Under the pieces are notes generated by a model. It was given only the letters and a program-made list of their open reading frames with translations. It was not told the DNA's origin and ran no database searches. Source: Deltaproteobacteria bacterium (lineage in GTDB: Bacteria; Desulfobacterota; Deferrimicrobia; Deferrimicrobiales; Deferrimicrobiaceae). From it: a stretch of 64,000 nucleotides of DNA. The number at the start of each line of letters is the position of its first letter. Within the stretch, counting starts at the first letter, position 1. The position numbers and the translations under genes are program-made. The stretch lies in assembly GCA_016220005.1 (NCBI GenBank), contig JACRIV010000027.1, positions 11,151 through 75,150 of the forward strand, given 5' to 3'. Shown piece by piece: positions 1-64,000 of the stretch.

Positions 1-505
1 CGGCGAAGGCGTTCATCCCCTGCGTCTCCATGACGTACACGCGAGGCATGGGCAGCCCCGAGGCGATCCGCATCTCCTCGACGACGTTCAGGAGCTGCCT
101 GTGCCGAGAGGGGTCGGCCTCGCGGGCGTCGTGGATCGAAAGGACGATCGAGGATCCGCTGAAATAGGCGGTTGCGGCCAGGATCGCGTACAGGACGAGG
201 GCGAGAGAAAGCCCCAGCCCGAAGCTTCCGTACGCCTTCCCGATGATCCCGCCCACGCCGAAGAAGGCGGCGAGCAGCAGGAGGAAGAGGAGCTGCGACA
301 TGCGGACGTTGCGGGCGGCGGCCTCGTCGAACGGGAGCATGGGGACAAGGCGCGATGCCCGGCCCCCTCGCGCTCGGACATCCCTGTCCTCGCTCCCCGC
401 GAGGGAGGAGACCCCTTTATGCACGAAGGCTTCCTGGCACAGGTTGCAGTAGGCCGCGTCCTCCCGGTTCACGGTGCCGCATCTCGGGCAGATCTGTCCC
501 GCCAC
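1..505 (-). CDS. M48 family metallopeptidase (HtpX-like), N-terminal part only; the gene continues past the window start
   Basis: Minus-strand frame from GTG at 505. It opens with a zinc ribbon (CPRCGTVNREDAAYCNLCQ) followed by hydrophobic segments. The segment ...ASGLPMPRVYVMETQGMNAFA resembles the HtpX/M48 N-terminal region. It starts 8 nt downstream of the lemA stop; the LemA-M48 pairing is a common arrangement. Confidence 0.5.
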   Translation of the reverse strand, partial: MAGQICPRCGTVNREDAAYCNLCQEAFVHKGVSSLAGSEDRDVRARGGRASRLVPMLPFDEAAARNVRMSQLLFLLLLAAFFGVGGIIGKAYGSFGLGLSLALVLYAILAATAYFSGSSIVLSIHDAREADPSRHRQLLNVVEEMRIASGLPMPRVYVMETQGMNAFA

Positions 506-512
506 TATGAGT

Positions 513-1061
513 TTACCGGAGGTCGGCCTTCGGGACGGCGCGGGCCTCCTCGCCCGCCTCGAAGTATTCCGTGAGGCGGAAGTCGAAGACCTGGGCGATG
601 AGGTTGGAGGGGATGGACTGGATCGTGTTGTTGTACGTCATGACGGAGTCGTTGTAGTACTGCCGCGCGAAGGAGATCTTGTTCTCCGTCGCCGTGAGCT
701 CCTCCTGGAGAGACGCGACGCTCTGGTTGGCCTTGAGGTCGGGGTAGTTCTCCACGACGGCGAAGAGGCTCTTCAGGGACTCCGTCAGGGCGTTCTCGGC
801 CTTGGCCTGCGCGGCCGTACCCCTGGCTTCGATCGCGGCCCCCCGCGCCGCGATCACCTTGCCGAGCGTCTCCTGCTCGTAGGACATGTAGTCCTTGACG
901 ATTTCGACGAGGTTGGGTATGAGATCGTAACGCCGCTTGAGCTGGACGTCGATCTGCTTCCACGCGTTCGCGAACCGGTTCCGCAACCGGACGAGCCGGT
1001 TGTACGTCAGCACGAACCAAGCAACCGCGGCCACGACGAGAATCCCGGGAATCCAGGCCAT
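513..1061 (-). CDS. lemA: LemA family protein
   Basis: Only the C-terminal 182 aa of the long 513..3674 ORF look genuine. The sequence MAWIPGILVVAAVAWFVLTYNRLVRLRNRFANAWKQIDVQLKRRYDLIPNLVEIVK... is a typical LemA sequence with one N-terminal TM helix. ATG at 1059-1061, TAA stop at 513-515. Confidence 0.85.
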   Translation of the reverse strand: MAWIPGILVVAAVAWFVLTYNRLVRLRNRFANAWKQIDVQLKRRYDLIPNLVEIVKDYMSYEQETLGKVIAARGAAIEARGTAAQAKAENALTESLKSLFAVVENYPDLKANQSVASLQEELTATENKISFARQYYNDSVMTYNNTIQSIPSNLIAQVFDFRLTEYFEAGEEARAVPKADLR

Positions 1062-1205
1062 TTGGCGCTCCCCCGAAAGCGTTTTTCCGGCGCAGGAGTA
1101 TTTCCCGGCCAGTCTATCGGATGTATTATGGATGTCAAACGAAAAGCAGGGCAATTTCCAGTCCCGACAAGGGTTTGCGGCCCGCCGCCGTGCGGGGGGA
1201 GGACG

Positions 1206-3572
1206 ATGATCGCACATCCGGGCGCAAGAAGCTTGAAGATCTCTTCCGAAAGGGATAGGGGGAAGGATCGGCCGTCCTTTCCGGAGCTCCTGGCGCCCGC
1301 CGGCTCCGCGGAAGCCTACTTCGCCGCCGTCTCGGCGGGGGCGGACGCCGTCTACCTCGGCCTCGAGAAATTCAGCGCCCGGGAGCGGGCGGAGAATTTC
1401 ACCCTCGAGGAATTGTGCAGGGTCCTGCCGCACTCCAAGGCGCACGGGGTGCGGGTCTACCTCGCGATGAACACGCTTCTCACGGAGGCGGACCTCCCCG
1501 AGGCGATCTCGCTGCTCCACCAGGTGGCGCCGTTGTCCCCCGATGGAGTCATCGTCCAGGACCTGGGCCTCCTGCGCATCGTCCGCGAGTATTTCCCCGG
1601 GCTTCCCATCCATGTCAGCACCCAGGCCGGATGCGCCTCGGCCTCGGCCGCCGCCGAGTTCGCGCGGCTGGGGGGCCAGCGGGTGATCCTCGAGCGCCAC
1701 CTGACTCTCGACGAGGTCCGCCGGATCGTTCCCCGGGCACCCGTGGGGATCGAGATTTTCGTTCACGGCGCGATGTGCTATTCCTATTCGGGAAAATGCT
1801 TCTTCTCCTCCTTCCTCGGGGGCAAGAGCGGGAACCGCGGGGCGTGCGTGCAGCCTTGCCGTCGGCTCTATGGACACCCCGGTGGCGAGGAGGCGGTCTT
1901 CTCGACGCGCGATCTTTCTCTCATCGACCGGCTCCCGGAGCTGGTGAAGCTGGGCTTCACCGCATTCAAGATCGAAGGGCGGATGCGCAGCGCCGAGTAC
2001 GTGGCGGGCGTCGTCTCCGCATACCGGGCGGCCCTTGACCTCATCCGCGAGGGGAAGCCGGCGGAGGGAGTCGCGGAGGGAAGGAAGATCCTTGCCGAAG
2101 TGATCGGGCGGGAAGAAACGCCGGGCCTGACCGGCGGGGCGGCCCCCGGCGAGGTCGTCGCCGGCGGAAGCACGGGGAACGTGGGAGAACCGCTGGGCGC
2201 CATACGGGACGTCCGGGAGGGATGGGCGTTCATTCCGGGGAGCGTCGCCGTGTCGCGGGGGGACAGGCTCCGCGTCCAGTTCCAGTCCGACGGGTCGGGG
2301 AAGGGGTTCACGGCGCTCTCGATGCGGGCCGATGCGGGCGGCCTCTACGTCAAGGCGCCCTTTCCCGTCTCCCCCGGAGACCTCCTGTTCCGCGTGGGCG
2401 GAGGCGGACGAGCCGTGCTGACCCGCCGGGCGAAAAGAGAGATGGAGGCGATCCTCTCGGGAGGGCTGGGATTCCGGGTCGTCGTCGGAGATGGACTGGT
2501 GGCCATCGAAGCGGCTTACGGGAAAGTGAAGAGGTCGTTCTCCTTCCGCGTCTCGGGGGGGAGCGGCGCCGCCGCGGGGCGGCTTCCTCCCGACGCCGAG
2601 GCGAGGCTTCGGAGCGCCTGCCGCTGCGACCTCCCCTTCAGTGAGATCCGCGTCGAAGGGCACGGCGCGACGGTTTCCTGGCCGGACGTGGAGGCCCTGT
2701 TCGTGAAGGCCGCCAGGAAGTTCGACAAGGATTTCTACCTTTCCGGCAAGGAGCTCCGCCTCTCCATCCTCCCGGCGCTCCGGGTCTCCGGGAACCGGCG
2801 GGAGAAGGTCCCGGCGGTCTTCTTCACGGGATGCCTCCCCGATCAGCTTGCGCACCTTCCGCGGGGCGAGGAAATCGTCCCCGTGGTGGAATTCACACGG
2901 GGGCTTGCGAGGGACCCCGCGCCGGCCGGGCGCGGCCCGTTCCGCGACCGTACTTATCTCCGCCTGGCGCCCCCGTTCCTCGAAAGCGACGCCGCGTTTC
3001 TCAGGCGGACCGTCAGGGAGGCGGTCCTCAAGGGGCACCGCCGCTGGGTGGTTTCCGACGTGGGCCACTTCGCGCTCTTCGCGGGGTTCGACCTGCGGCG
3101 CGAGGTGACCCTGATCAGCGACCATTACCTGTACGGTTTCAACATGGGGGCGCTCTCCGTCCTGTCCCGCCTGGGCGCCTCCCGGATGGTCCTCCCCATC
3201 GAGGCGCCGCTTTCCGCCCTGCGCGCGGTGGGGAAATACCTGCACGGCCTGGGGATCGCCGTGGCCTACGCCGCCGTGCCCCTGATGATCTCCCACCTCG
3301 TTCCCGCCGCCGGGGTCCGGGGGGAGGTCGTGAGCCCCAGGGCGGAGCGGTTCGCGGTCGAGGCCGACGACCGCGGGTCGACCGTCCGTCCGGACCGGCC
3401 GTTCTCCGCCTCGGGCTCTCTCCACGAGATCCGAGCCGCGGGGATCCAGGATTTCTACGTGGACCTGCATGCCGTCCCCCACGAAGGGATCGGGCCGCTC
3501 TTCGACGCGCTGCTCTCCGACAGGGAGATCCCCGGCGCCTCCACCTTCAACCTCTTCCGGGGAAACTTCTAG
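1206..3572 (+). CDS. Peptidase U32 family protein (long form, ~788 aa, with an extended C-terminal region)
   Basis: Carries the U32 signature PELLAPAGS...AYFAAVSAGADAVYLGLEKFSARE...CYSYSGKCFFSSFLGGKSGNRGACVQPCRR. ATG at 1206 is preceded by GGGGGGAGGA. The upstream half of the ORF-track entry (474..) is antisense to lemA and was rejected. Confidence 0.8.
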   Translation: MIAHPGARSLKISSERDRGKDRPSFPELLAPAGSAEAYFAAVSAGADAVYLGLEKFSARERAENFTLEELCRVLPHSKAHGVRVYLAMNTLLTEADLPEAISLLHQVAPLSPDGVIVQDLGLLRIVREYFPGLPIHVSTQAGCASASAAAEFARLGGQRVILERHLTLDEVRRIVPRAPVGIEIFVHGAMCYSYSGKCFFSSFLGGKSGNRGACVQPCRRLYGHPGGEEAVFSTRDLSLIDRLPELVKLGFTAFKIEGRMRSAEYVAGVVSAYRAALDLIREGKPAEGVAEGRKILAEVIGREETPGLTGGAAPGEVVAGGSTGNVGEPLGAIRDVREGWAFIPGSVAVSRGDRLRVQFQSDGSGKGFTALSMRADAGGLYVKAPFPVSPGDLLFRVGGGGRAVLTRRAKREMEAILSGGLGFRVVVGDGLVAIEAAYGKVKRSFSFRVSGGSGAAAGRLPPDAEARLRSACRCDLPFSEIRVEGHGATVSWPDVEALFVKAARKFDKDFYLSGKELRLSILPALRVSGNRREKVPAVFFTGCLPDQLAHLPRGEEIVPVVEFTRGLARDPAPAGRGPFRDRTYLRLAPPFLESDAAFLRRTVREAVLKGHRRWVVSDVGHFALFAGFDLRREVTLISDHYLYGFNMGALSVLSRLGASRMVLPIEAPLSALRAVGKYLHGLGIAVAYAAVPLMISHLVPAAGVRGEVVSPRAERFAVEADDRGSTVRPDRPFSASGSLHEIRAAGIQDFYVDLHAVPHEGIGPLFDALLSDREIPGASTFNLFRGNF

Positions 3573-3688
3573 TGCACCGTCTCGTAAATAGCTTGAAGCA
3601 CCGAGAGCGTCGATGCGCCGCGCCAGCGAGGCGCGCGACTGAGGCATACTTTTAAGTATGGTGAACGAGCACAACGAAGCTGGAGCGG

Positions 3689-5758
3689 ATGCAGCGGCGC
3701 TCGAATGCCAAGATATTTGCGAGACGGTGCACTAGGTTGGCCCCGCTTTCGAAGGTCCGCAATATCGGGATCATCGCCCACATCGACGCCGGGAAGACCA
3801 CGTTCACCGAGCGGGTCCTGTTCTACTCGGGGGTCACCCATCGGATGGGCGAGGTCCACGAGGGCGACGCCCAGATGGACTACCTGCCGCAGGAGCGGGA
3901 GCGGGGGATCACGATTACGGCGGCGGTCACCCAATTCCAGTGGCTCGGGGCGGAGGTCCACCTGATCGACACCCCCGGGCACGTGGATTTCACGATCGAG
4001 GTGGAACGGTCGCTCCGAGTGCTGGACGGGGCCGTGGTGATCTTCGAGGGCGTGGCCGGCGTGGAGGCCCAGTCGGAAATGGTGTGGAGGCAGGCCGATC
4101 GTCACGGTATCCCTCGGGTCGCGTTCATCAACAAGCTCGACCGGCCGGGGGCCGATTTCGACCGGGTGATCCGGGAGATGAAGGAGAGGCTCTCCGCCCG
4201 GGGGGTCCCGGTGACGGCACCGCTGCACGGCGACGGGGCATTCCGGGCGGTGGCGGACCTGGTCACGATGGAGCGCGTCGAGTTTTCGGAGAACGGGCAC
4301 GGCCAGGAGGTCCGGAGGACGCTTCTCGCGGAGGAGGACAGGCGTCTTGTAGCCCGGCACCGCGAGGCGCTTCTTGAGGCCGCGGCGGACGCGGATGACC
4401 GGGTCGCCGAGATGTACCTCGGGGGGGAGGAGATCCCGCCCTCCATGCTCCGCGCGGCGATCCGGAAAGGGACGCTCGCCAACCGCTTCTTCCCCGTGTT
4501 CGCCGGCGCGGCGCTGCGCAACAAGGGGGTGCAGCCGGTCATGGACGGAATCGTGCAGTTCCTCCCCTCGCCGCTGGAAAGGCCTGCCGCTTCGGGGGAC
4601 GATCCCCGCACCGGAGTCCCGACCCGGCGGGAGCCTTCGCCTTCCGCGCCCTTCTCGGCGCTGGTGTTCAAGGTGGTGATCGAGGAAGGCCGCCGGACGG
4701 TCTACATTCGAATCTACTCCGGGAAGGTGAATGAGGGGGATCTCCTCCTCAATGCCTCCACCGGTGAGCAGGAGAAGGTCGCGCGGCTCTTCCGCATGCA
4801 CGCGGGGAAGAAGGAGAGGATTCTCGCGGCGACGGCCGGGGAGATCGTTGCGGCGAGGGGAGTCAAGTCCGCCCGCACGGGAGACACGCTCTGCGACCCC
4901 GCGGCGCCCATCCTCCTCGAGCCGATAGAGATCCGCAGGCCCGTGGTGTCGATCGCCGTGGAGCCCAGGACGCTCCGGGACATTGACCGCCTCCGGGACA
5001 CGCTTGCGGCGATCATGGACGAGGACCCGACGCTTGCGAGCAAGGAGGACGCCGACACCGGACAGATCATCCTGTCCGGGATGGGGGAGCTCCACCTGGA
5101 TATCCTGGTGGACCGCCTCGCCAGGGACTTCGGGCTCGCGGTCCGCACGGGGAAGCCGCAGGTCGTCTATCGGGAGACGATCGCCGAAACGGCGAGCGCG
5201 GAGACGGTCTTCGAGCGGGAGATCGCGGAGCGGCTGGTGAGCGTGAAGATCGCCCTTTCGGTCCAGCCGGGGCCGCGCGGTTCGGGGGTGAAGATCTCGG
5301 ACCGGCTGCGGATGCTCTCCCTGCCCCAGGAGGCGGCCGATGCCGTGGAGCAGGGGATCCGGGAGGGGACGTTCGCGGGCGTCCTGGGCTACCCGGTGGA
5401 CGACGTGGCGGTGGAGGTCGCCCACGTGGAGTTCCTCTCCGGCACGGCATCGCCCCTGGCCGCCAGGGTAGCCGCGGTGAAGGCGTTCCTCTCCGCGTAC
5501 GAGAAGGGGAAGCCGTACCTGCTGGAACCGGTCATGGAGGTGGAGGTCAACGTGCCCGACGAGTTCCTGGGCGGGGTCATCGGCGACATCAACGCGCGCC
5601 GGGGGCGGATCACCCTCGTGGACCGGAGGCAGGACGCGAGCCTCCTTTCCGCCGCGGTCCCTCTCAGGGAGATGTTCGGGTACGTGACGGCCCTGCGTTC
5701 CCTGTCGCAGGGGCGGGGCATCCATAGGATGAAGTTCTCCCATTACGATAAGGCATGA
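3689..5758 (+). CDS. fusA: Elongation factor G paralog (EF-G2-like translational GTPase)
   Basis: G domain NIGIIAHIDAGKTTFTERVLFYSG...DTPGHVDFTIEVERSLRVLDGAVVIFEGVAGVEAQSE...INKLDR, with EF-G domains II–V following. It is not in a str-operon context (flanked by a U32 peptidase and an acyl-CoA dehydrogenase), so it is probably a second EF-G copy. Confidence 0.85.
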   Translation: MQRRSNAKIFARRCTRLAPLSKVRNIGIIAHIDAGKTTFTERVLFYSGVTHRMGEVHEGDAQMDYLPQERERGITITAAVTQFQWLGAEVHLIDTPGHVDFTIEVERSLRVLDGAVVIFEGVAGVEAQSEMVWRQADRHGIPRVAFINKLDRPGADFDRVIREMKERLSARGVPVTAPLHGDGAFRAVADLVTMERVEFSENGHGQEVRRTLLAEEDRRLVARHREALLEAAADADDRVAEMYLGGEEIPPSMLRAAIRKGTLANRFFPVFAGAALRNKGVQPVMDGIVQFLPSPLERPAASGDDPRTGVPTRREPSPSAPFSALVFKVVIEEGRRTVYIRIYSGKVNEGDLLLNASTGEQEKVARLFRMHAGKKERILAATAGEIVAARGVKSARTGDTLCDPAAPILLEPIEIRRPVVSIAVEPRTLRDIDRLRDTLAAIMDEDPTLASKEDADTGQIILSGMGELHLDILVDRLARDFGLAVRTGKPQVVYRETIAETASAETVFEREIAERLVSVKIALSVQPGPRGSGVKISDRLRMLSLPQEAADAVEQGIREGTFAGVLGYPVDDVAVEVAHVEFLSGTASPLAARVAAVKAFLSAYEKGKPYLLEPVMEVEVNVPDEFLGGVIGDINARRGRITLVDRRQDASLLSAAVPLREMFGYVTALRSLSQGRGIHRMKFSHYDKA

Positions 5759-5837
5759 GGAAGAGGGAGGCGGCATGTCGAACGACAATGGAGGGATACC
5801 TTGACGCGCGATATAAGCGCCATACAAGGAGGACGCC

Positions 5838-7109
5838 ATGGACGATTTCATGCTCGATGAGACGGCACGCATGATCCGCGACAAGGTACGGGAGTTCGTC
5901 AAGAACGACGTGGATCCGGAGTACCTTCGGCGGATGGACCGGGACGAGATCCGCTATCCGCGGGAGCTGTACGAGGCGTACGCCCGGCACCAGCTGCTCG
6001 GGCTCCGTTTCCCGAAGGAGTACGGCGGCCGGGAGATGAACTGGGTGGCGGAGTGCGCGGCGATGGAGGAAATCGGCTATCTTGGAACGGCCGCCGGCTG
6101 CTCCTTCGTCATGCCTTCCATCGTCGGCGAGGCGCTCACCAAATTCGGCACGGAGGAGCAGAAGCGGAAGTATCTCAGGCCGATGTTGCAGGGAAAGCTC
6201 GTCGCCGCCGAAGCGCTCACCGAGCCGCGCGGCGGGTCGGACTTCTTCGGCGCCTCCAGCCGCGCGAAGGACATGGGGGATCACTTCGTGGTCAGCGGCA
6301 TGAAACGGTTCATCGTCGGCGCGGAAGGGGCGGACTTCTTCTTCGCGTATGTCCGCACCAACCTCGAGGAAAACGCGCCGGTACAGGCGCGCATCAGCGC
6401 CATGCTCATCGACCGCGGCCCGGGTGTGGAGGTCAAGTATCTGTACGGCCTCATGGGCACGCGCGGCGGCGGGACCGGACGGGTGGTGTTCCGCGACGTC
6501 AAGGTGCCCAAGGCCAACCTCGTCGGCCCGCTCCACGGCGGGGCGCTGGTGTTCAATACGATGATGATCCCGGAGCGCCTGACGAGCGCCGCCCCGTGCG
6601 CCGGCGGCATGAAGGCGGCGCTGGATGTCGCCATGAACTACGCCGACCGCCGCAAGGCCTTCGGGCGGCCGATCCGGAAGTTCCAGGCGGTGAGCTTCAT
6701 GATCGCCCGGGCGCAGACGCTCATCGACGCCAGCCGCGCAACGGTCTACCAGGCCGCCCGCGCCGCCGACGCGGGCGCCCCCAACCTGCGCCGGATCGTG
6801 TCGGAAACGAAGAAGTTCGTCACCGAAGCCGCGTGGGAGGTAGTCAACGTCGCGATGCAGGTGACGGGAGGCATCGGGTACACCGACGTGTACCCGATCG
6901 AGCGCGCCGTGCGCGACATGCGGCTGGCGCAGATCTGGACCGGCACCAACGAGATCATGAGCGCCATGATCCAGCATGACCTGTACGAGGAGTTCCGCAC
7001 CGAGCGCGGCCGCTACCGCGACTTCGAAAAGGACGCCATGCACGACGACGCGTCGGAGAAGATCTTCGATGACGATGATATGTGGAAGGTCTATGAGGTA
7101 GAGGCATGA
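5838..7109 (+). CDS. Acyl-CoA dehydrogenase family protein
   Basis: 423 aa. Contains typical acyl-CoA dehydrogenase segments ...LTEPRGGSDFFGASSRAKD... and ...NVAMQVTGGIGYTDVYPIERAVRDMRLAQIWTGTNEIM. ATG preceded by AAGGAGGA. Confidence 0.85.
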   Translation: MDDFMLDETARMIRDKVREFVKNDVDPEYLRRMDRDEIRYPRELYEAYARHQLLGLRFPKEYGGREMNWVAECAAMEEIGYLGTAAGCSFVMPSIVGEALTKFGTEEQKRKYLRPMLQGKLVAAEALTEPRGGSDFFGASSRAKDMGDHFVVSGMKRFIVGAEGADFFFAYVRTNLEENAPVQARISAMLIDRGPGVEVKYLYGLMGTRGGGTGRVVFRDVKVPKANLVGPLHGGALVFNTMMIPERLTSAAPCAGGMKAALDVAMNYADRRKAFGRPIRKFQAVSFMIARAQTLIDASRATVYQAARAADAGAPNLRRIVSETKKFVTEAAWEVVNVAMQVTGGIGYTDVYPIERAVRDMRLAQIWTGTNEIMSAMIQHDLYEEFRTERGRYRDFEKDAMHDDASEKIFDDDDMWKVYEVEA

Positions 7110-7576
7110 AGGTGTTCGACGAGGAGTTCTACAAGGACCGCGTGAACGCGTTCCCCTTCGTGAAGCTCATGGGGATGCGGCTCCTTTCCTCGGGCGGCGG
7201 GAAGAGCGTCATGGAGTGCCGGATCCGGCCGATCCTTAAGAACTCGGGGGGGACCCTCCACGGCGGGGTGATGGGGGCCCTGGTCGACATGTCGGTCGCC
7301 ACCGCGCTGCGGAGCGTGATGCCGCTGTCCTCGAAGATGACCACGGTGGAGTACAAGGTGAACTTCCTCAAGCCCGTATCGGAGGGGAAGGTCACAGCGC
7401 ACGGCAACATCCTGCGGCTCGGCAGGACGATCGCGGTGGGGGCCACGGAGATCCGGAACGACGCGGGGGAAACGGTTGCCTTCGGGTCGGCCACCTACTA
7501 TATCCTGAACGTCCGGTCCCAGGCGGAAGGTCCTGCTATAATGAAGGGGAAAACGGGGCGGGGGAGGAAACGGTAG
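7106..7576 (+). CDS. PaaI-family (hotdog fold) acyl-CoA thioesterase
   Basis: 156 aa. Shows the hotdog-fold pattern ...GGTLHGGVMGALVDMSVATAL...HGNILRLGRTIAVGATEIRNDAGETVAFGSATYYIL. Its start overlaps the acyl-CoA dehydrogenase stop (ATGA), so the two are probably one operon. Confidence 0.75.
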   Translation: MKVFDEEFYKDRVNAFPFVKLMGMRLLSSGGGKSVMECRIRPILKNSGGTLHGGVMGALVDMSVATALRSVMPLSSKMTTVEYKVNFLKPVSEGKVTAHGNILRLGRTIAVGATEIRNDAGETVAFGSATYYILNVRSQAEGPAIMKGKTGRGRKR

Positions 7577-7792
7577 ATGACCAGGGAAGGGCCGATCAGG
7601 CCGGACATGATCGTCGGGGAGGTGCTTAAGGACTATCCCGGCCTGCGGGGGAAGATCCGGGAGTTCTTCGGCTCGGAATGCCTGCAGTGCCGTTCGAACA
7701 AGTCGGAGACGATCACCTACACGTCGTGGCACAGGGGTCTCGACCCCCAGCAGGTCTGCAGGGAGCTGAACTCGATCCTCGGGGAAAAATAG
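7577..7792 (+). CDS. DUF1858-like small redox-disulfide domain protein
   Basis: 71 aa (MIVGEVLKDYPGLRGKIREFFGSECLQCRSNKSETI...) resembling the DUF1858 domain found with hybrid-cluster proteins. ATG is directly after the upstream stop and preceded by GGGAGGAAA. Confidence 0.5.
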   Translation: MTREGPIRPDMIVGEVLKDYPGLRGKIREFFGSECLQCRSNKSETITYTSWHRGLDPQQVCRELNSILGEK

Positions 7793-7892
7793 GGCGTCGC
7801 TTTGCCGTACCGCTCTTTCCGGATGAGAAAGGGGGGGAACCAACCTGGAGGAACCTGCGGCGCTCATCGCCGAGGAGACGATCCAGGCGCGG

Positions 7893-8375
7893 GTGACGGA
7901 GCTGGCTCGCCGGATCTCGGCGGATTATGCGGGCGTCGACGAGCTGCTCCTGGTCGGCGTCCTGCGGGGCTGCTACATCTTCCTCGCCGACCTGTCCAGG
8001 CGCCTGACGATCCCCAGGCGCATCGACTTCATTTCCCTTGCCTCCTACGGGCAGACCGCGACCTCGACGGGGGCCGTGCGCCTCATCATGGATCTGCGGA
8101 CCGACATCGCGGGGAAGCACGTCCTGATCGTCGAGGACATCGTCGACACCGGGTTCACCCTCGACTACCTGATGTCCATCCTGGTGCCGCGCAGGCCGGC
8201 ATCCCTGAAGACCTGCGCACTGCTTCGCAAGCCGGACCGGCTCAGGAAGGACGTGAAGATCGATTACCTGGGATTCGACATCCCCGACGTGTGGGTGGTG
8301 GGATACGGGCTCGACTATCGCGACATGTATCGCGCCCTTCCCTGCATCGCCGTAGTGAAGGCCGGCGGGGGATGA
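7893..8375 (+). CDS. hpt: Hypoxanthine phosphoribosyltransferase; annotated from the first in-frame start, but the true N-terminus probably begins at ATG 7823 with a frameshift in the G7 run at 7831-7837
   Basis: The Hpt core runs through ...HVLIVEDIVDTGFTLDYLM...; the conserved N-terminal stretch EEPAALIAEETIQARVTELARRISADY continues upstream of the GTG without an in-frame start. Removing one G from the GGGGGGG run joins ATG 7823 in frame, giving MRKGGTNLEEPAALIAEETIQARV... Confidence 0.8.
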   Translation: MTELARRISADYAGVDELLLVGVLRGCYIFLADLSRRLTIPRRIDFISLASYGQTATSTGAVRLIMDLRTDIAGKHVLIVEDIVDTGFTLDYLMSILVPRRPASLKTCALLRKPDRLRKDVKIDYLGFDIPDVWVVGYGLDYRDMYRALPCIAVVKAGGG

Positions 8376-8385
8376 GAGGGAGGGG

Positions 8386-9273
8386 TCACGCTCTCGCCGC
8401 GTACCGGTCCCCCTGGCGGGCCGCGTCCCCCCGCGCGAGCATCCCTTCCAGGTGCTTGGATAGAAGCGCCCATTCCCCGTAGTCGAACCATGGACCCGCG
8501 TGCCCCTCGCCGTAGAGTATCCGCCGGGCGATGATCTCCTGCCTGCTGCGGGGACGGCGCAGGAAGTCCCTCAAGGCGTCCTCGCGGCGGTCGATGCAGG
8601 AAAGGTACGCGGCGATCTTCGGGCCGATGTCTCCCCGGTGGACCGCCTCCTCGTGGGAGACGACGTTGACCGGGGCGCCGATCTCCGCAAGCAGCCTGGC
8701 CGACCGGCGGAACGTCTCGATGCTCCCGGGCTTGTCCCCGTACCACGGTCCGAACGCCGTGAGGTCGTAATCGCCCAGGAACAGGATCCCCTCGGAAGGG
8801 AAATGGAGACACAGGTGGCCGGGCGTATGCCCCGGCGCGACGACGGCCACCGCCTCGGTGCGGCCGAAGTGGAGGCGCTCCCCGTCCGCGATCCGGCGGG
8901 CGACCCTGCGGGCGGCGAAGGAGAACTTCTCGGCAAGGAGCGTCCTGAAGAAATATTCCCATTCCGACCCCGCCACGCCGTAGCGGTCCAGCAGCGTCTC
9001 GAAGGATTCCAGGGCGGAGGCGTCCGCCTCGGAGCTCCACACGTCCACGTCCGGGAGCATGTGGAGAAAGAGGAAGTGGTCCTCGTGATAGTGGGTCATC
9101 ACGACGGCCGCAAGTCCCTCCTCCTTCTTCAGGCGGAGGATGTCCTGGAGGTCCGAGCCGCAGTCGATCAGAACGCCGCCGCCGTCCTTCACGTACAGCG
9201 AGTGGGCGTACGGGTAGCGTCCTCCCTTGCCCCCTTCGACGAGCCAGATCCGGTCGGCAAGCCGCTGGATCAT
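8386..9273 (-). CDS. MBL-fold metallo-hydrolase
   Basis: Starts MIQRLADRIWLVEGG...; metal-binding motif VMTHYHEDHFLFL and a downstream PGHTPGH. ATG at 9273 is preceded by GGAGGAGGTGGAGGG. The upstream part of the ORF-track entry (to 9432) lies in repeat A1 and was rejected. Confidence 0.75.
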   Translation of the reverse strand: MIQRLADRIWLVEGGKGGRYPYAHSLYVKDGGGVLIDCGSDLQDILRLKKEEGLAAVVMTHYHEDHFLFLHMLPDVDVWSSEADASALESFETLLDRYGVAGSEWEYFFRTLLAEKFSFAARRVARRIADGERLHFGRTEAVAVVAPGHTPGHLCLHFPSEGILFLGDYDLTAFGPWYGDKPGSIETFRRSARLLAEIGAPVNVVSHEEAVHRGDIGPKIAAYLSCIDRREDALRDFLRRPRSRQEIIARRILYGEGHAGPWFDYGEWALLSKHLEGMLARGDAARQGDRYAARA

Positions 9274-9306
9274 CCCTCCACCTCCTCCCGCAATGGACGC
9301 CGAAGC

Positions 9307-9520
9307 CGTGAGACGGCTTCGCCTCAGGGGGCTCCGTGCTCGCGTCGTCGCCTGCGGCTCCCCGGCTGCGTCCAGCGAAAGTGTTTTACGGACCCGTCCC
9401 AGTCTTTCCAGATCACCATGCAGTCCGCGCACCCTTTTCTATCTCAGGACGACGGGGCCTTTCGCCGGTTCCGCCGCGGCTCCTCGCTTGCGCCGGACCC
9501 CCCTTGCGGCGTGCGCCTTC
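9307..9520. repeat. Intergenic repeat family A, copy 1: ~55-nt and ~60-nt conserved ends flanking a non-conserved ~95-nt core
   Basis: Left block ...gggggctccgtgctcgcgtcgtcgcctgcggctcccc (9325-9364) and right block ggttccgccgcggc..cgcttgcgccggacccccctt.cggc..gcgcct (9460-9520) recur at 30794-31011, about 21 kb away. The central ~100 nt are unrelated between the copies. Confidence 0.6.
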
Positions 9521-9623
9521 CCCAGGGTGCGGCAGCCCCACGTGTGCCCCGCGCTCTACGCGCGTTGTTGCGGGATCGGGTTATGATGAAAGGTATTCTA
9601 TGCGGGGAGGGCGTGCGCCGCAA

Positions 9624-10040
9624 ATGAGAAAAGTCCTGCTGCTTCCTTTCTGCCTGTCGAGGGAGGCCCAGGCGGAGATCGAGCGGATCGCCGCGGAGGC
9701 CGGCTACAGGGTGGTCGTGGCGCGATCGACCGCCAAGGCCCTGGCCGAGGTGCGAGAAGCCGCCGTCCCGGGCAGCGCCGAGCCGGTGCGGATCGTCGGG
9801 GTGGTCTGCGACGGGCGGGCCAAGAAGGTTTGGGCAGGGCTCGTCCTGTTGAAGATCAGACAGTGGGGGAAGAAGGCGCTCGGCCTCAAGGCGCGCAGGA
9901 TCGAGCTGGCCCGCGTGGGGATCCTCGGAGGGACCAAGGCGCTGTTCGGCAGGAGGCGCTGCCGCGTAGGGTTCAACGTCGCCGACGGGGAAGCACTGCG
10001 GCGCGCCTTGTCCGGCGGGGACACCTATATGCGTCTCTGA
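9624..10040 (+). CDS. Hypothetical protein (138 aa)
   Basis: ATG 9624 is preceded by GGGGAGGG 12 nt upstream. GC3 is very high (~90%), consistent with genuine coding in this genome. The TGA stop abuts the murJ stop on the opposite strand. No recognisable domain; alternative frames are also open, so confidence is modest. Confidence 0.4.
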   Translation: MRKVLLLPFCLSREAQAEIERIAAEAGYRVVVARSTAKALAEVREAAVPGSAEPVRIVGVVCDGRAKKVWAGLVLLKIRQWGKKALGLKARRIELARVGILGGTKALFGRRRCRVGFNVADGEALRRALSGGDTYMRL

Positions 10041-11663
10041 TCAAACGTCGCGGTCGCCCGGCGCGGGCGGCTCCGGGGGCGCCACGGCCCCGGGAACGCT
10101 CGGAGGGTGGAACACGTCCCGCCTTCTCTTTATCGCCCGGGCGGTCCTGCTGCGAAGCAGCAACGCGCAGAGGTAGTAGACGGCCGCCATGGCCGCCCCT
10201 CCCGCGGCGAAACGAATGACCGCACCCCCGAAAGTTTCCCAGGAGACCCACCTGCCGGAAACCCCCAGCCAATACCATCCCGCCATCGCCGCGACGGCGC
10301 CGGCGAAGGCCATCTTCCCGTATTCGGCGAGCTCCCGGATCCCCTTCCTTCCCACGGTCCTCCCCATGAGGATCCCGTAGAGCGCCGTGGCGTGGAGGAA
10401 GATCCCGATGCTGCTCGCCAGCGCCAGCCCGAAGACGCCCATCTTCTGGGTGAGCAGGTAGTAGGCGGGGAGGCTTGCGAGCCACGCGCCGGTCCCCACG
10501 AGCGTGGGGGTCCAGGTGTCCTTGAGGGCGAAGAAGCCTCTCGACACGATCGTCTGGGCGCACCACAACGGGATCCCGATGGAGAACGCCGAGAGGGCCG
10601 ACGCGGTCTTGAGGGTGTCGTCGATGGTGAAGGCGCCCCTCTTGAAGACGGCCAGGACGACTTCGCGGGAGAGGACGCCGACGACCGCCGCCGCCAGGCA
10701 GGAGACGAAAAAGACCCACCGCAGCGTCGCCGAAAGCGTGTCCCACATGGCGTCCTTCTCCCCGCGGGCGGCCAGCGCCGAGAGGAACGGATAGGAGGCC
10801 ACCCCCGACGCCTGCCCGAAGACGCCGATGGGCACCTGCATCAGACGGCGCGCGTTGTTGAGCCAGGTGATCGCCCCCGCCAGGAGGAACGACCCGAAGA
10901 TCCGGGTCATCCACTCGTCGACGACCACGAGGGAGAAGCCGAGCATGATCGGGATCGACAGCCGGACGAACTCCCGGAGGCCGGGATCGGCAAGGTCGAT
11001 CCGGGGGAAGAACTTCAGGCCCGCACGGTGCGCCCCATACGCCTGGACGGCGAAGTTCCCGGCGAACGAGCCGAGGAGCACTCCCCAGGCGAACCCGGCC
11101 ATCCCGTGGGAGCGGCCCAGGGCAAGACCCCCCGCGATGATCCCCGCGTTGTAGATCAGCGGCGCGGTGGCCGGGAGGAAAAACCGGTTCCGGGCGTACT
11201 GCACGGCCATCAGGAGCCCCCCGAGGTAGAAGAAGAGCTGCGCGGGGAGGACGATCCGCGTGAGCTTGGCGGCGATGGCGATCTGGTCCGGAGGGAACCC
11301 GGGGGCGATGACGGGAATCAGACGCTCGGCGAGGAACTCCCCGAGGATGACGAAGAACAGCATCGCTATTCCCATGATGGTTGCGATCGCGGAAAACGAG
11401 CGGCAGCCTTCCTCCTCCTTCCCTTCCGCGATATAACGGAAAAAGATGGGAATGAACGTGATCGAGAGGGCCCCCCCGGCCAGGAGGTAGTTGAGGAAAT
11501 CGGGGATCGTGAAGGCGGCGAAATAGGCGTCGGTTTCGGGGGTTGCGCCGTGCTGGTAGGCGATGACCGCGTCCCGCGCGTATCCGAGAATCCGGCTTAG
11601 GAATACCGACGCCATCATGAGGGCCGCCGCGCGGCCCATCTGTCTCGCGGGAGAATGGGGCAT
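10041..11663 (-). CDS. murJ: Murein biosynthesis integral membrane protein MurJ (lipid II flippase)
   Basis: 540-aa polytopic membrane protein beginning ...LMMASVFLSRILGYARDAVIAYQHGATPETDAYFAAFTIPDFL..., the MurJ/MviN N-terminal signature, with ~14 TM segments. An alternative start is M9 at 11639. Confidence 0.85.
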   Translation of the reverse strand: MPHSPARQMGRAAALMMASVFLSRILGYARDAVIAYQHGATPETDAYFAAFTIPDFLNYLLAGGALSITFIPIFFRYIAEGKEEEGCRSFSAIATIMGIAMLFFVILGEFLAERLIPVIAPGFPPDQIAIAAKLTRIVLPAQLFFYLGGLLMAVQYARNRFFLPATAPLIYNAGIIAGGLALGRSHGMAGFAWGVLLGSFAGNFAVQAYGAHRAGLKFFPRIDLADPGLREFVRLSIPIMLGFSLVVVDEWMTRIFGSFLLAGAITWLNNARRLMQVPIGVFGQASGVASYPFLSALAARGEKDAMWDTLSATLRWVFFVSCLAAAVVGVLSREVVLAVFKRGAFTIDDTLKTASALSAFSIGIPLWCAQTIVSRGFFALKDTWTPTLVGTGAWLASLPAYYLLTQKMGVFGLALASSIGIFLHATALYGILMGRTVGRKGIRELAEYGKMAFAGAVAAMAGWYWLGVSGRWVSWETFGGAVIRFAAGGAAMAAVYYLCALLLRSRTARAIKRRRDVFHPPSVPGAVAPPEPPAPGDRDV

Positions 11664-11789
11664 CTAACCGACTATAATCGAACGGATGGGGGGTGCTCCA
11701 CTGGAAAAATCGCCCCCTTGATGCGGGTCAAGGAGCTTCAGCCCGCAACGAAGGTAGGGTGACGACAATATGGCGATAAGGAGAATTCC

Positions 11790-12872
11790 ATGAGTTTTTT
11801 CGGAAGGAAGTCGGCGGCAGGAAAGGTTACGGCGGAAGACGTCCTCTCCGCCCTCGGGAAGGTGATGGACCCCGAGTTGGGGAAGGACCTCGTGAGCCTG
11901 AACATGATCCGCAACGTCGAAGTTTCGGGGGGGTCGGTCTCCCTCGACCTGGTATTGACGACGCCCGCCTGTCCCAAGAAATCGGAGATCGCGGCGGCGG
12001 TGGAAGGCGCTGTGAGGGCGATTCCCGGGGTCTCTGCGGTGGACGTCCGGGTCTCCGCGGACGTCCATGCCGCGAAGGACCCGATGGAGGGGAGGCGTCC
12101 GGTCCCGGGAGTGCGGAACATCCTTGCGGTCGCCTCGGGCAAGGGTGGGGTCGGCAAGTCCACCATGAGCGTGAACATCGCGGTGGCGCTGCAGCGGGCG
12201 GGGGCGCGTGTGGGGCTGCTGGACGCCGACATCTACGGCCCTTCGATCCCGACGCTCCTGTCGCTCAAGGGCTACCAACTCACGGGCGAGGACGGGAGGA
12301 TCCTTCCCGCCGAAAGCGAAGGGATGAAGGTGCTGTCCATCGGGTTCATGCTCGAGGACGACACCCCGGTCATCTGGCGCGGCCCGATGCTGATGAAGGC
12401 TCTGGAGCAGTTCCTCCACGGCACGAAGTGGGGAGAGCTGGACTATCTCGTCATCGACCTTCCCCCGGGGACGGGGGACGTGCAGCTTTCCCTCGTCCAG
12501 ATGACCCCGGTGGCGGGCGCGATCGTGATCACGACACCCCAAGACCTGGCGCTGATCGACGTCAAGAAGGCGGTGCGGATGTTCGAGAAGGTCGGCGTGC
12601 CCATCCTGGGGGTGATCGAGAACATGAGCTACTTCCTGTGCCCCCACTGCACGGGCAGGAGCGAGATCTTCGGCCACGGTGGGGCGGAGGACACGTGCCG
12701 GCGGATGGGGCTGCGGTTCCTGGGGGAGGTCCCCCTGCAGGTGGAGCTGCGGGAGGCCTCGGACGCAGGACATCCCCTCGTTTCCCGGAACCCGGACGCG
12801 CCCGCGGCCCAGGCCATCGTGAAGGCGGCCTCCGAGGCCGCTGCCGCTCTCGCGGTCCTCGAAGCGCTCTAG
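11790..12872 (+). CDS. apbC: Mrp/ApbC/NBP35 family iron-sulfur cluster carrier ATPase
   Basis: N-terminal DUF59-like domain, then a deviant Walker A (ILAVASGKGGVGKSTMSVNIAVAL) and the CPHC motif (FLCPHCTGRSEIFG). Confidence 0.85.
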   Translation: MSFFGRKSAAGKVTAEDVLSALGKVMDPELGKDLVSLNMIRNVEVSGGSVSLDLVLTTPACPKKSEIAAAVEGAVRAIPGVSAVDVRVSADVHAAKDPMEGRRPVPGVRNILAVASGKGGVGKSTMSVNIAVALQRAGARVGLLDADIYGPSIPTLLSLKGYQLTGEDGRILPAESEGMKVLSIGFMLEDDTPVIWRGPMLMKALEQFLHGTKWGELDYLVIDLPPGTGDVQLSLVQMTPVAGAIVITTPQDLALIDVKKAVRMFEKVGVPILGVIENMSYFLCPHCTGRSEIFGHGGAEDTCRRMGLRFLGEVPLQVELREASDAGHPLVSRNPDAPAAQAIVKAASEAAAALAVLEAL

Positions 12873-13471
12873 CCCTCCATTTCGCGGGAGGGGTAGGAGA
12901 AGTATTCGTGGGTCTGGATGTTGGCCCAGAACTCCTCGAGGTCCTTCGTGAGGACGAGGAGGTCGTGCCGGACCCCGATCTGGTCGCGCACGTGCCCGCG
13001 GAAGGTGGCCTCCTGCTTGAACCCCAGCTTCTCGAAGACCTTCTTTGCCCCCTGCTGGGTCTCCATCATCTCCGCCACGATCTTTTCCAGGCCGGACTTG
13101 AGGGCGTGAAGGAACAGCTCGTTGGCCAGGATGCTACCCAGCCCCTTCCGCTGGTAATCCGGAGCGATCACGATCCGGATGGTGCCGACGTGCTTCATCC
13201 ATCCGCCGAGGTTCTTGTGCAGCGTGGCGTCGGCCACCACCTCCTGCCCCTTCCATGCCAGCAGGGGGTAAACCCGCTCGTAATTCAGCTCGGTTGCCCA
13301 GCGCTCCACGATCGCGGGGTCGGTGACGTTGTCCTTGAGGAACAACCGGTCGGACTCGGGGAGCCGGGCGAAAAACGCGAAGAGGGCGTCCTTGTCCTTC
13401 TTCTCGAAGGGGCGCAGGACCACCGTGCTCCCGTCCTTGACCTTGACCTCTTTCGGGTATTCCTGAGCCAT
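12869..13471 (-). CDS. GNAT family N-acetyltransferase
   Basis: Real start is MAQEYPKEVKVKDG (ATG 13471), preceded by AAAGGAGGG. GNAT motif ...IRIVIAPDYQRKGLGSILANELFLHALKSGLEKI. The ORF-track N-terminal extension was rejected. Confidence 0.75.
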   Translation of the reverse strand: MAQEYPKEVKVKDGSTVVLRPFEKKDKDALFAFFARLPESDRLFLKDNVTDPAIVERWATELNYERVYPLLAWKGQEVVADATLHKNLGGWMKHVGTIRIVIAPDYQRKGLGSILANELFLHALKSGLEKIVAEMMETQQGAKKVFEKLGFKQEATFRGHVRDQIGVRHDLLVLTKDLEEFWANIQTHEYFSYPSREMEG

Positions 13472-13602
13472 CTCGCGGGCCCTCCTTTCGTGCTGTCGCC
13501 ACGGGCACCGATAAATTGGCGGCCTGCCACTATCATATTGCGAATCCCCCCGCTTTTCCTTATAAAAAGACGAATGCTTCAATACGAGGGGCGGGAGGAT
13601 CC

Positions 13603-14391
13603 ATGGGAGGGAGGGTCATCGTCACAAGGGAAGGGAAGGTGGCGACCGTCACCATCTCGAACCCCGCGAAGAAAAACGCGCTCAACCTGAAGCTCCTCGG
13701 CGAGATCGGCCGGGCCTTCGGCGAGTTGGCGGGCGAGGATGTCCGTTGCGTGGTCCTGCGGGGGGAAGGCGAGGAGGCGTTCTGCGCCGGGTACGACATC
13801 ACGGCGATCCCCGCGGGAGGGTCCGGAGAGGCGCAGGTCCTCCTGTCGTCGAACCCCTTCGACGACATGATCCGGGCGGTGGAGTCGTTCCCCGCACCGG
13901 TGATCGGGATGCTGAACGGCTTCGCGTTCGGGGGCGGGCTCGAGCTGGCCGTGGCCTGCGACATCCGGATCGCCTCCGACCAGGCGGTCTTCGGGATGAC
14001 CCCGGCGCGCCTGGGGATCATCTACCGGCCCGCGGGGCTCATGCGGTTCGTCAACGTGATCGGGCTTCCCGCCACGAAGGAGCTCTTCTACACGGCCCGG
14101 AAGGTCAGCGCCCGCCGGGCCGAAGGCCTCAAGCTGGTAAACCGGGTGTGCCCGCCCGAGGAGCTCGAGCAGGTGACCCGTGAAATGGCCCGGGAGATCG
14201 TGGACAACGCGCCGCTCTCCATCCGCGGCACCAAGCGGATTCTTTCCCTGAGCATGGAGTTCCGCGGCCTGCCGCCCGGGGAGGCGAAGGAGGCGGAAGA
14301 TCTCATCCGCCAGTGCATGGAGAGCAAAGACCTGATCGAGGGAAAAAAAGCGTTCCTGGAAAAACGGAGGCCCAAATTCCAGGGGAAGTAG
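13603..14391 (+). CDS. Enoyl-CoA hydratase/isomerase family protein
   Basis: Starts MGGRVIVTREGKVATVTISNPAKKNALN... (ATG 13603, preceded by GGGAGGA). Crotonase motif CAGYDI...NGFAFGGGLELAVACDIRIAS. Confidence 0.8.
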   Translation: MGGRVIVTREGKVATVTISNPAKKNALNLKLLGEIGRAFGELAGEDVRCVVLRGEGEEAFCAGYDITAIPAGGSGEAQVLLSSNPFDDMIRAVESFPAPVIGMLNGFAFGGGLELAVACDIRIASDQAVFGMTPARLGIIYRPAGLMRFVNVIGLPATKELFYTARKVSARRAEGLKLVNRVCPPEELEQVTREMAREIVDNAPLSIRGTKRILSLSMEFRGLPPGEAKEAEDLIRQCMESKDLIEGKKAFLEKRRPKFQGK

Positions 14392-14414
14392 GGGAAAACG
14401 GGCAGTAGAAGAAA

Positions 14415-14441
14415 AGCCCCGCCTCGATCCGAGGCGGGGCT
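14415..14441. terminator. Intrinsic-terminator-like hairpin between convergent genes
   Basis: agccccgcctc-gatcc-gaggcggggct: an 11-bp GC-rich stem with a 5-nt loop and A/T-rich flanks. It lies between the 3' ends of the enoyl-CoA hydratase gene (+) and the OmcB-like gene (-), so it could terminate both. Confidence 0.5.
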
Positions 14442-14476
14442 CTCGTGTCCGGTTTCCTCAGGACTGAGCCGAGGGG

Positions 14477-16420
14477 TCAGTATCGATCGCCTGCGTCCCC
14501 GTTTTGCGCTTGGAGAAGGTAGCTGATCGCGCTGGCTTTGTAAGTCGTTGCACCGTCGAGAGCGTTCAACGTCGCCGAGACGGAGTAGTTCAGCACGCCG
14601 TCGTCGAGCCAGTCGATGGAGTCGTAGATCAATCGCCGGGTGTAGCGACGGTTGTGGGCGACCCCGCCGGGATCGTGGAGGAGGAGGTTGTAATTGAAGG
14701 CGGCGCCCATGTTGGTTTTCCCGGTATTATCGCCAGCCGTGTCGGTATCCCCAGGAGAGAGCCAGTTCTTGACGGCGTTCGCGGAGGCATTGTTATCCGC
14801 GCTCTTGAAGAAGTACGGATAGGAGTTGATGAAGTAGAACCCCTTGCCGGCCAACTGGACCTTCAGCGCCTCCAGGGCCGCCTGGTAGCGGGCCTTGTGC
14901 GTCGTTCCCTGCAAGGTGGCCGCCGTGGCATCGTCCCCCAGCCAGAGGATCCCGGCGTTGGACCCTTGCCCGCGCGTCGGGTGACAGTTGATGCACACCG
15001 GGTTCAGGACCAGGTCGTTGTCCGCGTACCGTGTGAGCGGACTCAGGGTGTGGGACAGCGTGTTGTCCGAGTAACGCGTCAGGGGGCTCAAACGGTTCGG
15101 ATCCCTGCTGTCGAAGTGGCAACTGACGCACGGGCCGTTTTTGTAATTGGTGTCGACGACCGCATTCCCCGTCGTCCCCAGGCCGATCTTGTCGTGCAGG
15201 TCGGCGGAGGGGATCGAGTAGTCGCGCGATGCGTACTCATATCCGGTGACCGCGAAGACCGTACCCCCGGCCGTCAGGTAGTGGGAGTTGATGAACGAAA
15301 GGTTGTTGAAGGGCCCCGCGGAAGCCTTGACGCTGTCGCCGCTCTCCCGGCCTGTATGACAGGAGAGACAGATGTTGGATGCTTTCGAATCCGGGAATGT
15401 CGGCTCCGGCGAAACCCCGGTATAGGAGGCGGTGATCGCCCCCGGGTTCCGCAGCCCCCCGTAGTAGTTCGTGTGGCACCCGTAGCAGTAGAGCATTTCG
15501 GAGGAGTTGTCGGTCGTCACGTCCGACGTCCACGAAAAGACGTTGTTCGCGGAGTTGTATGTCGAAGGGCTGGTCAGATAGTTGATAACCCCCGTCGTTG
15601 TGTGGCACCGCTGGCAGCTTGCCCGGTTCGATTGCTTCCAGTCGTAATGCTTCCACCCCTCGCCGGCGAAGTCGCCGTGAGCGGAGGAGGCCCACTGGCG
15701 GTTGAGTGCGAGGCTCAACGTGTGGGGATTGTGGCAGTCGACGCAAGCGGTGACCGCCGCCTTCCGGATCACGTACCCCTGGATGTCGCTTCCCACGGCG
15801 CGGCTCGCGTTGTCGGAGTGGGTATCGACGATCCTTCGATAATCCTCCGAGTGGTTCGGGCTGCTCACCTCGTGGCACCCCGTGCAGGTGTTGTACTGCG
15901 AGGACTGGCCGGTCGTCGCAGCCACCGCGAAGATGCCGAGGGTCGGCCCTCCGATCGGCCCGACGCCGAAGTGGAGGCTCCCGCCGCCGTGGCACGCCTC
16001 GCACCCGACGACGTTCCGCTCGGTGTTGGCGAGCGGATCCGTGCTCGTGCTCAAGTAAAACGGCAGGTTTACGTTGTCGCCGTTCGGGTTGTGGCAGGGG
16101 ATGCAGCTTGCGGATGTGCTGGTCGTCCGGAATCCGTGGTAATTCGTCGTCCCTAAAGCGTTGTCCCAGGCATCGAACGAGTTGTCCAGGTTCGCGTGGC
16201 GGCTCGCCTCCCACGCGGCGAAGATCCCCACGCCCCCGACCGCCGTGGCGGCATGGCAGTTGTGGCACTTGTCGATGCCTACCGCGGTGGCGCCCGCCAG
16301 CACGGTACCGCCGCCGCTCACCTCCAGGGAGGTGCTCTTTTCGGACCCCCAGCACCCGGCCAGCAGCGCCGCCAGCGCGAGGGCGATCAGCAGGAACGTT
16401 CCCCTATGATGCCTTTTCAT
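14477..16420 (-). CDS. Outer-membrane lipoprotein multiheme cytochrome c (10 CxxCH), OmcB/OmcC-like cytochrome of a Pcc porin-cytochrome conduit
   Basis: Signal peptide with lipobox LLAGC. Ten CxxCH motifs (CHNCH, CIPCH, CEACH, CTGCH, CVDCH, CQRCH, CYGCH, CLSCH, CVSCH, CINCH); 647 aa, Thr/Ser/Asn-rich. RBS AAAGGAGG. It is the last gene of a porin / periplasmic cytochrome / lipoprotein cytochrome trio, as in Geobacter ombB-omaB-omcB. Confidence 0.8.
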   Translation of the reverse strand: MKRHHRGTFLLIALALAALLAGCWGSEKSTSLEVSGGGTVLAGATAVGIDKCHNCHAATAVGGVGIFAAWEASRHANLDNSFDAWDNALGTTNYHGFRTTSTSASCIPCHNPNGDNVNLPFYLSTSTDPLANTERNVVGCEACHGGGSLHFGVGPIGGPTLGIFAVAATTGQSSQYNTCTGCHEVSSPNHSEDYRRIVDTHSDNASRAVGSDIQGYVIRKAAVTACVDCHNPHTLSLALNRQWASSAHGDFAGEGWKHYDWKQSNRASCQRCHTTTGVINYLTSPSTYNSANNVFSWTSDVTTDNSSEMLYCYGCHTNYYGGLRNPGAITASYTGVSPEPTFPDSKASNICLSCHTGRESGDSVKASAGPFNNLSFINSHYLTAGGTVFAVTGYEYASRDYSIPSADLHDKIGLGTTGNAVVDTNYKNGPCVSCHFDSRDPNRLSPLTRYSDNTLSHTLSPLTRYADNDLVLNPVCINCHPTRGQGSNAGILWLGDDATAATLQGTTHKARYQAALEALKVQLAGKGFYFINSYPYFFKSADNNASANAVKNWLSPGDTDTAGDNTGKTNMGAAFNYNLLLHDPGGVAHNRRYTRRLIYDSIDWLDDGVLNYSVSATLNALDGATTYKASAISYLLQAQNGDAGDRY

Positions 16421-16439
16421 ATCGTGACGCCTCCTTTCC

Positions 16440-17201
16440 TTAATGGCATTTCACGCAGGTGCGTTGACCTGCCGCCCGGTTGAGCTTGTCCTTGATCGAC
16501 CCCCAGTTGTCGGGATGGGGGTTGACGCGCAGGCCCGTCTTGGCGCTGTGGCATTTCAGGCAGATATCTCCGTCGGCGTGGCAGGCCTGGCATGTGGGGA
16601 GATTGCGCCTCGCCTCCTGGGCATGGGAGCTCGACCACTGATGTGCGGGAAGCACCGAGTTCGGGTGGCAGGTCTGGCAGGAGTCGGGGGGGAAGGTGGA
16701 GTGCTTCGGCCCCCCGGGCGTGGCCGACAGGTCCGACCATCCCTTCCGGTGCGACTGAAACTGCAGGTCCTCCGGCCGGAACCGGTTGTGGCATTCCGAG
16801 CAGAAGGAGGCCTTGTGACAGCGCGTGCAGGAATTGGGGTTGTCGAACACGAAGAGGGGGTGGACCTCCTGGAAGGACGTCCGGTGGCTCTTGGGCTTGT
16901 AGTTCGGCCCCCGGTCGGTGGAGGTGTGGAGGTCCCGGTCGATCCCCCCGCCGTAATGGCAGTCCTGGCAGAACGACTGATCGTGGCAGGTGGCGCAATT
17001 AGCGTCGGCCTTGACCGCGAGGAGCCGATGATCGGCGTTCCATCCCGCCCGGTGGGTGGGGGGGACGTTGGAGTCCCGGTGGCACTCGGTGCACTCGGGG
17101 ATCTTCATGTCCTTGTAAGGGCGATGGTCCTCGGCCGCGTAGAGCAGCGACGCTCCGGCTCCAAGGGAAGCAACGAGGATGAGCAAGAGGGCTCTTTTCA
17201 C
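16440..17201 (-). CDS. Periplasmic multiheme cytochrome c (8–9 CxxCH), OmaB-like
   Basis: 253 aa with a signal peptide. CxxCH motifs: CTECH, CATCH, CQDCH, CTRCH, CSECH, CQTCH, CQACH, CLKCH, and CVKCH at the extreme C-terminus. GTG start preceded by TTTTAAGGAGGGG. It sits between the porin-like and lipoprotein-cytochrome genes. Confidence 0.8.
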   Translation of the reverse strand: MKRALLLILVASLGAGASLLYAAEDHRPYKDMKIPECTECHRDSNVPPTHRAGWNADHRLLAVKADANCATCHDQSFCQDCHYGGGIDRDLHTSTDRGPNYKPKSHRTSFQEVHPLFVFDNPNSCTRCHKASFCSECHNRFRPEDLQFQSHRKGWSDLSATPGGPKHSTFPPDSCQTCHPNSVLPAHQWSSSHAQEARRNLPTCQACHADGDICLKCHSAKTGLRVNPHPDNWGSIKDKLNRAAGQRTCVKCH

Positions 17202-17213
17202 GTCGTCCCCTCC

Positions 17214-18425
17214 TTAAAAGTCGACGTTCAGGGCCAGACGCGCCCTGATGTCTTTGCTGAATCGCTGGCTGACGGTGTCCTCCACCCTGGCCTGGACGGA
17301 GAGGTTCTTGCGCACCTTCGCTTCGCCGCCGATCCAGAACCTGGTGGCCGAATCGTAGCTGTTCGAAAGCTCGCGCCGGAAACTGTCGTGCTGCACCCCG
17401 GCCGCGAGGATGTACTTCTGCAGGACCACCTTGTCCCCGGAGAGCTCGAACCCGGCGAGGTTGCCCCCCGTGCCGACCCGCCAGATGCCCGCGCCGTAGA
17501 GGGACATGCCGTCCGCGGGGCGGTACCGCACGCCGAGCTCCCCGACGTTGGCGGTGTCCCCCCCGCCGAAGCTCTCGTTCCGGTATTCCCCGTTCAGGCT
17601 TATCCGCTTGCCGAGATCGTACTGCGCCCGGAGCAGGATCTCCTGGAACCTTTCCACGGCGAACACCGCGAAGATGGAGGAGGCGTCGAAGACCGGGACG
17701 GTCCGGAAGAACTCCGCGTTGAACGTCCATTTGGGGAGGATGGCGGTCCGGGCGCCGAACTGGATCTCGCTCCAGACCTCGGAGAGGAGGTCGAACCGGA
17801 GCTGGGTGTACAGCTCGCCGTACTTGTCGAACCGCTTGCTGGCGGCGAGTCCCAGCCCCTCCCGCGCGAGGTCGTTCTCGTCGTACGAGACGAAGTACGA
17901 CAGGTCCAGAGAGCCCTGGGGGATATTGGTCAGGCTCGCCTGAACCGCCGCGGCGATGTCCCCGCTCCTTGTCTCCTCTCCCGTGACGTCGAACTTCACG
18001 TGGCGGCCGCCCACCGCCGTGATGGCGAGAGGGCCGAACGGCCGTGAATCGACGCGGGCGCCGTCGACGATCGCCGACCCGGCGCTGACGAAGAAGAACT
18101 GCCGCCCCACCCGGACGTCGGTCTGCCCCGGCAATCCCTTCTTGTCCAGGTAGAGGTAGTACAGTCTCCCTTCCACCCCGCCCCCCTGCTGCACGTCCCC
18201 CCAGGCGCGGCCGTATCCGCTGACCTGGACGGTGTTCGCCGCGTCGAAGTTCCGGGCGTGGAACCGGGCGTACTGGGCGAGGTCGAAGTGGTCGGCCCCG
18301 AACTCATCCGAGAACCAGAGCGCCTGCGTGGAGGCTCTTCCGCTCAGCGCGGCCGCCCGAGCGGTGGGGACCCCGACGCCGAGGATGAGCAGTGCGACGA
18401 GCAAAAAGCGGGTGCACCTTTTCAT
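17214..18425 (-). CDS. Outer-membrane beta-barrel porin-like protein of a porin-cytochrome complex (OmbB-like)
   Basis: Starts MKRCTRFLLVALLILGVGVPTARAAA (signal peptide; ATG 18425 preceded by AGGGGG). ~400 aa with alternating hydrophobic beta-strand-like segments and a C-terminal ...ALNVDF (terminal Phe typical of OMPs). First gene of the trio. Confidence 0.65.
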   Translation of the reverse strand: MKRCTRFLLVALLILGVGVPTARAAALSGRASTQALWFSDEFGADHFDLAQYARFHARNFDAANTVQVSGYGRAWGDVQQGGGVEGRLYYLYLDKKGLPGQTDVRVGRQFFFVSAGSAIVDGARVDSRPFGPLAITAVGGRHVKFDVTGEETRSGDIAAAVQASLTNIPQGSLDLSYFVSYDENDLAREGLGLAASKRFDKYGELYTQLRFDLLSEVWSEIQFGARTAILPKWTFNAEFFRTVPVFDASSIFAVFAVERFQEILLRAQYDLGKRISLNGEYRNESFGGGDTANVGELGVRYRPADGMSLYGAGIWRVGTGGNLAGFELSGDKVVLQKYILAAGVQHDSFRRELSNSYDSATRFWIGGEAKVRKNLSVQARVEDTVSQRFSKDIRARLALNVDF

Positions 18426-18883
18426 TGCTCGGACCCCCTGTTTTTCTTGCATGGCTCACGTCGCAAAATCCGTATGTCGGACACGTGCTGGCCGAGTCTG
18501 CGCGTGCAGTCGGTGTCATCGGAAGGAAAGTCGCCAAACTTTAACGTTAATTTTTGAAAAATTATTTTGCAGGCGGGAAGAGAAGGAAGGAGCGCACATA
18601 ACCGGCAGAAATACAACCGTCACCGAAATCCTCACCGAGGCATGGTGCAACGATTAAAGCGAGGTTTCTACGCAATTGCAATGTATACAGTATGCGGTAC
18701 GCAGTCTCCGCATTTATCGGCAGGGGTGTGGCGGAACTTTAAGCAAAAGTTTCCGCCAACGATAAGGTGGACATCTGTGCCGTTACCGAATTGTATACCG
18801 CATTCGCCCCGGGGGGGTCAACAGAATGTTTTTCAATAAGACGCTTGGTGCCGAGCGGGCAAGGGTTAGATGTATGGAAAAGA

Positions 18884-18915
18884 GCCGGGGCCCCTAAGGG
18901 GAAAGGGGCCCCGGC
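18884..18915 (-). terminator. Rho-independent terminator downstream of the MtrB-like gene
   Basis: Perfect 12-bp stem gccggggcccct / aggggccccggc with an 8-nt loop. On the minus strand it is followed by CUCUUUUCC. It lies 35 nt downstream of the mtrB-like TAA stop and before the AT-richer Pcc promoter region. Confidence 0.6.
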
Positions 18916-18949
18916 GCCACGGACGGGATCAACAGAGGACCCGGGTCCT

Positions 18950-21394
18950 TTAGAACTTGTACACCATGTAGAGCTGACCGACGTGGGCCTCGTACTGCTT
19001 GTAGGTCGCGTCGGCGAAGACGAACCGGGTGGAGTTTTCGGCCGACAGCCCCGCCATGTAGGCATTCAGGTTGTCCCAGGCGAAGTCGTCGAGCTTGTAC
19101 CATTCGAACAGGTAGCTGACCCCCACCGTCAGATTGGCTAAGCATTTGTAGGCCAGATTGGCCTTGATCTCGTGCAGCCGGTTCACCACCGTCGGCCACG
19201 GCTGGGCGACGGCGTTGGCGAGTTTCGCGCCGTCGGTGAAGCCGTTGGCGATCGCCAGGTCCCTGTTCGGATTGAAGGTATTGAAGTCTATCTTGCTGTA
19301 GGACAGGTTGTAGCTCGTATTGAGCGTCAGCTTCGCCGGCATGATCTGGACCGTCGCCCCCACGCCGACGGTGTCCGCCTTCTCGGTGACGTTCGTATTC
19401 CAGTAGTTGAGGGGATTGAAGTTGCCGAAGAGCACCGCTTCGTTGTCCGCCGTGCTGCCGATGTCGAACGCGTCGTCCTTGGCCCCGTTCCTCATCTCGC
19501 TCTTCCGGTACTCCTTGACGTAGTTGGCGAAGAGGGTGAGCCTGTCGGAGGGGTTGTAGGCGACCTCGAACCCGCCGTCGACGTTCTCCGACTTCTTGAG
19601 CCCGAACCGGCTGTCTTCGGCGAACTTGTCGTTCAGGTACTGGGCGAAGAGGGCCACCGTTATGGCCTGCGTCGGGTCGAACTGGAACTTTGCGTCGGCC
19701 ACGTTCCGCTTCCGGTCCGCCCAGTCGTAGTTGACAAGACCTGTCGCCTCGGGATTCGCGGCCGTCTCGCCGGGCTTGTAGCCGTCGACGTTCCTCTTGG
19801 CGTATTTATAGCTCGCCTTCAGACTGCCCGTCTTGAACAGCTTGTAGGTGACGCCGCCCCGGATGCTGTACTCATCCGTCCCGTCGATGCGCAGCTTCTC
19901 CCGGTCCCAGCCTTCCCAGCCGGCCTCGAGAAGGAGAGTCAGGGACTTCGCGACGTGGTAATCGAGGCCGAGCTCGACGTTCCGCCGGGTGAAGCCGAGG
20001 GGTTCGTTCATTACGGGCGCGTTCTTGTCGTTCCTGACCGTTCTCCAGTTGGACTCTCCGAACGCCGCGTAGCCGGGGAACAGGATTTCGTCGGATTTGT
20101 TGTCATAGTCGTAGTAGCGGTACTTGAGCGCCACCTTGAGCGGCGTGACCGGCTTGAAGGCGAGGACGAAGCTCCCCGTCAGGTTCTTCACCTTGCCGTC
20201 CAGGTTGCTCTTGGGAAGGATCGAGGGGTCCGTGATGTTGGCCGGGCCGCCGTCGTCTCCCGCGAGGGCCGAGTTCCGGGTATAGGGGACGAAGGGGTCG
20301 TCCTGGGTGATCCAGCCGTACCCGAGGGTGGCCGAGAACCGGCCGTGCATCGGAAGGTCGGTGGCGGCCGAAAGGGTGAAGTCGTGGGCATCGCTGTCGG
20401 GGACGAGGGAGAGCTGGCCGTTCGCGAAGCGGCCCCGGTTGAACCCGTTCCCCACGATATTGTCGGTTGCGCCGGTCGCCGGGGCGTCGGTGATCCGGAA
20501 GGGGTTGTCCCAGATCAGGGCCAGGTTGTTGTTCTTGAATTTCGTGAAGCTGTACTCGAGGTCGGCCAGCCAGCTCTTCTTGTAGACGCCGGCGCCGGCC
20601 GAAAGGGTCGTGGTGCGGAAGTCGATCGGCTCCGCCAGGTCGGCGCCGCTCACCATGAAGAGGTCGGAGGTGTGCCCGAGCCCGCTTGGGCCCTGTGCGA
20701 ACCGCTCGTAAGTGCCGGCGGTGATCACCCTGGCGCCGGTCCGCTTCTCGTTGGTGACCTTCGCGAAGACCTTTATGTCGCCGGTCACGTTATAGGCGAA
20801 CGAGAAGCCCGCCTTCTCACGCTTCAGCCGGAACGTGATCGGGTCGGCCTCCGCGTACAGTCCCCTCACGATCGCCTGGGCCTGCGCGTCCTCCCCCGTT
20901 GTGTCGACGAGCGGGTTGCCCCCTCGTTCGCCCCGGGTCTGCTCCACCGATTGAAGGCTGTTCTGCACGTTGTCGGCGATGAAGAGCCGGTTGGTGCCTG
21001 CCCCGTTGAACAGCAGGACGCCGTTGCTGAAGTTGTGGGGGATGCTGTCATAGAAGATGTTGTACTTGTAGCTGCCGTGCTTTCCGCCCGTCAGGCTGTA
21101 GAACTCGTTCTCCTGCACCGGGTTCTTGATCTTGACGTCGATGAAGTAGCGCGTGGCGTCCTGATCGAACCGAATTGCGGCGTCGTTTACTAGGAAGCCG
21201 TTCTTGACGTCCCGGTACTCCTCGAACTTCTCGCTCCCGCCGTTGACGTTCTTCTGCTGGACCCCGACGTCGACCAGGCCGCTGGCGGTGCCGCCCGCGG
21301 CCTTGGCGTCCGTCTCCGCCCCGACCGTGCCCGTGAAAAAAATGAGCGGCAGGAGCAAGGCCGCCGCCGTGTAACCGAACCGTTTATGAATCAT
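18950..21394 (-). CDS. MtrB/PioB family decaheme-associated outer-membrane beta-barrel protein
   Basis: ~814 aa. Starts MIHKRFGYTAAALLLPLIFFTGTVGAETDA (ATG 21394 preceded by GGAGGAA). Long Asn/Tyr/Gly-rich beta-barrel sequence ending ...GQLYMVYKF. It is immediately downstream of the MtrA-like decaheme gene, the canonical mtrAB/pioAB/mtoAB arrangement. Confidence 0.75.
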   Translation of the reverse strand: MIHKRFGYTAAALLLPLIFFTGTVGAETDAKAAGGTASGLVDVGVQQKNVNGGSEKFEEYRDVKNGFLVNDAAIRFDQDATRYFIDVKIKNPVQENEFYSLTGGKHGSYKYNIFYDSIPHNFSNGVLLFNGAGTNRLFIADNVQNSLQSVEQTRGERGGNPLVDTTGEDAQAQAIVRGLYAEADPITFRLKREKAGFSFAYNVTGDIKVFAKVTNEKRTGARVITAGTYERFAQGPSGLGHTSDLFMVSGADLAEPIDFRTTTLSAGAGVYKKSWLADLEYSFTKFKNNNLALIWDNPFRITDAPATGATDNIVGNGFNRGRFANGQLSLVPDSDAHDFTLSAATDLPMHGRFSATLGYGWITQDDPFVPYTRNSALAGDDGGPANITDPSILPKSNLDGKVKNLTGSFVLAFKPVTPLKVALKYRYYDYDNKSDEILFPGYAAFGESNWRTVRNDKNAPVMNEPLGFTRRNVELGLDYHVAKSLTLLLEAGWEGWDREKLRIDGTDEYSIRGGVTYKLFKTGSLKASYKYAKRNVDGYKPGETAANPEATGLVNYDWADRKRNVADAKFQFDPTQAITVALFAQYLNDKFAEDSRFGLKKSENVDGGFEVAYNPSDRLTLFANYVKEYRKSEMRNGAKDDAFDIGSTADNEAVLFGNFNPLNYWNTNVTEKADTVGVGATVQIMPAKLTLNTSYNLSYSKIDFNTFNPNRDLAIANGFTDGAKLANAVAQPWPTVVNRLHEIKANLAYKCLANLTVGVSYLFEWYKLDDFAWDNLNAYMAGLSAENSTRFVFADATYKQYEAHVGQLYMVYKF

Positions 21395-21433
21395 CTGCCG
21401 TTCCTCCATGGAAGGTGTATTCGTCATTCCCTG

Positions 21434-22333
21434 TTAACGCTGCAGGACCGGCCCGGACGGGTTATTGGACCCGTGGACCATCGGGTGGCAGTTCAGGCAG
21501 GACCGGTTGAAGGCGAAGGCGGAGTTCGTGGCGAGTGTTCCCGACTGGTGCCGCCCCTGCATGTGGCACGACTGGCAGAGGCGCGGCACTTTCGCGACCA
21601 GCATCTTGTCGTAGGAAGAACCGTGCGGGGCGTGGCAGGTCAGGCAGTCTTCCTTGACCGGCGAGTGCTCCCAGAGGACCGGGGCCCGTTTCTCGGCGTG
21701 GCACTCGTAGCACTTGTCGTTGAAGGACTTGGCGCTGATCAGTTTTTCGCTCCGGGCGCCGTGGGGATTGTGGCAGGCGGAGCAGCCCATCTTGCCCTCG
21801 CCCGTCGGGGACGAGGAGTCCCGCATCGGGTGCTTGGAACGCTTCAGCATGGAGGCGCGCACCTCGGCGTGGCAGGCGAAGCAGACCTCTTTCTCGTCGG
21901 CCTTGGCGAGGAGCTTGGCCTTGTTGCCGTGGATCTTGTGACAGGTGGCGCAGCCCACTTCCCGGCTGTCATGGACGCTGCCCTTCCAGAACATCTGCCC
22001 CTTGTCCTTGCCGTGGCAGGCGCGGCACGCGGCCGCGGCCGCTTCCGCGCCGATCTTCGCCGGGTTCGAGATCTTGGCCGTGTCGCCCGACTCCACGTGG
22101 GCGCCCGCCGGCCCGTGGCAGGATTCGCATCCGGCGTTCTTCGCCCCGTAATAGGCGGCCTTGGCGTGAATGTTGGCGCGGAAAGACCCGACGAGGTCCT
22201 CGTGGCACTCCTTACACTTGTCGCTGCCGACATAGCCGACGTCGGCGGGGGAAATCCCCGCGTACGCCAGCAGCAGGCAGCCGGCAAGGACCGCAGGCAG
22301 GAAAAGCCGTTTGAGTGTTGCCGTTTCGTTCAT
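21434..22333 (-). CDS. MtrA/DmsE/PioA family periplasmic decaheme cytochrome c
   Basis: Starts MNETATLKRLFLPAVLAGCLLLAYAG (ATG 22333 preceded by AAAGGAGGG). Exactly ten CxxCH motifs: CKECH, CESCH, CRACH, CATCH, CFACH, CSACH, CYECH, CLTCH, CQSCH, CLNCH. ~300 aa, the right size for the MtrA family. Confidence 0.85.
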   Translation of the reverse strand: MNETATLKRLFLPAVLAGCLLLAYAGISPADVGYVGSDKCKECHEDLVGSFRANIHAKAAYYGAKNAGCESCHGPAGAHVESGDTAKISNPAKIGAEAAAAACRACHGKDKGQMFWKGSVHDSREVGCATCHKIHGNKAKLLAKADEKEVCFACHAEVRASMLKRSKHPMRDSSSPTGEGKMGCSACHNPHGARSEKLISAKSFNDKCYECHAEKRAPVLWEHSPVKEDCLTCHAPHGSSYDKMLVAKVPRLCQSCHMQGRHQSGTLATNSAFAFNRSCLNCHPMVHGSNNPSGPVLQR

Positions 22334-22461
22334 CAATCCAACCCTCCTTTTCATGGGCGTGTCGTTTGCCGACACTTGCGGATTATCCGGAAGCATCTGT
22401 TAACGGTGGGCGCTTTGTCGGCGGAGAATAGTGTCCATGGCATATGAAAGAATAAAGTTTC

Positions 22462-22476
22462 GCAAGTCCCGTGCCG
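22462..22476 (-). promoter_or_regulatory. Putative sigma-54 (-24/-12) promoter upstream of the mtrAB-like operon
   Basis: The minus strand reads cGGCACG-ggac-TTGCg, matching the consensus TGGCACG-N4-TTGC. It sits ~130 nt upstream of the MtrA-like start and just downstream of a sigma-54-dependent NtrC-type regulator gene. Confidence 0.5.
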
Positions 22477-22580
22477 GCAAGTCGCTTGCGAAGGGCCTTT
22501 TAGTTCGTTCAGTTTTTCAGTTGGTTAGAGGGGTCCGGATGAAGCGGATTCGAGCGGGAGACGAGAGCGCCCCGTCATGT

Positions 22581-22621
22581 GTTTCCCGGGAGAAACATCG
22601 GCGTTCTTATGTTTCGAAACG
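22581..22621. promoter_or_regulatory. Two GTTTC-N-GAAAC dyads, a candidate enhancer (UAS) for the sigma-54 activator
   Basis: gtttcccgggagaaac (22581-22596) and gtttcgaaac (22611-22620), 105–150 nt upstream of the -24/-12 element. This is the usual distance for an NtrC-family enhancer-binding-protein site. Confidence 0.3.
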
Positions 22622-22656
22622 GAAACGGAACTGGAGCGGCTCCTGCGGGAATCGCC

Positions 22657-24009
22657 TTATCTCTTCAGGCGCTCCCAAAGCGCCTTCCGGCCGATCCCGA
22701 GAAGGCCGGAGGCGCGGGTCCTGCTTCCGCCGACGGCCTGCAGGGCCCGTTGGATGTAATCCGTCTCGAAGCGCTTGACCGCATCTCTCAAGGGGAGGAT
22801 CTCCCCCGGGGCGGGAATGTTCCCGGAGAGCCTCTTCTCCGCGCCCGGGAACTCGGGAGGAAGGTGTTCCGGCCCGATCGTCCCTTCCCGGCAGAGGATG
22901 GACGCCCGCTCCATGACGTTCCACAGCTCGCGCACGTTGCCCGGGAACCGGTGGTCCATGAGCAGCGCCATGGCCTTGTCCGAGACCCGGCAGGCGCCCC
23001 CAAGCTTCTCGAGGAAGTGCTCGACCAGAAGAGGCATGTCCTCCCGCCGCTCCCGCAAGGGAGGCAGCCGGATGGCGAACACGTCCAGGCGGTAGAAGAG
23101 GTCCTCCCGGAAGGTCCCTTCCTCGACCATGGCCTTGAGGTCTTCCCGGTTCGTCGCCGAGACGACGCGGATGTCGACGTGGACGCTCTCGCCGCCGCCG
23201 ATCCTCGCGAAGGAGCGCTCCTGGAGCACCCGCAGGAGCTTCGCCTGGGCGGAGGGAGGCATCTCGGCGATCTCGTCCAGGAAGAGGGTGCCGCCGTGGG
23301 CCTGCTCGATCCTGCCCGTCCGGCGGCGGTCCGCCCCGGTGAACGCCCCCTTCTCGTACCCGAAGAGCTCCGCCTCGAAGAGGCTTTCGGGGATGGCGGT
23401 GCAGTTCAGGGCGACGAAGGGGCCGTCCCTTCTTTTTCCCCTCCGGTGGAGCGCCCGGGCGACCAGCTCCTTGCCGGTCCCGCTTTCGCCGAGGACGAGC
23501 ACGGTGGCGTCCGTCTCGGCCACAAGTGAGATGAGATCGAAGACATCCTGCATCGCCTTGCTCTTGCCGACCAGCTCCTCGAAAAGGGACCGGGAGACGA
23601 TGCGCCGCTTCAGGTCCCGGTTCTCCTCCTCCAGGGACCGGACGCGGAGGACCTTCGCAAGCAGCAGAAGGAACTCGTCCCTCGAGAAGGGCTTCGTCAG
23701 GTAGTCCTCCGCGCCGAGCTTCATCGCCTCCACCGCCGATTCGATGCTGCCGTACCCGGTCATGGTGATCACCGAGGGAGGGGGAAATTTCGTCCTTGCC
23801 TCCCGCAGGACTTCCAGGCCGTCCCTGCCGGGGAGCCTGAGGTCGGTCAGCACCACGTCGAACGGTTCCGACCCGAGCAACCGGATCGCCTCCGCGCCGT
23901 TGTCCGCGCCGCGGACGGCGAATCCCGCGTCCTCCAGGGTGTCCGTCATCGTGAAGCGGAGCCCGGGGTCGTCCTCGACGATAAGGATGCGCTTCCCGCT
24001 AGCGTCCAT
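22657..24009 (-). CDS. Sigma-54-dependent two-component response regulator (NtrC family)
   Basis: Starts MDASGKRILIVEDDPGL...DVVLTDLRLPGRDG (receiver domain). AAA+ sigma-54 interaction domain with GESGTGKE and GAFTGA. C-terminal HTH ...RTRASGLLGIGRKALWERLKR. ATG 24009. Confidence 0.85.
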   Translation of the reverse strand: MDASGKRILIVEDDPGLRFTMTDTLEDAGFAVRGADNGAEAIRLLGSEPFDVVLTDLRLPGRDGLEVLREARTKFPPPSVITMTGYGSIESAVEAMKLGAEDYLTKPFSRDEFLLLLAKVLRVRSLEEENRDLKRRIVSRSLFEELVGKSKAMQDVFDLISLVAETDATVLVLGESGTGKELVARALHRRGKRRDGPFVALNCTAIPESLFEAELFGYEKGAFTGADRRRTGRIEQAHGGTLFLDEIAEMPPSAQAKLLRVLQERSFARIGGGESVHVDIRVVSATNREDLKAMVEEGTFREDLFYRLDVFAIRLPPLRERREDMPLLVEHFLEKLGGACRVSDKAMALLMDHRFPGNVRELWNVMERASILCREGTIGPEHLPPEFPGAEKRLSGNIPAPGEILPLRDAVKRFETDYIQRALQAVGGSRTRASGLLGIGRKALWERLKR

Positions 24010-25516
24010 GGGTCCCTTCCATAAGAAGAGGTCGCGGCAGGGTAATGAAAAATTTCGCCCCTTCGCCCGGACGGGACGACACCGAGATCTTCCCGTCATG
24101 CTGTTCGACGATTTTCCTGCAGACCGCGAGGCCGAGGCCGGTCCCCTTTCCGTTTCCCTTCGTGGTGAAGAACGGCTCGAAGATCCGGCCGTGGTTCTCT
24201 TCCGGGATCCCCTCCCCCGTGTCGGCGATGATCAGGGTCAGGCTGGAGCCGTCTTCGGCGTGGCTGAATTCCAGCCGGCCGCCGGAAGGCATGGCCGCGA
24301 TGGCGTTCATCACGATGTTGACGAGGACCTGCTCCAGCTTGTGGGCGTCCCCGCGGACGGCCAGGGGGGGAAGGCGGTTTTCGACTTCGATCCCGCTCCT
24401 GCCGATCTGGTAATGCAGAAGCTCCAGGGTGTCGGCGACGAGGCGGGAGAGGTCGCACTCGGAAAAGTTCGTCGCATGGACGGTGGAGTAGTCGAGGAGC
24501 TGGGAGACCGCCCGGCGGATCCTTTCGAGGCTCTCCCCGGCCACCTTCAGGTACCGGTCCCGCTTCCGGGGGGGCAGGGACTCCTTCGCCAGCGCCCCGA
24601 TGCTGTGCATCGCGCCGGTCAAGGGGCTGTTGATCTCATGGGCGATCCCCGCCGCCAGGGTCCCGATCGTCGCCATCTTCTCCGTCCTCGCCAGAAGCTC
24701 CCGGGTCTTCACCCGCTCGATCTCCTCCTTCCTCAGCCGGTCCACCATGATCCGGTAGCTGTCCTGGAGGTCGCCGAGCTCGTCGTTCCGTTCCGGGAGA
24801 GGCATGGGTTCGAGCCTCCCCAGGTGAACGGAATTGAGGGCGTTCACCAGCCGGCGGATCGGCCTCGCCATGACCCGGGCGGCGACGAAGAGGAAGAAGA
24901 TCATGAGGGCCGCCGCGGAAATCGTGAGGACGAGGACCTTCCTTTTCAGCCCGCGGATCTCTTCGGCCAGCCCCGAAAGGGAATAGCCCAGGCGAAGGGT
25001 GCCGAACCGCTTGGAGGAGACGTTCAGCGGGGTCGCCACGTCGATCACCCCGCCCTCGAACGGATCCCCCACGGAGGAGAGGATCATCCCCGTCGCGGCC
25101 AGCGCCTTCCTGGACAAGGGATCGTCGAGCCGCTTGTGGAACTGCGTCAGGTCGCTGTGGGACAGGACGTGTCCCTCGGGATCGAGGACCATGGCATAGG
25201 AGACGTGCATATCTCTGTTGCCCGCCATGCGGGAAATGTAAAGGTCCAGAAGGCCCGACTCCGCCACCAGGCCGGTCTCTTCGTAGAGCAGGATCTGCGT
25301 GAAAGGGAGCTTCATCGAGGCGGCCAGGGTCCGCGCCGCCTGCTCCTTCCTTTGAAGGAGGTGGCGCTTCTCCGCGTCGACGAGGAAGAAATGGAGGGCC
25401 AAGGCGATGACGAGGGTCGCAGCGGCCCCCACGGCCATGAACTTTCCCGCGAGGGAGGAAAAGGGGCGCCTTATTTTTCCAAAAAGGGGTTCGAGGCGTG
25501 ACAACGGATGCCGCAT
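23999..25516 (-). CDS. Sensor histidine kinase (HAMP-HisKA-HATPase)
   Basis: N-terminal TM helix, periplasmic region, then a second TM segment and HAMP. H-box AHEINSPLT; N/G boxes ...VMNAIAAMP...DTGEGIP...GTGLGLAV. Overlaps the response-regulator start by 11 nt. Exact start uncertain (M1 at 25516 or M27 at 25438). Confidence 0.8.
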   Translation of the reverse strand: MRHPLSRLEPLFGKIRRPFSSLAGKFMAVGAAATLVIALALHFFLVDAEKRHLLQRKEQAARTLAASMKLPFTQILLYEETGLVAESGLLDLYISRMAGNRDMHVSYAMVLDPEGHVLSHSDLTQFHKRLDDPLSRKALAATGMILSSVGDPFEGGVIDVATPLNVSSKRFGTLRLGYSLSGLAEEIRGLKRKVLVLTISAAALMIFFLFVAARVMARPIRRLVNALNSVHLGRLEPMPLPERNDELGDLQDSYRIMVDRLRKEEIERVKTRELLARTEKMATIGTLAAGIAHEINSPLTGAMHSIGALAKESLPPRKRDRYLKVAGESLERIRRAVSQLLDYSTVHATNFSECDLSRLVADTLELLHYQIGRSGIEVENRLPPLAVRGDAHKLEQVLVNIVMNAIAAMPSGGRLEFSHAEDGSSLTLIIADTGEGIPEENHGRIFEPFFTTKGNGKGTGLGLAVCRKIVEQHDGKISVSSRPGEGAKFFITLPRPLLMEGTHGR

Positions 25517-26409
25517 CCCTTGGGAATGGAGATGATTTTATTGTAAAGAAAATCGTAGTCCTCGTCGCGGGCGCGCACGAACCCGTGCCGGAGCTCCGGC
25601 CCCAGGTCCGCGAGCGCTGCCCGGCCCTCCGGGTTGTTCCCGTTGATCGACAGAAGGGCCTTCGTCAGCGCCCTCTCCGCATCCTCGGGGAGGGTGGGTC
25701 CCGCGGCGATCGGCGCATTGGGGAGCTCTTCCGACATGGCGATGATCCGCAGCCCCTGCCGCTGGTACTTCCAGGCGACCACGTCCTTGACGGCGCCGAC
25801 CTCGTAGATCCCCTTGAGGACCGCCCTGGCGACCTCTTCATGGTTGTGGAGATTCCGTACGTCCTTGAGCTGGCAGGGAGTCACGCCGGCGCCGGCGAGC
25901 ATGTAGCGGGGGATCAGGCTCCCCGTGGTGGAGCGCCTGGCGCCGAAGGCCACGGTCTTCCCCTTGATGTCGGCGATGGTCCTGATCGGACTGTCATTGC
26001 GGACGATGAAGCAGCACCGGTAGGTCGGTCTCCCCTGGGCGTTCAGCGGCTTGACGAGGGCGCGGGCCCCGAAGCGGTGCCTTGCGAGGGTGTAGGTCGC
26101 CCCGCCCAGGTAGGCGACGCCGGTGACCCCCTTCTCCAGGTCCGCGATCGCCTCCTTGTAGGTCCGGCCGAGGCGGAGCTCGAAACGATAAGGGGTCGTC
26201 CGGCTGAGATAATCCATGAGCGGCTGGTAATATTCGTACATGACGTGGGGGTTGAAGCGTGGGATGACCCCGAATAAGATAGTCCTCTTCCCCGAATTAT
26301 CCGCAGGGACCGCCAAGGCGGGCAAGAGGAGAAGAAAAACGACAAGAATAATTTCTGACAGACCCAAACGGGCCGGGATCGGTTGCTTTTTTCCGGATCG
26401 GTACCCCAT
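25471..26409 (-). CDS. PhnD/SsuA-like periplasmic substrate-binding protein (phosphonate-ABC-type fold), probably a sensory partner of the downstream kinase
   Basis: Signal peptide/TM ...EIILVVFLLLLPALAVPA. The body ...ILFGVIPRFNPHVMYEYYQPLMDYL...AYLGGATYTLARHRFGARALV...TGSLIPRYMLAGAG is PhnD-like. No ABC permease or ATPase genes follow; a histidine kinase and an NtrC regulator do. Confidence 0.7.
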   Translation of the reverse strand: MGYRSGKKQPIPARLGLSEIILVVFLLLLPALAVPADNSGKRTILFGVIPRFNPHVMYEYYQPLMDYLSRTTPYRFELRLGRTYKEAIADLEKGVTGVAYLGGATYTLARHRFGARALVKPLNAQGRPTYRCCFIVRNDSPIRTIADIKGKTVAFGARRSTTGSLIPRYMLAGAGVTPCQLKDVRNLHNHEEVARAVLKGIYEVGAVKDVVAWKYQRQGLRIIAMSEELPNAPIAAGPTLPEDAERALTKALLSINGNNPEGRAALADLGPELRHGFVRARDEDYDFLYNKIISIPKGCGIRCHASNPFLEK

Positions 26410-26591
26410 GCTTTTCGCCCCGGAATAGTATACCCGCGTCGGGGGCGGGAGACGGAATTTATCGATTCCGGGAAAGATTGATTTTAATGCCCGGTTTGCG
26501 TATCATGATGCCGTTTTCCACATGAAGACTGCCGACAGTATCCGCAACGCAATGCCTGCACATTTCGCCCGTCAAGGGAAGGAGGAGACAC

Positions 26592-28547
26592 GTGGGTAGG
26601 AATATCGTTCAGAAGATCATCGATGCGCATTACGTGTCCGGGGACAAGAAGCCCGGCAAGGAAGTGGCCGTCCGGATCGACCAGACTCTCACCCAGGACG
26701 CGACCGGAACGATGGCGTACCTGCAGTTCGAGGCGATGGGCGTGCCCCGGGTGAAGACCGAAATATCGGTTTCCTACGTCGACCACAACACCCTCCAGGA
26801 GGGGTTCGAGAACGCCGACGACCACCTGTACCTCCAGACGGTCGCCGCCAAGCACGGGATCTTTTATTCCCGGGCGGGGAACGGGATCTGCCACCAGGTC
26901 CACCTGGAGCGTTTCGGCGCCCCCGGGAAGACGCTGCTGGGTTCCGACTCCCACACGCCGACCGGCGGCGGGATCGGGATGATGGCGATCGGGGCGGGCG
27001 GCCTGGACGTGGCGGTGGCGATGGCGGGCGGCCCGTTCTACATGACCTGTCCGAAGGTGATCAAGGTGAACCTCACGGGGCAGCTCCAGCCCTGGGTGGC
27101 GGCCAAGGACGTGATCCTGAAGCTCCTGGAGATCCTCACCACCAAGGGGAACGTGGGGTGCATCGTCGAATACGGCGGGGAGGGGGTCATGACCCTTTCC
27201 GTCCCCGAGCGCGCCACCATCACCAACATGGGCGCGGAGCTCGGCGTGACCACCTCGATCTTCCCGTCCGACAAGGTGACCAAGGCGTTCCTGAAAGCCC
27301 AGGGCCGGGAGGACAAGTGGGTCAAGCTCGCCGCCGACCCGTCCGCCAAGTACGACCGGGTGATCGACATCGACCTGTCCGAACTGGAGCCGATGGTCGC
27401 ACAGCCCCACAGCCCGGACAACGTCGCCCGGATCCGGGACATCAAGGGGAAGAAGGTCCACCAGGTGCTCGTCGGCTCGTGCACGAACGCTTCCTACAAG
27501 GACATCACCACCTTGGCGAAGATCCTCGACGGCCGGCTGATCAGCCCGAACGTCTCGTTCGGCGTCGCCCCCGGCTCGCGCCAGGTGCTCCAGATGGCGG
27601 CGAAGGAGAGCAGCATCGCCACCCTCGTCGGATCGGGCGCGAGGATACTGGAGACCGCATGCGGGTTCTGCATCGGGGCGGGGCAGGCGCCCCCCTCCGG
27701 CGGGGTCTCCGTGCGGACCAACAACCGGAACTTCGAGGGCCGGTCGGGGACGAAGGACGCCGGGATCTTCCTGGTTTCCGTCGAGACCGCCGCAGCGTGT
27801 GCCCTGAAGGGGGAGCTCGCCGACCCCCGGGAAGTGGCCGCCGAGATGGGGATCGAATACCCGGCCGTCAAGGTGCCCAAGAAGTTCCTCGTGGACGACT
27901 CGATGGTCCTGCTCCCCGCGGAGGACCCCTCCGGGGTGGAGGTGCGCCGCGGGCCGAACATCGGGAAGCCCCCGGAGAGCGTCCCCCTGCCGGAGACGAT
28001 CAAGGGCGAAGTCTCCCTGAAGGTGGGCGACAAGATCACGACCGACCACATCATGCCCGCCGGAGCCCGGCTGAAGTACCGGTCCAACATCGGCAAGTAC
28101 GCCGAGTACGTCTTCGAGGGGGTCGACGCCGCCTTCAGCAAGCGGGCGCTGGAAAACAAGGCCAGGGGGGTCCACAATGTGGTGGTGGGCGGGCTCTCCT
28201 ACGGACAGGGCTCCTCGCGGGAGCATGCGGCGATCTGCCCGAGCCACCTCGGGGTACGGGCGGTCATCACCAAGTCGTTCGAGCGGATCCATTCCGCCAA
28301 CCTGATCAACTTCGGGATCGTGCCGCTCCTGTTCGCCGACGATTCCGACTACGACCGGATCGCCCAGGGTGACCAGGTCGAGATCCCGAACGTCCGGGAA
28401 GCGATCCGGAAAGGGTCCTCGCTCAAGGCGAGAAACGTGACCAAGGGGTTCGACTTCGAGGTCCGGCACACCCTTACCGGCCGCCAGATCGACATCATCC
28501 TGGCCGGCGGGCGGCTGGCCTACACGAAGGAGAAGGGGTCGTTCTGA
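26592..28547 (+). CDS. acn: Aconitate hydratase (monomeric ~650-aa type)
   Basis: 651 aa. Fe-S ligand region ...SDSHTPTGGGIGMMAIGAGGLDVA...VGSCTNASYKD...CGFCIGAG, and a C-terminal swivel domain ...SSREHAAICPSHLGVRAVITKSFERIHSANLINFGIVPL. GTG start preceded by GAAGGAGGAGA. Confidence 0.9.
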   Translation: MGRNIVQKIIDAHYVSGDKKPGKEVAVRIDQTLTQDATGTMAYLQFEAMGVPRVKTEISVSYVDHNTLQEGFENADDHLYLQTVAAKHGIFYSRAGNGICHQVHLERFGAPGKTLLGSDSHTPTGGGIGMMAIGAGGLDVAVAMAGGPFYMTCPKVIKVNLTGQLQPWVAAKDVILKLLEILTTKGNVGCIVEYGGEGVMTLSVPERATITNMGAELGVTTSIFPSDKVTKAFLKAQGREDKWVKLAADPSAKYDRVIDIDLSELEPMVAQPHSPDNVARIRDIKGKKVHQVLVGSCTNASYKDITTLAKILDGRLISPNVSFGVAPGSRQVLQMAAKESSIATLVGSGARILETACGFCIGAGQAPPSGGVSVRTNNRNFEGRSGTKDAGIFLVSVETAAACALKGELADPREVAAEMGIEYPAVKVPKKFLVDDSMVLLPAEDPSGVEVRRGPNIGKPPESVPLPETIKGEVSLKVGDKITTDHIMPAGARLKYRSNIGKYAEYVFEGVDAAFSKRALENKARGVHNVVVGGLSYGQGSSREHAAICPSHLGVRAVITKSFERIHSANLINFGIVPLLFADDSDYDRIAQGDQVEIPNVREAIRKGSSLKARNVTKGFDFEVRHTLTGRQIDIILAGGRLAYTKEKGSF

Positions 28548-28724
28548 TTGGCGCGCGACGACTGGAAGTACTACGACGACGAGATGGACGAGGAGGGGGA
28601 GGACAAGAAGGTCCTCCCCCCCGAGAAGCAGTGTAAAAACTGCCTCCACTGGGTCCCGCGGGAGGCGCCGTCCTGCTCCTGGTGCGGGAAGCCTTTCGAG
28701 GACGACGGGAGGGACCGCTCCTAG
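28548..28724 (+). CDS. Small acidic zinc-ribbon protein (58 aa), putative
   Basis: TTG start immediately after the acn stop, with GGAGAAGGGG upstream. Sequence ARDDWKYYDDEMDEEGEDKKVLPPEKQCKNCLHWVPREAPSCSWCGKPFEDDGRDRS carries CxxC-x13-CxxC. Below the ORF-track size cutoff; tentative. Confidence 0.35.
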   Translation: MARDDWKYYDDEMDEEGEDKKVLPPEKQCKNCLHWVPREAPSCSWCGKPFEDDGRDRS

Positions 28725-28748
28725 GGTGTAACGTTCCCTCCCGCGCTG

Positions 28749-30734
28749 TTATTCGATCAGTGCAAACCTCGGCAGGACGCCCGCCGGGATCTCCTCCACG
28801 AACCGGGACGGCCGCGACAGCACCGTCCCGGAGGCGCGCTCGTAGATGTTGACCGGGTAGGTCATCACCAGCACGTCCTTGGCGCGGGTCGCCGCGACGT
28901 AGAGCAGCCGCCGCTCCTCCTCCATCTCTTCCTCCTCTTCCGCGGCCCGGGAGAGGGGGAGCTTTCCGTCCAGCACCCAGACGATGAAGACCGCCTTCCA
29001 CTCCAGCCCCTTGGCGGAATGGATCGTGGAGAGCGTCAAAGACTCCTCCTCCCCTTCCGGGGCGGCGATGTCCCCCACGGAGGCCTGGGGCGGCTCCAGG
29101 GTGATCTCGGAGAGAAAGTCCGACAGGGTCTTGTACCGGGCGCACAGCGATTCCAGGTGGTCGAGGTCCTTGAGCCGCCGCGGGTAGTCGTCGAACCGGC
29201 CCTCCATGAGGGGCCGGTAGTACCCGATCACTCGGGCCACGATCTCCGTCACCGGCAGCGTTCCGCCCTGTCCCCCGGCTTCCCGGCCCGATAGCTCCGA
29301 CAGCAGCTTCGCCAGCAGCGAAGCCTCCTCGGATCCTCTCCTCTTTTTCAGGGTGGAAAGGACCGGAAGGAGCGAAGCTTCCTCGTGGGCCCGCCGGTAA
29401 AGGTCGGCGCTGACCTTCCTTCCGATGCCCGGGACAAGCATGAGCGCCCGCGACAGGCTCAGGGTGTCCCGCGGGTTGTCGATCACCCGCAGGTGAGCGA
29501 TCACGTCCTTGACGTGGGCCGTCTCGAGGAACTTGAACCCCCCGAACTTCCGATAGGGGATGTGCCGTTTGGCAAGCTCCAGCTCCAAATCGAAAGACAG
29601 GTAGGCGGCGCGGAACAGGACGGCGATCTCGCTCAAGGGGATCCCTTGCTCCTCGTGCAGCTCGAGGATCCGGTCGGCCACGAAGGCGGACTGGATCCGC
29701 TCGTTGGGGGCGGACAGGAGCGCCGCCTTCTCCCCCCCGGAGCGGGAGGTGAAGAGCCGCTTCGGGAACTTCTCCGCGGCCCGGGCGATGATCTCGTTGG
29801 TGACGTCCAGGATCGGCTGCCGGCTGCGGTAGTTCTCCTCCAGGAACACCACTTTCGCCCCGGGAAAGTCCGCGGGGAAGTCCATGATGTTCCGGAAGTT
29901 CGCTCCCCGGAACGAGTAGATGCTCTGCGAGTCGTCGCCCACGGCCATCACGTTGTCGTGGGCCGCCGCCAGGAGGCGCAGGATCTCCGCCTGGATCCGG
30001 TTGGTGTCCTGGTATTCGTCCACCAGGACGTGCCGGTAGGTTTCGGACACCGCGCGGCGGATCGGCTCGTTTTCCCGGAGGAGGGCGACCAGCCGGACCA
30101 GGAGATCGTCGTAGTCCATCAGGTTCCTCTCCCGCTTGGTCCGCTCGTACAGGCGTTGGATCGCGAGGATATCCCCCAGGCAGTACAGGAAGTGGGGCGC
30201 CTCCCGCTCCACGGCCGGCTCGATCTCCTCCTCGCGGTTCACCGCCCGGCTGAAGAGGTCCGCCAGGGTCTCCTTCTTGGGGAAGCGTACGGTCTTGTGC
30301 CCCGCGTGGATCTCGTGCCGCAGGAGGCCGATGAGGTCCTGAGCGTCCGCCCGGTCGAGGATGGTGAAGTTCTCGCCGAAGCCCGCGGCGGACGCGTAGC
30401 GCCGCAGGAGGGAGTTGGCGAAGGCATGGAAGGTCCCGCCGGCGACTTTCTCGCACCGGCGGTCCAGGAGGAGGGCCGCCCTCCGGAGCATCTCTTCCGA
30501 AGCCCTGCGGGTGAAGGTGAGCAGGAGGATGGAAGAGGGCGTGTGCCCGAGCTCCACGAGGCGTGCGACGCGGTAGATGAGGGTGCGGGTCTTTCCCGTC
30601 CCCGCCCCCGCGACTACCAGGAGGGGGCCGTCGCCGTGGAGCACCGCCTCCGCCTGGCGGGGGTTGAGGGCCTTCTCGTAGTCGATCTTGCCGCCGGGTG
30701 CGGGGATCTCGCGAATCGAATATCGTTTCTCCAA
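28749..30734 (-). CDS. uvrD: UvrD/PcrA/Rep family ATP-dependent DNA helicase
   Basis: Walker A ...LLVVAGAGTGKTRTLIYRVARL, then motifs II–VI (...YRHVLVDEYQDTNRIQAEIL..., ...LEENYRS..., ...TIHSAKGLEWKAVFIV...LLYVAATRAKDVL). Start set at TTG 30734 (preceded by AGGAGAG), because the M1 codon of the ORF track lies inside repeat A2. Confidence 0.8.
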   Translation of the reverse strand: MEKRYSIREIPAPGGKIDYEKALNPRQAEAVLHGDGPLLVVAGAGTGKTRTLIYRVARLVELGHTPSSILLLTFTRRASEEMLRRAALLLDRRCEKVAGGTFHAFANSLLRRYASAAGFGENFTILDRADAQDLIGLLRHEIHAGHKTVRFPKKETLADLFSRAVNREEEIEPAVEREAPHFLYCLGDILAIQRLYERTKRERNLMDYDDLLVRLVALLRENEPIRRAVSETYRHVLVDEYQDTNRIQAEILRLLAAAHDNVMAVGDDSQSIYSFRGANFRNIMDFPADFPGAKVVFLEENYRSRQPILDVTNEIIARAAEKFPKRLFTSRSGGEKAALLSAPNERIQSAFVADRILELHEEQGIPLSEIAVLFRAAYLSFDLELELAKRHIPYRKFGGFKFLETAHVKDVIAHLRVIDNPRDTLSLSRALMLVPGIGRKVSADLYRRAHEEASLLPVLSTLKKRRGSEEASLLAKLLSELSGREAGGQGGTLPVTEIVARVIGYYRPLMEGRFDDYPRRLKDLDHLESLCARYKTLSDFLSEITLEPPQASVGDIAAPEGEEESLTLSTIHSAKGLEWKAVFIVWVLDGKLPLSRAAEEEEEMEEERRLLYVAATRAKDVLVMTYPVNIYERASGTVLSRPSRFVEEIPAGVLPRFALIE

Positions 30735-30793
30735 GACTCTCCTCGCTACCAGCTGTGGTTCGGCGCTACCATCATGTATTATGCCGCCGATGC

Positions 30794-31011
30794 GTGAGGC
30801 GCTTAGCCTACGGGGGCTCCGTGCTCGCATCGTCGCCTGCGGCTCCCCTGCATATTACTCCACGTGCCACGCGGTGCTCTCCTCGCACTTCGGTCACCCG
30901 CCGTCGCCCGCCAAGCCGGTTTGTTGCGACGGTAGTGTGCTTGAGACAGACGGTTCCGCCGCGGCGTCTCGCTTGCGCCGGACCCCCCTTCGGCTGCGCC
31001 TCACGCACACG
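30794..31011. repeat. Intergenic repeat family A, copy 2
   Basis: Left block ...cgggggctccgtgctcgcatcgtcgcctgcggctcccc (30810-30849) and right block ggttccgccgcggcgtctcgcttgcgccggaccccccttcggctgcgcct (30953-31011) match copy 1 at ~90% identity. The ~100-nt core is unrelated. Confidence 0.6.
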
Positions 31012-31041
31012 ATACTTTGCCCGAACCATGTTGCGCAGCAC

Positions 31042-31842
31042 TTACGCGGCGTAGCAGTACAGGCAGCCGTGGCGGCAGGTGCGGTAGGAGCCGATGTCCC
31101 GGGACGCGGAGCACAGGCAGCCGGGGCGCGACGGCGCGGGCGACGCCGGGATCTCCGCGCCGGGCCACAACGACCGCAGGTACGGGCCGTCCACGCAGGC
31201 GCCGGCGGGAACGCCCCAGTCGGCGAGCAGCGGGGTGCAGCAGGATTGGACGGCGAATCCCCTCGCTTTCCCGATTTCGAGGAGGCGCTCCACGGCGGTC
31301 CGCAGGCGGTCGTCCGGTCCCCAGATTCCACGAACGCCCCGCGTCGCCCTCAGGCTCTTCCGATATGGGTGGGCGATGCTCAAGGTGCAGCGGCCCGACA
31401 TGCCGGCGAGCGCGGCGGAGATCCGCTCGAAGCGCGCAACGAGCGCCTCGGGATCCTCGCCGGGGAGGAGGGGATCGAACCTCCAGAGGACGCGCCCGGG
31501 GCCGACCCGTTCCGAGAGCTCCCGGAAAGCGGAGACGGCCTCCTCGACCGCCGGAACGCAAGGCTCCAATTCGCGGGGAAGCCCCGTCAGGGTGAACTGG
31601 AAGATCGACCGATACCCTTCCCGTTCGAGGCGGGCAAGGACGGGGAAGAAGGGACGGGGGTCGCGCGTCCAGAAGACGAAGGCCGCCAGCTGGTCCCGGG
31701 CGAGCGAGACGGCGGCGGGCCGGCCGGAGTAAGGATTACGGTATTCCGCCATCCCCGCGGACAGGCAGGAGGAGAACCATTCCGAGTGGAAGGCCGGGAT
31801 GTCGGTGCGCCGGGACGCGCTGATGATTACGGACGAGGACAC
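31042..31842 (-). CDS. DUF1848 domain protein (C-terminal Cys cluster, putative Fe-S)
   Basis: Starts ..IISASRRTDIPAFHSEWF (conserved DUF1848 N-terminus). C-terminal CLCSASRDIGSYRTCRHGCLYCYA. GTG start at 31842 directly abuts AAGGAG, an unusually short spacing. Confidence 0.65.
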   Translation of the reverse strand: MSSSVIISASRRTDIPAFHSEWFSSCLSAGMAEYRNPYSGRPAAVSLARDQLAAFVFWTRDPRPFFPVLARLEREGYRSIFQFTLTGLPRELEPCVPAVEEAVSAFRELSERVGPGRVLWRFDPLLPGEDPEALVARFERISAALAGMSGRCTLSIAHPYRKSLRATRGVRGIWGPDDRLRTAVERLLEIGKARGFAVQSCCTPLLADWGVPAGACVDGPYLRSLWPGAEIPASPAPSRPGCLCSASRDIGSYRTCRHGCLYCYAA

Positions 31843-31915
31843 CTCCTTATTCTAGCACCCGGTCTGCTGAGCGGCCCATTACGGAAATGAGCCGCTCAGC
31901 GACGGCCTGCCGATC

Positions 31916-32245
31916 TTATGGTGCGACGCGACCGTTGTGCTTGGCGCGGTAGATGTGCCGGCTCGAGTGGTTCAGGCGCTTCTGGACTCTCGCGCGTTCG
32001 ACGGGGGTGAAATCCCCGTCCGACTTGAACCGCCGCTCCTGCCGCTCGATCCGGGCCTGCTCCCTTTCGAGCCGGGCCGCCTCGCCGGGGGTGAGGGACC
32101 CACTCTGGACCCCTTGGTAGATCCGCCTCTGCTGGTTGCGCTGCCGCTGCTCGATCCCCGGGGAGGCCGTGTCTCCCGCGATGACCGGTGCCGCCACCGC
32201 GATGGCCAGGGTCGCCGCCACCATCGCCATGATTCCCTTTCTCAT
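31916..32245 (-). CDS. Small secreted protein (109 aa) with an Arg/Gln/Glu-rich helical region
   Basis: Real start MRKGIMAMVAATLAIAVAAPVIAG (ATG 32245 preceded by GAAGGAGGG) is a signal peptide. Body ...QRQRNQQRRIYQGVQSGSLTPGEAARLEREQARIERQERRF... looks like a periplasmic stress-protein-like coiled coil. No firm family assignment. Confidence 0.5.
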   Translation of the reverse strand: MRKGIMAMVAATLAIAVAAPVIAGDTASPGIEQRQRNQQRRIYQGVQSGSLTPGEAARLEREQARIERQERRFKSDGDFTPVERARVQKRLNHSSRHIYRAKHNGRVAP

Positions 32246-32322
32246 TGTCCTGCCCTCCTTCGGTTGAGGATGTGATCCGTTCTTGGCGGAGTAAACCCGG
32301 GAGGCGGGAAAAAGTTTCTTCC

Positions 32323-32351
32323 TTGACAGGGTCGGGGCCGATTGGTAGATT
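32323..32351 (+). promoter_or_regulatory. Sigma-70-type promoter of cspA
   Basis: TTGACA (32323-32328), a 17-nt spacer, then TAGATT (32346-32351), ~30 nt upstream of the csp start codon. Confidence 0.45.
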
Positions 32352-32382
32352 TTCGGCAGCAATCCGAAGGAGGTAAGGGCAA

Positions 32383-32583
32383 GTGGCTCAGGGCACGGTG
32401 AAGTGGTTCAACGACGCGAAGGGTTATGGATTCATCGCGCAGGAAGGCGGACCGGATGTCTTCGTGCACTTCAGCGCGATCAAGGCGGAAGGGTTCCGGT
32501 CGCTGAAGGAGGGCGAGCGCGTCCAGTTCGATATCACCGAAGGCCCCAAGGGTCCGCAGGCCGCCAACGTCGTCAAGGCGTAA
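32383..32583 (+). CDS. cspA: Cold-shock protein (CspA family)
   Basis: (M)[62 protein letters not shown], with canonical RNP1 and RNP2 motifs. GTG start preceded by AAGGAGGT. Confidence 0.9.
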
Positions 32584-32613
32584 ACGGCCCGTCCCTGGCC
32601 TCCCACGGCCACA

Positions 32614-32658
32614 GGGGACATCTCATTAGCTCGAGTGTTACGTTGAATGAGTGTCCCC
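32614..32658 (+). terminator. Long imperfect hairpin downstream of cspA (weak terminator or mRNA-stabilising structure)
   Basis: ggggacatctcatt ...18 nt... aatgagtgtcccc: a 13–14-bp stem with one bulge. There is no U-tract after it, and it overlaps the possible GTG start of nfi. Confidence 0.3.
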
Positions 32659-33352
32659 TCCCATGACGACCGGGAAGATCCCCCCTTTCGCGACGACGAT
32701 CGAGGAGGCCCGCCGGGTCCAGGAGCGCCTCCGCGAGACGGTGCGCCTGGTCCGCCTTCCTCTCGACCACATCCGGCTGGTCGGGGCGGCGGACGTCACC
32801 TTCCTCGGCGAAAAGGAGACCGTGGCGGCCGCCTTCGTCGTCACCGACTTGGAAAGCGGAAAGGTGGTCGAGGAAAAGACCGCCGTGCGCCGGACCGATT
32901 TCCCCTACGTTCCCGGGTACCTCACCTTCCGGGAGGGGCCGGCCGTCCTGGCCGCGTGGCGGAAGATCCGCCGCAAGCCCGACGTCATCCTTTTCGACGG
33001 ACAGGGGATCGCCCATCCCCGCCGGTTCGGCATCGCCTCGCACGTAGGAGTGCTCTTGGATATGCCGAGCGTCGGTGTGGCGAAGAAGCGGCTCGTGGGC
33101 GAGTATTCTCCGCCGGGACCCCGGCGGGGGGATTGGACCCCTCTCCTTTACGAAGGGGAGACCGTGGGGGCGGTGGTCCGCACGCGGGAGGGGGTCAAGC
33201 CGGTCTTCGTGTCGGTGGGGCACCTGGCGGACCTTCCCTCCGCCGTCTCTCTCGTGCTGCGTCTCTGTTCGCGGTATCGGCTCCCCGATCCGGCGAGGCG
33301 CGCCCACCAGCTGACCCGGGAGCTGCGAAAAGAAGGGTCTCCCGGGAATTAA
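32651..33352 (+). CDS. nfi: Endonuclease V (deoxyinosine 3'-endonuclease)
   Basis: Endonuclease V family motifs ...VGAADVTF...PYVPGYLTFREGPAVLAAWRKI...PDVILFDGQGIAHPRRFGIASHVGVLLDMPSVGVAKKRL. The start may be ATG 32663 (MTTGK...) rather than GTG 32651. Confidence 0.8.
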   Translation: MSPPMTTGKIPPFATTIEEARRVQERLRETVRLVRLPLDHIRLVGAADVTFLGEKETVAAAFVVTDLESGKVVEEKTAVRRTDFPYVPGYLTFREGPAVLAAWRKIRRKPDVILFDGQGIAHPRRFGIASHVGVLLDMPSVGVAKKRLVGEYSPPGPRRGDWTPLLYEGETVGAVVRTREGVKPVFVSVGHLADLPSAVSLVLRLCSRYRLPDPARRAHQLTRELRKEGSPGN

Positions 33353-33765
33353 AACTCCAGGACCTCTACCTGGTCTTCCCCGAGGTTGTCGGCAAGCGTC
33401 CAGAACCGGGCCTTTCCATGGGGGAGCCGTAGGAGGACGAAGGCAGGGTCGTCCGCGGAAAACCTTTTCAGGTAATCCCGCTCGTCGATCAGTCTCTGCT
33501 TCTTTCCGCGATCGTCGACGATCTCGAACTCCCCCGTGATGCGCAGCATCTTGCTGAAATCCCTGGAGCAGTAGCAGAGCTCGACATTCCTGTTCCCGCT
33601 GATCTGCCGAAAGACGCTCTTCGTCGCTCCCGTAGTGAAATGGATCTTCCCGTCCTCGAACAGGACGGACAGAAATGCCCGGACGCGGGGCTGGTCCCCG
33701 TCGACGGTGGCGACGCTGCACACGGGGTTTTCCCGGACGAAATCCAGGACGTCTTCATAGCGCAT
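33349..33765 (-). CDS. Pyridoxamine 5'-phosphate oxidase family (FMN-binding split barrel) protein
   Basis: Starts MRYEDVLDFVRENPVCSVATVDGDQPRVRAFLSV..., the PNPOx-like fold signature (ATG 33765 preceded by GGGAGGAAG). Its stop overlaps the nfi stop (convergent). Confidence 0.7.
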   Translation of the reverse strand: MRYEDVLDFVRENPVCSVATVDGDQPRVRAFLSVLFEDGKIHFTTGATKSVFRQISGNRNVELCYCSRDFSKMLRITGEFEIVDDRGKKQRLIDERDYLKRFSADDPAFVLLRLPHGKARFWTLADNLGEDQVEVLEF

Positions 33766-33837
33766 GTCGGTCTTCCTCCCTGGTGGGGCCGTTTTCCTCA
33801 GGAGCATTATGCGTGAGAAGGATCGACCGGGCTTTCA

Positions 33838-34749
33838 CTATTCGATCAATTTGTTTATGGATGCCGCCATTCCCGTTTTCTTCCTGTACGAGGAGGGGGA
33901 TACCCCGTATTTCCTGGTGAACCGCGCGGAAAGGTAAGCGGCGCTGCCGAACCCGCAGTCGAGCGCGATCTCCGTGATGGTCATGTCTCCGGCGAGGAGC
34001 ATTTTTTTCGCCCGGTCAAGACGGATCCGGAGGAGGTATTCGATCGGCGCCTGCCCGGTCTCCTCCCGGAACACGCGGGAAAGATGCGAAGGAGACATGC
34101 GGGCGATCCGTGCAAGCCCCTCGACGGTGATCTTCTCGCCCGGATGGGTATGCATGTGCTCGACCACCCTGTCGATCTCCACGCGGGAGGAAACACGGTC
34201 CCGCATCTCGGGATATCGCCGCGCGCTCCGGATGAGCGCGTGGCAGATCTGGACGCCCAGCGCCTCCAGCACCTCTTCCGACCCCGGGCCGGAATTGTCG
34301 GCCTCGATCATGAAGGATTTCAGAAGGGGCAGCAGGGTCGAAGGGGGGTCGAGGAATTCTCCGCGGAAGATCCGTTTCCCCGATTCCGGATACCGGCGAT
34401 AGTGCTTCTCGAAGAATCGCTTCTTGACGAAAACCGCGATGTACCTCGGCGGGGTATCCGACGGGGCCTCCTCGTGCTCGATTCCCGGGGAAAGGGCGAA
34501 GAGCTTTCCCGGCGAGGTGACGAGCGCCTTCCCGTCGATCCGGATCGCGTTGTTTTCGTCAAAGGGGAGGATGAACATGTAGGAGGGGTGGCTGTGCCGG
34601 GGGGTCCGGGCGTAGAAGCAGGCCCCGCCCACCGGCACGAACAGGCCGAGATCCCTCCCCACGAAACAATCCACGTAGCGAAGCTGCTCCGGGGTTGCGT
34701 TCCCCACGAGCTTGCGGATTTTTCCGAGAGGGAGTTCCATGAGGTCCAC
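33838..34749 (-). CDS. AraC family transcriptional regulator
   Basis: N-terminal cupin-like sensor domain. C-terminal double HTH ...ITVEGLARIARMSPSHLSRVFREETGQAPIEYLLRIRLDRAKKMLLAGDMTITEIALDCGFGSAAYLSARFTRKYGVSPSSYR. Confidence 0.8.
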   Translation of the reverse strand: MDLMELPLGKIRKLVGNATPEQLRYVDCFVGRDLGLFVPVGGACFYARTPRHSHPSYMFILPFDENNAIRIDGKALVTSPGKLFALSPGIEHEEAPSDTPPRYIAVFVKKRFFEKHYRRYPESGKRIFRGEFLDPPSTLLPLLKSFMIEADNSGPGSEEVLEALGVQICHALIRSARRYPEMRDRVSSRVEIDRVVEHMHTHPGEKITVEGLARIARMSPSHLSRVFREETGQAPIEYLLRIRLDRAKKMLLAGDMTITEIALDCGFGSAAYLSARFTRKYGVSPSSYRKKTGMAASINKLIE

Positions 34750-34835
34750 GGGAGCCCGGCGGCGCTCCGGAAAAACCGAACGGCGGCCCCGTTCATCGGG
34801 CCGCCGTTCGCAAGGGGGATCGGTTGCCGGCCTAT

Positions 34836-35234
34836 CTACCTGCCCGGCTGCGCCGGGGCTGCGGGCGCCTGCGCGGGCGGCGCCCCGCCGGGGGCGGGCA
34901 AAGCCCCGCCCGGCGCATTAGGCATCCCGGGCTGCTGTCCCGGCGGGATGACGGGTCCGGGCATCGCCGACGCCGGCGCGCCTTTCATGATGGTGGAGGA
35001 AACCCTCCCGCCGGCGAAGTAGGCGAGGAAGAGCGAAGTGATCATGAAGACCACGGCGGCCCCCGCCGTCAGCTTGCTCAGGAAACTGGTGGGCCCGGTG
35101 GAGCCGAACAGCGTCTGGGACGACCCGCCGCCGAAGACGGCTCCGATGTCCGTCCCTTTCCCCGTCTGGAGAAGGATGATGAGAATCAAGGTGATGGATA
35201 CGATCACGTGCAGGATGACTATGAGTGTGTACAT
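34836..35234 (-). CDS. secG: Preprotein translocase subunit SecG
   Basis: MYTLIVILHVIVSITLILIILLQTGKGTDIGAVFGGGSSQTLFG...; two TM segments plus a Pro/Gly/Ala-rich tail. Directly downstream of tpiA, the conserved tpiA-secG pairing. Confidence 0.8.
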   Translation of the reverse strand: MYTLIVILHVIVSITLILIILLQTGKGTDIGAVFGGGSSQTLFGSTGPTSFLSKLTAGAAVVFMITSLFLAYFAGGRVSSTIMKGAPASAMPGPVIPPGQQPGMPNAPGGALPAPGGAPPAQAPAAPAQPGR

Positions 35235-35256
35235 TGCGCCCTTCCGGATCCCTCCG

Positions 35257-36009
35257 TTATTGGAACTTCACGATATTTGCGAACACGTCGGCTTTCAGGC
35301 TCGCCCCGCCGACCAGCGCCCCGTCGATATCATTCCGCCCCATCAGGTCGGCGATGTTCTCCGGCTTGACGGAGCCCCCGTAGAGGATGCGGACGGACCG
35401 GGCAGCCGTAGCCCCCCATAGCTCGGATAGGAGGCCCCGAAGGAAGGCGTGGACCTCCTGGGCCTGCGCGGGCGTGGCCGTCCTTCCCGTCCCGATCGCC
35501 CAGACCGGCTCGTAGGCGACGATGACCCGGGAGGAGTCGGAAGCGGGAATACCGGCCAGACCCGTCCGGAGCTGCCGTTCGACCACCTCGAACGTCCTTC
35601 CTTCCTCCCGCTCCGAGAGCGTTTCCCCGAGGCACATGACGGGCACGAGGCCCGAAGCCAGAGCGGCCTTGACTTTGCGGTTGACGGAGTCGTCGGTCTC
35701 GGCGAAATACTGCCTCCGCTCCGAGTGGCCGATGATCGCGTACGCGGCCCCGGCGTCCTTCACCATGCCGGGCGAGACCTCTCCCGTATAGGCGCCCTCC
35801 TCGGCGAAGTGCATGTTCTGCGACGCCACGCCGACGTTGGTCCCCGCCGTCAGCGCCGCGACCGGTCCGAGGGAGGGGAAGGGGGGGGCAAGGACGATCT
35901 CGACCCCCGTGACGCCCGAGACGAGAGGGAGAAGCTCCTTCACGAAAGCGGTCGCCTCCCCCATCGTCTTGTACATCTTCCAGTTGCCGGCGATGAGCGG
36001 AATCCGCAT
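35257..36009 (-). CDS. tpiA: Triose-phosphate isomerase
   Basis: MRIPLIAGNWKM...AYEPVWAIGTG...ILYGGSVK; 250 aa. Confidence 0.9.
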   Translation of the reverse strand: MRIPLIAGNWKMYKTMGEATAFVKELLPLVSGVTGVEIVLAPPFPSLGPVAALTAGTNVGVASQNMHFAEEGAYTGEVSPGMVKDAGAAYAIIGHSERRQYFAETDDSVNRKVKAALASGLVPVMCLGETLSEREEGRTFEVVERQLRTGLAGIPASDSSRVIVAYEPVWAIGTGRTATPAQAQEVHAFLRGLLSELWGATAARSVRILYGGSVKPENIADLMGRNDIDGALVGGASLKADVFANIVKFQ

Positions 36010-36013
36010 CGCC

Positions 36014-37048
<1,035 letters not shown>

Positions 37049-37073
37049 TCAGGGGAATTAAAAAGAGTTTAAA

Positions 37074-38159
37074 TTATACTCCGTTACGGCTTGCTGTCAA
37101 ATCGCTCGGTCTCCCGTTTGGCCCCCCCGCCGTTTGCCGGTTGGATTCTCGCTCCCCGCCCAGCGCGATCCTGCCGATCCAGGCGGCAGCCTCCTCGTCG
37201 GAAAGGGGATCCTCCGCGGCGCGAGCCTCCGGCCGGAAGAGGGTGATCGCGCGGAACCCCCGCGCCATGGCGATCAGCCCTGCGGATTTGAACCGGAGGG
37301 TGCACATCCGCGCGTACGGGATGCCGCACGCCTTCCCGGCGGTGCGCACGCGGGAGAACAGGCCGATGTCGACCCGGTACGGGATGAACGGTCCTTCCCG
37401 GACGGTCACCGCCGGAGCCCCTCCTGCGCTCCGGGGGAACTCGATGAAGACGCCGCTTCCTCGTAAGACCGGGCGCCGGTACTTCGCGAGGAAGAACTTC
37501 ACCTCCGCCTCGTCGCCGGAATAGAGGAGGATGAAGGGCCGTGGCGCGGCCCCCGCGGGAAGGAGCCACTGGTCCACCCAGCCGGCCGCAAGGTTCCGCG
37601 GCCCGGGAGAGGAGTCTCCGCGCGCCCATTCCCCCGCGGCGAGAACGGCCAGCGCCGCCCCCCCCACGACCCCCGCACCGGGGAGGGGCGGAAGATAGAG
37701 GAGCGTGGCTCCCCCCGCCAGGGTGGCGAGCGCCAGGGAAAGGAGCAACCCGAGGAAATAGGAAGCGTGGCGCAGCGCCGCCTTCCGGGAGAAGCGTCCG
37801 GATGCGTTGAGCCTGCAGTGAAGGGGAACGGCGAGGAAAAGCGCCTTCCGGTCCCGCTCCGACGGATCTCCCGGAATGACCGCCACGGACCGCCTCACTT
37901 TCGGGCCCAGCCAGTCCAGGGGAGAAAAACCGCATGCGTCAAGGAGGAGGAGCAGGGAGCCCGAAACGCCGACGAGGAACGCCGCGGCCGGCCGGCCGGC
38001 AGCGAGGAGGAACGCGCCCGCGGCGCAAAGCCCGAATCCCGCGGAGGCGGAAAGCTGCGGCCATGCCGGCACGCGGAATCGCTCGACCACGACGTCCACC
38101 CCCTGTCCGCGGAGCGCCGTTGCGACGGCTTCGATCCCTCCACATTGTTTCCCCTGCAC
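37074..38159 (-). CDS. Hypothetical membrane protein (361 aa)
   Basis: Best of several overlapping ORFs: GC3 is high, with several hydrophobic helices (GAFLLAAGRPAAAFLVGVSGSLLLLL, LGLLLSLALATLAGGATLL). The others are Arg/Gly-rich shadow frames. GTG start; no recognisable domain; it may be co-transcribed with gap. Confidence 0.35.
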   Translation of the reverse strand: MQGKQCGGIEAVATALRGQGVDVVVERFRVPAWPQLSASAGFGLCAAGAFLLAAGRPAAAFLVGVSGSLLLLLDACGFSPLDWLGPKVRRSVAVIPGDPSERDRKALFLAVPLHCRLNASGRFSRKAALRHASYFLGLLLSLALATLAGGATLLYLPPLPGAGVVGGAALAVLAAGEWARGDSSPGPRNLAAGWVDQWLLPAGAAPRPFILLYSGDEAEVKFFLAKYRRPVLRGSGVFIEFPRSAGGAPAVTVREGPFIPYRVDIGLFSRVRTAGKACGIPYARMCTLRFKSAGLIAMARGFRAITLFRPEARAAEDPLSDEEAAAWIGRIALGGERESNRQTAGGPNGRPSDLTASRNGV

Positions 38160-38322
38160 GTGCCGTGTCCCCTCGGCGTTCGGTTTGCGTTATCCTCCCA
38201 CCGCGCGACCTCCGCGTAAAGGTTCTGTATAATTAGCTGACGCCGCCGCCACGCCATGCGTGCGCCGCTGACGCCTGGACCGCGCTGGAGACTCATGCAG
38301 CAGGGGACGGCCCGCGTGCGAG

Positions 38323-38482
38323 CCGCCGCAACGGGGTGCCCTTCGCGGGGGTCTGAGCGACGAAGCGGGAGCCAGGGATGGCGGAGCAAGGAGCGACGAA
38401 GCCGCCGCCCGTCCAGGGACGGACGGGCAAGGCGTCCCCCGCGAGGGGTACCCCGTGAGGCGAGCGTAGCACGCCAGCGGAG
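38323..38482. repeat. Intergenic repeat family B, copy 1 (~160 bp)
   Basis: gccgccgcaacggggtgcccttcgcgggggtctgagcgacgaag...ccagggatggcgga...gagcgacgaagccgccgccc.tccagggacggacgggcaaggcgtcccccgcgaggggtaccccgtgaggcgagcgtagcacgc recurs at 48281-48440 with ~93% identity. Internal imperfect direct sub-repeat gagcgacgaag-N-ccaggga.gg..gg occurs twice. Confidence 0.6.
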
Positions 38483-38522
38483 CCCTCGGGACGGAAATGA
38501 AGCACGACGGGGAGGTGATCGT

Positions 38523-39491
38523 ATGGGAAGCGCGCCCAAGGTCGTCGTCACGCGCCGGCTGCCGGGAGTCTCCCTGGCGCGCCTTGCGGAGAAGGCTGTG
38601 TTGGCGGCGGAGCCGCCCGAGGTCCCGATGGGCCGGGAGGAGCTGCTGTCCCGGGTTCCCGGGGCCGCGGGGATTCTGTGCACCCTTGCGGACCGGATCG
38701 ACTCCCCGCTCATGGAGGCGGCCGGTCCCTCACTCAAAGTTGTTTCGAACTACGCGGTGGGCGTCAACAATATCGACCTGGCGGAGGCCGCGAGGCGCGG
38801 GATCCGGGTCTGCAACACGCCGGACGTGCTCACCCAGGCGACCGCCGACCTCGCCTTCTCCCTGATGCTGGCCGCGTCGAGGAAGCTCTCCGATGCGGAA
38901 CGGGCCTTGCGCGCGGGGCGGTTCACGGGATGGGACCCATGGGGATTCCTGGGCATGCCCGTTTACGGGAAGACGCTGGGTATCGTCGGGATGGGGAAGA
39001 TCGGGAGCGCCGTGGCTGTGCGGGCGGCCGGGTTCGGGATGCGCATCCTTTACCATAACCGCCGGGCGCTGCCGGCGGAACGGGAGAAAGTCCTTCGCGC
39101 CGAATACCGCGGGTTCGACGCGCTCCTCACGGAGAGCGATTTCGTCGTCCTGTGCGTCCCCCTTACCCCGGAGACGCGGGGGCTCGTCGACCGGGAGCGG
39201 CTCCGGAGGATGAAGCGGTCCGCCGTGCTCGTGAACGTCTCCCGGGGAGAGGTGGTGGACGAGGGGGCGCTTGCGGCCGCCCTCTCGCAGGGGTGGATCT
39301 TCGCCGCGGGGCTGGACGTTTACGAGCGTGAGCCGCTCGTCCATCCGGACCTGCTGGCCGCGCCGAAGGCGGTGCTCCTCCCGCACATCGGGAGCGCCAC
39401 CCTGGAGACGCGGGAGCGGATGGGGCGGCTGGCGATGGAAAATCTGCTGGCGGTCCTCTCGGGGACGGAACCCCCGTGCGCCGTCAATTGA
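38523..39491 (+). CDS. D-isomer-specific 2-hydroxyacid dehydrogenase (glyoxylate/hydroxypyruvate reductase-like)
   Basis: Real start MGSAPKVVVTRRLP (ATG 38523 preceded by GGGGAGGTGA). NAD-binding motif GKTLGIVGMGKIGSAVAVRA. Catalytic region ...LVNVSRGEVVDEGAL...LDVYEREP...LLPHIGSAT. The ORF-track upstream extension translates repeat B and was rejected. Confidence 0.8.
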   Translation: MGSAPKVVVTRRLPGVSLARLAEKAVLAAEPPEVPMGREELLSRVPGAAGILCTLADRIDSPLMEAAGPSLKVVSNYAVGVNNIDLAEAARRGIRVCNTPDVLTQATADLAFSLMLAASRKLSDAERALRAGRFTGWDPWGFLGMPVYGKTLGIVGMGKIGSAVAVRAAGFGMRILYHNRRALPAEREKVLRAEYRGFDALLTESDFVVLCVPLTPETRGLVDRERLRRMKRSAVLVNVSRGEVVDEGALAAALSQGWIFAAGLDVYEREPLVHPDLLAAPKAVLLPHIGSATLETRERMGRLAMENLLAVLSGTEPPCAVN

Positions 39492-40014
39492 AGCCGAACC
39501 CCTTCTTTTTCAGGAGGTCGATAGGATCGAAGGTCCCGTTCCTGGAGAAGGGGATGCGAACGACGCCGGCGACAGGCGCCCGGATTCCCACGGACCCGTT
39601 GAACTCGTAATCGAGGTGGCGGGTCTGCAGCACATGGCGCAGGACCTCCCGGAACGCCTCGGGGCGCACCGTGAGCGGCATCTTGACCATCGTAACCCCC
39701 GAGGGCTCGATCCGGATGTCGGACCGGTACTGCTCCCCTTCCGCCACGGTCTCACGTCCGAGAACCGCCGTGTAGGCGACATAGGCGACGTCTAACGGAT
39801 ACCCGTTCGGGTTGTCTACCGCAAGGGTCAGTGTGAGTCTCCACGGCGCTGCGGGATCGTCGATGGAATGCGACGTGATCGCGGCATCCGTCACCCGGAC
39901 CTTCGGCGGCTTGAACACCTCCTTGATCAGCGGCCTGCAGGAGGCTGCCGCGAAGGAGAGCGCGGCCAGCAATGCAAGGGAGAAAAAGGGTTTGGCGATC
40001 CGCATTTCCGACAT
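39484..40014 (-). CDS. LEA_2 (late-embryogenesis-abundant type 2 / water-stress-response) domain lipoprotein
   Basis: ...MRIAKPFFSLALLAALSFAAASC (lipobox) followed by the LEA_2 fold pattern ...VRVTDAAITSHSIDDPAAPWRLTLTLAVDNPNGYPLDVAYVAYTAVLGRETVAEG... Start at M42 or M45 of the ORF-track protein; the 5' end overlaps the divergent FAD-protein start. Confidence 0.6.
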   Translation of the reverse strand: MSEMRIAKPFFSLALLAALSFAAASCRPLIKEVFKPPKVRVTDAAITSHSIDDPAAPWRLTLTLAVDNPNGYPLDVAYVAYTAVLGRETVAEGEQYRSDIRIEPSGVTMVKMPLTVRPEAFREVLRHVLQTRHLDYEFNGSVGIRAPVAGVVRIPFSRNGTFDPIDLLKKKGFGFN

Positions 40015-41581
40015 CCGCGTGCCGCTCGATTTCCCGGAGAAGGAGCTCATTCCGCGGGTCCTTGCCATTATAGGAGTTTCCGAAGGGGAGATGGAGCATT
40101 TTTCCATCGTCCGGCGCGGCCTCGACGCCCGGCGCAAAGGGGACCTCCGGCGCGTCTACGCGGTGGAGTGTTCCCTTTCCGCGCCCGGGCTCGAGGAAAA
40201 GGTCTGCTCGCGGGCGCCGTCCGCGCGCCGCTACGAGCCCCCTCCCGATCCCTTTCCGTCATACAGGATCCGTCCGCCCGTCGTGCGGCCGGTGGTCGTG
40301 GGGGCCGGACCCGCGGGGCTCTTCGCGGCCCTGACCCTTGCCCGGTTCGGCGCCCCCCCGCTGCTCCTGGAGCGCGGCCGCCCGGTTGAGGAGCGGTCCC
40401 GCCACGTGGCGGCTTTCTGGAAGTCGGGGGTGCTTGATCCCGAAAGCAACATCCAGTTCGGCGAGGGGGGGGCAGGGACCTTTTCGGACGGGAAGCTCAC
40501 CACGCGGATCGGAGACCCCTTGGTGGAGCACGTGGTCGGCGTCTTCGAAGAGTTCGCCCCGCTGCCCGGGCTGCGGACGGAGGCCAGGCCCCATGTGGGG
40601 ACCGACCGCCTCAAGGGGTTCTGCCGCCGGATGCGGGAGGAGCTCCGCGCGCTGGGAGCCGAGGTCCGGTTTGGGGCGCGGGTCGCCGATCTCGTCGCGG
40701 AGGGCGGACAGGTGCGGGCCGTGCTCCTGTCCGACGGGGAGGAGGTCCCCTGCGCCGACCTGGTGCTGGCGATCGGGCACTCGGCGCGGGACACCCTGCG
40801 GATGCTTTTGTCTCGGGGGGTGAAGATGACCGCCAAGGCCTTTGCGGCGGGTTTCCGTGTGGAGCACCCCCAGCCCCTCATCGACCGGATCCAGTACGGG
40901 AAGGCGGCGGGGCGCGCCGGGCTTGCGCCGGCCGACTACCGGCTGGCCGTCCGGGCCCCCTCGGGCCGGGGCGTCTACTCCTTCTGCATGTGCCCCGGCG
41001 GGGAAGTGCTGGCCGGTCCTTCCGGCCCGGGGGAGATGCCCGTCAACGGGATGAGCGCCCACGGACGCGACTCGGGGTTCGCCAACAGCGGGATCGTGGC
41101 GACGGTATCTACGGCCGATTTCGGCGGAGGCGACGTGTTCGCGGGGATCCACTTCCAGGAGCTTGTCGAGGCGCGGGCGTTCCGGAAGGGGGGAAGCGAT
41201 TTCGGGATCCCCGCCATGAACCTCGTAGGGTTCCTTCAGGGGAAGGACCTGAACCTGTCCCGGGGGAAGGCGCTCGGGCGGGGGGTGGCCCGGACGAACC
41301 TGGGCGGGATCTTCCCGAAAAAGGTCGAAGAGGACCTCCGGTTCGGCCTGCGGACGTTCGGCGACAGGATGCGGGGGTTCCTCACCCAGGAGGCGACGCT
41401 CTACGCCGTGGAGTCCCGGACCTCCTCCCCCGTCCGGATCGAGCGGGAGAATTATGAATCGGTTTCCCTGAAAGGGCTGTATCCTGTGGGCGAGGGGGCG
41501 GGACACGCCGGCGGGATCGTGTCCTCGGCCGTGGACGGGATACGGGGAGCCTTGGCGCTCCTCGAGAAATTCTCCGCATAA
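39992..41581 (+). CDS. FAD-dependent protein (COG2509 family NAD(FAD)-utilising dehydrogenase-like)
   Basis: TTG start at 39992 (preceded by AGGGAGAAAAAGGG) gives (M)AIRISDIRVPLDFPEKEL..., the family N-terminus. Rossmann motif VVVGAGPAGLFAALTLAR. ...GTFSDGKL...GEGAGHAGGIVSSAVDG. Confidence 0.75.
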   Translation: MAIRISDIRVPLDFPEKELIPRVLAIIGVSEGEMEHFSIVRRGLDARRKGDLRRVYAVECSLSAPGLEEKVCSRAPSARRYEPPPDPFPSYRIRPPVVRPVVVGAGPAGLFAALTLARFGAPPLLLERGRPVEERSRHVAAFWKSGVLDPESNIQFGEGGAGTFSDGKLTTRIGDPLVEHVVGVFEEFAPLPGLRTEARPHVGTDRLKGFCRRMREELRALGAEVRFGARVADLVAEGGQVRAVLLSDGEEVPCADLVLAIGHSARDTLRMLLSRGVKMTAKAFAAGFRVEHPQPLIDRIQYGKAAGRAGLAPADYRLAVRAPSGRGVYSFCMCPGGEVLAGPSGPGEMPVNGMSAHGRDSGFANSGIVATVSTADFGGGDVFAGIHFQELVEARAFRKGGSDFGIPAMNLVGFLQGKDLNLSRGKALGRGVARTNLGGIFPKKVEEDLRFGLRTFGDRMRGFLTQEATLYAVESRTSSPVRIERENYESVSLKGLYPVGEGAGHAGGIVSSAVDGIRGALALLEKFSA

Positions 41582-41595
41582 GGAAGGTGCAGTCG

Positions 41596-42561
41596 ATGGG
41601 AAAGACGAAGTTCGTCAAGGACATAAAGGAAGGGGAGCAGGTCGGGGACCTGTTCCTGGTTGCAGCCAAGGCGCTGCTTTCCAGCAACGCGGGAAAGCCG
41701 TACCTGAACCTCACGCTGCGCGACAGGACGGGGCAGCTCGAGGGCCGGGTCTGGGACCGCGCGGAGGAGATCGGGAAGCGGTTCGAGCGGGACGACATCG
41801 TGGAGGTCACCGGGAGCGCGATCCAGTATCAGGGGCGGGTCCAGGTCAAGGTCCACGACGTCCGGAAGGTCGAGGAGGCGAAGCCGGACCTCGGGGATTT
41901 CCTCCCCGTGACGAAGCGCGGAATCGAGCCGCTCTGGAGGCGGTTGCGGGAGCTGGTGGAAGCGGTTGCGGACCCCGACCTGCGAAAGCTCCTGGAGGCG
42001 GTGTTCCCCGATCCGCCGGGGACGGAGACGGCGCGCCGGTTCCGCCAGGCCCCCGGAGGGAAGAGCATGCACCACGACTACATCGGGGGGCTGCTCGAGC
42101 ACACGGTCTCCGTGAGCATCCTCTGCCGGTTTCTCGCGGGCCACTACGAAGGGGTGAACGGCGACCTCCTGGTCGCGGGCGCGCTCCTGCACGACATCGG
42201 GAAGATCGAGGAGCTATCCTACGAGGGGACCTTCGACTACACCGATGAAGGACGCCTCCTCGGCCACCTCTACATGGGCGCCGACTGGGTCGCCCGGAAG
42301 TGCGCGGAGATCGAGGGATTCCCCCCCGAAAAGGCGATGCTCCTCAAGCACATGATCCTCTCGCACCACGGGGAGCTGGAGTACGGCTCGCCCAAGCGGC
42401 CCAAGACGCTCGAGGCGGTGCTGCTCCATTTCGTCGAGAACATGGACGCCAAGGCGAACGCTTTCACGGAGGCGATGGAGGACCTGCGCGAGGGGACCCG
42501 TTGGACGGACTACAACCGGATGTTCGGACGGTACCTCTTCTCCGGGAAGTTCGAGAAATAG
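41596..42561 (+). CDS. YhaM-like 3'-5' exoribonuclease (OB-fold + HD domain)
   Basis: N-terminal OB fold ...GDLFLVAAKALLSSNAGKPYLNLTLRDRTGQLEGRVWD. HD domain ...MHHDYIGGLLEHTVSV...LLHDIGKIEEL...HMILSHHGELEYGSPKRPKT. ATG 41596 preceded by AAGGAAGG. Confidence 0.75.
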   Translation: MGKTKFVKDIKEGEQVGDLFLVAAKALLSSNAGKPYLNLTLRDRTGQLEGRVWDRAEEIGKRFERDDIVEVTGSAIQYQGRVQVKVHDVRKVEEAKPDLGDFLPVTKRGIEPLWRRLRELVEAVADPDLRKLLEAVFPDPPGTETARRFRQAPGGKSMHHDYIGGLLEHTVSVSILCRFLAGHYEGVNGDLLVAGALLHDIGKIEELSYEGTFDYTDEGRLLGHLYMGADWVARKCAEIEGFPPEKAMLLKHMILSHHGELEYGSPKRPKTLEAVLLHFVENMDAKANAFTEAMEDLREGTRWTDYNRMFGRYLFSGKFEK

Positions 42562-42567
42562 GAGGCG

Positions 42568-45366
42568 CTAACTGTCCAGGACCTCGCGCACTTTTCGCAC
42601 CAGCGCATCGACCGTGAACGGCTTCTGCAGGAGCGCGGTCTCCTTCTCCATCACCCCGTGGAGAAGGATGGTTTCGTCCGTGTAGCCGGACATGTACAGC
42701 ACCTTCGCGCCGGGAAGGTACCGGCCGAGGGATTCCACGAGCTCCCTCCCCCCCATTCGGGGCATTACCACATCGGTGATCACCATGTGGATCTTCTCCA
42801 TGCAGGTCTTCGCGGTCTCCAGCGCCTCGACACCGTCGTGCGCCGCAAGGACCGTGTATCCGTGCCCCTGCAGGACGTCCAGGGCGAACCGGCGCACCAT
42901 CTCGTCGTCCTCGACCAGCAGAAGGGTTTCGTGCCCCCTGGGCAGGGCGCGGGACGGCCGGGCGGCGCCGTCCCTGGCGGGGTCTTCGGCTAAACGGGGG
43001 AGGAAGACCTTGAAGGTCGATCCCTTCCCGACCTCGCTCTCCACCAGGACGTCCCCGCCGCTCTGCTTGACGATCCCGTAGACGGTGGACAGTCCGAGTC
43101 CGGTCCCCTTGCCCGTCTCCTTCGTCGTGAAGAACGGCTCGAACAGGCGGCTTCGCGTCTCTTTGTCCATCCCGCTGCCCGTGTCGCTGATGGACAGCAT
43201 CACGTACGGCCCCGGGGGAACGTCCGCGTGCCTTCGAACGTCATCCTCCCCCAGGAACACGTTGGCCGTCTCGACGATGACCTTCCCTCCCCGCGGCATC
43301 GCGTCCCGGGCATTGATGACGAGGTTCATGATGACCTGCTCGATCTGCCCCGGATCCACCCTGACCTTCCACGGGTCGGGCTCGAGCACCGTGATCAGGT
43401 CGATGTCTTCCCCGATCAGGCGGCGCAGCATCATGTCCATGCCGGCCACGACCGTGCAGAGGTCCAGCACTTTCGGCTGCAGCATCTGCTTGCGGCTGAA
43501 GGCCAGGAGCTGATGGGTGAGGGAGGCCGCCCGGTCTCCCGCCTTCCGGATCTCCTCGACTTCCCTCCGCAACGGAGACCCCCTGTCGAGACGGTGGAGC
43601 AACAGGTCGGAGTATCCGCGGATGGCGGTCAGGAGGTTGTTGAAGTCGTGGGCGATTCCGCCCGCCAGCCTGCCCACGGCCTCCATCTTCTGGGCCTGGC
43701 GGAACCGCTCCTCGCTCTGCCGCAAGGCTTCCTCCATCTGCTTGCGCTCCGTGATATCGTCGTAGAGGACCATGATGCTCGTGATCTTCCCCGCGCCGTC
43801 CCGGAGAAGGGAGGTCCAGATGCGGACGTCGATCGGCGATCCGTCCTTTTTCCGCCGGCGGGCCTCGACGCCGATCAGGGGGATCCCCTGCCGGCTGCGA
43901 TCCAGCAGCGCCTGGAACTCCTGCCGCTTGTCCTCGGGAACGATCGGGTTGGGCCGGTCGAGCACTTCCTCTTCGCTCCATCCGAAGATCCGCTCGGCGG
44001 CGAGGTTCCACATCGTGATTATCCCGTCCGGGTCGAGGCACATGATGGCCAGGGGGGACGCCTGGATCAGCCCCATCAGCTTTTCACCGGCCTCCCGCAC
44101 CACCTCCTCCGCCCGCTTGCGGTCGGTGATGTCGATGATCAGCCCGTCGACGTAGGCGAAGTTCCCCGCGGCGTCGTAAATGAACTTGCGCCGGTCGACA
44201 AGCCACCGGATGCTGCCGTCCCGGTGCCGGAACCGGTACTCCACGCGCAGGAAGTCATTCCTTGCATGCACGGCTTCGTGGAAGAGGCGCTTCAGCATGA
44301 CCAGATCGTCCGGGTGGACCAGGTCCGGCCAGCGGACCTCGCCGCTCGTGAACTCCTGCGCCGTATGGCCGGTGAAACGGTAGATCCCCGTTCCCATGAA
44401 ATTCACGGACCAGTCCCGAAACCCCCGGTAGGCGACGCCCGGGACGTTGTTGATCAGGGAAAGGAGCTGGCCGGCCAGGTCCTGCTGCTCGCGGAAGATC
44501 TGGTCGTGGCGCAGGGCGATGGCGATCTGCCGGGCGACCGCCTGCGCGGAGCCGATTTCGTCCTCGGACCATGCGTGGGGCTCGGGGCGGTCGAGGAAAA
44601 GCGCGCCGAGCAGCTTGCCCCGGCCCCGAACTGGCACTCCGAGAAACGCTCCGAGGCGGAGCCGTGAAAGCTCCTTTTTCTTGGAGCCGTCATAAAAAGA
44701 ACATCTGCGGATATCATCCGTTACGACGTTCCGCCCCGATTCGATGATCGCCATGGAATCGGGGGAGCAGTGATAATGAGGCAAAACGGGACGAACGGAG
44801 GGAAACCCCGGGTCGCAATGGTCGAACAGTCTTTCCGGCTCTGCGAAGAGCCGGATCGTGCATCGGGGAACCTCCAACAGTCCGCACACTCCGTGTGCCG
44901 CCTCATCCAGAACCGTCCCGATGTCCGTTTCCTGGAGGACCAGATTCCCGATCCCGTTCAGTAAGTTGAGCCGCGCGGAGGAGAGGTCGGCGCGCTGGTC
45001 CGCCAGTTTCCGGTCCGTGATGTCGGAGACGAAATGGATTGCCCCCGCCACCTTCCCCGCGGCATCGAAGAAGGGAGAGGCGGCAATCCTGGCCCACGTC
45101 TTCCGAGCGGGCAGCTCGATTTCCACCGGGCCCTGTCCGGGCCCTCCTTTCAGGGGACAGGCGGGACAGACCTCTTCCGCCACCTCGGCGTCGTGGAGCG
45201 TCTCGTGGCATCTCCTGCCGAGGACTTCCCCTGCAGGCCGGCCCAGGAAAACCGACATCGACCGGTTGATCCAGACGACGCGGAAGGAGGTATCGACGAC
45301 GGCGATCGCTTCGGGCAAGGCATCGAAGAGATTTTCCCAATGGCCATTGTCGAACACGGTCTCCAT
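42568..45366 (-). CDS. Hybrid sensor histidine kinase / response regulator with PAS-GAF-PAS-PAS input domains
   Basis: 932 aa. Several ...DITDRK... PAS-end motifs and a GAF segment. H-box IAHDFNNLLTAI. HATPase ...DTGSGMDKETRSRLFEPFFTTKETGKGTGLGLSTVYGIV. C-terminal receiver ...TLLLVEDDEMVRRFALDVL...VITDVVMPRMGG. Confidence 0.85.
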   Translation of the reverse strand: METVFDNGHWENLFDALPEAIAVVDTSFRVVWINRSMSVFLGRPAGEVLGRRCHETLHDAEVAEEVCPACPLKGGPGQGPVEIELPARKTWARIAASPFFDAAGKVAGAIHFVSDITDRKLADQRADLSSARLNLLNGIGNLVLQETDIGTVLDEAAHGVCGLLEVPRCTIRLFAEPERLFDHCDPGFPSVRPVLPHYHCSPDSMAIIESGRNVVTDDIRRCSFYDGSKKKELSRLRLGAFLGVPVRGRGKLLGALFLDRPEPHAWSEDEIGSAQAVARQIAIALRHDQIFREQQDLAGQLLSLINNVPGVAYRGFRDWSVNFMGTGIYRFTGHTAQEFTSGEVRWPDLVHPDDLVMLKRLFHEAVHARNDFLRVEYRFRHRDGSIRWLVDRRKFIYDAAGNFAYVDGLIIDITDRKRAEEVVREAGEKLMGLIQASPLAIMCLDPDGIITMWNLAAERIFGWSEEEVLDRPNPIVPEDKRQEFQALLDRSRQGIPLIGVEARRRKKDGSPIDVRIWTSLLRDGAGKITSIMVLYDDITERKQMEEALRQSEERFRQAQKMEAVGRLAGGIAHDFNNLLTAIRGYSDLLLHRLDRGSPLRREVEEIRKAGDRAASLTHQLLAFSRKQMLQPKVLDLCTVVAGMDMMLRRLIGEDIDLITVLEPDPWKVRVDPGQIEQVIMNLVINARDAMPRGGKVIVETANVFLGEDDVRRHADVPPGPYVMLSISDTGSGMDKETRSRLFEPFFTTKETGKGTGLGLSTVYGIVKQSGGDVLVESEVGKGSTFKVFLPRLAEDPARDGAARPSRALPRGHETLLLVEDDEMVRRFALDVLQGHGYTVLAAHDGVEALETAKTCMEKIHMVITDVVMPRMGGRELVESLGRYLPGAKVLYMSGYTDETILLHGVMEKETALLQKPFTVDALVRKVREVLDS

Positions 45367-45933
45367 TTTCGTTCTCGGCGTCCTTGCAGGAACCGATGCG
45401 GCGAAGGCGGGATTCGACCTCCCCGATCGTGCCCCTGGGAGCCCGTTCGCCCAGGCGCCGCAGCGTCCGGCGGCAAGCCTTTGAACGCTGACTGCTCTTG
45501 CTCCTAAGCTTCCCGGCCGGTTGGGGGTTGCGTGGGTGGTGCCCGAAACGTTACCGAGGTGAAGGGGAAAGTTTTTCCAGGAATGTTCGCCGGATATTTT
45601 TCTCCGGGGCTGTTCGGCGGTCGGTCGGACCCAGGTTCGCGCTTGGCCCCCGGACTCCCCCGGCGGTCAAAGAATCGAACGGTCCGGAGTTCTATGGTGC
45701 GGTACATAGAACCCCCCAACGACGAGAATCTAAACACCATTCTAGATCAACCGACGCGCCGGCGGCAAGGCACAAAGACCCACGAAAATTCCCCGCGTAA
45801 GACTTCCGTGTATTATTCGCCCATCGGCCGTCGGTCCGTCAGGTTCCCTGGAAAACGGTGACGACTTGTGGGATTCTTGAGGGGTCGCGAGGCGACTCGA
45901 ATCGATTCCCGTGCAACGAGGTACGTGAGGAAC

Positions 45934-46869
45934 ATGCGTGAATCGTCCCGCAGGACGCGTCTTCCCCTTCTCTTCCTGTTTCTCCTCCTCTTCGCCGCGC
46001 CCGTCCCGGCCCTGGGAGTCGAGCCGACCGCCGGGAAGGTCTTCCTCTGGAAGGCGCAGTCCAACAGGGGCGTCGCTTATATCCTGGGGTCGATCCATTT
46101 CATGAAAAGGGAGATGTACCCGCTGGACGGGAGGATCGAGGCGGCCTATGCCGGGTCAAGCGTGCTGGCGGTCGAGACCGACATCAGAGCCCGGGGCAAG
46201 GAGGGGCTGGGGAAGTTCGTCATGGAGAACGCCCTGTACCCGGAAAACGATGCGCTCGAGAAGCACCTCTCCCCGGAAACCTACGACCTCGTCCGGCGGA
46301 AGCTCTCCGACCTGGGGATGGCCCGGGTGAACAGGATGAAGCCGTGGGCGCTGGCCTTGACGGCGACCACGATCGAATACATGAAGATGGGCCTCGACCC
46401 CGAATACGGGATCGACCGCTATTTCCTCGAAAAGGCGGACGGCCGGAAGAAGATCGTCGAGCTCGAGGCGTATGATTACGTGGTCAATCTCCTGAACGGC
46501 CTGCCGGACGGGATTCAGGACCTCTTCCTCTTCTACACGCTCACCGACCTCGCGAAGGTCGGGAAGGAGATCGACGACATCATCGCCTATTGGAGCGCGG
46601 GGGACGCGCGCGGGATGGAGTCGGTGGTCTTCGAGAGCGTGAACGAATACCCGAAGCTGCGGCCGGTCTACGAAATCCTGGTCTCCCGGAGGAACCGGGA
46701 CATGGCTTCGAAGATCGAGGAGTACCTAAGGCGGGGAGAGCGCTGCTTCGCCGTTGTGGGCGCCGGCCACCTGGTGGGCAGGGACGGGATCATCGAGCTG
46801 CTGAGAGCGAAGGGGTACGCCGTCGAGCAGCTAGGGACGGTCCTGGAGAACGACGTGGCAGGACCATAA
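45934..46869 (+). CDS. TraB/GumN family protein
   Basis: Real start MRESSRRTRLPLLFLFLLLFAAPVPALG (signal peptide; ATG 45934). Family core ...LWKAQSNRGVAYILGSIHFMKREMYPL...CFAVVGAGHLVGRDGIIELLRAKGY. Confidence 0.75.
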   Translation: MRESSRRTRLPLLFLFLLLFAAPVPALGVEPTAGKVFLWKAQSNRGVAYILGSIHFMKREMYPLDGRIEAAYAGSSVLAVETDIRARGKEGLGKFVMENALYPENDALEKHLSPETYDLVRRKLSDLGMARVNRMKPWALALTATTIEYMKMGLDPEYGIDRYFLEKADGRKKIVELEAYDYVVNLLNGLPDGIQDLFLFYTLTDLAKVGKEIDDIIAYWSAGDARGMESVVFESVNEYPKLRPVYEILVSRRNRDMASKIEEYLRRGERCFAVVGAGHLVGRDGIIELLRAKGYAVEQLGTVLENDVAGP

Positions 46870-46886
46870 AGCCCGCAGCCACACAC

Positions 46887-48257
46887 TTACCCCACCTCGT
46901 CGTAGGGGCGCAGTCGGAAGGCGACCCCTTCGATCGACTCGGCCAGGCGCCGCGCGGCCTTTTGGTCCAGGGCGGGCAAGGCCACGGCAGTGGCCGTGAC
47001 GGAAGGGACGTGGCGCGGCGCTTCCCGGAGGAAGTCGAGCAGGGCGGGGAAGGACGCGGTCCCGTAGCGGCTTGGGCAGATCCTTGCATAGGTCTCCGCG
47101 TCCGGGGCGTTCAGCGACACGGAGAGGGCGTCCACGAGGCCGGCAAGCTCCGGCAGCACGTTTCGGCCATGAACCAGGTTCGCCAGCCCGTCCGTGTTGA
47201 TACGGATCCTCGCCCCCTTGTGTTTGAGCGCCTTCGCGATCGCCTTGACGTCCTCGAGCCGGAGCAGCGGCTCCCCGAACCCGCAGAAGACGATCTCCTC
47301 GTACCGCGTCGGGTCGCCCACCTCCGCGAGGACTTCTGCAACGGACGGCTCCCCCGGCAGCTTGAGGTAGTGCCCCTTGACGTAGTAGTCGTCCCGCTTC
47401 GCGCAGAAGACGCAGGCGTTGGTGCACCGGTTGGTGATGTTCAGGTAAAGGGAGTTGCGGATCCTGTAGGCGATGCGGACCTCCTCGTCGACCGGGATGC
47501 GGAAGATCCGCTTGGCGGCAAGCGAGGTGACCCGGCCCACGTCCTCCTCGGTGACCCCCTTGATCTCGGCGATCTTCCGGGCCACAAGGGGGACGAAGGC
47601 GGGCTCGTTCGGCTTTCCCCGGTGCGGGACGGGCGCAAGGAACGGACAGTCGGTCTCGATGAGGAGCTTCGCAAGGGGGATCCGACGGACCGCCTCCGCC
47701 TGCTTCTCGGAGCCCTTGTAGGTGATCGCCCCGGGGATGGAGATGAGGAAGTTCATGGCGATCGCCTTCCGCGCCATCTCGAGGTCCCCCGAGAAGCAGT
47801 GGATGATACCGCCCACCTCGGCGGCCTTTTCTTCCGCCAGGATGGCGAGGATCTCGTCGTGGGCGTCCCGGTCGTGGACGATGACCGGGAGGCGCCTGCG
47901 GCGGGCCAGCCGGACCTGCTCGCGGAAGGCGGCCCGCTGGGCGTCGCGGGGGGACCGGTCGCGGAAGAAGTCGAGCCCCGTCTCGCCGATCCCGACCACC
48001 TTGTCGCAGCGGGAAAGGCGGTCGAGGCGCTCCACGAGAATGTCGGAGCACTCGGAGGCGTCGTGCGGGTGCAGTCCCACGGCGGCGTAGACGCCCGCGT
48101 GGCGGTGGGCGATCGCGATCGCCTTCTCGTCGCTGCGGGGGTGGATGCCGATCGTGACGATGTGGGCGACGCCGGCCTCCCGGGCGCGGCGCACGACCTC
48201 CTCCTCCGCGTCGCACAGCGGCTCGAGGTCCAGGTGGGCGTGGGAGTCAAAAAACAT
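46887..48257 (-). CDS. TatD-family metal-dependent hydrolase fused to a C-terminal radical SAM domain
   Basis: N-terminal MFFDSHAHLDL...GIGETGLDFF...IHCFSG...IETDCPFL (TatD). C-terminal ...NITNRCTNACVFCAKRD...EIVFCGFGEPLL (CxxxCxxC radical SAM). ATG 48257. The ORF-track upstream extension translates repeat B2 and was rejected. Confidence 0.75.
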   Translation of the reverse strand: MFFDSHAHLDLEPLCDAEEEVVRRAREAGVAHIVTIGIHPRSDEKAIAIAHRHAGVYAAVGLHPHDASECSDILVERLDRLSRCDKVVGIGETGLDFFRDRSPRDAQRAAFREQVRLARRRRLPVIVHDRDAHDEILAILAEEKAAEVGGIIHCFSGDLEMARKAIAMNFLISIPGAITYKGSEKQAEAVRRIPLAKLLIETDCPFLAPVPHRGKPNEPAFVPLVARKIAEIKGVTEEDVGRVTSLAAKRIFRIPVDEEVRIAYRIRNSLYLNITNRCTNACVFCAKRDDYYVKGHYLKLPGEPSVAEVLAEVGDPTRYEEIVFCGFGEPLLRLEDVKAIAKALKHKGARIRINTDGLANLVHGRNVLPELAGLVDALSVSLNAPDAETYARICPSRYGTASFPALLDFLREAPRHVPSVTATAVALPALDQKAARRLAESIEGVAFRLRPYDEVG

Positions 48258-48280
48258 CTGCGCTTCCCGCCCGCGGGCAA

Positions 48281-48440
48281 GCCGCCGCAACGGGATGCCC
48301 TTCGCGGGGGTCTGAGCGACGAAGTGAGAGCCAGGGATGGCGGAACGAGGAGCGACGAAGCCGCCGCCCGCCCAGGGACGGACGGGCAAGGCGTCCCCCG
48401 CGAGGGGTATCCCGTGAGGCGAGCATAGCACGCGGGCTGC
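48281..48440. repeat. Intergenic repeat family B, copy 2
   Basis: ~93% identical to 38323-38482 over ~160 nt, in the same plus-strand orientation. It lies between the tatD-rSAM start and the metG stop. Confidence 0.6.
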
Positions 48441-48476
48441 GCTCCGCCGGCGTAACGGACTCCGGCATCGGCGGCT

Positions 48477-50009
48477 CTACTCTTCGATTCGGGGGAAGGC
48501 GACGGCGGACTTCGGGAGGGTCACGCCGGACCGGAGGCCCCCCCACGCGCCCGCGGAGGAAACGAGCGCCTTCGCCACCTCGCCCTCGCAGCCGAGCGCC
48601 TCCCACATCTTCTGCGCGGCGGTGGGGACGACGGGGGCGGCAAGGAGCACGCAGATCCGCGCGGCCTCCAGGATGTTGTAGAGGACCGTCCCGAGGCGTT
48701 CCCGGTCGGCGGGGGATTTCGCGAGCGTCCACGGGGATTGGGCTTCCACGTACCGGTTGGCGGCCTTCACGAGGTCCCACACGGCGGAGAGCGCCTTGTG
48801 GAATTCCACATTCTCCATCGCGGCGTCCACGGCGGAGAGCACCTCCCGCGACAGGGCGATGAGCGCGAGGTCCTCCTCCCCGGCGAGGGAGGGGGCGGGC
48901 ACCGTTCCGCCGAAATATTTCCCCAGCATCCCCAGGGTCCGGTTCAGGAGGTTCCCGAAATCGTTGGCCAGGTCCGAGTTGATCCGGTGCACCATGGCCT
49001 TCTTCGAGAAGTCGCCGTCGAGCCCGAAAGGGACCTCCCGGAGGAGGAAGTACCGGAACGCGTCCGCCCCGTAGGTCTCCACCATCTGGTAGGGGTCGAC
49101 GACGTTCCCCAGGGACTTGCTCATCTTCCGGCCTTCGACGGTCCACCAGCCGTGCGCGAACACGCCCAGGGGCGGGGCGACCCCCGCCGACATCAGGAAC
49201 GCGGGCCAGTACACGGCGTGGAACCGGAGGATGTCCTTCCCCACCATGTGGATGTCCGCCGGCCAGAAGGTCTCGAAATTTTCTCCGCCGTCCGGGTGCC
49301 CCACTCCGGTGACGTAGTTCGTAAGCGCGTCGTACCATACGTAGATCACGTGCCCCGGGTGCCCGGGGATCGGGATCCCCCAGGCGAGGGAGGTTCGGGA
49401 GACCGAAAGATCGTTCAAGCCCCCCTCCACGAAGGCGACGACCTCGTTCCGGCGGCTCTCCGGCCGGATGAAGGCGGGGTTCTTCTCGTAGTAGTCGAGG
49501 AGCGGTTCTTGGTACTTCGAGAGGCGGAAGAAGAAGGAGGGCTCCTTCCGCTTCTCCACGGGCCGCCCGCAGTCGGGGCACTTCCCGTCGACGATCTGCA
49601 GGTCGGTCCAGTACGACTCGCAGGGGGTGCAGTACCATCCCTCGTACTCGCCGAGGTAGATGTCCCCGTTGCCCAGCGACTTCCGGAAGAGATCCTGGAC
49701 GGACGCGTAGTGCCTCGGCTCCGTGGTGCGGATGAAGTCGTCGTTGGAGATGTGCAGCGCCGGGGTCAGGCCCTGGAACCTTGTGACCACGCGGTCGGCC
49801 AGCTCGCGGGGGGCCAGCCCTTGACGTGCGGCGGTCTTCTGGACCTTCTCCCCGTGCTCGTCGGTCCCCGTGAGGAAGAACACCTTCTGCCCTTTCATCC
49901 GGTGGTATCGGGCGAGGACGTCGGCGGCGATCGTGGTGTAGGCGTGGCCGATGTGGGGGACGTCGTTGACGTAGTAGATCGGGGTCGTAACGTAAAACGT
50001 GGACTTCAC
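48477..50009 (-). CDS. metG: Methionine--tRNA ligase (short form lacking the C-terminal tRNA-binding extension)
   Basis: GTG 50009 (preceded by GAAGGAG) gives (M)KSTFYVTTPIYYVNDVPHIGHAYTTIAADVLARYHRM with the HIGH motif, then zinc knuckle CPDCGRPV and KMSKS. The GTG overlaps the TGA of the upstream PSP1 gene (GTGA). The ORF-track N-terminal 233 aa were rejected. Confidence 0.9.
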   Translation of the reverse strand: MKSTFYVTTPIYYVNDVPHIGHAYTTIAADVLARYHRMKGQKVFFLTGTDEHGEKVQKTAARQGLAPRELADRVVTRFQGLTPALHISNDDFIRTTEPRHYASVQDLFRKSLGNGDIYLGEYEGWYCTPCESYWTDLQIVDGKCPDCGRPVEKRKEPSFFFRLSKYQEPLLDYYEKNPAFIRPESRRNEVVAFVEGGLNDLSVSRTSLAWGIPIPGHPGHVIYVWYDALTNYVTGVGHPDGGENFETFWPADIHMVGKDILRFHAVYWPAFLMSAGVAPPLGVFAHGWWTVEGRKMSKSLGNVVDPYQMVETYGADAFRYFLLREVPFGLDGDFSKKAMVHRINSDLANDFGNLLNRTLGMLGKYFGGTVPAPSLAGEEDLALIALSREVLSAVDAAMENVEFHKALSAVWDLVKAANRYVEAQSPWTLAKSPADRERLGTVLYNILEAARICVLLAAPVVPTAAQKMWEALGCEGEVAKALVSSAGAWGGLRSGVTLPKSAVAFPRIEE

Positions 50010-50761
50010 GATGCTCCTTCCTCCTCGTCGCCGAAGCGGAAGGAGAGCTCGTCGCCCTCCCCGGCGTCGGGAGGGGGAGGCGCCTCCCCGCGGGCCGCGG
50101 CGCACGTCTCGCAGGACTTGGGCCTGGCGTAGGATTCGTGCTCGTAGATGAGGCAGCACATGAGCCGGCCGCAGACGCCCGACAGCTTCGCGGGATTCAG
50201 GGCCAGCTTCTGGTCCTTGGCCATCTTCACCGTGATGGGCTCGAAGTCGTTGAGGAAGGCGGCGCAGCAGAGATTCTTGCCGCACGGCCCGATCCCCCCG
50301 ACCACCCGCGCCTCGTCCCGGACGCCGATCTGCCGCATCTCGATGCGGGTCCGGAGTTCGTGGGCCAGGTCCTTGACCAGCTCCCGGAAGTCGATGCGGC
50401 CGTCGGCGGTGAAGTAGAAGATCGCCTTGCTCCTGTCGAGGAGCACCTCGGTCCGCGCCAGCTTCATGGGGAGCTGCCTCGCCTCGATCCGCTTCAGGCA
50501 GAAGGCGTGCGCCTCGGCCTCGCGCCGGGCGTTCTCCTGGTGGGCGTGGACGTCGTCGCCCGTCGCGGCCCGGACGACCTTTGCATACTGGAGCTTCCGC
50601 CCGGCGGGAGCGTGGCCCTCGATCCGCTGGACGACCTCGCCCAGCACCGCCCCCCGCTCGGTCTGCACGACCACGTAGTCCCCTTTCTTCAAGGGGGTTC
50701 CCGTGCAATCGTAGTGGTGCATCTTGCAGATGCCTCGGAGCCTTACACCAGCCAGATCCAT
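50006..50761 (-). CDS. PSP1 C-terminal domain protein (YaaT/RicT-like)
   Basis: Starts MDLAGVRLRGICKMHHYDCTG...KGDYVVVQTERGAVLGEV..., the PSP1 family pattern, with a Cys-rich tail. It sits between holB and metG as in Bacillus (holB-yaaT). ATG 50761 is 5 nt after the holB stop. Confidence 0.75.
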   Translation of the reverse strand: MDLAGVRLRGICKMHHYDCTGTPLKKGDYVVVQTERGAVLGEVVQRIEGHAPAGRKLQYAKVVRAATGDDVHAHQENARREAEAHAFCLKRIEARQLPMKLARTEVLLDRSKAIFYFTADGRIDFRELVKDLAHELRTRIEMRQIGVRDEARVVGGIGPCGKNLCCAAFLNDFEPITVKMAKDQKLALNPAKLSGVCGRLMCCLIYEHESYARPKSCETCAAARGEAPPPPDAGEGDELSFRFGDEEEGAS

Positions 50762-50765
50762 CGTT

Positions 50766-51746
50766 TCAATCCTTTTTGTGCACGCCAAATAAAAATGCCT
50801 CCATCGCCAGCCGCTTCTGGGCCTGGGGAGGCAGGCGGGACATGGAGAGCAGCGCCTGGAACGCGCCGGCCCACCCGTAAGGGCTCTTCCGGCCGGCTAT
50901 GGCGCCGAGCATGTCCCGGAAATCTTCGTTTATTATATCCGTTCTCACTCCCGAAGATAAGAGGGCGAGGTCCCGGACGAGGGAGAGCGGGACCGCGATC
51001 TGCCCCTTGCGCTCCCCCGTCTTCTTCCACGCCTCTCCCGCCGCTGCGATCCCCGCGGGGTCCATGCGGGAGAACAGGCCTACCCACGCCTGGCGCTCTT
51101 CCCCCGTCTCTTCGAGCAGCAGGAGCGCCCGGCCCGGGCTTCCCCCGGCGCAGGCCGCTGCGGCCCGGACCTCAACGGGGTCGTACCGCTTCCCCACGGA
51201 GGGGATTCCCCGGAGGATCTCCACCACTTCCTCCGGAGGGAGCGTGGCGAAGGGGACCTTCTGGCAGCGCGAGATGATCGTGGGAGGGAGCTCCGAAAGC
51301 CTGTGGGCGACGAGCACGAGATGCGTGGACGGCGGGGGCTCCTCGAGCGTCTTGAGCAGGGCATTCGCCGCTTGGAGGGTCATGCGGTCCGCCGGGCAGA
51401 TGAGCGCCGCCCGGGGCCTCTCGGAGAACGCCTTGAGGGACAGCTCCTCCTTCAGCGCTCGGATCTCCGCGATCTGGATGAAGTGGTTCTCCGGCGAGAC
51501 GCGCAGGAGGTTGGGGTGGGCCCCGGAGGCGAAGCGGCGGCATTCGGGGCATCCCCCGCACGCGCCGTCGGCCGTCCGGCGGCGGCAGAAGAGGGCGCCG
51601 ATGAAGGCCATGGCCGCCTTCTCCTTGCCGATACCCTCCTCGCCGAAGAAGAGAAGCCCGGGGGGGACCATCCCCGACGCAAGGTAGCGGCGCAGGAGGG
51701 CGACCGCCCGGTCCTGCCCCCGGATGGCGGAAAGGGGCTCTACCAT
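50766..51746 (-). CDS. holB: DNA polymerase III subunit delta'
   Basis: AAA+-like ...GLLFFGEEGIGKEKAAMAFIGALFC with zinc module CGGCPECRRF and ...TLEEPPPSTHLVLVAHRLSELPPTIISRCQKV. Overlaps the tmk stop by 7 nt. Confidence 0.75.
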   Translation of the reverse strand: MVEPLSAIRGQDRAVALLRRYLASGMVPPGLLFFGEEGIGKEKAAMAFIGALFCRRRTADGACGGCPECRRFASGAHPNLLRVSPENHFIQIAEIRALKEELSLKAFSERPRAALICPADRMTLQAANALLKTLEEPPPSTHLVLVAHRLSELPPTIISRCQKVPFATLPPEEVVEILRGIPSVGKRYDPVEVRAAAACAGGSPGRALLLLEETGEERQAWVGLFSRMDPAGIAAAGEAWKKTGERKGQIAVPLSLVRDLALLSSGVRTDIINEDFRDMLGAIAGRKSPYGWAGAFQALLSMSRLPPQAQKRLAMEAFLFGVHKKD

Positions 51747-52366
51747 CCGAAGCGGGCCTCCGCAGCCTCCCGCACGAGGCGGAAGACCTCGTTCGGCGGG
51801 GGAGCACCGTTGAGCAGGATGAACCGTTCGGGAGCCCGCGACGTCATGGTCAGGTACCCTTGGCGGACCTTCCGGTGGAACTCCATTTTCTCCGACTCGA
51901 TCCTGTCAGGCCGGGTCCCACGGCCTCGGAGGCGGATAAATCCCTCCTCGGGGTCCACGTCGAGGTAGAAAGTGAGGTTGGGAGCGAGCCCTGCGGAGGC
52001 GAAGAGGTTGAACCGGTCCACCGACTCCCGGTCAAGACCCCGCGCGAACTCCTGATACGCCGACGTCGCGTCGAAAAACCGGTCGCACAAGACCGCCCGG
52101 CCGGAGGAGAGTGCGGGAAGGATGACCGAGCGCACGTGCTGCGCCCTCGCGGCCTCGTAAAGGAGCAACTCCGTTTCCGGGAAAACAGTCTCTTCGCGCG
52201 GAGACAGAAGGAGGAAGCGTATTTCGTCCGCAAGCGGAGTGCCCCCCGGCTCGCGGGTCACGACGTGCGCGATCCCCTTCGCCTTGAGGTGTTCCGAGAG
52301 CATCCGGACCTGGGTGGTCTTCCCGGACCCCTCGATCCCCTCAAACGTGACGAACGGTGCAGGCAC
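51740..52366 (-). CDS. tmk: Thymidylate kinase
   Basis: ...FVTFEGIEGSGKTTQVRMLSEHL...TREPGGTPLADEIR... (P-loop and LID region). 208 aa. Confidence 0.85.
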   Translation of the reverse strand: MPAPFVTFEGIEGSGKTTQVRMLSEHLKAKGIAHVVTREPGGTPLADEIRFLLLSPREETVFPETELLLYEAARAQHVRSVILPALSSGRAVLCDRFFDATSAYQEFARGLDRESVDRFNLFASAGLAPNLTFYLDVDPEEGFIRLRGRGTRPDRIESEKMEFHRKVRQGYLTMTSRAPERFILLNGAPPPNEVFRLVREAAEARFGW

Positions 52367-52491
52367 GCTTCATCTTTCGGGAGGACATTCATTCTGCAGG
52401 AGGCGCCCCGCTCCGCTTGATACCCCTTCCTCGCTACGCTGCGCCTCCGAATGTTCTCCCGACGCGAGTCCGTATTTATTAATCGGTGTGC

Positions 52492-55400
52492 TCAGCATTC
52501 CGAGAACCCGCACGACCGGCACTTGAGGCACCCCTCCTGCATCTCGACCTGGCTTCCGCAGTCGGGGCACGCGCCGCGCACGATCTCCCGATTCTCGCCG
52601 TCCGGGTCGCCGGACCGGAAAAGGGAGGGAGCGCCGCCGCCCGCCGGGGACGCCCCGGAGGCGGGGAGGCCCGCGAACATCTTGTCGACGTTCTCCATGT
52701 ACCATTCGATGGCCTTCGAGACCGCGTCCGCGCACGACAGGATCTTCCCGCCGTTGCCGCCCCAGGCGGGGAGGTGGCAGGAAATCCCCTTCAACTGCTT
52801 GATGATCATGTCGGGCTGGACGCCGGAGCGCAGGGCGAGAGACACGAGCCTGCCGATCGCCTCCGACTGGGAAGCGGCGCACCCGCCGGCCTTTCCCATC
52901 TGGTTGAAGATCTCGAAGATCCCGCGCTGGTCCCGGTTGATCGTGACGTAGAGCTTCCCGCAGCTCGTCTTCATCTCCTTGGTGACGCCCAGCAGGGTGT
53001 CGGGGCGGGGCCGCGGCGTGGCGTAGCCCGGCAGCGAAGCCTGAGGGGGAGCGGGTTCCGCGCCGGCCTCCTTGCGGCCGACCTCGCCGATGTTCAGCAC
53101 CTGCTCCTCGCGGCTCTTGTCCCGGTAGACGGTGACTCCCTTGCAGCCCAGCCGGCAGGCGAGGACGAAGACCTTGCGGACCTCCTCCCGGGTCGCCTCG
53201 GCGGGGAAGTTGACCGTCTTGGAGACGGCGTTGTCCACGTATTTCTGGAAGGCGGCCTGCATCCGCAGGTGCGCCTCGGGCGAGATGTCGTGGGCGGTCA
53301 CGAAGACCCGGCGGACCTCCTCCGGGATCCCTTCCACGTGGCGCAGAGAGCCCGCCCGGGAGATCTCCTCCATCTTCTCGACCGAGTAGAGGCCGCGCCG
53401 GCGCATCTCCGCCTCGAAGAGGGGATGGACCTCCACCAGGTGGTCGTTGTCCATCACGTTGCGGGTGAACGACAGGGCGAAGAGCGGCTCGATCCCGCTG
53501 CTGCAGCCGGCGATGATGCTGATCGTCCCCGTGGGGGCGATCGTCGTCGTGGTGGCGTTCCGCCGGGGGATCCCCCCCTTCTCGGGGAAGACGCTGATCC
53601 CGTAGTTCGGGAACGACCCCCGCTCGCGCGCCAGAAGGCACGAGGCGGCCGTCGACTCCTCCTGGACGAAGCTCATGACCTCCTGGCCGATCGCCAGCGC
53701 CTCGTCCGAGTCGTAGGGAACGCCGAGCCGGATCAGCATGTCGGCGAACCCCATGACCCCCAGCCCGATCTTGCGGTTGCCCATCGTCATCTGCCGGATC
53801 TCGTTCAGGGGGTAGTTGTTCATGTCGATGACGTCGTCCAGGAACCGGACCGCGTTGTGGATCATCACCTTGAGCTTCTCGTAGTCGATCCGCGTGCCGC
53901 CGTTCTCCCCCGAGATCATGTTGGCGAGGTTGACCGACCCCAAATTGCACGATTCGTAAGGCAAAAGCGGCTGCTCTCCGCATTGCAGAACGTTGACGTA
54001 GTGGTGGCAGGGGTCGCCGTCGATCTCCCCCGGGAAATGGCCGACGTAGAAATTGTGGCAGTCGTCGACGGTCCCGTTGTAGACGTCCTCCACGCCATCG
54101 GGCACGACGGCCACGACCCGGTGGTTATACGTCTTTGAGGCTCCTTTCAGCGCCTCGTAGGTAGGGAACCCGAACTCCGTGCCGAGACGCCTCGAGATCC
54201 CTTCCGCCGCACAGCGATCCTCCCACTCCTTCTTGAGCGGCATGCGGCCCGTCTCGAATTTCAATTCGAGGAGGCACTCCACCTGCCCCCGCCTCGTGTC
54301 CTCCGACCTGGCGGCGTAGGCGCCCCGCACGCCTTCGGCGATCTTCCGGCGGATCCCCGAATCGCCGTTGTGTCGGGACAGGCAGCACGCCCTCGTGCAG
54401 AACGATTGCTCCCGCCGGCTCCATTCCACCGAGAACGCCTTGCCGCAGTGTTCGCACGTTCGTTCCACCATGACGACGTTGTCGTCGAGGAAGCAGCGGA
54501 GATCGGTAGCGCCCTGGCACTCTTCAAGCTTTCTTAGCGCCCGCCCGCGGATTCCTTCCATGAACGCATCGCGGGTCCCGGCCATGGCCGTTCTCACGGC
54601 CTCGACGTGACGGGCACGGAAGCCTTCGTCCATGAAGCGAACCGTCGTCGCGGACCCGATTCGAGCCTTGGTTGCCTCGCCGCGCGTGGCACCGACATGG
54701 TGCTTCAGCCGCAATTCCTGCTGCCTGACGGGGTCGTTCATCCAATTCTTTTCGGGGAAGCGCCGCATCGGGTTCTTTTCCCCTTCGCGGTCCTTCGAAT
54801 GGTGCCTGTCGTGCGCCTCCTTCGTCATGACGGCGAGGTTGGCCGGGTCGTTGTTGAGACCGTCGTAATCGCGATGGTGGACCACGTGCCTGCGCCAATC
54901 GAGGCTCTTGCCGGCCTGCCGGCGATGGTGGAAGTTGGCGATGAGCCGGTGCTCGAGCTCCCAACTCGGGCGGTCGGTCGTGGAAACCCACCGGTAGGGT
55001 TGGGGGCTTCCGCTCGAGTGCGGCAGCAGCTTTTCGAACGAGGACGTGCGGCGAGTCATGAGGCTGAGGCTGTCACCCGGAACAAGGTCCTGTGCCTCCT
55101 TGACGCGGCCGTCGGAAAGGACGAACCGGTGGTTCTCCGTGACGCGCAGGAAGCTGCCGTCGTCGAGCGTGACCTTGAGGATCGGCTTGCGCCGGCCGGT
55201 GACGCGCGGATTCCGCATCGTCCGCACCGTGGCCCGGCCTTTCTCGTTACGGCAGAAGACCGGCACGTCCTTCCCTTCCTCGGCGAGCTGGCGGATGGGC
55301 ACGGCGCCGCGGCCGTCGGCCACTGCGACGAGCATTTCGCCCGTAAGGCAGGGGTTCGTGCTCTCGATGGCCCCGAGCTTGGGAGTGGGGTTGTCCCGGT

Positions 55401-56301
55401 TGATCCGATCGAGGAAGATGATCCCCGGCTCGCCGTTTCGCCACGCGGAGTCGACGATCTTCTCGAACACCTCCCGCGCCTTGAGGCGGGCGGCGACCTC
55501 CCGGGAGTGGGGGTTGACCAGGTCGTACTCGGAGTCGGCCTCCACCGCCTTCATGAACTCCTCGGTCAGCGCCACCGAGATGTTGAAGTTGTTCAGCCGG
55601 TCGTTCTTCGTCTTGCAGGTGATGAAGTCGAGGATGTCGGGATGGTCCACGCGGAGGATCCCCATGTTGGCGCCCCGCCTCGTGCCTCCCTGCTTGATCG
55701 TCTCGGTGGCGGCGTCGAACACGGTCATGAAGGAAATGGGTCCGGAGGAGATCCCCTTGGTCGACTTGACCACATCGTGCTTGGGCCGCAGCCGGGAGAA
55801 GGAGAAGCCGGTCCCCCCGCCGCTCTTGTGGATGAGGGCGGTGTTCTTGACCGCTTCGAAGATGGAGTCCATCGAGTCGTCGACGGGCAGCACGAAACAG
55901 GCCGACAGCTGCTGCAGCTCCCGCCCCGCGTTCATCAGGGTGGGGGAGTTGGGGACGAAGTCCATTCGGGACATCATCGCATAGAAGGTCTCCGCCCACT
56001 GCAGCACCACCTCGGGGATGGCGCCGTAGTATAGCCCTTCCGCCGACGCGATGTTGCACGCGACGCGGGCCGCCATCTCCTCGGGAGACTCGAGGGCCTT
56101 CCCGTGTGCGTCCTTCTTGAGGTACCTCCGTTCCAGCACTTTCCGCGCGTTTTCGGAGATCGGGAGCGGGCCGTATTTCCGGGAAATCCGCTCGATCCAC
56201 TCCTTGGCCGGGATTCCGGCGACCCCCTTCCCCGGGGTCCGGGCGACGGCTCCCTTGAAATCGGTTCCTGCCTTCGCCTCGGCTGGCGCATTCAGGTCCA
56301 T
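52492..56301 (-). CDS. nrdJ: Class II (adenosylcobalamin-dependent) ribonucleoside-diphosphate/triphosphate reductase NrdJ, interrupted by an intein
   Basis: 1269-aa ORF. Exteins carry class II RNR hallmarks ...[13 protein letters not shown]..., ...AIESTNP|...|[20 protein letters not shown]..., ...[22 protein letters not shown]..., and a C-terminal Zn ribbon CPDCGS...CLKCRSCG. About 456 aa inserted at the catalytic NPC|GE site are intein-like. Confidence 0.9.
   Translation of the reverse strand: [1269 protein letters not shown]
53983..55350 (-). mobile_element. Intein (~456 aa) with an HNH homing-endonuclease-like domain, inserted at the active-site Cys of NrdJ; it ends ...VLQ (C-terminal Gln) before the +1 Cys
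   Basis: Starts [10 protein letters not shown] (block A Cys1). Internal HNH-like ...[44 protein letters not shown] plus a CxxC...C zinc-binding segment. Near the end, [17 protein letters not shown] (block F-like) ...HHYVNVLQ, then |CGEQP resumes the conserved NrdJ motif. Confidence 0.7.
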
Positions 56302-56385
56302 TTTTCACTCCATCCGGGGCGCTTTTCGGGGAAAAGCGCCGAGTCAATTATATGATAGCTTATCTTGTGGCCTTCAGGATCACGG

Positions 56386-56418
56386 ATACAAGATATTGTG
56401 TCCGCCATACCCTGTCAA
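56386..56418 (-). promoter_or_regulatory. Candidate sigma-70 promoter of nrdJ overlapped by an NrdR-box-like palindrome
   Basis: The minus strand reads TTGACA-N17-TATCTT, with ACACAATATCTTGTAT (consensus ~acaCwAtATaTwGtgt) overlapping the -10. It is ~85–115 nt upstream of the nrdJ ATG. No nrdR gene is in the window. Confidence 0.35.
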
Positions 56419-56838
56419 GAAAAAGGCGGGCGCAAAAAATAATTCCGCTAACTGGCGCTCCCCTCGGCAATTCCAAGTCGATAAAACAATGTTTAGCCCG
56501 CCGGCTTCTAGAGGATGCGCCGGATCTCCTCGGGGAGGTCATCGGGCAACGGCGCGTTTCTAAAGATGATTTCCTCGAGGATGCGGTCCTGCAGCCCCAG
56601 GAGCCGCGCCAGGGGGGCGATTGCGGTCTCTCCCATCTCCGCGCTTCCTCAACGATCACGGAGAGAAGCTCGAGGGTGCTGCGGCGGGAGGCCTGGAACC
56701 GGAGCTCCCGAGGATGTCGTCCGGGATTGCCACGGGGATTCGTACCGAAGATACAGTATCGGAGCGGTGGACGGGGGTAAACCGGCACCCGCCGGCGAGG
56801 TCACACGGGTCGCGAATTTTCGGCTTGATTCTCCCCGT

Positions 56839-56868
56839 TTGATGCTGTATGTATACAGTCGACAATAT
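56839..56868 (+). promoter_or_regulatory. Candidate promoter of the cbc-like cytochrome operon with a palindromic operator in the spacer
   Basis: TTGATG (56839-56844), a 17–18-nt spacer, then CAATAT. The spacer contains the perfect inverted repeat CTGTAT-gt-ATACAG (56845-56858). It is ~60 nt upstream of ATG 56924. Confidence 0.3.
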
Positions 56869-56923
56869 TCGTAACGGATCGCATTTGGGCGGCTCGCGGT
56901 GAACTGGCCGGATCAAGGAGGGG

Positions 56924-58984
56924 GTGGACATGTTTCCCCTGCGCCGGGAAAGGGTTTGCTTCGTCGCACCGGTCGCTTCCGTTTTGTTGTTCTTATTCGC
57001 CGTCCTTTCCGCCGGGACGTCCTTCGCCCTGGATAACGGGCAGTGTTTCGACTGCCACGGCGATTCGGGGATCCTCGCCTGGTCCGCCTCGGAAAAGGCG
57101 AGCAACGTGAAGGCCCGCGGGCCGGCAAAGCCCGCCCGCTTCGTCGGCCCGTTCCCCGGCATCTCCCTCTACGTCGACTCCGGCAAGTACAAGGCCTCGG
57201 TCCACGCGGACCTCTCCTGCACGGACTGCCACGGGGACGTCACGGACCTTCCCCACACCGCCCGGCTCGCCCCCGTGGACTGCTCGGGCTGCCATTCCGC
57301 GGCGGCCGCGGTCTTCAAGAAGAGCAGGCACGTGGTGGTGCACAAGAAGAACAACGTGGGGTACACCCCCCGGTGCTCCGACTGCCACGGGGCGCACGCA
57401 ATCACGAAGTCGTCCGTCTCCACTTCGCCCGTCTACTTCCGGAACATCGCGGCGACCTGCACGCGGTGCCACGCCAGCCGGGAGCTGGCCGAGCGGGGCG
57501 GCATCGCCATTCCCGGCGCGGCGAAGATGTATGAAAAGAGCATCCACAACCGGGCGATCGTCGAGAAGGGGCTGAACAAGTCCGCAAGCTGCGTCGACTG
57601 CCACGGATCGCACGACCTTACGGACCGGCTCGACCCCGCTTCGCCCATCTTCCGGTCGAATATCCCCGAGACCTGCGGAAAATGCCACTACGGTGTGTAC
57701 ACGATCTTCCGGGACAGCGTCCACGGGGCGGCGTTCTACCGGGGCGTCCCCGACGCCCCCGGGTGCACCGACTGTCATGGAGAGCACGACATCCGCCAGG
57801 CGGCGGACCCCGGCTCCAGCGTATCCTTCGCCGCGGTGTCGGAGAAGACCTGCCCCTCCTGCCATGCCGCCGAGAAGCTTTCCAACCGGTACGGCGTCGC
57901 TACGGAGAAGGTGAAGGGCTACCAGGAGAGCTTCCACGGGCTTTCCCAGAAACTCGGGGACACGACGGTGGCCAACTGCTCCTCCTGCCACGGGGGCCAC
58001 GAGATCTTCCGGTCCTCCGATCCCCGTTCGACCGTGCATCCCAAGAACCTCCAGGTCACCTGCGGGAAGTGCCACCCCGGGGCCACGGAGAACTTCGCCA
58101 AGGGGAACATCCACGTCGGCCCGGGCGGGGTCGGGGGGGAGGTCAAGTACTGGGTGGAGAGGATCTACATCTGGATGATCGTCGTGGTCATCGGCGGGAT
58201 GGTCGTCCACAACGGCGCCGATTATTTCCGGAAGCTGCAGGCCATCTACCGGCAGCGGAGGGAGTGGGAGCATCCGGGGTACGAGCGGATGAACGCGCCG
58301 GAACGGCTGCAGCATTACCTCACCCTGACGACTTTCTTCGTCCTCGTGATCACCGGCTTCGCGCTGAAATACAAGTGGTCGATCCCGTTCCTCTCGGACG
58401 CGGCGAACGTGGCCCTGCGGGCGAAGGGGCACCGCGTCGCGGCCGTGCTCATGGTGGCGACGTGCGTCTATCACGTTTTCTACGTGATCTTCACGGCCAG
58501 GGGACGGGACCAGTTCGTCCGGATGATGCCCGTTCTGCAGGACGGCCGGGACGTCGCAGGGATGATCAGGTACTTCGCGGGGCTCGATCACCACAAGCCC
58601 GCGTTCGGCCGGTACAGCTACGTGGAAAAGGCGGAGTACCTGGCCCTGGTGTGGGGCTCGATCGTCATGATCGTCACCGGGTTCATGCTCTGGTTCCAGG
58701 ACGAGACGCTCCGGCACATCCCCATGTGGGGCCTGGACGTGGCGACGATCGTCCATTACTACGAGGCAATCCTGGCCACCCTGGCCATTTTCGTCTGGCA
58801 CCTGTATTACGTGATCCTGAACCCTGACGTCGCCCCGATGTCGCTCACCTGGATCGACGGGAAGATCTCCCGCCACCACATGGAGCACGAGCACGGGCTG
58901 GAGCTCCGGGAAATCGAGGATCAGGAAAAGCAGGTCGGGGCCAGGGCGCCGGGAGGAACAAGGATCGCCACGGAGGAACCATGA
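56924..58984 (+). CDS. Fused multiheme cytochrome c (11 CxxCH) / di-heme cytochrome b (FdnI/HydC-like) membrane protein, CbcL-like
   Basis: Signal/TM segment, then CxxCH motifs CFDCH, CTDCH, CSGCH, CSDCH, CTRCH, CVDCH, CGKCH, CTDCH, CPSCH, CSSCH, CGKCH. The C-terminal ~260 aa have 4–5 TM helices with conserved His (…YWVERIYIWMIVVVIGGMVVHNG…, …VYHVFYVIF…, …VWHLYYVIL…), the type found in formate dehydrogenase gamma subunits. RBS AAGGAGGGGG. Confidence 0.8.
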   Translation: MDMFPLRRERVCFVAPVASVLLFLFAVLSAGTSFALDNGQCFDCHGDSGILAWSASEKASNVKARGPAKPARFVGPFPGISLYVDSGKYKASVHADLSCTDCHGDVTDLPHTARLAPVDCSGCHSAAAAVFKKSRHVVVHKKNNVGYTPRCSDCHGAHAITKSSVSTSPVYFRNIAATCTRCHASRELAERGGIAIPGAAKMYEKSIHNRAIVEKGLNKSASCVDCHGSHDLTDRLDPASPIFRSNIPETCGKCHYGVYTIFRDSVHGAAFYRGVPDAPGCTDCHGEHDIRQAADPGSSVSFAAVSEKTCPSCHAAEKLSNRYGVATEKVKGYQESFHGLSQKLGDTTVANCSSCHGGHEIFRSSDPRSTVHPKNLQVTCGKCHPGATENFAKGNIHVGPGGVGGEVKYWVERIYIWMIVVVIGGMVVHNGADYFRKLQAIYRQRREWEHPGYERMNAPERLQHYLTLTTFFVLVITGFALKYKWSIPFLSDAANVALRAKGHRVAAVLMVATCVYHVFYVIFTARGRDQFVRMMPVLQDGRDVAGMIRYFAGLDHHKPAFGRYSYVEKAEYLALVWGSIVMIVTGFMLWFQDETLRHIPMWGLDVATIVHYYEAILATLAIFVWHLYYVILNPDVAPMSLTWIDGKISRHHMEHEHGLELREIEDQEKQVGARAPGGTRIATEEP

Positions 58985-60240
58985 AACGGATGCGGATGCT
59001 CGCGCTCGCCGTATTGGCCGCAGCGGTTCTGCTTGCCGCGGCCCCCGCCGGCCCGGCGCCTACGGCCGCCTTCAAGGAATGCCTGGAGTGCCACGGCGAC
59101 AAGTCGATCGAGAAAGCCCTCCCGGGCGGGGGGACGCTGTCGCTGTACGTCGATGAAAAGGCGTACCGGGGGACGGTGCACGGGAAAGGGGCCTGCACGA
59201 CGTGCCATTCGGACGCGAAAGCCCCCCACGGCAAGCTCGCCAAGGTTTCGTGCGGCACGTGCCACCCGGACGCGGAGAAATCCTACGCCGGAAGCACCCA
59301 CGGGAAAGGCTACGCCAAGGGGAACCGCGACGTCGCGTCGTGCGCGAGCTGCCACGGAAAGCACGAGATCCGCAAGGCCCAGGACCCCGCGTCCCGAACG
59401 TTCCATCTGAACATCGCGGCGGTGTGCCTCGCATGCCACAAGGACCGCGCGATCGAGGACAAGTACGGGCTTCCCGGCCAGAAGGTGATGGAGGCGTACG
59501 AGAAGAGCGTCCACGGCATGGCCCTCAAGAAGTCGGGCCTGATGGGGACGGCGGTGTGCCCCGACTGCCACGGCAACCACGCCATCCTCCCCGGGGACCA
59601 GCCGCGTTCCGCCACCCATCGACAGAACATCCCGACCCTGTGCGGGAAGTGCCACTCCGGCATCCTGGAGCAATACGAGGCGAGCGTCCACGGGAAGGGC
59701 ATGCGCGCGGGGATCGCCGAGTCGCCCGTGTGCACGGACTGCCACGGGGAGCACACGATCACCAAGATCTCGGACCCGGCCTCCCCGGTCTTTGCGAAGA
59801 ACATTCCGAAGACCTGCTCGGCCTGCCACGAGAAGGAGGGGATCTCCTCCCGCTACGCCCTGCCCAAGAAGCGTTTCGCCACCTACATGGAGTCGTTCCA
59901 CGGGATCGCCCTGGAATACGGGATGACCAAGGCGGCCAACTGCGCCTCCTGCCACGGGTTCCACGGCATCCTGCCCTCGTCGGACCCGGCGTCGCCGGTC
60001 AACAAGGCGAACCTCCCCCGGACCTGCGGGAAGTGCCACCCCAACGCGGGGCCGAATTTCGCGAAGGGGGCGGTCCACGTCGAGGTGACGGCCCAGAAGG
60101 CGATGGGGGTGTTCGCTGTGCGGGTCTTCTACACGATCTTCATCTCCGCGCTGGTGATCCTGTTCGTCCTCCACGTTGGGCTGGACCTTATTGGCAGGTG
60201 GCGCCGTCGTGAACGCGCGGAAGAGGCAAGGAAGGAGTGA
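58981..60240 (+). CDS. Membrane-anchored multiheme cytochrome c (11 CxxCH), paralog of the c-domain of the preceding gene
   Basis: Signal peptide, 11 CxxCH motifs (CLECH...CGKCH) and a C-terminal TM anchor VFAVRVFYTIFISALVILFVLHVGL. Its ATG overlaps the upstream TGA (ATGA). It shares repeated ...DP.S.V...N.P.TCGKCH units with the other c-type genes. Confidence 0.8.
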   Translation: MKRMRMLALAVLAAAVLLAAAPAGPAPTAAFKECLECHGDKSIEKALPGGGTLSLYVDEKAYRGTVHGKGACTTCHSDAKAPHGKLAKVSCGTCHPDAEKSYAGSTHGKGYAKGNRDVASCASCHGKHEIRKAQDPASRTFHLNIAAVCLACHKDRAIEDKYGLPGQKVMEAYEKSVHGMALKKSGLMGTAVCPDCHGNHAILPGDQPRSATHRQNIPTLCGKCHSGILEQYEASVHGKGMRAGIAESPVCTDCHGEHTITKISDPASPVFAKNIPKTCSACHEKEGISSRYALPKKRFATYMESFHGIALEYGMTKAANCASCHGFHGILPSSDPASPVNKANLPRTCGKCHPNAGPNFAKGAVHVEVTAQKAMGVFAVRVFYTIFISALVILFVLHVGLDLIGRWRRRERAEEARKE

Positions 60241-60941
60241 CGCCGATGAGCGCAGAATCCCCGAAATCCGCCCAGGTCGTCCGCATGTCGTTGATGTACC
60301 GCGTGCAGCACCTGCTGCTCATGGTCACGCTGCTGGTGCTGGCCCTGACCGGCTTCACGCTGATGTACCACGAAAACTGGCTGGGCAGGACCCTGATCCG
60401 GCTGGAGGGCGGAGTCCTCTTCCGCGGATTCATCCACCGGGCCGCCGCCGTCCTCCTGATGGCCCAGCTCGTCTACCACGCCTTCTACATGCTCTTCTCC
60501 CGGGAGGGGAAGCGGGAGATGCGGGATGTCCTCCTCCGAAGGCAGGACTTCGACGACTTCCTCCAGGCGATCCGGTATAACCTGGGGCTCGCCGGGGAAT
60601 ATCCCCGCTTCGGGAAGTACGGTTACAAGGAGAAGTTCCAGTATTGGGGCGCGACGAGCGGCGTCTTCCTCATCTCGGTGACCGGCGTCATCCTCTGGGT
60701 GGAGACCTTCTCGATGAAGTTCCTCCCGAAGTTCGTCCTCGACCTGACGCTGATCATTCACGGATACCAGGGGTTGCTGTTGTTCGTCATTCTCCTTTTC
60801 TGGCACGTCTACAACGAGCACCTGCACCCGTCGGTCTTCCCGATGAACATGGCCTGGCTGACCGGGAAGGTGGAGGTGGAGTGGCTTCGCCAGGAGCATC
60901 CGCTGGAGTACGAAAAACTCAAACAGGAAGGGATCATATGA
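60237..60941 (+). CDS. Di-heme cytochrome b (FdnI/Ni-hydrogenase cytochrome b family), membrane subunit
   Basis: 234 aa. ...MYRVQHLLLMVTLLVLALTGFTLMYHE...FIHRAAAVLLMAQLVYHAFYML...ISVTGVILW...LLFVILLFWHVYNEHLHP: four TM helices with His ligands. ATGA overlap with both neighbours. Confidence 0.75.
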   Translation: MTPMSAESPKSAQVVRMSLMYRVQHLLLMVTLLVLALTGFTLMYHENWLGRTLIRLEGGVLFRGFIHRAAAVLLMAQLVYHAFYMLFSREGKREMRDVLLRRQDFDDFLQAIRYNLGLAGEYPRFGKYGYKEKFQYWGATSGVFLISVTGVILWVETFSMKFLPKFVLDLTLIIHGYQGLLLFVILLFWHVYNEHLHPSVFPMNMAWLTGKVEVEWLRQEHPLEYEKLKQEGII

Positions 60942-62005
60942 AGGGAAGAGTCATCTGCGCAGTTATCGCCGCCCTGCTCCCGGGGATCGGGTCCCTCGGC
61001 GCTGTGCCGAGCGCGGAGGCAAGGGTCTCCCTGGAAAAGTGCACCCTCTGCCACGGCAAGCCCGAGTTCCGGAAGATCCTCGTGGACGGGAAGATCCGGG
61101 ACCTGTTCGTGACGGCCGACACGCTGAAGGGGTCGGTGCACGAGAAGAAGACGTGCGTGGACTGCCACTTCGACATCAGCGAGATCCCGCACCGCGAACG
61201 GCCTCGCCGCATCGCCTGCACCCACTGCCACTACAAGGGGAACGCCGAGGGGGCGCCCCAGTCGGACGCCTATCTGGCCTATTTCGACTCCGTGCACGGG
61301 AAGGCGATCGCCAAGGGAAACAGCAAGGCCCCGCTGTGCCAGGACTGCCACGGGAACCACAACATCCTCAAGGCGAAGAACCCCGAGGCGGCGGTGGCGC
61401 GCACCAAGGTCGCCGAGACGTGCGGGCGCTGCCACATCGAGATCTACGCCCAGTACAAGACCTCGATCCACGGCGTGGCGCTCGGCAAGGGGATCGTCGA
61501 GGCGCCGTCGTGCACGGGCTGCCACGGGGAGCACAAGATCTACGGCCACGAGGACCCGAAGTCGACGGTGTATGCCACCCACGTGGCCGACCAGTGCTCC
61601 AAGTGCCACGCGTCGGTCTCCGTCATGGGGAAGTTCGGCATCGAGACGGAGCAGGTGGCGACCTACAAGGAATCGTTCCACGGGGTGGCGAGCCAGTTCG
61701 GATCGCGGACCGTGGCCAACTGCGCCTCCTGCCACGGCACGCACGACATCCGCCCCGCGGAGGACCCCCTTTCCTCGGTGAACCCGAAGAACGTCCCGAA
61801 GACCTGCGGGAAGTGCCATCCCGGGGCGAACCCCAATTTCGCCGTCGGGAAGATGCACATCGACGCAAAGAAGAAGGAGGCCGGGATCGTCTACTACGTG
61901 GCGTCCTTCTTCAAGTACCTCACCATCGGCACCATGCTCGCCCTCATCGCGCACATCTTCCTCGACATGTACGGGCGGACCCGGAGACTGCGCGGGGAGA
62001 AGTAG
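60938..62005 (+). CDS. Membrane-anchored multiheme cytochrome c (9 CxxCH)
   Basis: Real start MKGRVICAVIAALLPG (ATG 60938 overlapping the upstream TGA; the ORF-track start at 60644 was rejected). CxxCH motifs: CTLCH, CVDCH, CTHCH, CQDCH, CGRCH, CTGCH, CSKCH, CASCH, CGKCH. C-terminal TM anchor. Confidence 0.8.
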   Translation: MKGRVICAVIAALLPGIGSLGAVPSAEARVSLEKCTLCHGKPEFRKILVDGKIRDLFVTADTLKGSVHEKKTCVDCHFDISEIPHRERPRRIACTHCHYKGNAEGAPQSDAYLAYFDSVHGKAIAKGNSKAPLCQDCHGNHNILKAKNPEAAVARTKVAETCGRCHIEIYAQYKTSIHGVALGKGIVEAPSCTGCHGEHKIYGHEDPKSTVYATHVADQCSKCHASVSVMGKFGIETEQVATYKESFHGVASQFGSRTVANCASCHGTHDIRPAEDPLSSVNPKNVPKTCGKCHPGANPNFAVGKMHIDAKKKEAGIVYYVASFFKYLTIGTMLALIAHIFLDMYGRTRRLRGEK

Positions 62006-62011
62006 CAAACT

Positions 62012-62971
62012 ATGCCAGGGAGTGAACGCATGCGTGTAGACGAAAAAAGGGAACCTTTGCAGGAAATCATCGAGAAGGAGATCGAAGCGGCCTTGGCGGA
62101 GGAGACCGCCCACCTTGACCCCGAGAAGGCGGCCGAGCTCCGCGAGAAGATCCGCCGGCGGGTGCGCGAGGAGATGGAGCGGGAGATCCGCCTCCGGACG
62201 GCGGCCGAGCGCAGGGAGGAGGAGCGGAGGCGCAGGGAGGAGCGGAGGCGGGAGAAACGGCACGAGGAAGGGGAGATGTTCCAGCGGTTCAACCGGAACT
62301 TCCGCTTCCAGCACATCGTGATGTTCACCTCGGTCATCCTCCTGATCATCACGGGGATGCCGATCAAGTTCCCCAACTTCATCCTCTCCCGGTTCGTCGT
62401 AGCCATGTGGGGCGGGATCGGCAACTCCACCATCGTGCACCGGATCGGCGCGGGGATGCTGATCTACTTCATGGTGCACCACCTCTTTTACACCATCCTC
62501 TCCCGTGACGGCCGGAGGGACTTCATGCTGCTCATCCCGATGCCCAAGGACGTGCGGGACGCCGCCCGGAACATCCGCTATTTCCTCGGGAGAACGACGG
62601 AGAAGCCCCGGTTCGGCCGGTTCAGCTACATCGAGAAGTTCGACTACTGGGCGGTCTACTGGGGATGCGTCATCATGATCGGTTCGGGGGCGCTTCTCTG
62701 GGGGGAGTCGATCGCGCTGAAATTCTTCCCGAAGTTCGTTTTGGACATCGCCCACGAGGCGCACAGCGACGAGGCGCTGCTCGCCACGCTGGCGATCGTG
62801 ATCTGGCACTTCTACAACGTCCACTTCAATCCCGACCGGTTTCCGGGGACGCTCATGTGGTGGCACGGGCAGATCTCGGAACACGAGATGAAGGACCATC
62901 ACCCGCTCGAGTACGAGGAGATCATGGCGAAGCGGGCCAAGCAAGAAGCGGCGGAGGTCATCAACCGATGA
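62012..62971 (+). CDS. Di-heme cytochrome b (FdnI-like) with a highly charged Glu/Arg-rich N-terminal extension
   Basis: N-terminal ~90 aa ...REEMEREIRLRTAAERREEERRRREERRREKRHEE..., then a four-TM cytochrome b core (...FRFQHIVMFTSVILLIITGM..., ...MVHHLFYTIL..., ...IVIWHFYNVHFNP...). Paralog of 60237..60941. Confidence 0.75.
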   Translation: MPGSERMRVDEKREPLQEIIEKEIEAALAEETAHLDPEKAAELREKIRRRVREEMEREIRLRTAAERREEERRRREERRREKRHEEGEMFQRFNRNFRFQHIVMFTSVILLIITGMPIKFPNFILSRFVVAMWGGIGNSTIVHRIGAGMLIYFMVHHLFYTILSRDGRRDFMLLIPMPKDVRDAARNIRYFLGRTTEKPRFGRFSYIEKFDYWAVYWGCVIMIGSGALLWGESIALKFFPKFVLDIAHEAHSDEALLATLAIVIWHFYNVHFNPDRFPGTLMWWHGQISEHEMKDHHPLEYEEIMAKRAKQEAAEVINR

Positions 62972-64000
62972 ATTTTCAACAGATGAAAGAGATGTTCCTG
63001 AGCTGGTGGGACCTGGTCCTCCAATACCGGAAGCCGCTGATGGCCGTGGGGGGGATTGTCCTCGGGATCCTTGTCGTCATCAACGGCGCCTTCTTCGTCT
63101 CGGCGTACTTCCCGAAATCCTGCGTGGTCTGCCACTACATGGATCCCTTTTACGCCCAATGGAAGACGTCGAAGCACGCCAGCGTCTCCTGCATCAAGTG
63201 CCACTCCTTCTCGCCCGTCTTCATCACGGTGACGACCCTGAAATACTGGACGGGGCTGTACAACCCCCGGCCGCACGCCAAGGTCAAGGACTCCGACTGC
63301 CTCGCGGCGGGGTGCCACGCGGGGCGGATCGAGAAGGGGAAGGCGAAACTGGGCGCCAACATCATCTTCGACCACCAGGAGCACATGGCGAAACTCAAGC
63401 GCGGCGAGAAGCTGCGCTGCACGACCTGTCATTATTCGATCGTCCAGGGAGAGCACATCGCGGTCGACACGAACGTGTGCTTCCTGTGCCACTTCAAGGG
63501 GATCAGCCAGGGACAGGCGCTGGGCGGCTGCCCGGGGTGCCACGGGACCCCGACCCGGACCGTGGAGCACGGCGGGTTCATGTTCTCCCACGACTCGTAC
63601 CTCAAGATCGGCGTCCAGTGCAAGCAGTGCCACATCCGCGTGGCGGCCGGGGACGGCAAGGTGAACGACTCCCATTGCTACGACTGCCACGTCGGGCGCC
63701 TGGAGAAGAAAAGCGACCCCCTGGCCCTTCACCGGGTGCACGTGACTTACAACGCGATCCAGTGCTTCCGGTGCCACGAGCCGATCCGGCACGGGGAGGT
63801 GGAGCTGGTCAAGACATTCGAGGTCCAGTGCGACGCCTGCCACAAGCGGCTCCACACCTACCAGAAGGAGATGTACATGGGCACGGGGGCGCGCGGCGTG
63901 CCGGACACCCCCTCCCGGATGTTCTCCGCCCAGGTGGCCTGCACGGGCTGCCACACCCGGTCCGTGGAGATGCGCGAGTCGGGGGTCGCTTACCCCGGCG
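62968..64000 (+). CDS. NapC/NirT/NrfH-like membrane-anchored multiheme cytochrome c (at least 10 CxxCH); 3' end beyond the window
   Basis: N-terminal TM helix, then CVVCHYMDPFYAQWKTSKHASVSCIKCH (NapC/NirT-type signature). Further motifs CTTCH, CFLCH, CPGCH, CKQCH, CYDCH, CFRCH, CDACH, CTGCH. ATG overlaps the upstream TGA. No stop before 64000, so it is absent from the ORF track. Confidence 0.75.
   Translation, partial: MNFQQMKEMFLSWWDLVLQYRKPLMAVGGIVLGILVVINGAFFVSAYFPKSCVVCHYMDPFYAQWKTSKHASVSCIKCHSFSPVFITVTTLKYWTGLYNPRPHAKVKDSDCLAAGCHAGRIEKGKAKLGANIIFDHQEHMAKLKRGEKLRCTTCHYSIVQGEHIAVDTNVCFLCHFKGISQGQALGGCPGCHGTPTRTVEHGGFMFSHDSYLKIGVQCKQCHIRVAAGDGKVNDSHCYDCHVGRLEKKSDPLALHRVHVTYNAIQCFRCHEPIRHGEVELVKTFEVQCDACHKRLHTYQKEMYMGTGARGVPDTPSRMFSAQVACTGCHTRSVEMRESGVAYPG

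Follow-up and report, generated by a model that had tools for sequence, protein, structure and literature searches.

Two elements in the window, the 64,000-nt stretch of DNA analysed here, share conserved ends that pair with each other and enclose cores of unrelated sequence. We assign them, with moderate confidence, to a new family of intergenic repeats of the REP/BIME/REPIN or MITE kind that is specific to its lineage, non-coding and able to form hairpins. The MAG from which the window was taken is labelled Deltaproteobacteria, and its closest relatives carry the label Candidatus Deferrimicrobiaceae, which corresponds to the candidate phylum MBNT15 (PMC9386147). The host is an uncultured bacterium of the iron-reducer type.

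Each element is about 220 nt long and consists of two end blocks of about 50 nt on either side of a core (Table 1). Homology between the two copies extends over 9298-9520 and 30785-31006 and requires small indels. The left blocks are identical at 36 of 37 positions (9327-9363 versus 30812-30848; 90% over a wider stretch of 51 nt) and the right blocks at 38 of 40 (9466-9505 versus 30951-30990). The pattern of each block has exactly two matches in the 64-kb window and none in 100 shuffles. The blocks are very rich in G+C (78-81%), as compared with 58% and 62% for the cores. The cores (99-102 nt between blocks) align locally with a score of 13, against 14 +/- 2 for shuffles, in either orientation, and they show no similarity above chance to each other, to the second repeat family of the window described below, to the repeat of relatives or to any of the fetched loci. 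A repeat search of the window returned the same offset between copies, 21,485, for the left and the right blocks alike, and the unrelated cores are therefore exactly equal in length. The initial annotation had placed two copies at about 9307-9520 and 30794-31011, with left and right blocks about 90% identical and a central part of about 100 nt entirely different between them; all of this is borne out by our homology limits, block identities and core alignment. The equal length of the cores is a point that it did not contain.

Table 1. Coordinates of the two elements, their parts and the adjacent genes in the window.
Feature	Position	Strand	Remarks
MBL-fold hydrolase gene	8386..9273	-	295 aa; true start 9273; ORF inflated to 9432 via copy 1
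Inserted segment, copy 1 locus	~9290..9549	.	~260 nt including core, absent from relatives' spacer; limits +/- few nt
Copy 1, whole element	9298..9520	+	limits of homology with copy 2
Copy 1 left end block	9316..9366	+	near-identical stretch 9327-9363: GGGGGCTCCGTGCTCGCGTCGTCGCCTGCGGCTCCCC
Copy 1 core	9367..9465	+	58% G+C; unrelated to copy 2 core; no excess structure
Copy 1 right end block	9466..9518	+	CGGTTCCGCCGCGGCTCCTCGCTTGCGCCGGACCCCCCTTGCGGCGTGCGCC; pairs with left block
138-aa gene	9624..10040	+	no Pfam match; divergent from MBL gene; native promoter-region sequence kept at ~9575-9623
uvrD/pcrA-type helicase gene	28749..30734	-	661 aa, TTG start
Copy 2, whole element	30785..31006	+	limits of homology with copy 1
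Copy 2 outer helix, 5' arm	30791..30802	+	TGCGTGAGGCGC; perfect 12-bp pairing with 30995-31006
Copy 2 left end block	30801..30851	+	near-identical stretch 30812-30848
Copy 2 core	30852..30950	+	62% G+C; unrelated to copy 1 core
Copy 2 right end block	30951..31003	+	similarity to copy 1 right block; pairing
Copy 2 outer helix, 3' arm	30995..31006	+	GCGCCTCACGCA; perfect pairing with 30791-30802
DUF1848 gene	31042..31842	-	stop codon 36 nt from copy 2 right end

A coding role for the elements was rejected, as the long ORFs that cross the two copies run in different frames and have different ends. A protein database search for such ORFs read through further copies (frame +0 alignment of both copies, E up to 10) found none, and the open frames on the plus strand over the copies are explained by base composition. 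Two Logan contigs of run SRR12113407, which holds the same organism, L012 (7333-9360) and L037 (9350-10428), are 100% identical to the window. We also rejected the idea that the end of L012 in the left block is a repeat-induced break, and hence the trace of a third copy: L012 and L037 overlap by only 11 nt, and their ends at 9350-9360 point to a gap in read coverage of the stem (81% G+C) rather than to a branch.

The left block pairs with the right block along its whole length, in an imperfect helix of about 28 bp. The initial annotation had recognized imperfect inverted repeats in the outer 18 nt of the ends, and the pairing goes well beyond these to cover the whole blocks. The end-block duplex has a computed energy of -67.1 kcal/mol in copy 1 and -75.4 kcal/mol in copy 2, against -48 and -45 +/- 4.7 kcal/mol for shuffled blocks, none of which reached the observed values (0/1000). 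This closing helix recurs in the minimum free energy folds of both strands, with RNA as well as DNA parameters, and in the consensus fold. In copy 2, the terminal inverted repeat matches at 29 of 31 positions and an additional outer helix is perfect; copy 1 lacks this outer 12-bp helix but keeps the inner pairing of about 28 bp. The left terminus of copy 1 (9303-9321) forms a perfect local 7-bp hairpin, GAAGCCG-TGAGA-CGGCTTC, and the equivalent segment of copy 2 pairs with the right terminus instead. Two differences between the copies are double changes that keep the pairing: TTCGCC/GGCG (C:G) in copy 1 versus TTAGCC/GGCT (A:T) in copy 2 in the outer stem, and G:C versus U:A, respectively, at the inner edge of the helix. 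For a set of two sequences, these changes are only suggestive as a hint of covariation. Excess folding relative to shuffles is seen neither in the cores alone (z = -0.2 and -0.3) nor in single blocks or units (z = -0.3 to -1.2); a unit by itself forms only a short stem of 4-6 bp around a C-rich loop. For copy 1 in its entirety, the fold is no more stable than those of shuffles (RNA parameters, z = -1.3; DNA parameters, z = +0.5).

Both copies are insertions relative to the genomes of relatives. The spacer between the MBL-fold hydrolase gene and the 138-aa gene measures 69-84 nt at six loci of relatives (78-89% protein identity) versus 350 nt here. Beyond the insert, the relatives' promoter-proximal sequence (..ATCGGGATATGATGGAA..CGCAAATG) persists at ~9560-9626, and the Shine-Dalgarno side of the spacer is retained at 9274-9289. 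At the second locus, the gap between DUF1848 and uvrD is 15 nt in a relative with identical gene order, as measured from the coordinates of that relative only, without its DNA, versus 307 nt here; in other relatives, SecG stands directly upstream of uvrD and the element is absent. Because nothing resembling a core is found at the empty sites (69-84 nt and 15 nt), the cores arrived together with the end modules. The insert at each locus is larger, by about 45-70 nt, than the segment common to both copies. Flanking duplications had been proposed in the initial annotation as a check of mobility, and here the insertion itself is seen at both loci and no target-site duplication could be defined; the empty-site comparison places the limits of the copy 1 insert only approximately, at about 9290-9549, and for copy 2 it was made from coordinates. 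The only candidates are both very short and weak: copy 2 offers the 3-nt CGA, copy 1 CCCGC.

Copy 1 occupies the spacer between the divergent MBL-fold hydrolase gene (minus strand) and 138-aa gene (plus strand), and copy 2 lies between two minus-strand genes, with the DUF1848 stop codon (31042) on one side and the uvrD start, a TTG (30734), on the other. Each copy sits at least 51-54 nt upstream of a minus-strand gene start. This gene context agrees with the initial annotation, as does the observation that both copies inflate ORF predictions. In the window, the MBL reading frame can be extended to 348 aa, versus 295 aa in all relatives. In the public annotation of the contig (P0001), UvrD is 693 aa long (window 28749-30830), and its annotated start is an ATG within the left block of copy 2 that arises from a G-to-A difference and adds 32 aa at the N-terminus. 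Since all orthologues have 661-664 aa, this extension is probably an annotation artefact. The insertions explain two mis-annotated gene starts (UvrD, 693 versus 661 aa; MBL ORF, 348 versus 295 aa). They also split the DNA-repair gene pair DUF1848-uvrD and distance the MBL hydrolase gene from its native promoter region.

Ten neighbouring ORFs were scanned. Six of them correspond to DUF1848, endonuclease V, a PNPOx-like protein, an AraC-type regulator, a 2-hydroxyacid dehydrogenase and LEA_2, and the remaining four, including the 138-aa gene, have no Pfam match. No transposase, integron integrase or RAYT (Y1 transposase) was found among these ten ORFs near the two copies. The interval between SecG and uvrD (30735-34835) holds about 4 kb more than in relatives of the RBG_16_64_85 type and contains the AraC-type regulator, the PNPOx-like protein, endonuclease V, an unknown ORF of 148 aa and DUF1848. 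Endonuclease V, DUF1848 and UvrD together resemble a DNA-repair cluster, and in a closer relative, JGI 3300056388, the gene order is EndoV-CSD-DUF1848-uvrD; this is the relative with the 15-nt gap between the last two genes.

Searches with exact words did not recover the element elsewhere. A 21-mer of the left block gave 11 scattered chance matches, none of them with a right block, in a collection of species-representative genomes that does not include the host genome, and a 21-mer of the right block had no match in a metagenome collection that likewise does not include it. Viral contigs gave chance 17-mer matches only, and plasmid records gave no match to the element. A degenerate pattern of the right terminal unit, in contrast, found ten metagenome loci. 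At these loci and at the uvrD loci of relatives, a repeat of about 150 nt is present at five or more distinct intergenic sites in Deferrimicrobiaceae (MBNT15) contigs, with the form GCGCCGGATCCCCCTTCGGCTGCGCC / GCCTCGGAGGGGGACTCCGT ... CTGCGGCGACTCCGCCGGACCC..GCGTGCGCCTTCC. Its core is 94-99% identical among copies; in addition, L028 carries a variant with a deletion and L021 an incomplete copy. This repeat is apparently undescribed so far.

The end blocks of the window copies are homologous to parts of this repeat. Homologues of the left block (L020:1105-1142, 87.5% over 40 nt) and of the right block (L023:226-270, 91% over 46 nt) also stand alone, in other arrangements. The alignment of all instances reveals one basic unit, ~GCGCCGGAnCCCCCTTCGGCTGCGCC, in both orientations, and within the window a profile of this unit recovers the four expected instances and no others. 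At 35369-35379, the sequence GGGGGCTCCGT occurs exactly, within the gene for triose-phosphate isomerase, and was dismissed as a chance match. The arrangement is a mosaic in which a single unit alternates in orientation and is joined by differing linkers, as in REP/BIME clusters and REPIN doublets. The ~150-nt repeat of the relatives (e.g. L022:3864-4010 and L013:1075-1230) shares with the window copies the left unit GCCTC..GGGGGCTCCGT, the right unit GCGGC.CC..CGCCGGACCC..GCGTGCGCCTTCC and the intergenic location. However, it has about 84 nt less between its units, its core is conserved (94-99%) where those of the window are unrelated, and it carries an extra leading unit and follows another internal pairing scheme.

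The sites of the ~150-nt repeat are L013:1075-1230, L020:8314-8456, L020:1206-1312, L022:3864-4010, L023:248-396, L026:934-1078 and L028:1785-1855. At five of these seven, the repeat starts 4-12 nt past the stop codon of a co-oriented gene, which suggests a preferred insertion position or a role in 3'-UTRs. In another contig of a relative, a purine-rich stretch of about 200 nt with recurring GCGGNGAG-like motifs (L021:6462-6660) comes right after a single terminal unit.

The window also contains other repeats. A second hairpin family is represented at 38310-38483 and 48269-48442 by two copies that are 92% identical over 174 nt, core included, and that have a closing helix of their own of about 35 bp. 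Its copy near 48 kb fills the MetRS-TatD spacer (48258-48476), in which relatives have their own repeat of about 150 nt and which is equally long in the window. Its copy near 38 kb immediately precedes the start of the gene for 2-hydroxyacid dehydrogenase, whose ORF is thereby inflated to 411 aa. The similarity between this family and the one with unrelated cores is not significant (z = 1.4-2.1); its presence shows that the host genome carries elements of this style. Between genes for a peptidase U32-like and an EF-G-like protein, two arms of 27 nt (3569-3595 and 3709-3735; CTAGTGCACCGTCTCGTAAATAGCTTG) separated by 113 nt form an inverted repeat with 93% complementarity. Its G+C content is lower than that of the DNA around it, and it may represent one more small palindromic element or else a site of regulation. 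A multihaem cytochrome gene cluster at 56900-62000, syntenic with relatives, contains many internally repeated CxxCH-containing modules (families D1, D2, D4-D6, D10 and D13).

If the two copies are indeed hairpin repeats of the REP/BIME/REPIN or MITE kind, each would consist of two end modules of about 50 nt, diverged inverted copies of ~GCGCCGGAnCCCCCTTCGGCTGCGCC with an inner extension, flanking a passenger core of about 100 nt. The end modules would serve as recognition sites for an enzyme acting in trans, most likely a REP-associated tyrosine (Y1/HUH) transposase or a different transposase with its gene elsewhere in the genome, and the element may be mobile as a unit. The closest precedent for such an enzyme would be a RAYT-type Y1 transposase that acts on single-stranded hairpin DNA. 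Through module-module pairing, the element is predicted to adopt a long-stem fold, whether as single-stranded DNA or as RNA. Once inserted, it would be co-transcribed with its neighbours, copy 1 as part of a lengthened 5' leader of the MBL hydrolase gene and copy 2 between DUF1848 and uvrD. REP/BIME elements in E. coli operons affect mRNA stability and processing, and it is tempting to suggest that the stem in the transcript could do the same here.

The sequence of the core would be free to vary in such an element, and its length may be constrained, as in the spacers of REPINs. The REPIN spacer is less conserved than the REPs, and its key features are seemingly its length and its capacity to form a hairpin (PMC3116915). 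This spacer rule is the nearest available account of unrelated cores of equal length, by analogy and with an imperfect fit. The window cores are at chance similarity, whereas the cores of REPINs and of the relatives' repeat are recognizably homologous, and they show no hairpin excess (z = -0.2 and -0.3). A further point against the hairpin-repeat reading is that only two copies are visible, within 64 kb of the host genome. Unrelated cores of identical length would then be one odd feature, in two copies, of elements of an otherwise ordinary kind.

Other explanations have to be weighed against these hairpin repeats. The copies could be classical cut-and-paste MITEs whose ends are bound by a DDE transposase, supplied by a full-length IS at another place in the genome, and which come from two sub-families with the ends alone in common. 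We consider this unlikely. Terminal inverted repeats (29/31 in copy 2), a size of about 220 nt, no coding capacity and insertion polymorphism all fit a MITE, and presence or absence at orthologous sites is observed at both loci (69-84 versus 350 nt; 15 versus 307 nt). However, homology does not run along the whole copy, as the cores are at chance similarity in both orientations. Moreover, copy 1 has no outer terminal repeat, neither CGA (copy 2) nor CCCGC (copy 1) makes a clear target-site duplication, and no IS with these ends was seen in about 375 kb (window plus relatives' DNA). The end modules of relatives are single or head-to-tail, unlike the ends of transposons, and the separation and rearrangement of the blocks in these genomes bring the family closer to REP/BIME mosaics than to a transposon with fixed ends. 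The initial suggestion of a MITE-like element with variable cargo is partly supported, by the inverted ends, the small non-coding size, the insertion at both loci and the dispersed modules; no duplication could be defined, no parent IS was found and only two copies were seen. A second initial suggestion, an attC-like recombination site, taken here as that of an integron or as a cassette boundary, receives almost no credence from us and was rejected. The imperfect inverted repeats and variable centre give a superficial resemblance only: the R''/R' core sites (RYYYAAC, GTTRRRY) are absent from both copies, about 220 nt exceeds the length of an attC site, and there is neither a cassette array nor an integrase among the ten scanned neighbours. 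In addition, the copies lie 21 kb apart between housekeeping genes that are syntenic with relatives.

It is somewhat improbable that the elements are instead a structured RNA, either a cis-acting leader or intergenic element or an sRNA family, in which the closing helix would be the functional scaffold, with a stem bound for instance by RNase III or another protein and an internal domain of about 100 nt that is free or target-specific. The closing helix is strong and conserved in both copies, its pairing survives two double changes, each copy precedes the start of a minus-strand gene by at least 51-54 nt and would be transcribed along with that gene, and equal core length is compatible with an architectural constraint. 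Nevertheless, Rfam 15 gave no match in the window at gathering thresholds and only chance-level ones at E up to 10, no tRNA or tmRNA was found at the element, and no sigma-70-type promoter or intrinsic terminator consensus was found. The cores fold like shuffles, two sequences give no meaningful covariation and the end blocks are found separately in relatives. The element is also absent from the orthologous leaders of all relatives examined and is therefore no conserved regulatory feature of these genes. The sRNA family put forward in the initial annotation thus gains no positive evidence. We find it quite improbable that left and right modules were inserted singly around unrelated DNA, with an equal spacing that is coincidental. 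The modules do occur apart in relatives and the cores show no sign of constraint; but the spacing is identical to the nucleotide, the relative orientation is equal and the helix is full-length in both copies, and the empty sites have no core-like sequence for the modules to have enclosed.

A more radical proposal, to which we give a very low probability, is that the conserved ends are a fixed scaffold for a measured payload of about 100 nt of arbitrary sequence. In DNA form, this could be a hairpin-bounded cassette loaded by an enzyme with a molecular ruler; in RNA form, it could be a constant closing helix with a programmable or target-specific internal domain. If this were true, the equal length of the unrelated cores would reflect a mechanism and not a coincidence.

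Small palindromic repeats are, to our knowledge, poorly catalogued outside Proteobacteria and Firmicutes, and the hairpin repeats favoured here would add a new repeat family for the uncultured MBNT15/Deferrimicrobiaceae lineage. Should unrelated cores of equal length recur in many copies, they would represent an unusually clean case, for a bacterial repeat, of selection on length alone. Such length-only selection, if true, would bear on how REPIN-like elements are recognized and copied.

Among known repeat systems, bacterial MITEs such as Correia/NEMIS, ERIC and the pneumococcal BOX elements are non-coding, 100-250 nt long and have inverted ends that fold as long stems. Their insertions lie close to the starts or ends of genes and lengthen or otherwise change the ORFs called there, and BOX and ERIC combine conserved ends with variable internal content. 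The window copies resemble them in size, lack of coding capacity, stem-forming inverted ends and ORF inflation. They differ in having no TA or other clear duplication, in interiors that are not made of recognizable repeated modules and in being high in G+C rather than A+T-rich. The BIMEs of E. coli, which bind IHF, gyrase and Pol I, differ from the present elements in their unrelated sequence and much shorter linkers. However, here too, in the window and in relatives, one short GC-rich unit is present in both orientations, single, head-to-head or tail-to-tail, with different linkers, and the elements lie between operon genes or after stop codons, where they are probably co-transcribed. REPs and REPINs occur in tens to hundreds of extragenic copies per genome, with a RAYT gene flanked by repeats. 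In contrast to REPINs, the end modules described here are about 50 nt long and individually not clearly palindromic, and the spacer of about 100 nt is wholly unrelated between copies and has no hairpin excess. Like REPINs, the two copies have conserved inverted ends that pair into a hairpin (-67/-75 kcal/mol); their spacers recall those of REPINs in being of one length, with sequences that are unrelated and not just less conserved than the ends. They are also, like REPINs, extragenic, without obvious target duplication, and lineage-specific in sequence, with occupation of the same intergenic sites in related genomes.

Follow-up and report, generated by a model that had tools for sequence, protein, structure and literature searches.

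[quoted passage not shown] All eight ORFs claimed in an earlier sequence-only reading of this DNA were found, and the genes, heme counts, sigma-54 promoter, terminator and low-GC spacer that it had described are located where it had placed them. Six of the eight ORFs match NCBI gene calls exactly (MBI5418936-41). The longest-ORF translations of the PBP and kinase genes are absent from the protein collection, so the start positions of these two genes are uncertain. Elsewhere in the window, multiheme genes are limited to CbcL-like ones (56924-62971). The features of the locus are as follows:

25471-26409, minus strand: periplasmic binding protein of the PhnD/PtxB/AioX family (sensor 'X'; PF12974) with a signal peptide; start codon uncertain
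25501-25518, minus strand: CGIRCH (CX3CH) motif in the C-terminal tail of the binding protein, beyond the PBP fold
23999-25516, minus strand: membrane histidine kinase (sensor 'S') with periplasmic sCache_3_2, HAMP, HisKA and HATPase domains (Pfam); start uncertain
22657-24009, minus strand: NtrC/AtoC-type sigma-54-dependent response regulator ('R'), 450 aa (Response_reg, Sigma54_activat, HTH_8)
22611-22626, no strand: inverted repeat GTTTC-N6-GAAAC, copy 1, candidate regulator binding site, kept in L048 and L053
22581-22596, no strand: inverted repeat GTTTC-N6-GAAAC, copy 2, candidate regulator binding site, kept in L048 and L053
22462-22476, minus strand: sigma-54 type -24/-12 promoter CGGCACGGGACTTGC, intergenic, 142 nt before the mtrA start
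21434-22333, minus strand: MtrA/DmsE-family periplasmic decaheme cytochrome, 299 aa, 10 CxxCH (TIGR03508, 6R2Q chain A)
18950-21394, minus strand: MtrB/PioB-family outer membrane barrel, 814 aa (TIGR03509, PF11854, AlphaFold2/Foldseek)
18884-18915, minus strand: predicted intrinsic terminator hairpin after mtrB, 12-bp stem with 11 G-C pairs and a T-rich tail
18426-18883, minus strand: low-GC spacer upstream of the pcc operon, with palindromes, a GTATACA block and a leader
17214-18425, minus strand: OmbB-type Pcc porin, 403 aa (G. sulfurreducens OmbB homology, AlphaFold2)
16440-17201, minus strand: OmaB-type periplasmic cytochrome, 253 aa, 9 CxxCH (OmaB homology)
14477-16420, minus strand: OmcB-type outer membrane lipoprotein cytochrome, 647 aa, 10 CxxCH (LAGC lipobox, heme-free C-terminal domain)
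14416-14435, minus strand: terminator-like hairpin after the last pcc gene, 6-bp stem with a T-rich tail (weak; pattern match only)
18467-26465, no strand: 8.0-kb segment with no counterpart in the collinear locus L043 (blastn); it covers the three sensor genes, mtrAB and the greater part of the spacer

Two outer membrane conduits

The 299-aa and 814-aa proteins are an MtrA/MtrB-type pair. The former has exactly 10 CxxCH motifs, as had been counted for an MtrA-like decaheme, and it scores 248.7 bits against TIGR03508 (cut-off 192.2) and matches chain A of 6R2Q with E = 2.8e-64. It carries an SPase-I type signal peptide; an LAGC sequence in this peptide was considered as a sign of a lipoprotein and rejected, as the Cys is not conserved and AxA-type cleavage sites are present in all homologues. 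The mtrB gene starts 39 nt after the mtrA stop codon. Its product scores 282.6 bits against TIGR03509 (curated cut-off 240.05) and matches positions 6-635 of the 635 in PF11854 (E = 2e-132). In a Foldseek search with its AlphaFold2 model (pLDDT 80, pTM 0.73), the top match is 6R2Q_B (E = 1e-38, TM 0.86, rmsd 4.2 Å), with the runner-up 27 orders of magnitude weaker (E = 2.7e-11). The proposal of an MtrB/PioB-like barrel is thus confirmed by profile scores above the cut-offs and by a predicted fold that matches solved MtrB.

Like Shewanella MtrCAB (PDB 6R2Q), this pair combines a decaheme MtrA with an MtrB-type barrel, and the gene for A directly precedes that for B. In contrast to that system, the locus has no MtrC/OmcA surface decaheme: as had been claimed of an MtrC-type partner, a profile search found no OmcA/MtrC-family match among the proteins of the cluster. 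The barrel is also approximately 120 residues longer than the solved Shewanella MtrB, and mtrAB has a dedicated sensor triad and predicted sigma-54-dependent transcription. An MtrA/MtrB pair without an MtrC partner is shared with the Fe(II)-oxidation conduits PioAB and MtoAB; unlike these, the locus has no adjacent PioC, MtoD or CymA-type partner genes, and the nearest named relatives of its MtrB come from iron reducers.

By homology, the remaining three genes are assigned to a Pcc set of the OmbB-OmaB-OmcB type. The match to ombB-omaB-omcB in order and content holds, with all three products being full-length homologues of the G. sulfurreducens proteins and the order (porin, periplasmic cytochrome, outer membrane cytochrome) being the same. 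The porin is 34% identical to G. sulfurreducens OmbB (encoded in L051) over 403/403 residues (E = 3e-84), the two proteins being equally long at 403 aa. It has no Pfam family and is labelled hypothetical by NCBI. Its AlphaFold2 model (pLDDT 87) has 22 strands, and Foldseek matches it in the PDB only to generic large outer membrane barrels; Pcc porin barrels have 18-22 trans-membrane strands (PMC4245776). In 44 of 46 related loci, the gene after the porin is OmaB-like. The periplasmic cytochrome here, previously put at 8–9 hemes, has nine CxxCH motifs compared to eight in OmaB (42% identity, E = 2e-65): all eight OmaB motifs align and the extra one lies in an insertion. Nine is within the range of 5-14 for Pcc periplasmic cytochromes. 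The third protein is 32% identical to OmcB end to end (E = 6e-97) and has 10 hemes rather than 12, nine of the ten being in register column for column, while OmcB hemes 2 and 3 are missing. Its description as a lipoprotein agrees with the LAGC lipobox, which OmcB shares together with the heme-free C-terminal domain. The cluster is single-copy here but a tandem duplicate in G. sulfurreducens. TetR-family OrfR/OrfS genes are found upstream in L051, whereas none lie between mtrB and the porin gene here; these genes are a feature of G. sulfurreducens rather than of the Pcc family. The claim of two conduits in tandem is therefore upheld by the family searches, which identify two non-homologous outer membrane porin-cytochrome conduits.

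The sensor triad and the mtrA promoter

The PBP-HK-sigma-54 triad that had been proposed together with its promoter is real and conserved in relatives. The binding protein matches PF12974 at residues 46-285 (E = 4.6e-66), its solved relatives are PtxB, ArrX and AioX, and orthologues occupy the same gene position in L052, L053 and L055. Both ends of the kinase gene overlap a neighbour, the PBP gene and the RR gene respectively. The response regulator is identical to MBI5418941.1, with AtoC as its best NCBIfam model. AioXSR is a PBP-kinase-sigma-54 regulator system in which the regulator uses an upstream binding site and an RpoN promoter at an adjacent respiratory operon (PMC5908839). The triad resembles AioXSR and ArxXSR in combining a PhnD/PtxB-family binding protein, a membrane histidine kinase and an AtoC/NtrC-type sigma-54 regulator, and it resembles AioXSR at the sequence level in the candidate RpoN promoter and upstream inverted repeats at the target operon. 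However, this target is mtrAB rather than an arsenic enzyme, and the binding protein is only distantly similar to AioX and ArrX (E = 2e-11 to 3e-14). Although it is not orthologous to Aio, Arx or Arr, the triad is thus predicted to work like an XSR system.

Neither the Pfam domain of the binding protein (residues 46-285) nor any PDB alignment to the solved AioX, ArrX and PtxB relatives (all end at or before residue 290) reaches the CX3CH tail. The form IPxGCGxxCH is shared by L053, G. uraniireducens and C. bremense, and 22 of the best 150 cluster representatives have the motif. This conserved motif is a possible heme or metal site. Among the papers searched, none described a CX3CH-bearing PhnD-like protein or a PBP-kinase-sigma-54 triad beside MtrB/PioB.

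The sigma-54 promoter proposed at 22462-22476 is present, intergenic, and kept in L048 (AGGCACGGGACTTGCT) and L053 (CGGCATGCCGATTGCT); the G. uraniireducens counterpart is TGGCACACCTCTTGTT. Because the window contains six -24/-12 matches of equal quality, such a match is weak evidence if taken alone. Exact copies of GTTTC-N6-GAAAC, by comparison, number just two in all 64 kb, and both lie upstream of mtrA. They are 30 bp apart, a spacing that is the same in L048 and L053, and copy 2 begins 120 bp upstream of the -24/-12 element. This architecture (two repeats, then -24/-12) is common to three related loci, L048 and L053 among them, although the repeats were not found upstream of mtrA in G. uraniireducens Rf4, C. 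bremense or Geobacter sp. M21.

The mtrB-porin junction and its synteny

The full intergenic spacer between mtrB and the porin gene is 524 bp in length. Both the strong terminator and the AT-richer, palindrome-rich region that had been described here are present: a similar hairpin follows mtrB in L048, and the spacer has a GC content of 52.6% compared to approximately 65% around it. Three palindromes besides the terminator were considered as regulatory sites and rejected, as they are not conserved in L048, L043 or L049. Conserved elements are a leader ahead of the porin start and the GTATACA block (18682-18688), a candidate -10 region. The spacer of the window yielded no convincing sigma-70 promoter (the -35 matches at 3/6 positions), and a search upstream of the porin gene, which covered the window and nine relatives, found neither a sigma-54 promoter nor GTTTC-N6-GAAAC. 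An Rfam scan of 12000-29000 with E values up to 1 gave no matches, and thus no known riboswitch or sRNA in the spacer.

The PBP-HK-RR-MtrA-MtrB genes are collinear in L053, Geotalea uraniireducens Rf4 and Citrifermentans bremense (identities to Rf4: PBP 41%, HK 34%, RR 45%, MtrA 71%, MtrB 53%). The same five-gene cassette, with a binding protein that ends in the same CX3CH motif, accompanies the Geobacteraceae MtrAB of G. uraniireducens Rf4, C. bremense and Geobacter sp. M21 (MtrB 47-53% and MtrA 63-71% identical to the proteins here). Unlike in the window, no Pcc cluster comes after these cassettes; in its place are a transposase in Rf4 and a radical-SAM gene in C. bremense. Among 36 other informative pcc loci, a single one has MtrB nearby, and a metagenome scan with a single porin sequence as the query returned only six loci. 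In the collinear relative L043, positions 7428-9660 correspond to 28702-26466 of the window (89%) and positions 9962-12104 to 18466-16320 (83%) by blastn, the flanking proteins are 84-94% identical, and aconitase abuts the pcc genes. The 8-kb segment is an insertion or deletion relative to L043. A mobile element was considered from repeats at the segment ends, but the only direct repeat is a 10-nt match, CCGGGGCGAA, near 26414 and 18803, with approximately 0.1 such matches expected by chance (a rough estimate); it was not taken as evidence.

Regulation, electron direction and significance

We consider it probable that the locus comprises two independent extracellular electron transfer (EET) modules side by side: a sensor- and sigma-54-driven mtrAB cassette and a Pcc operon with its own promoter. 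The first would be the five-gene cassette at 18950-26409. Its binding protein and Cache-domain kinase would sense a periplasmic signal, the kinase would phosphorylate the NtrC-type regulator, and the regulator would bind the two GTTTC-N6-GAAAC sites and activate the sigma-54 promoter of mtrA-mtrB. The product would be a decaheme cytochrome threaded through an MtrB-type barrel with no MtrC cap; the solved MtrB structure, with 26 strands, serves as a model for this barrel. The second module would be the ombB-omaB-omcB-type Pcc operon (14477-18425, presumed transcript boundaries), transcribed from a promoter in the spacer and encoding a barrel of 22 strands, a periplasmic cytochrome with nine hemes and a surface lipoprotein with ten. 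Of this arrangement, the analysis shows the homology, folds, motif counts, synteny and the insertion or deletion, and we infer the signalling chain, binding sites, transcript boundaries and electron direction.

The sequence-only reading had instead placed both conduits under the triad, whose control could reach the pcc genes via read-through or a second regulator-dependent promoter and so deploy the conduits jointly. The triad, mtrAB and pcc genes are close together on the same strand, sigma-54 regulators are found beside pcc clusters in other lineages (L013, L015, L036, L050), and the mtrB-to-porin junction recurs in a second, independent contig (L048), which leaves room for selection for adjacency or read-through. 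We nevertheless regard a single regulon as quite unlikely: the conserved cassette includes mtrAB only, a predicted 12-bp G-C-rich terminator follows mtrB, the 524-bp spacer contains neither a -24/-12 element nor GTTTC-N6-GAAAC, the cassette and the pcc trio are apart in nearly every other locus, and L043 keeps pcc while lacking the cassette.

With respect to function, a division of labour in which cap-less MtrAB imports electrons (from Fe(II) or a cathode, as in MtoAB/PioAB) and Pcc exports them would provide bidirectional exchange. mtrC-less Mtr clusters are typical of Fe(II) oxidisers (PMC4245776), and the window has no MtrC-type gene. This reading appears doubtful, as MtrAB alone can also export electrons (PMC4245776), the closest named MtrB relatives (47-53% identity) are from Fe(III)-reducing Geobacteraceae, Cyc2, MtoD or PioC-like genes are not adjacent, and electron direction is not readable from sequence. 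It is far less probable still that the binding protein is a transport component and that MtrAB serves solute or metal uptake. Such a role has been proposed for Geobacterales operons with 'ABC transporter substrate-binding protein' genes (PMC11492766), and membership of an ABC-type phosphonate-binding family fits it; but this family includes the solved sensor proteins AioX and ArrX (PMC5908839), the PBP and kinase genes overlap each other, and neither a permease nor an ATPase gene was found beside the PBP gene here or in the cassette of any of four genomes. Two independent modules, with a sensor triad dedicated to mtrAB, therefore remain our preferred reading. As for the earlier interpretation, the conduit identities, the triad and the missing MtrC stand, whereas shared regulation is not supported.

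Its description of the pairing as 'unusual' is overstated: Mtr and Pcc in one genome have been published for more than 40 Desulfobacterota (PMC12133095), and G. uraniireducens also has both (the cassette found here and PMC4245776). The adjacency is consequently of modest novelty, and since both families are well described, the window mainly extends them to an uncultured 'Deltaproteobacteria' lineage. The MBNT15/Deferrimicrobium genome paper contains no description of these clusters. The interval from aconitase to enoyl-CoA hydratase is a variable island for electron-transfer genes.

How bacteria choose which outer membrane conduit to make is poorly understood, and the practical value of this locus lies in regulation: a complete candidate sensor-to-promoter circuit for mtrAB can be read from the sequence, and the same circuit in culturable Geobacteraceae is open to genetic testing. 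The three-protein sensor is the least-studied part of the locus and a more interesting lead than the adjacency of the conduits. The heme-like motif on the sensor protein offers a concrete hypothesis for the sensed signal. Tentatively, the CX3CH tail may attach a c-type heme or bind iron. In that case the triad would sense redox conditions or iron in the periplasm instead of an oxyanion, and would act through sigma-54 to turn on MtrAB depending on the state of the periplasmic electron pool or on whether an extracellular acceptor is available. If true, this would be a previously unrecognised, widely distributed EET regulatory cassette, found in both this lineage and cultured Geobacteraceae.

Two outer-membrane conduits

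The source of the DNA is a metagenome-assembled 'Deltaproteobacteria bacterium' (NCBI proteins MBI5418936-41, locus tags HZA60_025xx; contig of 76.6 kb); among more distant relatives of the porin, some are named Candidatus Deferrimicrobiaceae. An ORF check reproduced the order and coordinates of eight minus-strand genes given in the sequence-only reading, and the NCBI gene calls are identical to six of the eight translations:

Minus-strand genes of the two conduits and their regulators (window coordinates)
25471-26409, minus: binding protein
23999-25516, minus: histidine kinase
22657-24009, minus: sigma-54 regulator
21434-22333, minus: MtrA-like cytochrome, 10 CxxCH
18950-21394, minus: MtrB-like barrel
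17214-18425, minus: porin-like protein
16440-17201, minus: periplasmic 9-heme cytochrome, 9 CxxCH
14477-16420, minus: 10-heme lipoprotein, 10 CxxCH

These heme counts agree with that reading, as do a -24/-12 element at 22476-22462, a 12-bp G-C-rich terminator after mtrB at 18915-18884, and an AT-richer spacer (52.6% GC) containing palindromes.

In profile searches, the 814-aa barrel protein scores above the curated MtrB/PioB cut-off (TIGR03509, 282.6 versus 240; PF11854, E=2e-132) and the 299-aa cytochrome above that for DmsE/MtrA decahemes (TIGR03508, 248.7 versus 192); the latter also hits chain A in the solved structure of the Shewanella Mtr complex (E=2.8e-64). The best Foldseek match of the AlphaFold2 model of the 814-aa protein (pLDDT 80) is 6R2Q chain B (E=1e-38, TM 0.86; runner-up 27 orders of magnitude weaker), so the objection that this protein might form no beta-barrel fails at the level of the model, and it is predicted to be an outer-membrane barrel as proposed. 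The proposed lack of an MtrC-type partner also holds: no MtrC/OmcA-type gene was found using family profiles on the cluster proteins and among the multiheme genes across the window.

No Pfam family covers the porin, which NCBI labels hypothetical. Its homologues were traced to named Geobacteraceae, G. sulfurreducens OmcB and OmcC were found by name, and their locus was retrieved; its layout is the published one (TetR, 403-aa porin, 236-aa cytochrome and OmcB/OmcC, the whole set in tandem duplicate). OmbB is 34% identical to the window porin across all 403 residues (E=3e-84), OmaB 42% identical to the 9-heme cytochrome (E=2e-65), and OmcB 32% identical to the lipoprotein end to end (E=6e-97). 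Each of the eight OmaB heme motifs has an aligned counterpart in the window cytochrome, which adds one motif inside an insertion. The lipoprotein shares with OmcB an LAGC lipobox and a heme-free C-terminal domain, and 9 of its 10 hemes are in register, although OmcB hemes 2 and 3 are missing from it. The porin model (pLDDT 87) has 22 strands, inside the range of 18–22 for Pcc porins (PMC4245776). The assignment of these genes to Geobacter ombB-omaB-omcB is thus upheld by full-length homology in the same order, and the trio at 14477-18425 is a genuine Pcc cluster. It is also a conserved unit: the OmaB-like gene adjoins the porin gene in 44/46 related loci (Geobacteraceae, Desulfuromonadales, Nitrospirota, Denitrovibrio). 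One of the loci from other lineages, L050, lacks the third (OmcB-like) gene.

Electron flow and other cytochromes

MtrAB is present in G. uraniireducens, as are pcc clusters (PMC4245776), and both conduits are additional members of already known kinds. No description of MtrAB-Pcc physical adjacency, or of its occurrence in this lineage, was found in the literature searched, and the MBNT15 genome paper makes no mention of such clusters. The suggestion of bidirectional electron exchange is unsupported: export versus import by MtrAB is not readable from sequence. An Mtr pair without a cap is typical for Fe(II) oxidisers, and Fe(III) reduction is also possible with MtrAB alone (PMC4245776); the closest named relatives of the window MtrB come from iron reducers.

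Two further features lie elsewhere in the window:

56924-62971, plus: second cytochrome cluster
52492-56301, minus: ribonucleotide reductase (1269 aa), its barrel domain split by an intein that contains an HNH endonuclease domain

The cytochrome cluster encodes two 11-heme cytochromes, one of them fused to a cytochrome b561-type membrane domain (CbcL-like), as well as two further b561-type proteins and a cytochrome with roughly 9 hemes. Quinol oxidation at the inner membrane is a candidate role for this cluster, which could then be an entry point feeding the outer-membrane conduits.

Two modules in a variable island

A shared regulon over both conduits, as originally proposed, is unsupported, and the MtrAB cassette and the pcc trio appear to be independent modules. 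A strong predicted terminator directly follows mtrB, upstream of the trio. Neither a sigma-54 promoter nor a GTTTC-N6-GAAAC repeat was found upstream of the porin in the 524-bp window spacer or in nine relatives. The modules also mostly occur apart: MtrB lies near pcc in only one of 36 other pcc loci for which the upstream sequence reaches 3.5 kb or more, namely L048, a separate and independent contig with a porin 83% identical to that of the window. The neighbourhood comparisons covered 56 loci in all.

Conservation in the spacer falls on a GTATACA block resembling a -10 region and on a leader just ahead of the porin start. The approximately 40 nt of this leader (window 18426-18466) are highly conserved in the relatives L043, L048 and L049, and may be an operator or 5'-UTR element. 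The palindrome CGTGAGTCACG in the leader of relatives is degenerate, as CGTGAGCCATG, in the window. In loci from other lineages (L013, L015, L033, L036 and L050), a histidine kinase and/or sigma-54 regulator directly adjoins the pcc trio; in such lineages Pcc clusters may commonly be under sigma-54 control, which is not seen in the window spacer.

L043 is collinear with the window in its DNA on both flanks (89% identity over 28702-26466 and 83% over 18466-16320). Window positions 18467-26465 are absent from it, and its aconitase gene directly adjoins the pcc cluster, a single trio. In L045 the trio is inverted between the flanking genes found in the window, and in L001 two tandem trios are found, with a UvrD/aconitase-type flank on one side and the same ECH/ParA genes on the other. 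The window and L048 carry the trio plus the sensor-mtrAB cassette in this interval (compared region, window 13516-28547). Since these arrangements differ, the aconitase-enoyl-CoA hydratase interval is a variable island, and the MtrAB-Pcc adjacency results from a cassette-sized insertion or deletion. A 10-nt minus-strand repeat, CCGGGGCGAA, is found beside a GTATAC block at approximately 26414 and 18803, close to either end of the 8-kb stretch missing from L043; its statistical weight is weak.

The sensor cassette

Genes for the binding protein, Cache-HAMP kinase, sigma-54 regulator, MtrA and MtrB occur in identical order around MtrB homologues in L053 (a MAG), Geotalea uraniireducens Rf4 (L052) and Citrifermentans bremense (L055), with identities to Rf4 of 41, 34, 45, 71 and 53%, respectively. 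No Pcc cluster lies next to the cassette in any of the three, and comparative evidence indicates that the regulatory triad belongs to mtrAB. Upstream of mtrA, the window shares a clear phylogenetic footprint with L048 and L053: a pair of GTTTC-N6-GAAAC inverted repeats has a spacing of exactly 30 bp, and the -24/-12 element begins 120–122 bp downstream, counted from where the second repeat starts. The 64-kb window has no other copy of this repeat. The proposed triad and sigma-54 promoter upstream of mtrAB are therefore well supported by a collinear cassette and a conserved promoter footprint.

A Geobacterales survey interpreted substrate-binding-protein genes beside MtrA/MtrB as transport genes (PMC11492766), and the binding protein could be read as a transport component. 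However, no permease or ATPase genes are present and the binding-protein gene overlaps the kinase gene, which argues for a role in sensing rather than transport. The layout of the triad and promoter matches that of AioXSR, in which a kinase relays the signal of a PhnD/PtxB-family protein to an AtoC-type regulator acting at an RpoN promoter (PMC5908839); the solved relatives of the window protein include AioX and ArrX.

Other mtrAB neighbourhoods vary. In L053 (12717-17802), the genes after mtrB encode a 435-aa multiheme cytochrome and another, paralogous triad of binding protein, kinase and sigma-54 regulator. In Rf4 (L052 12837-14123 and 17397-18347) a DDE transposase gene follows the cassette, with a Y1 transposase gene approximately 5 kb further, hinting at cassette mobility. 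A single contig, L054, has two divergent mtrAB pairs; the triad accompanies neither, and one has an ordinary two-component system instead. In L056 (labelled Elusimicrobia), from which the sequence upstream of mtrB is missing, an mtrA-like gene comes after mtrB, then genes for a 645-aa protein without a Pfam family and for a multiheme protein fused to cytochrome b.

The C-terminal tail of the binding protein, outside the PBP fold, carries CGIRCH, a CX3CH motif (window 25501-25518). L053, Rf4 and C. bremense keep the pattern IPxGCGxxCH in their mtrAB-linked orthologues, and the tail is absent from the paralogous binding protein of L053's second triad. Of the 150 best-ranked cluster representatives from a search of 1.8 billion proteins, 22 have the pattern, concentrated towards the top of the ranking; representatives bearing the motif include tandem-PBP proteins of roughly 550–570 aa. 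The tail may form an atypical site for heme c or a metal. At this locus it is the sensor cassette that deserves follow-up. CX3-4CH motifs can bind heme covalently, according to work cited in PMC4245776, and thus a heme- or metal-bearing sensor protein would be a testable idea.
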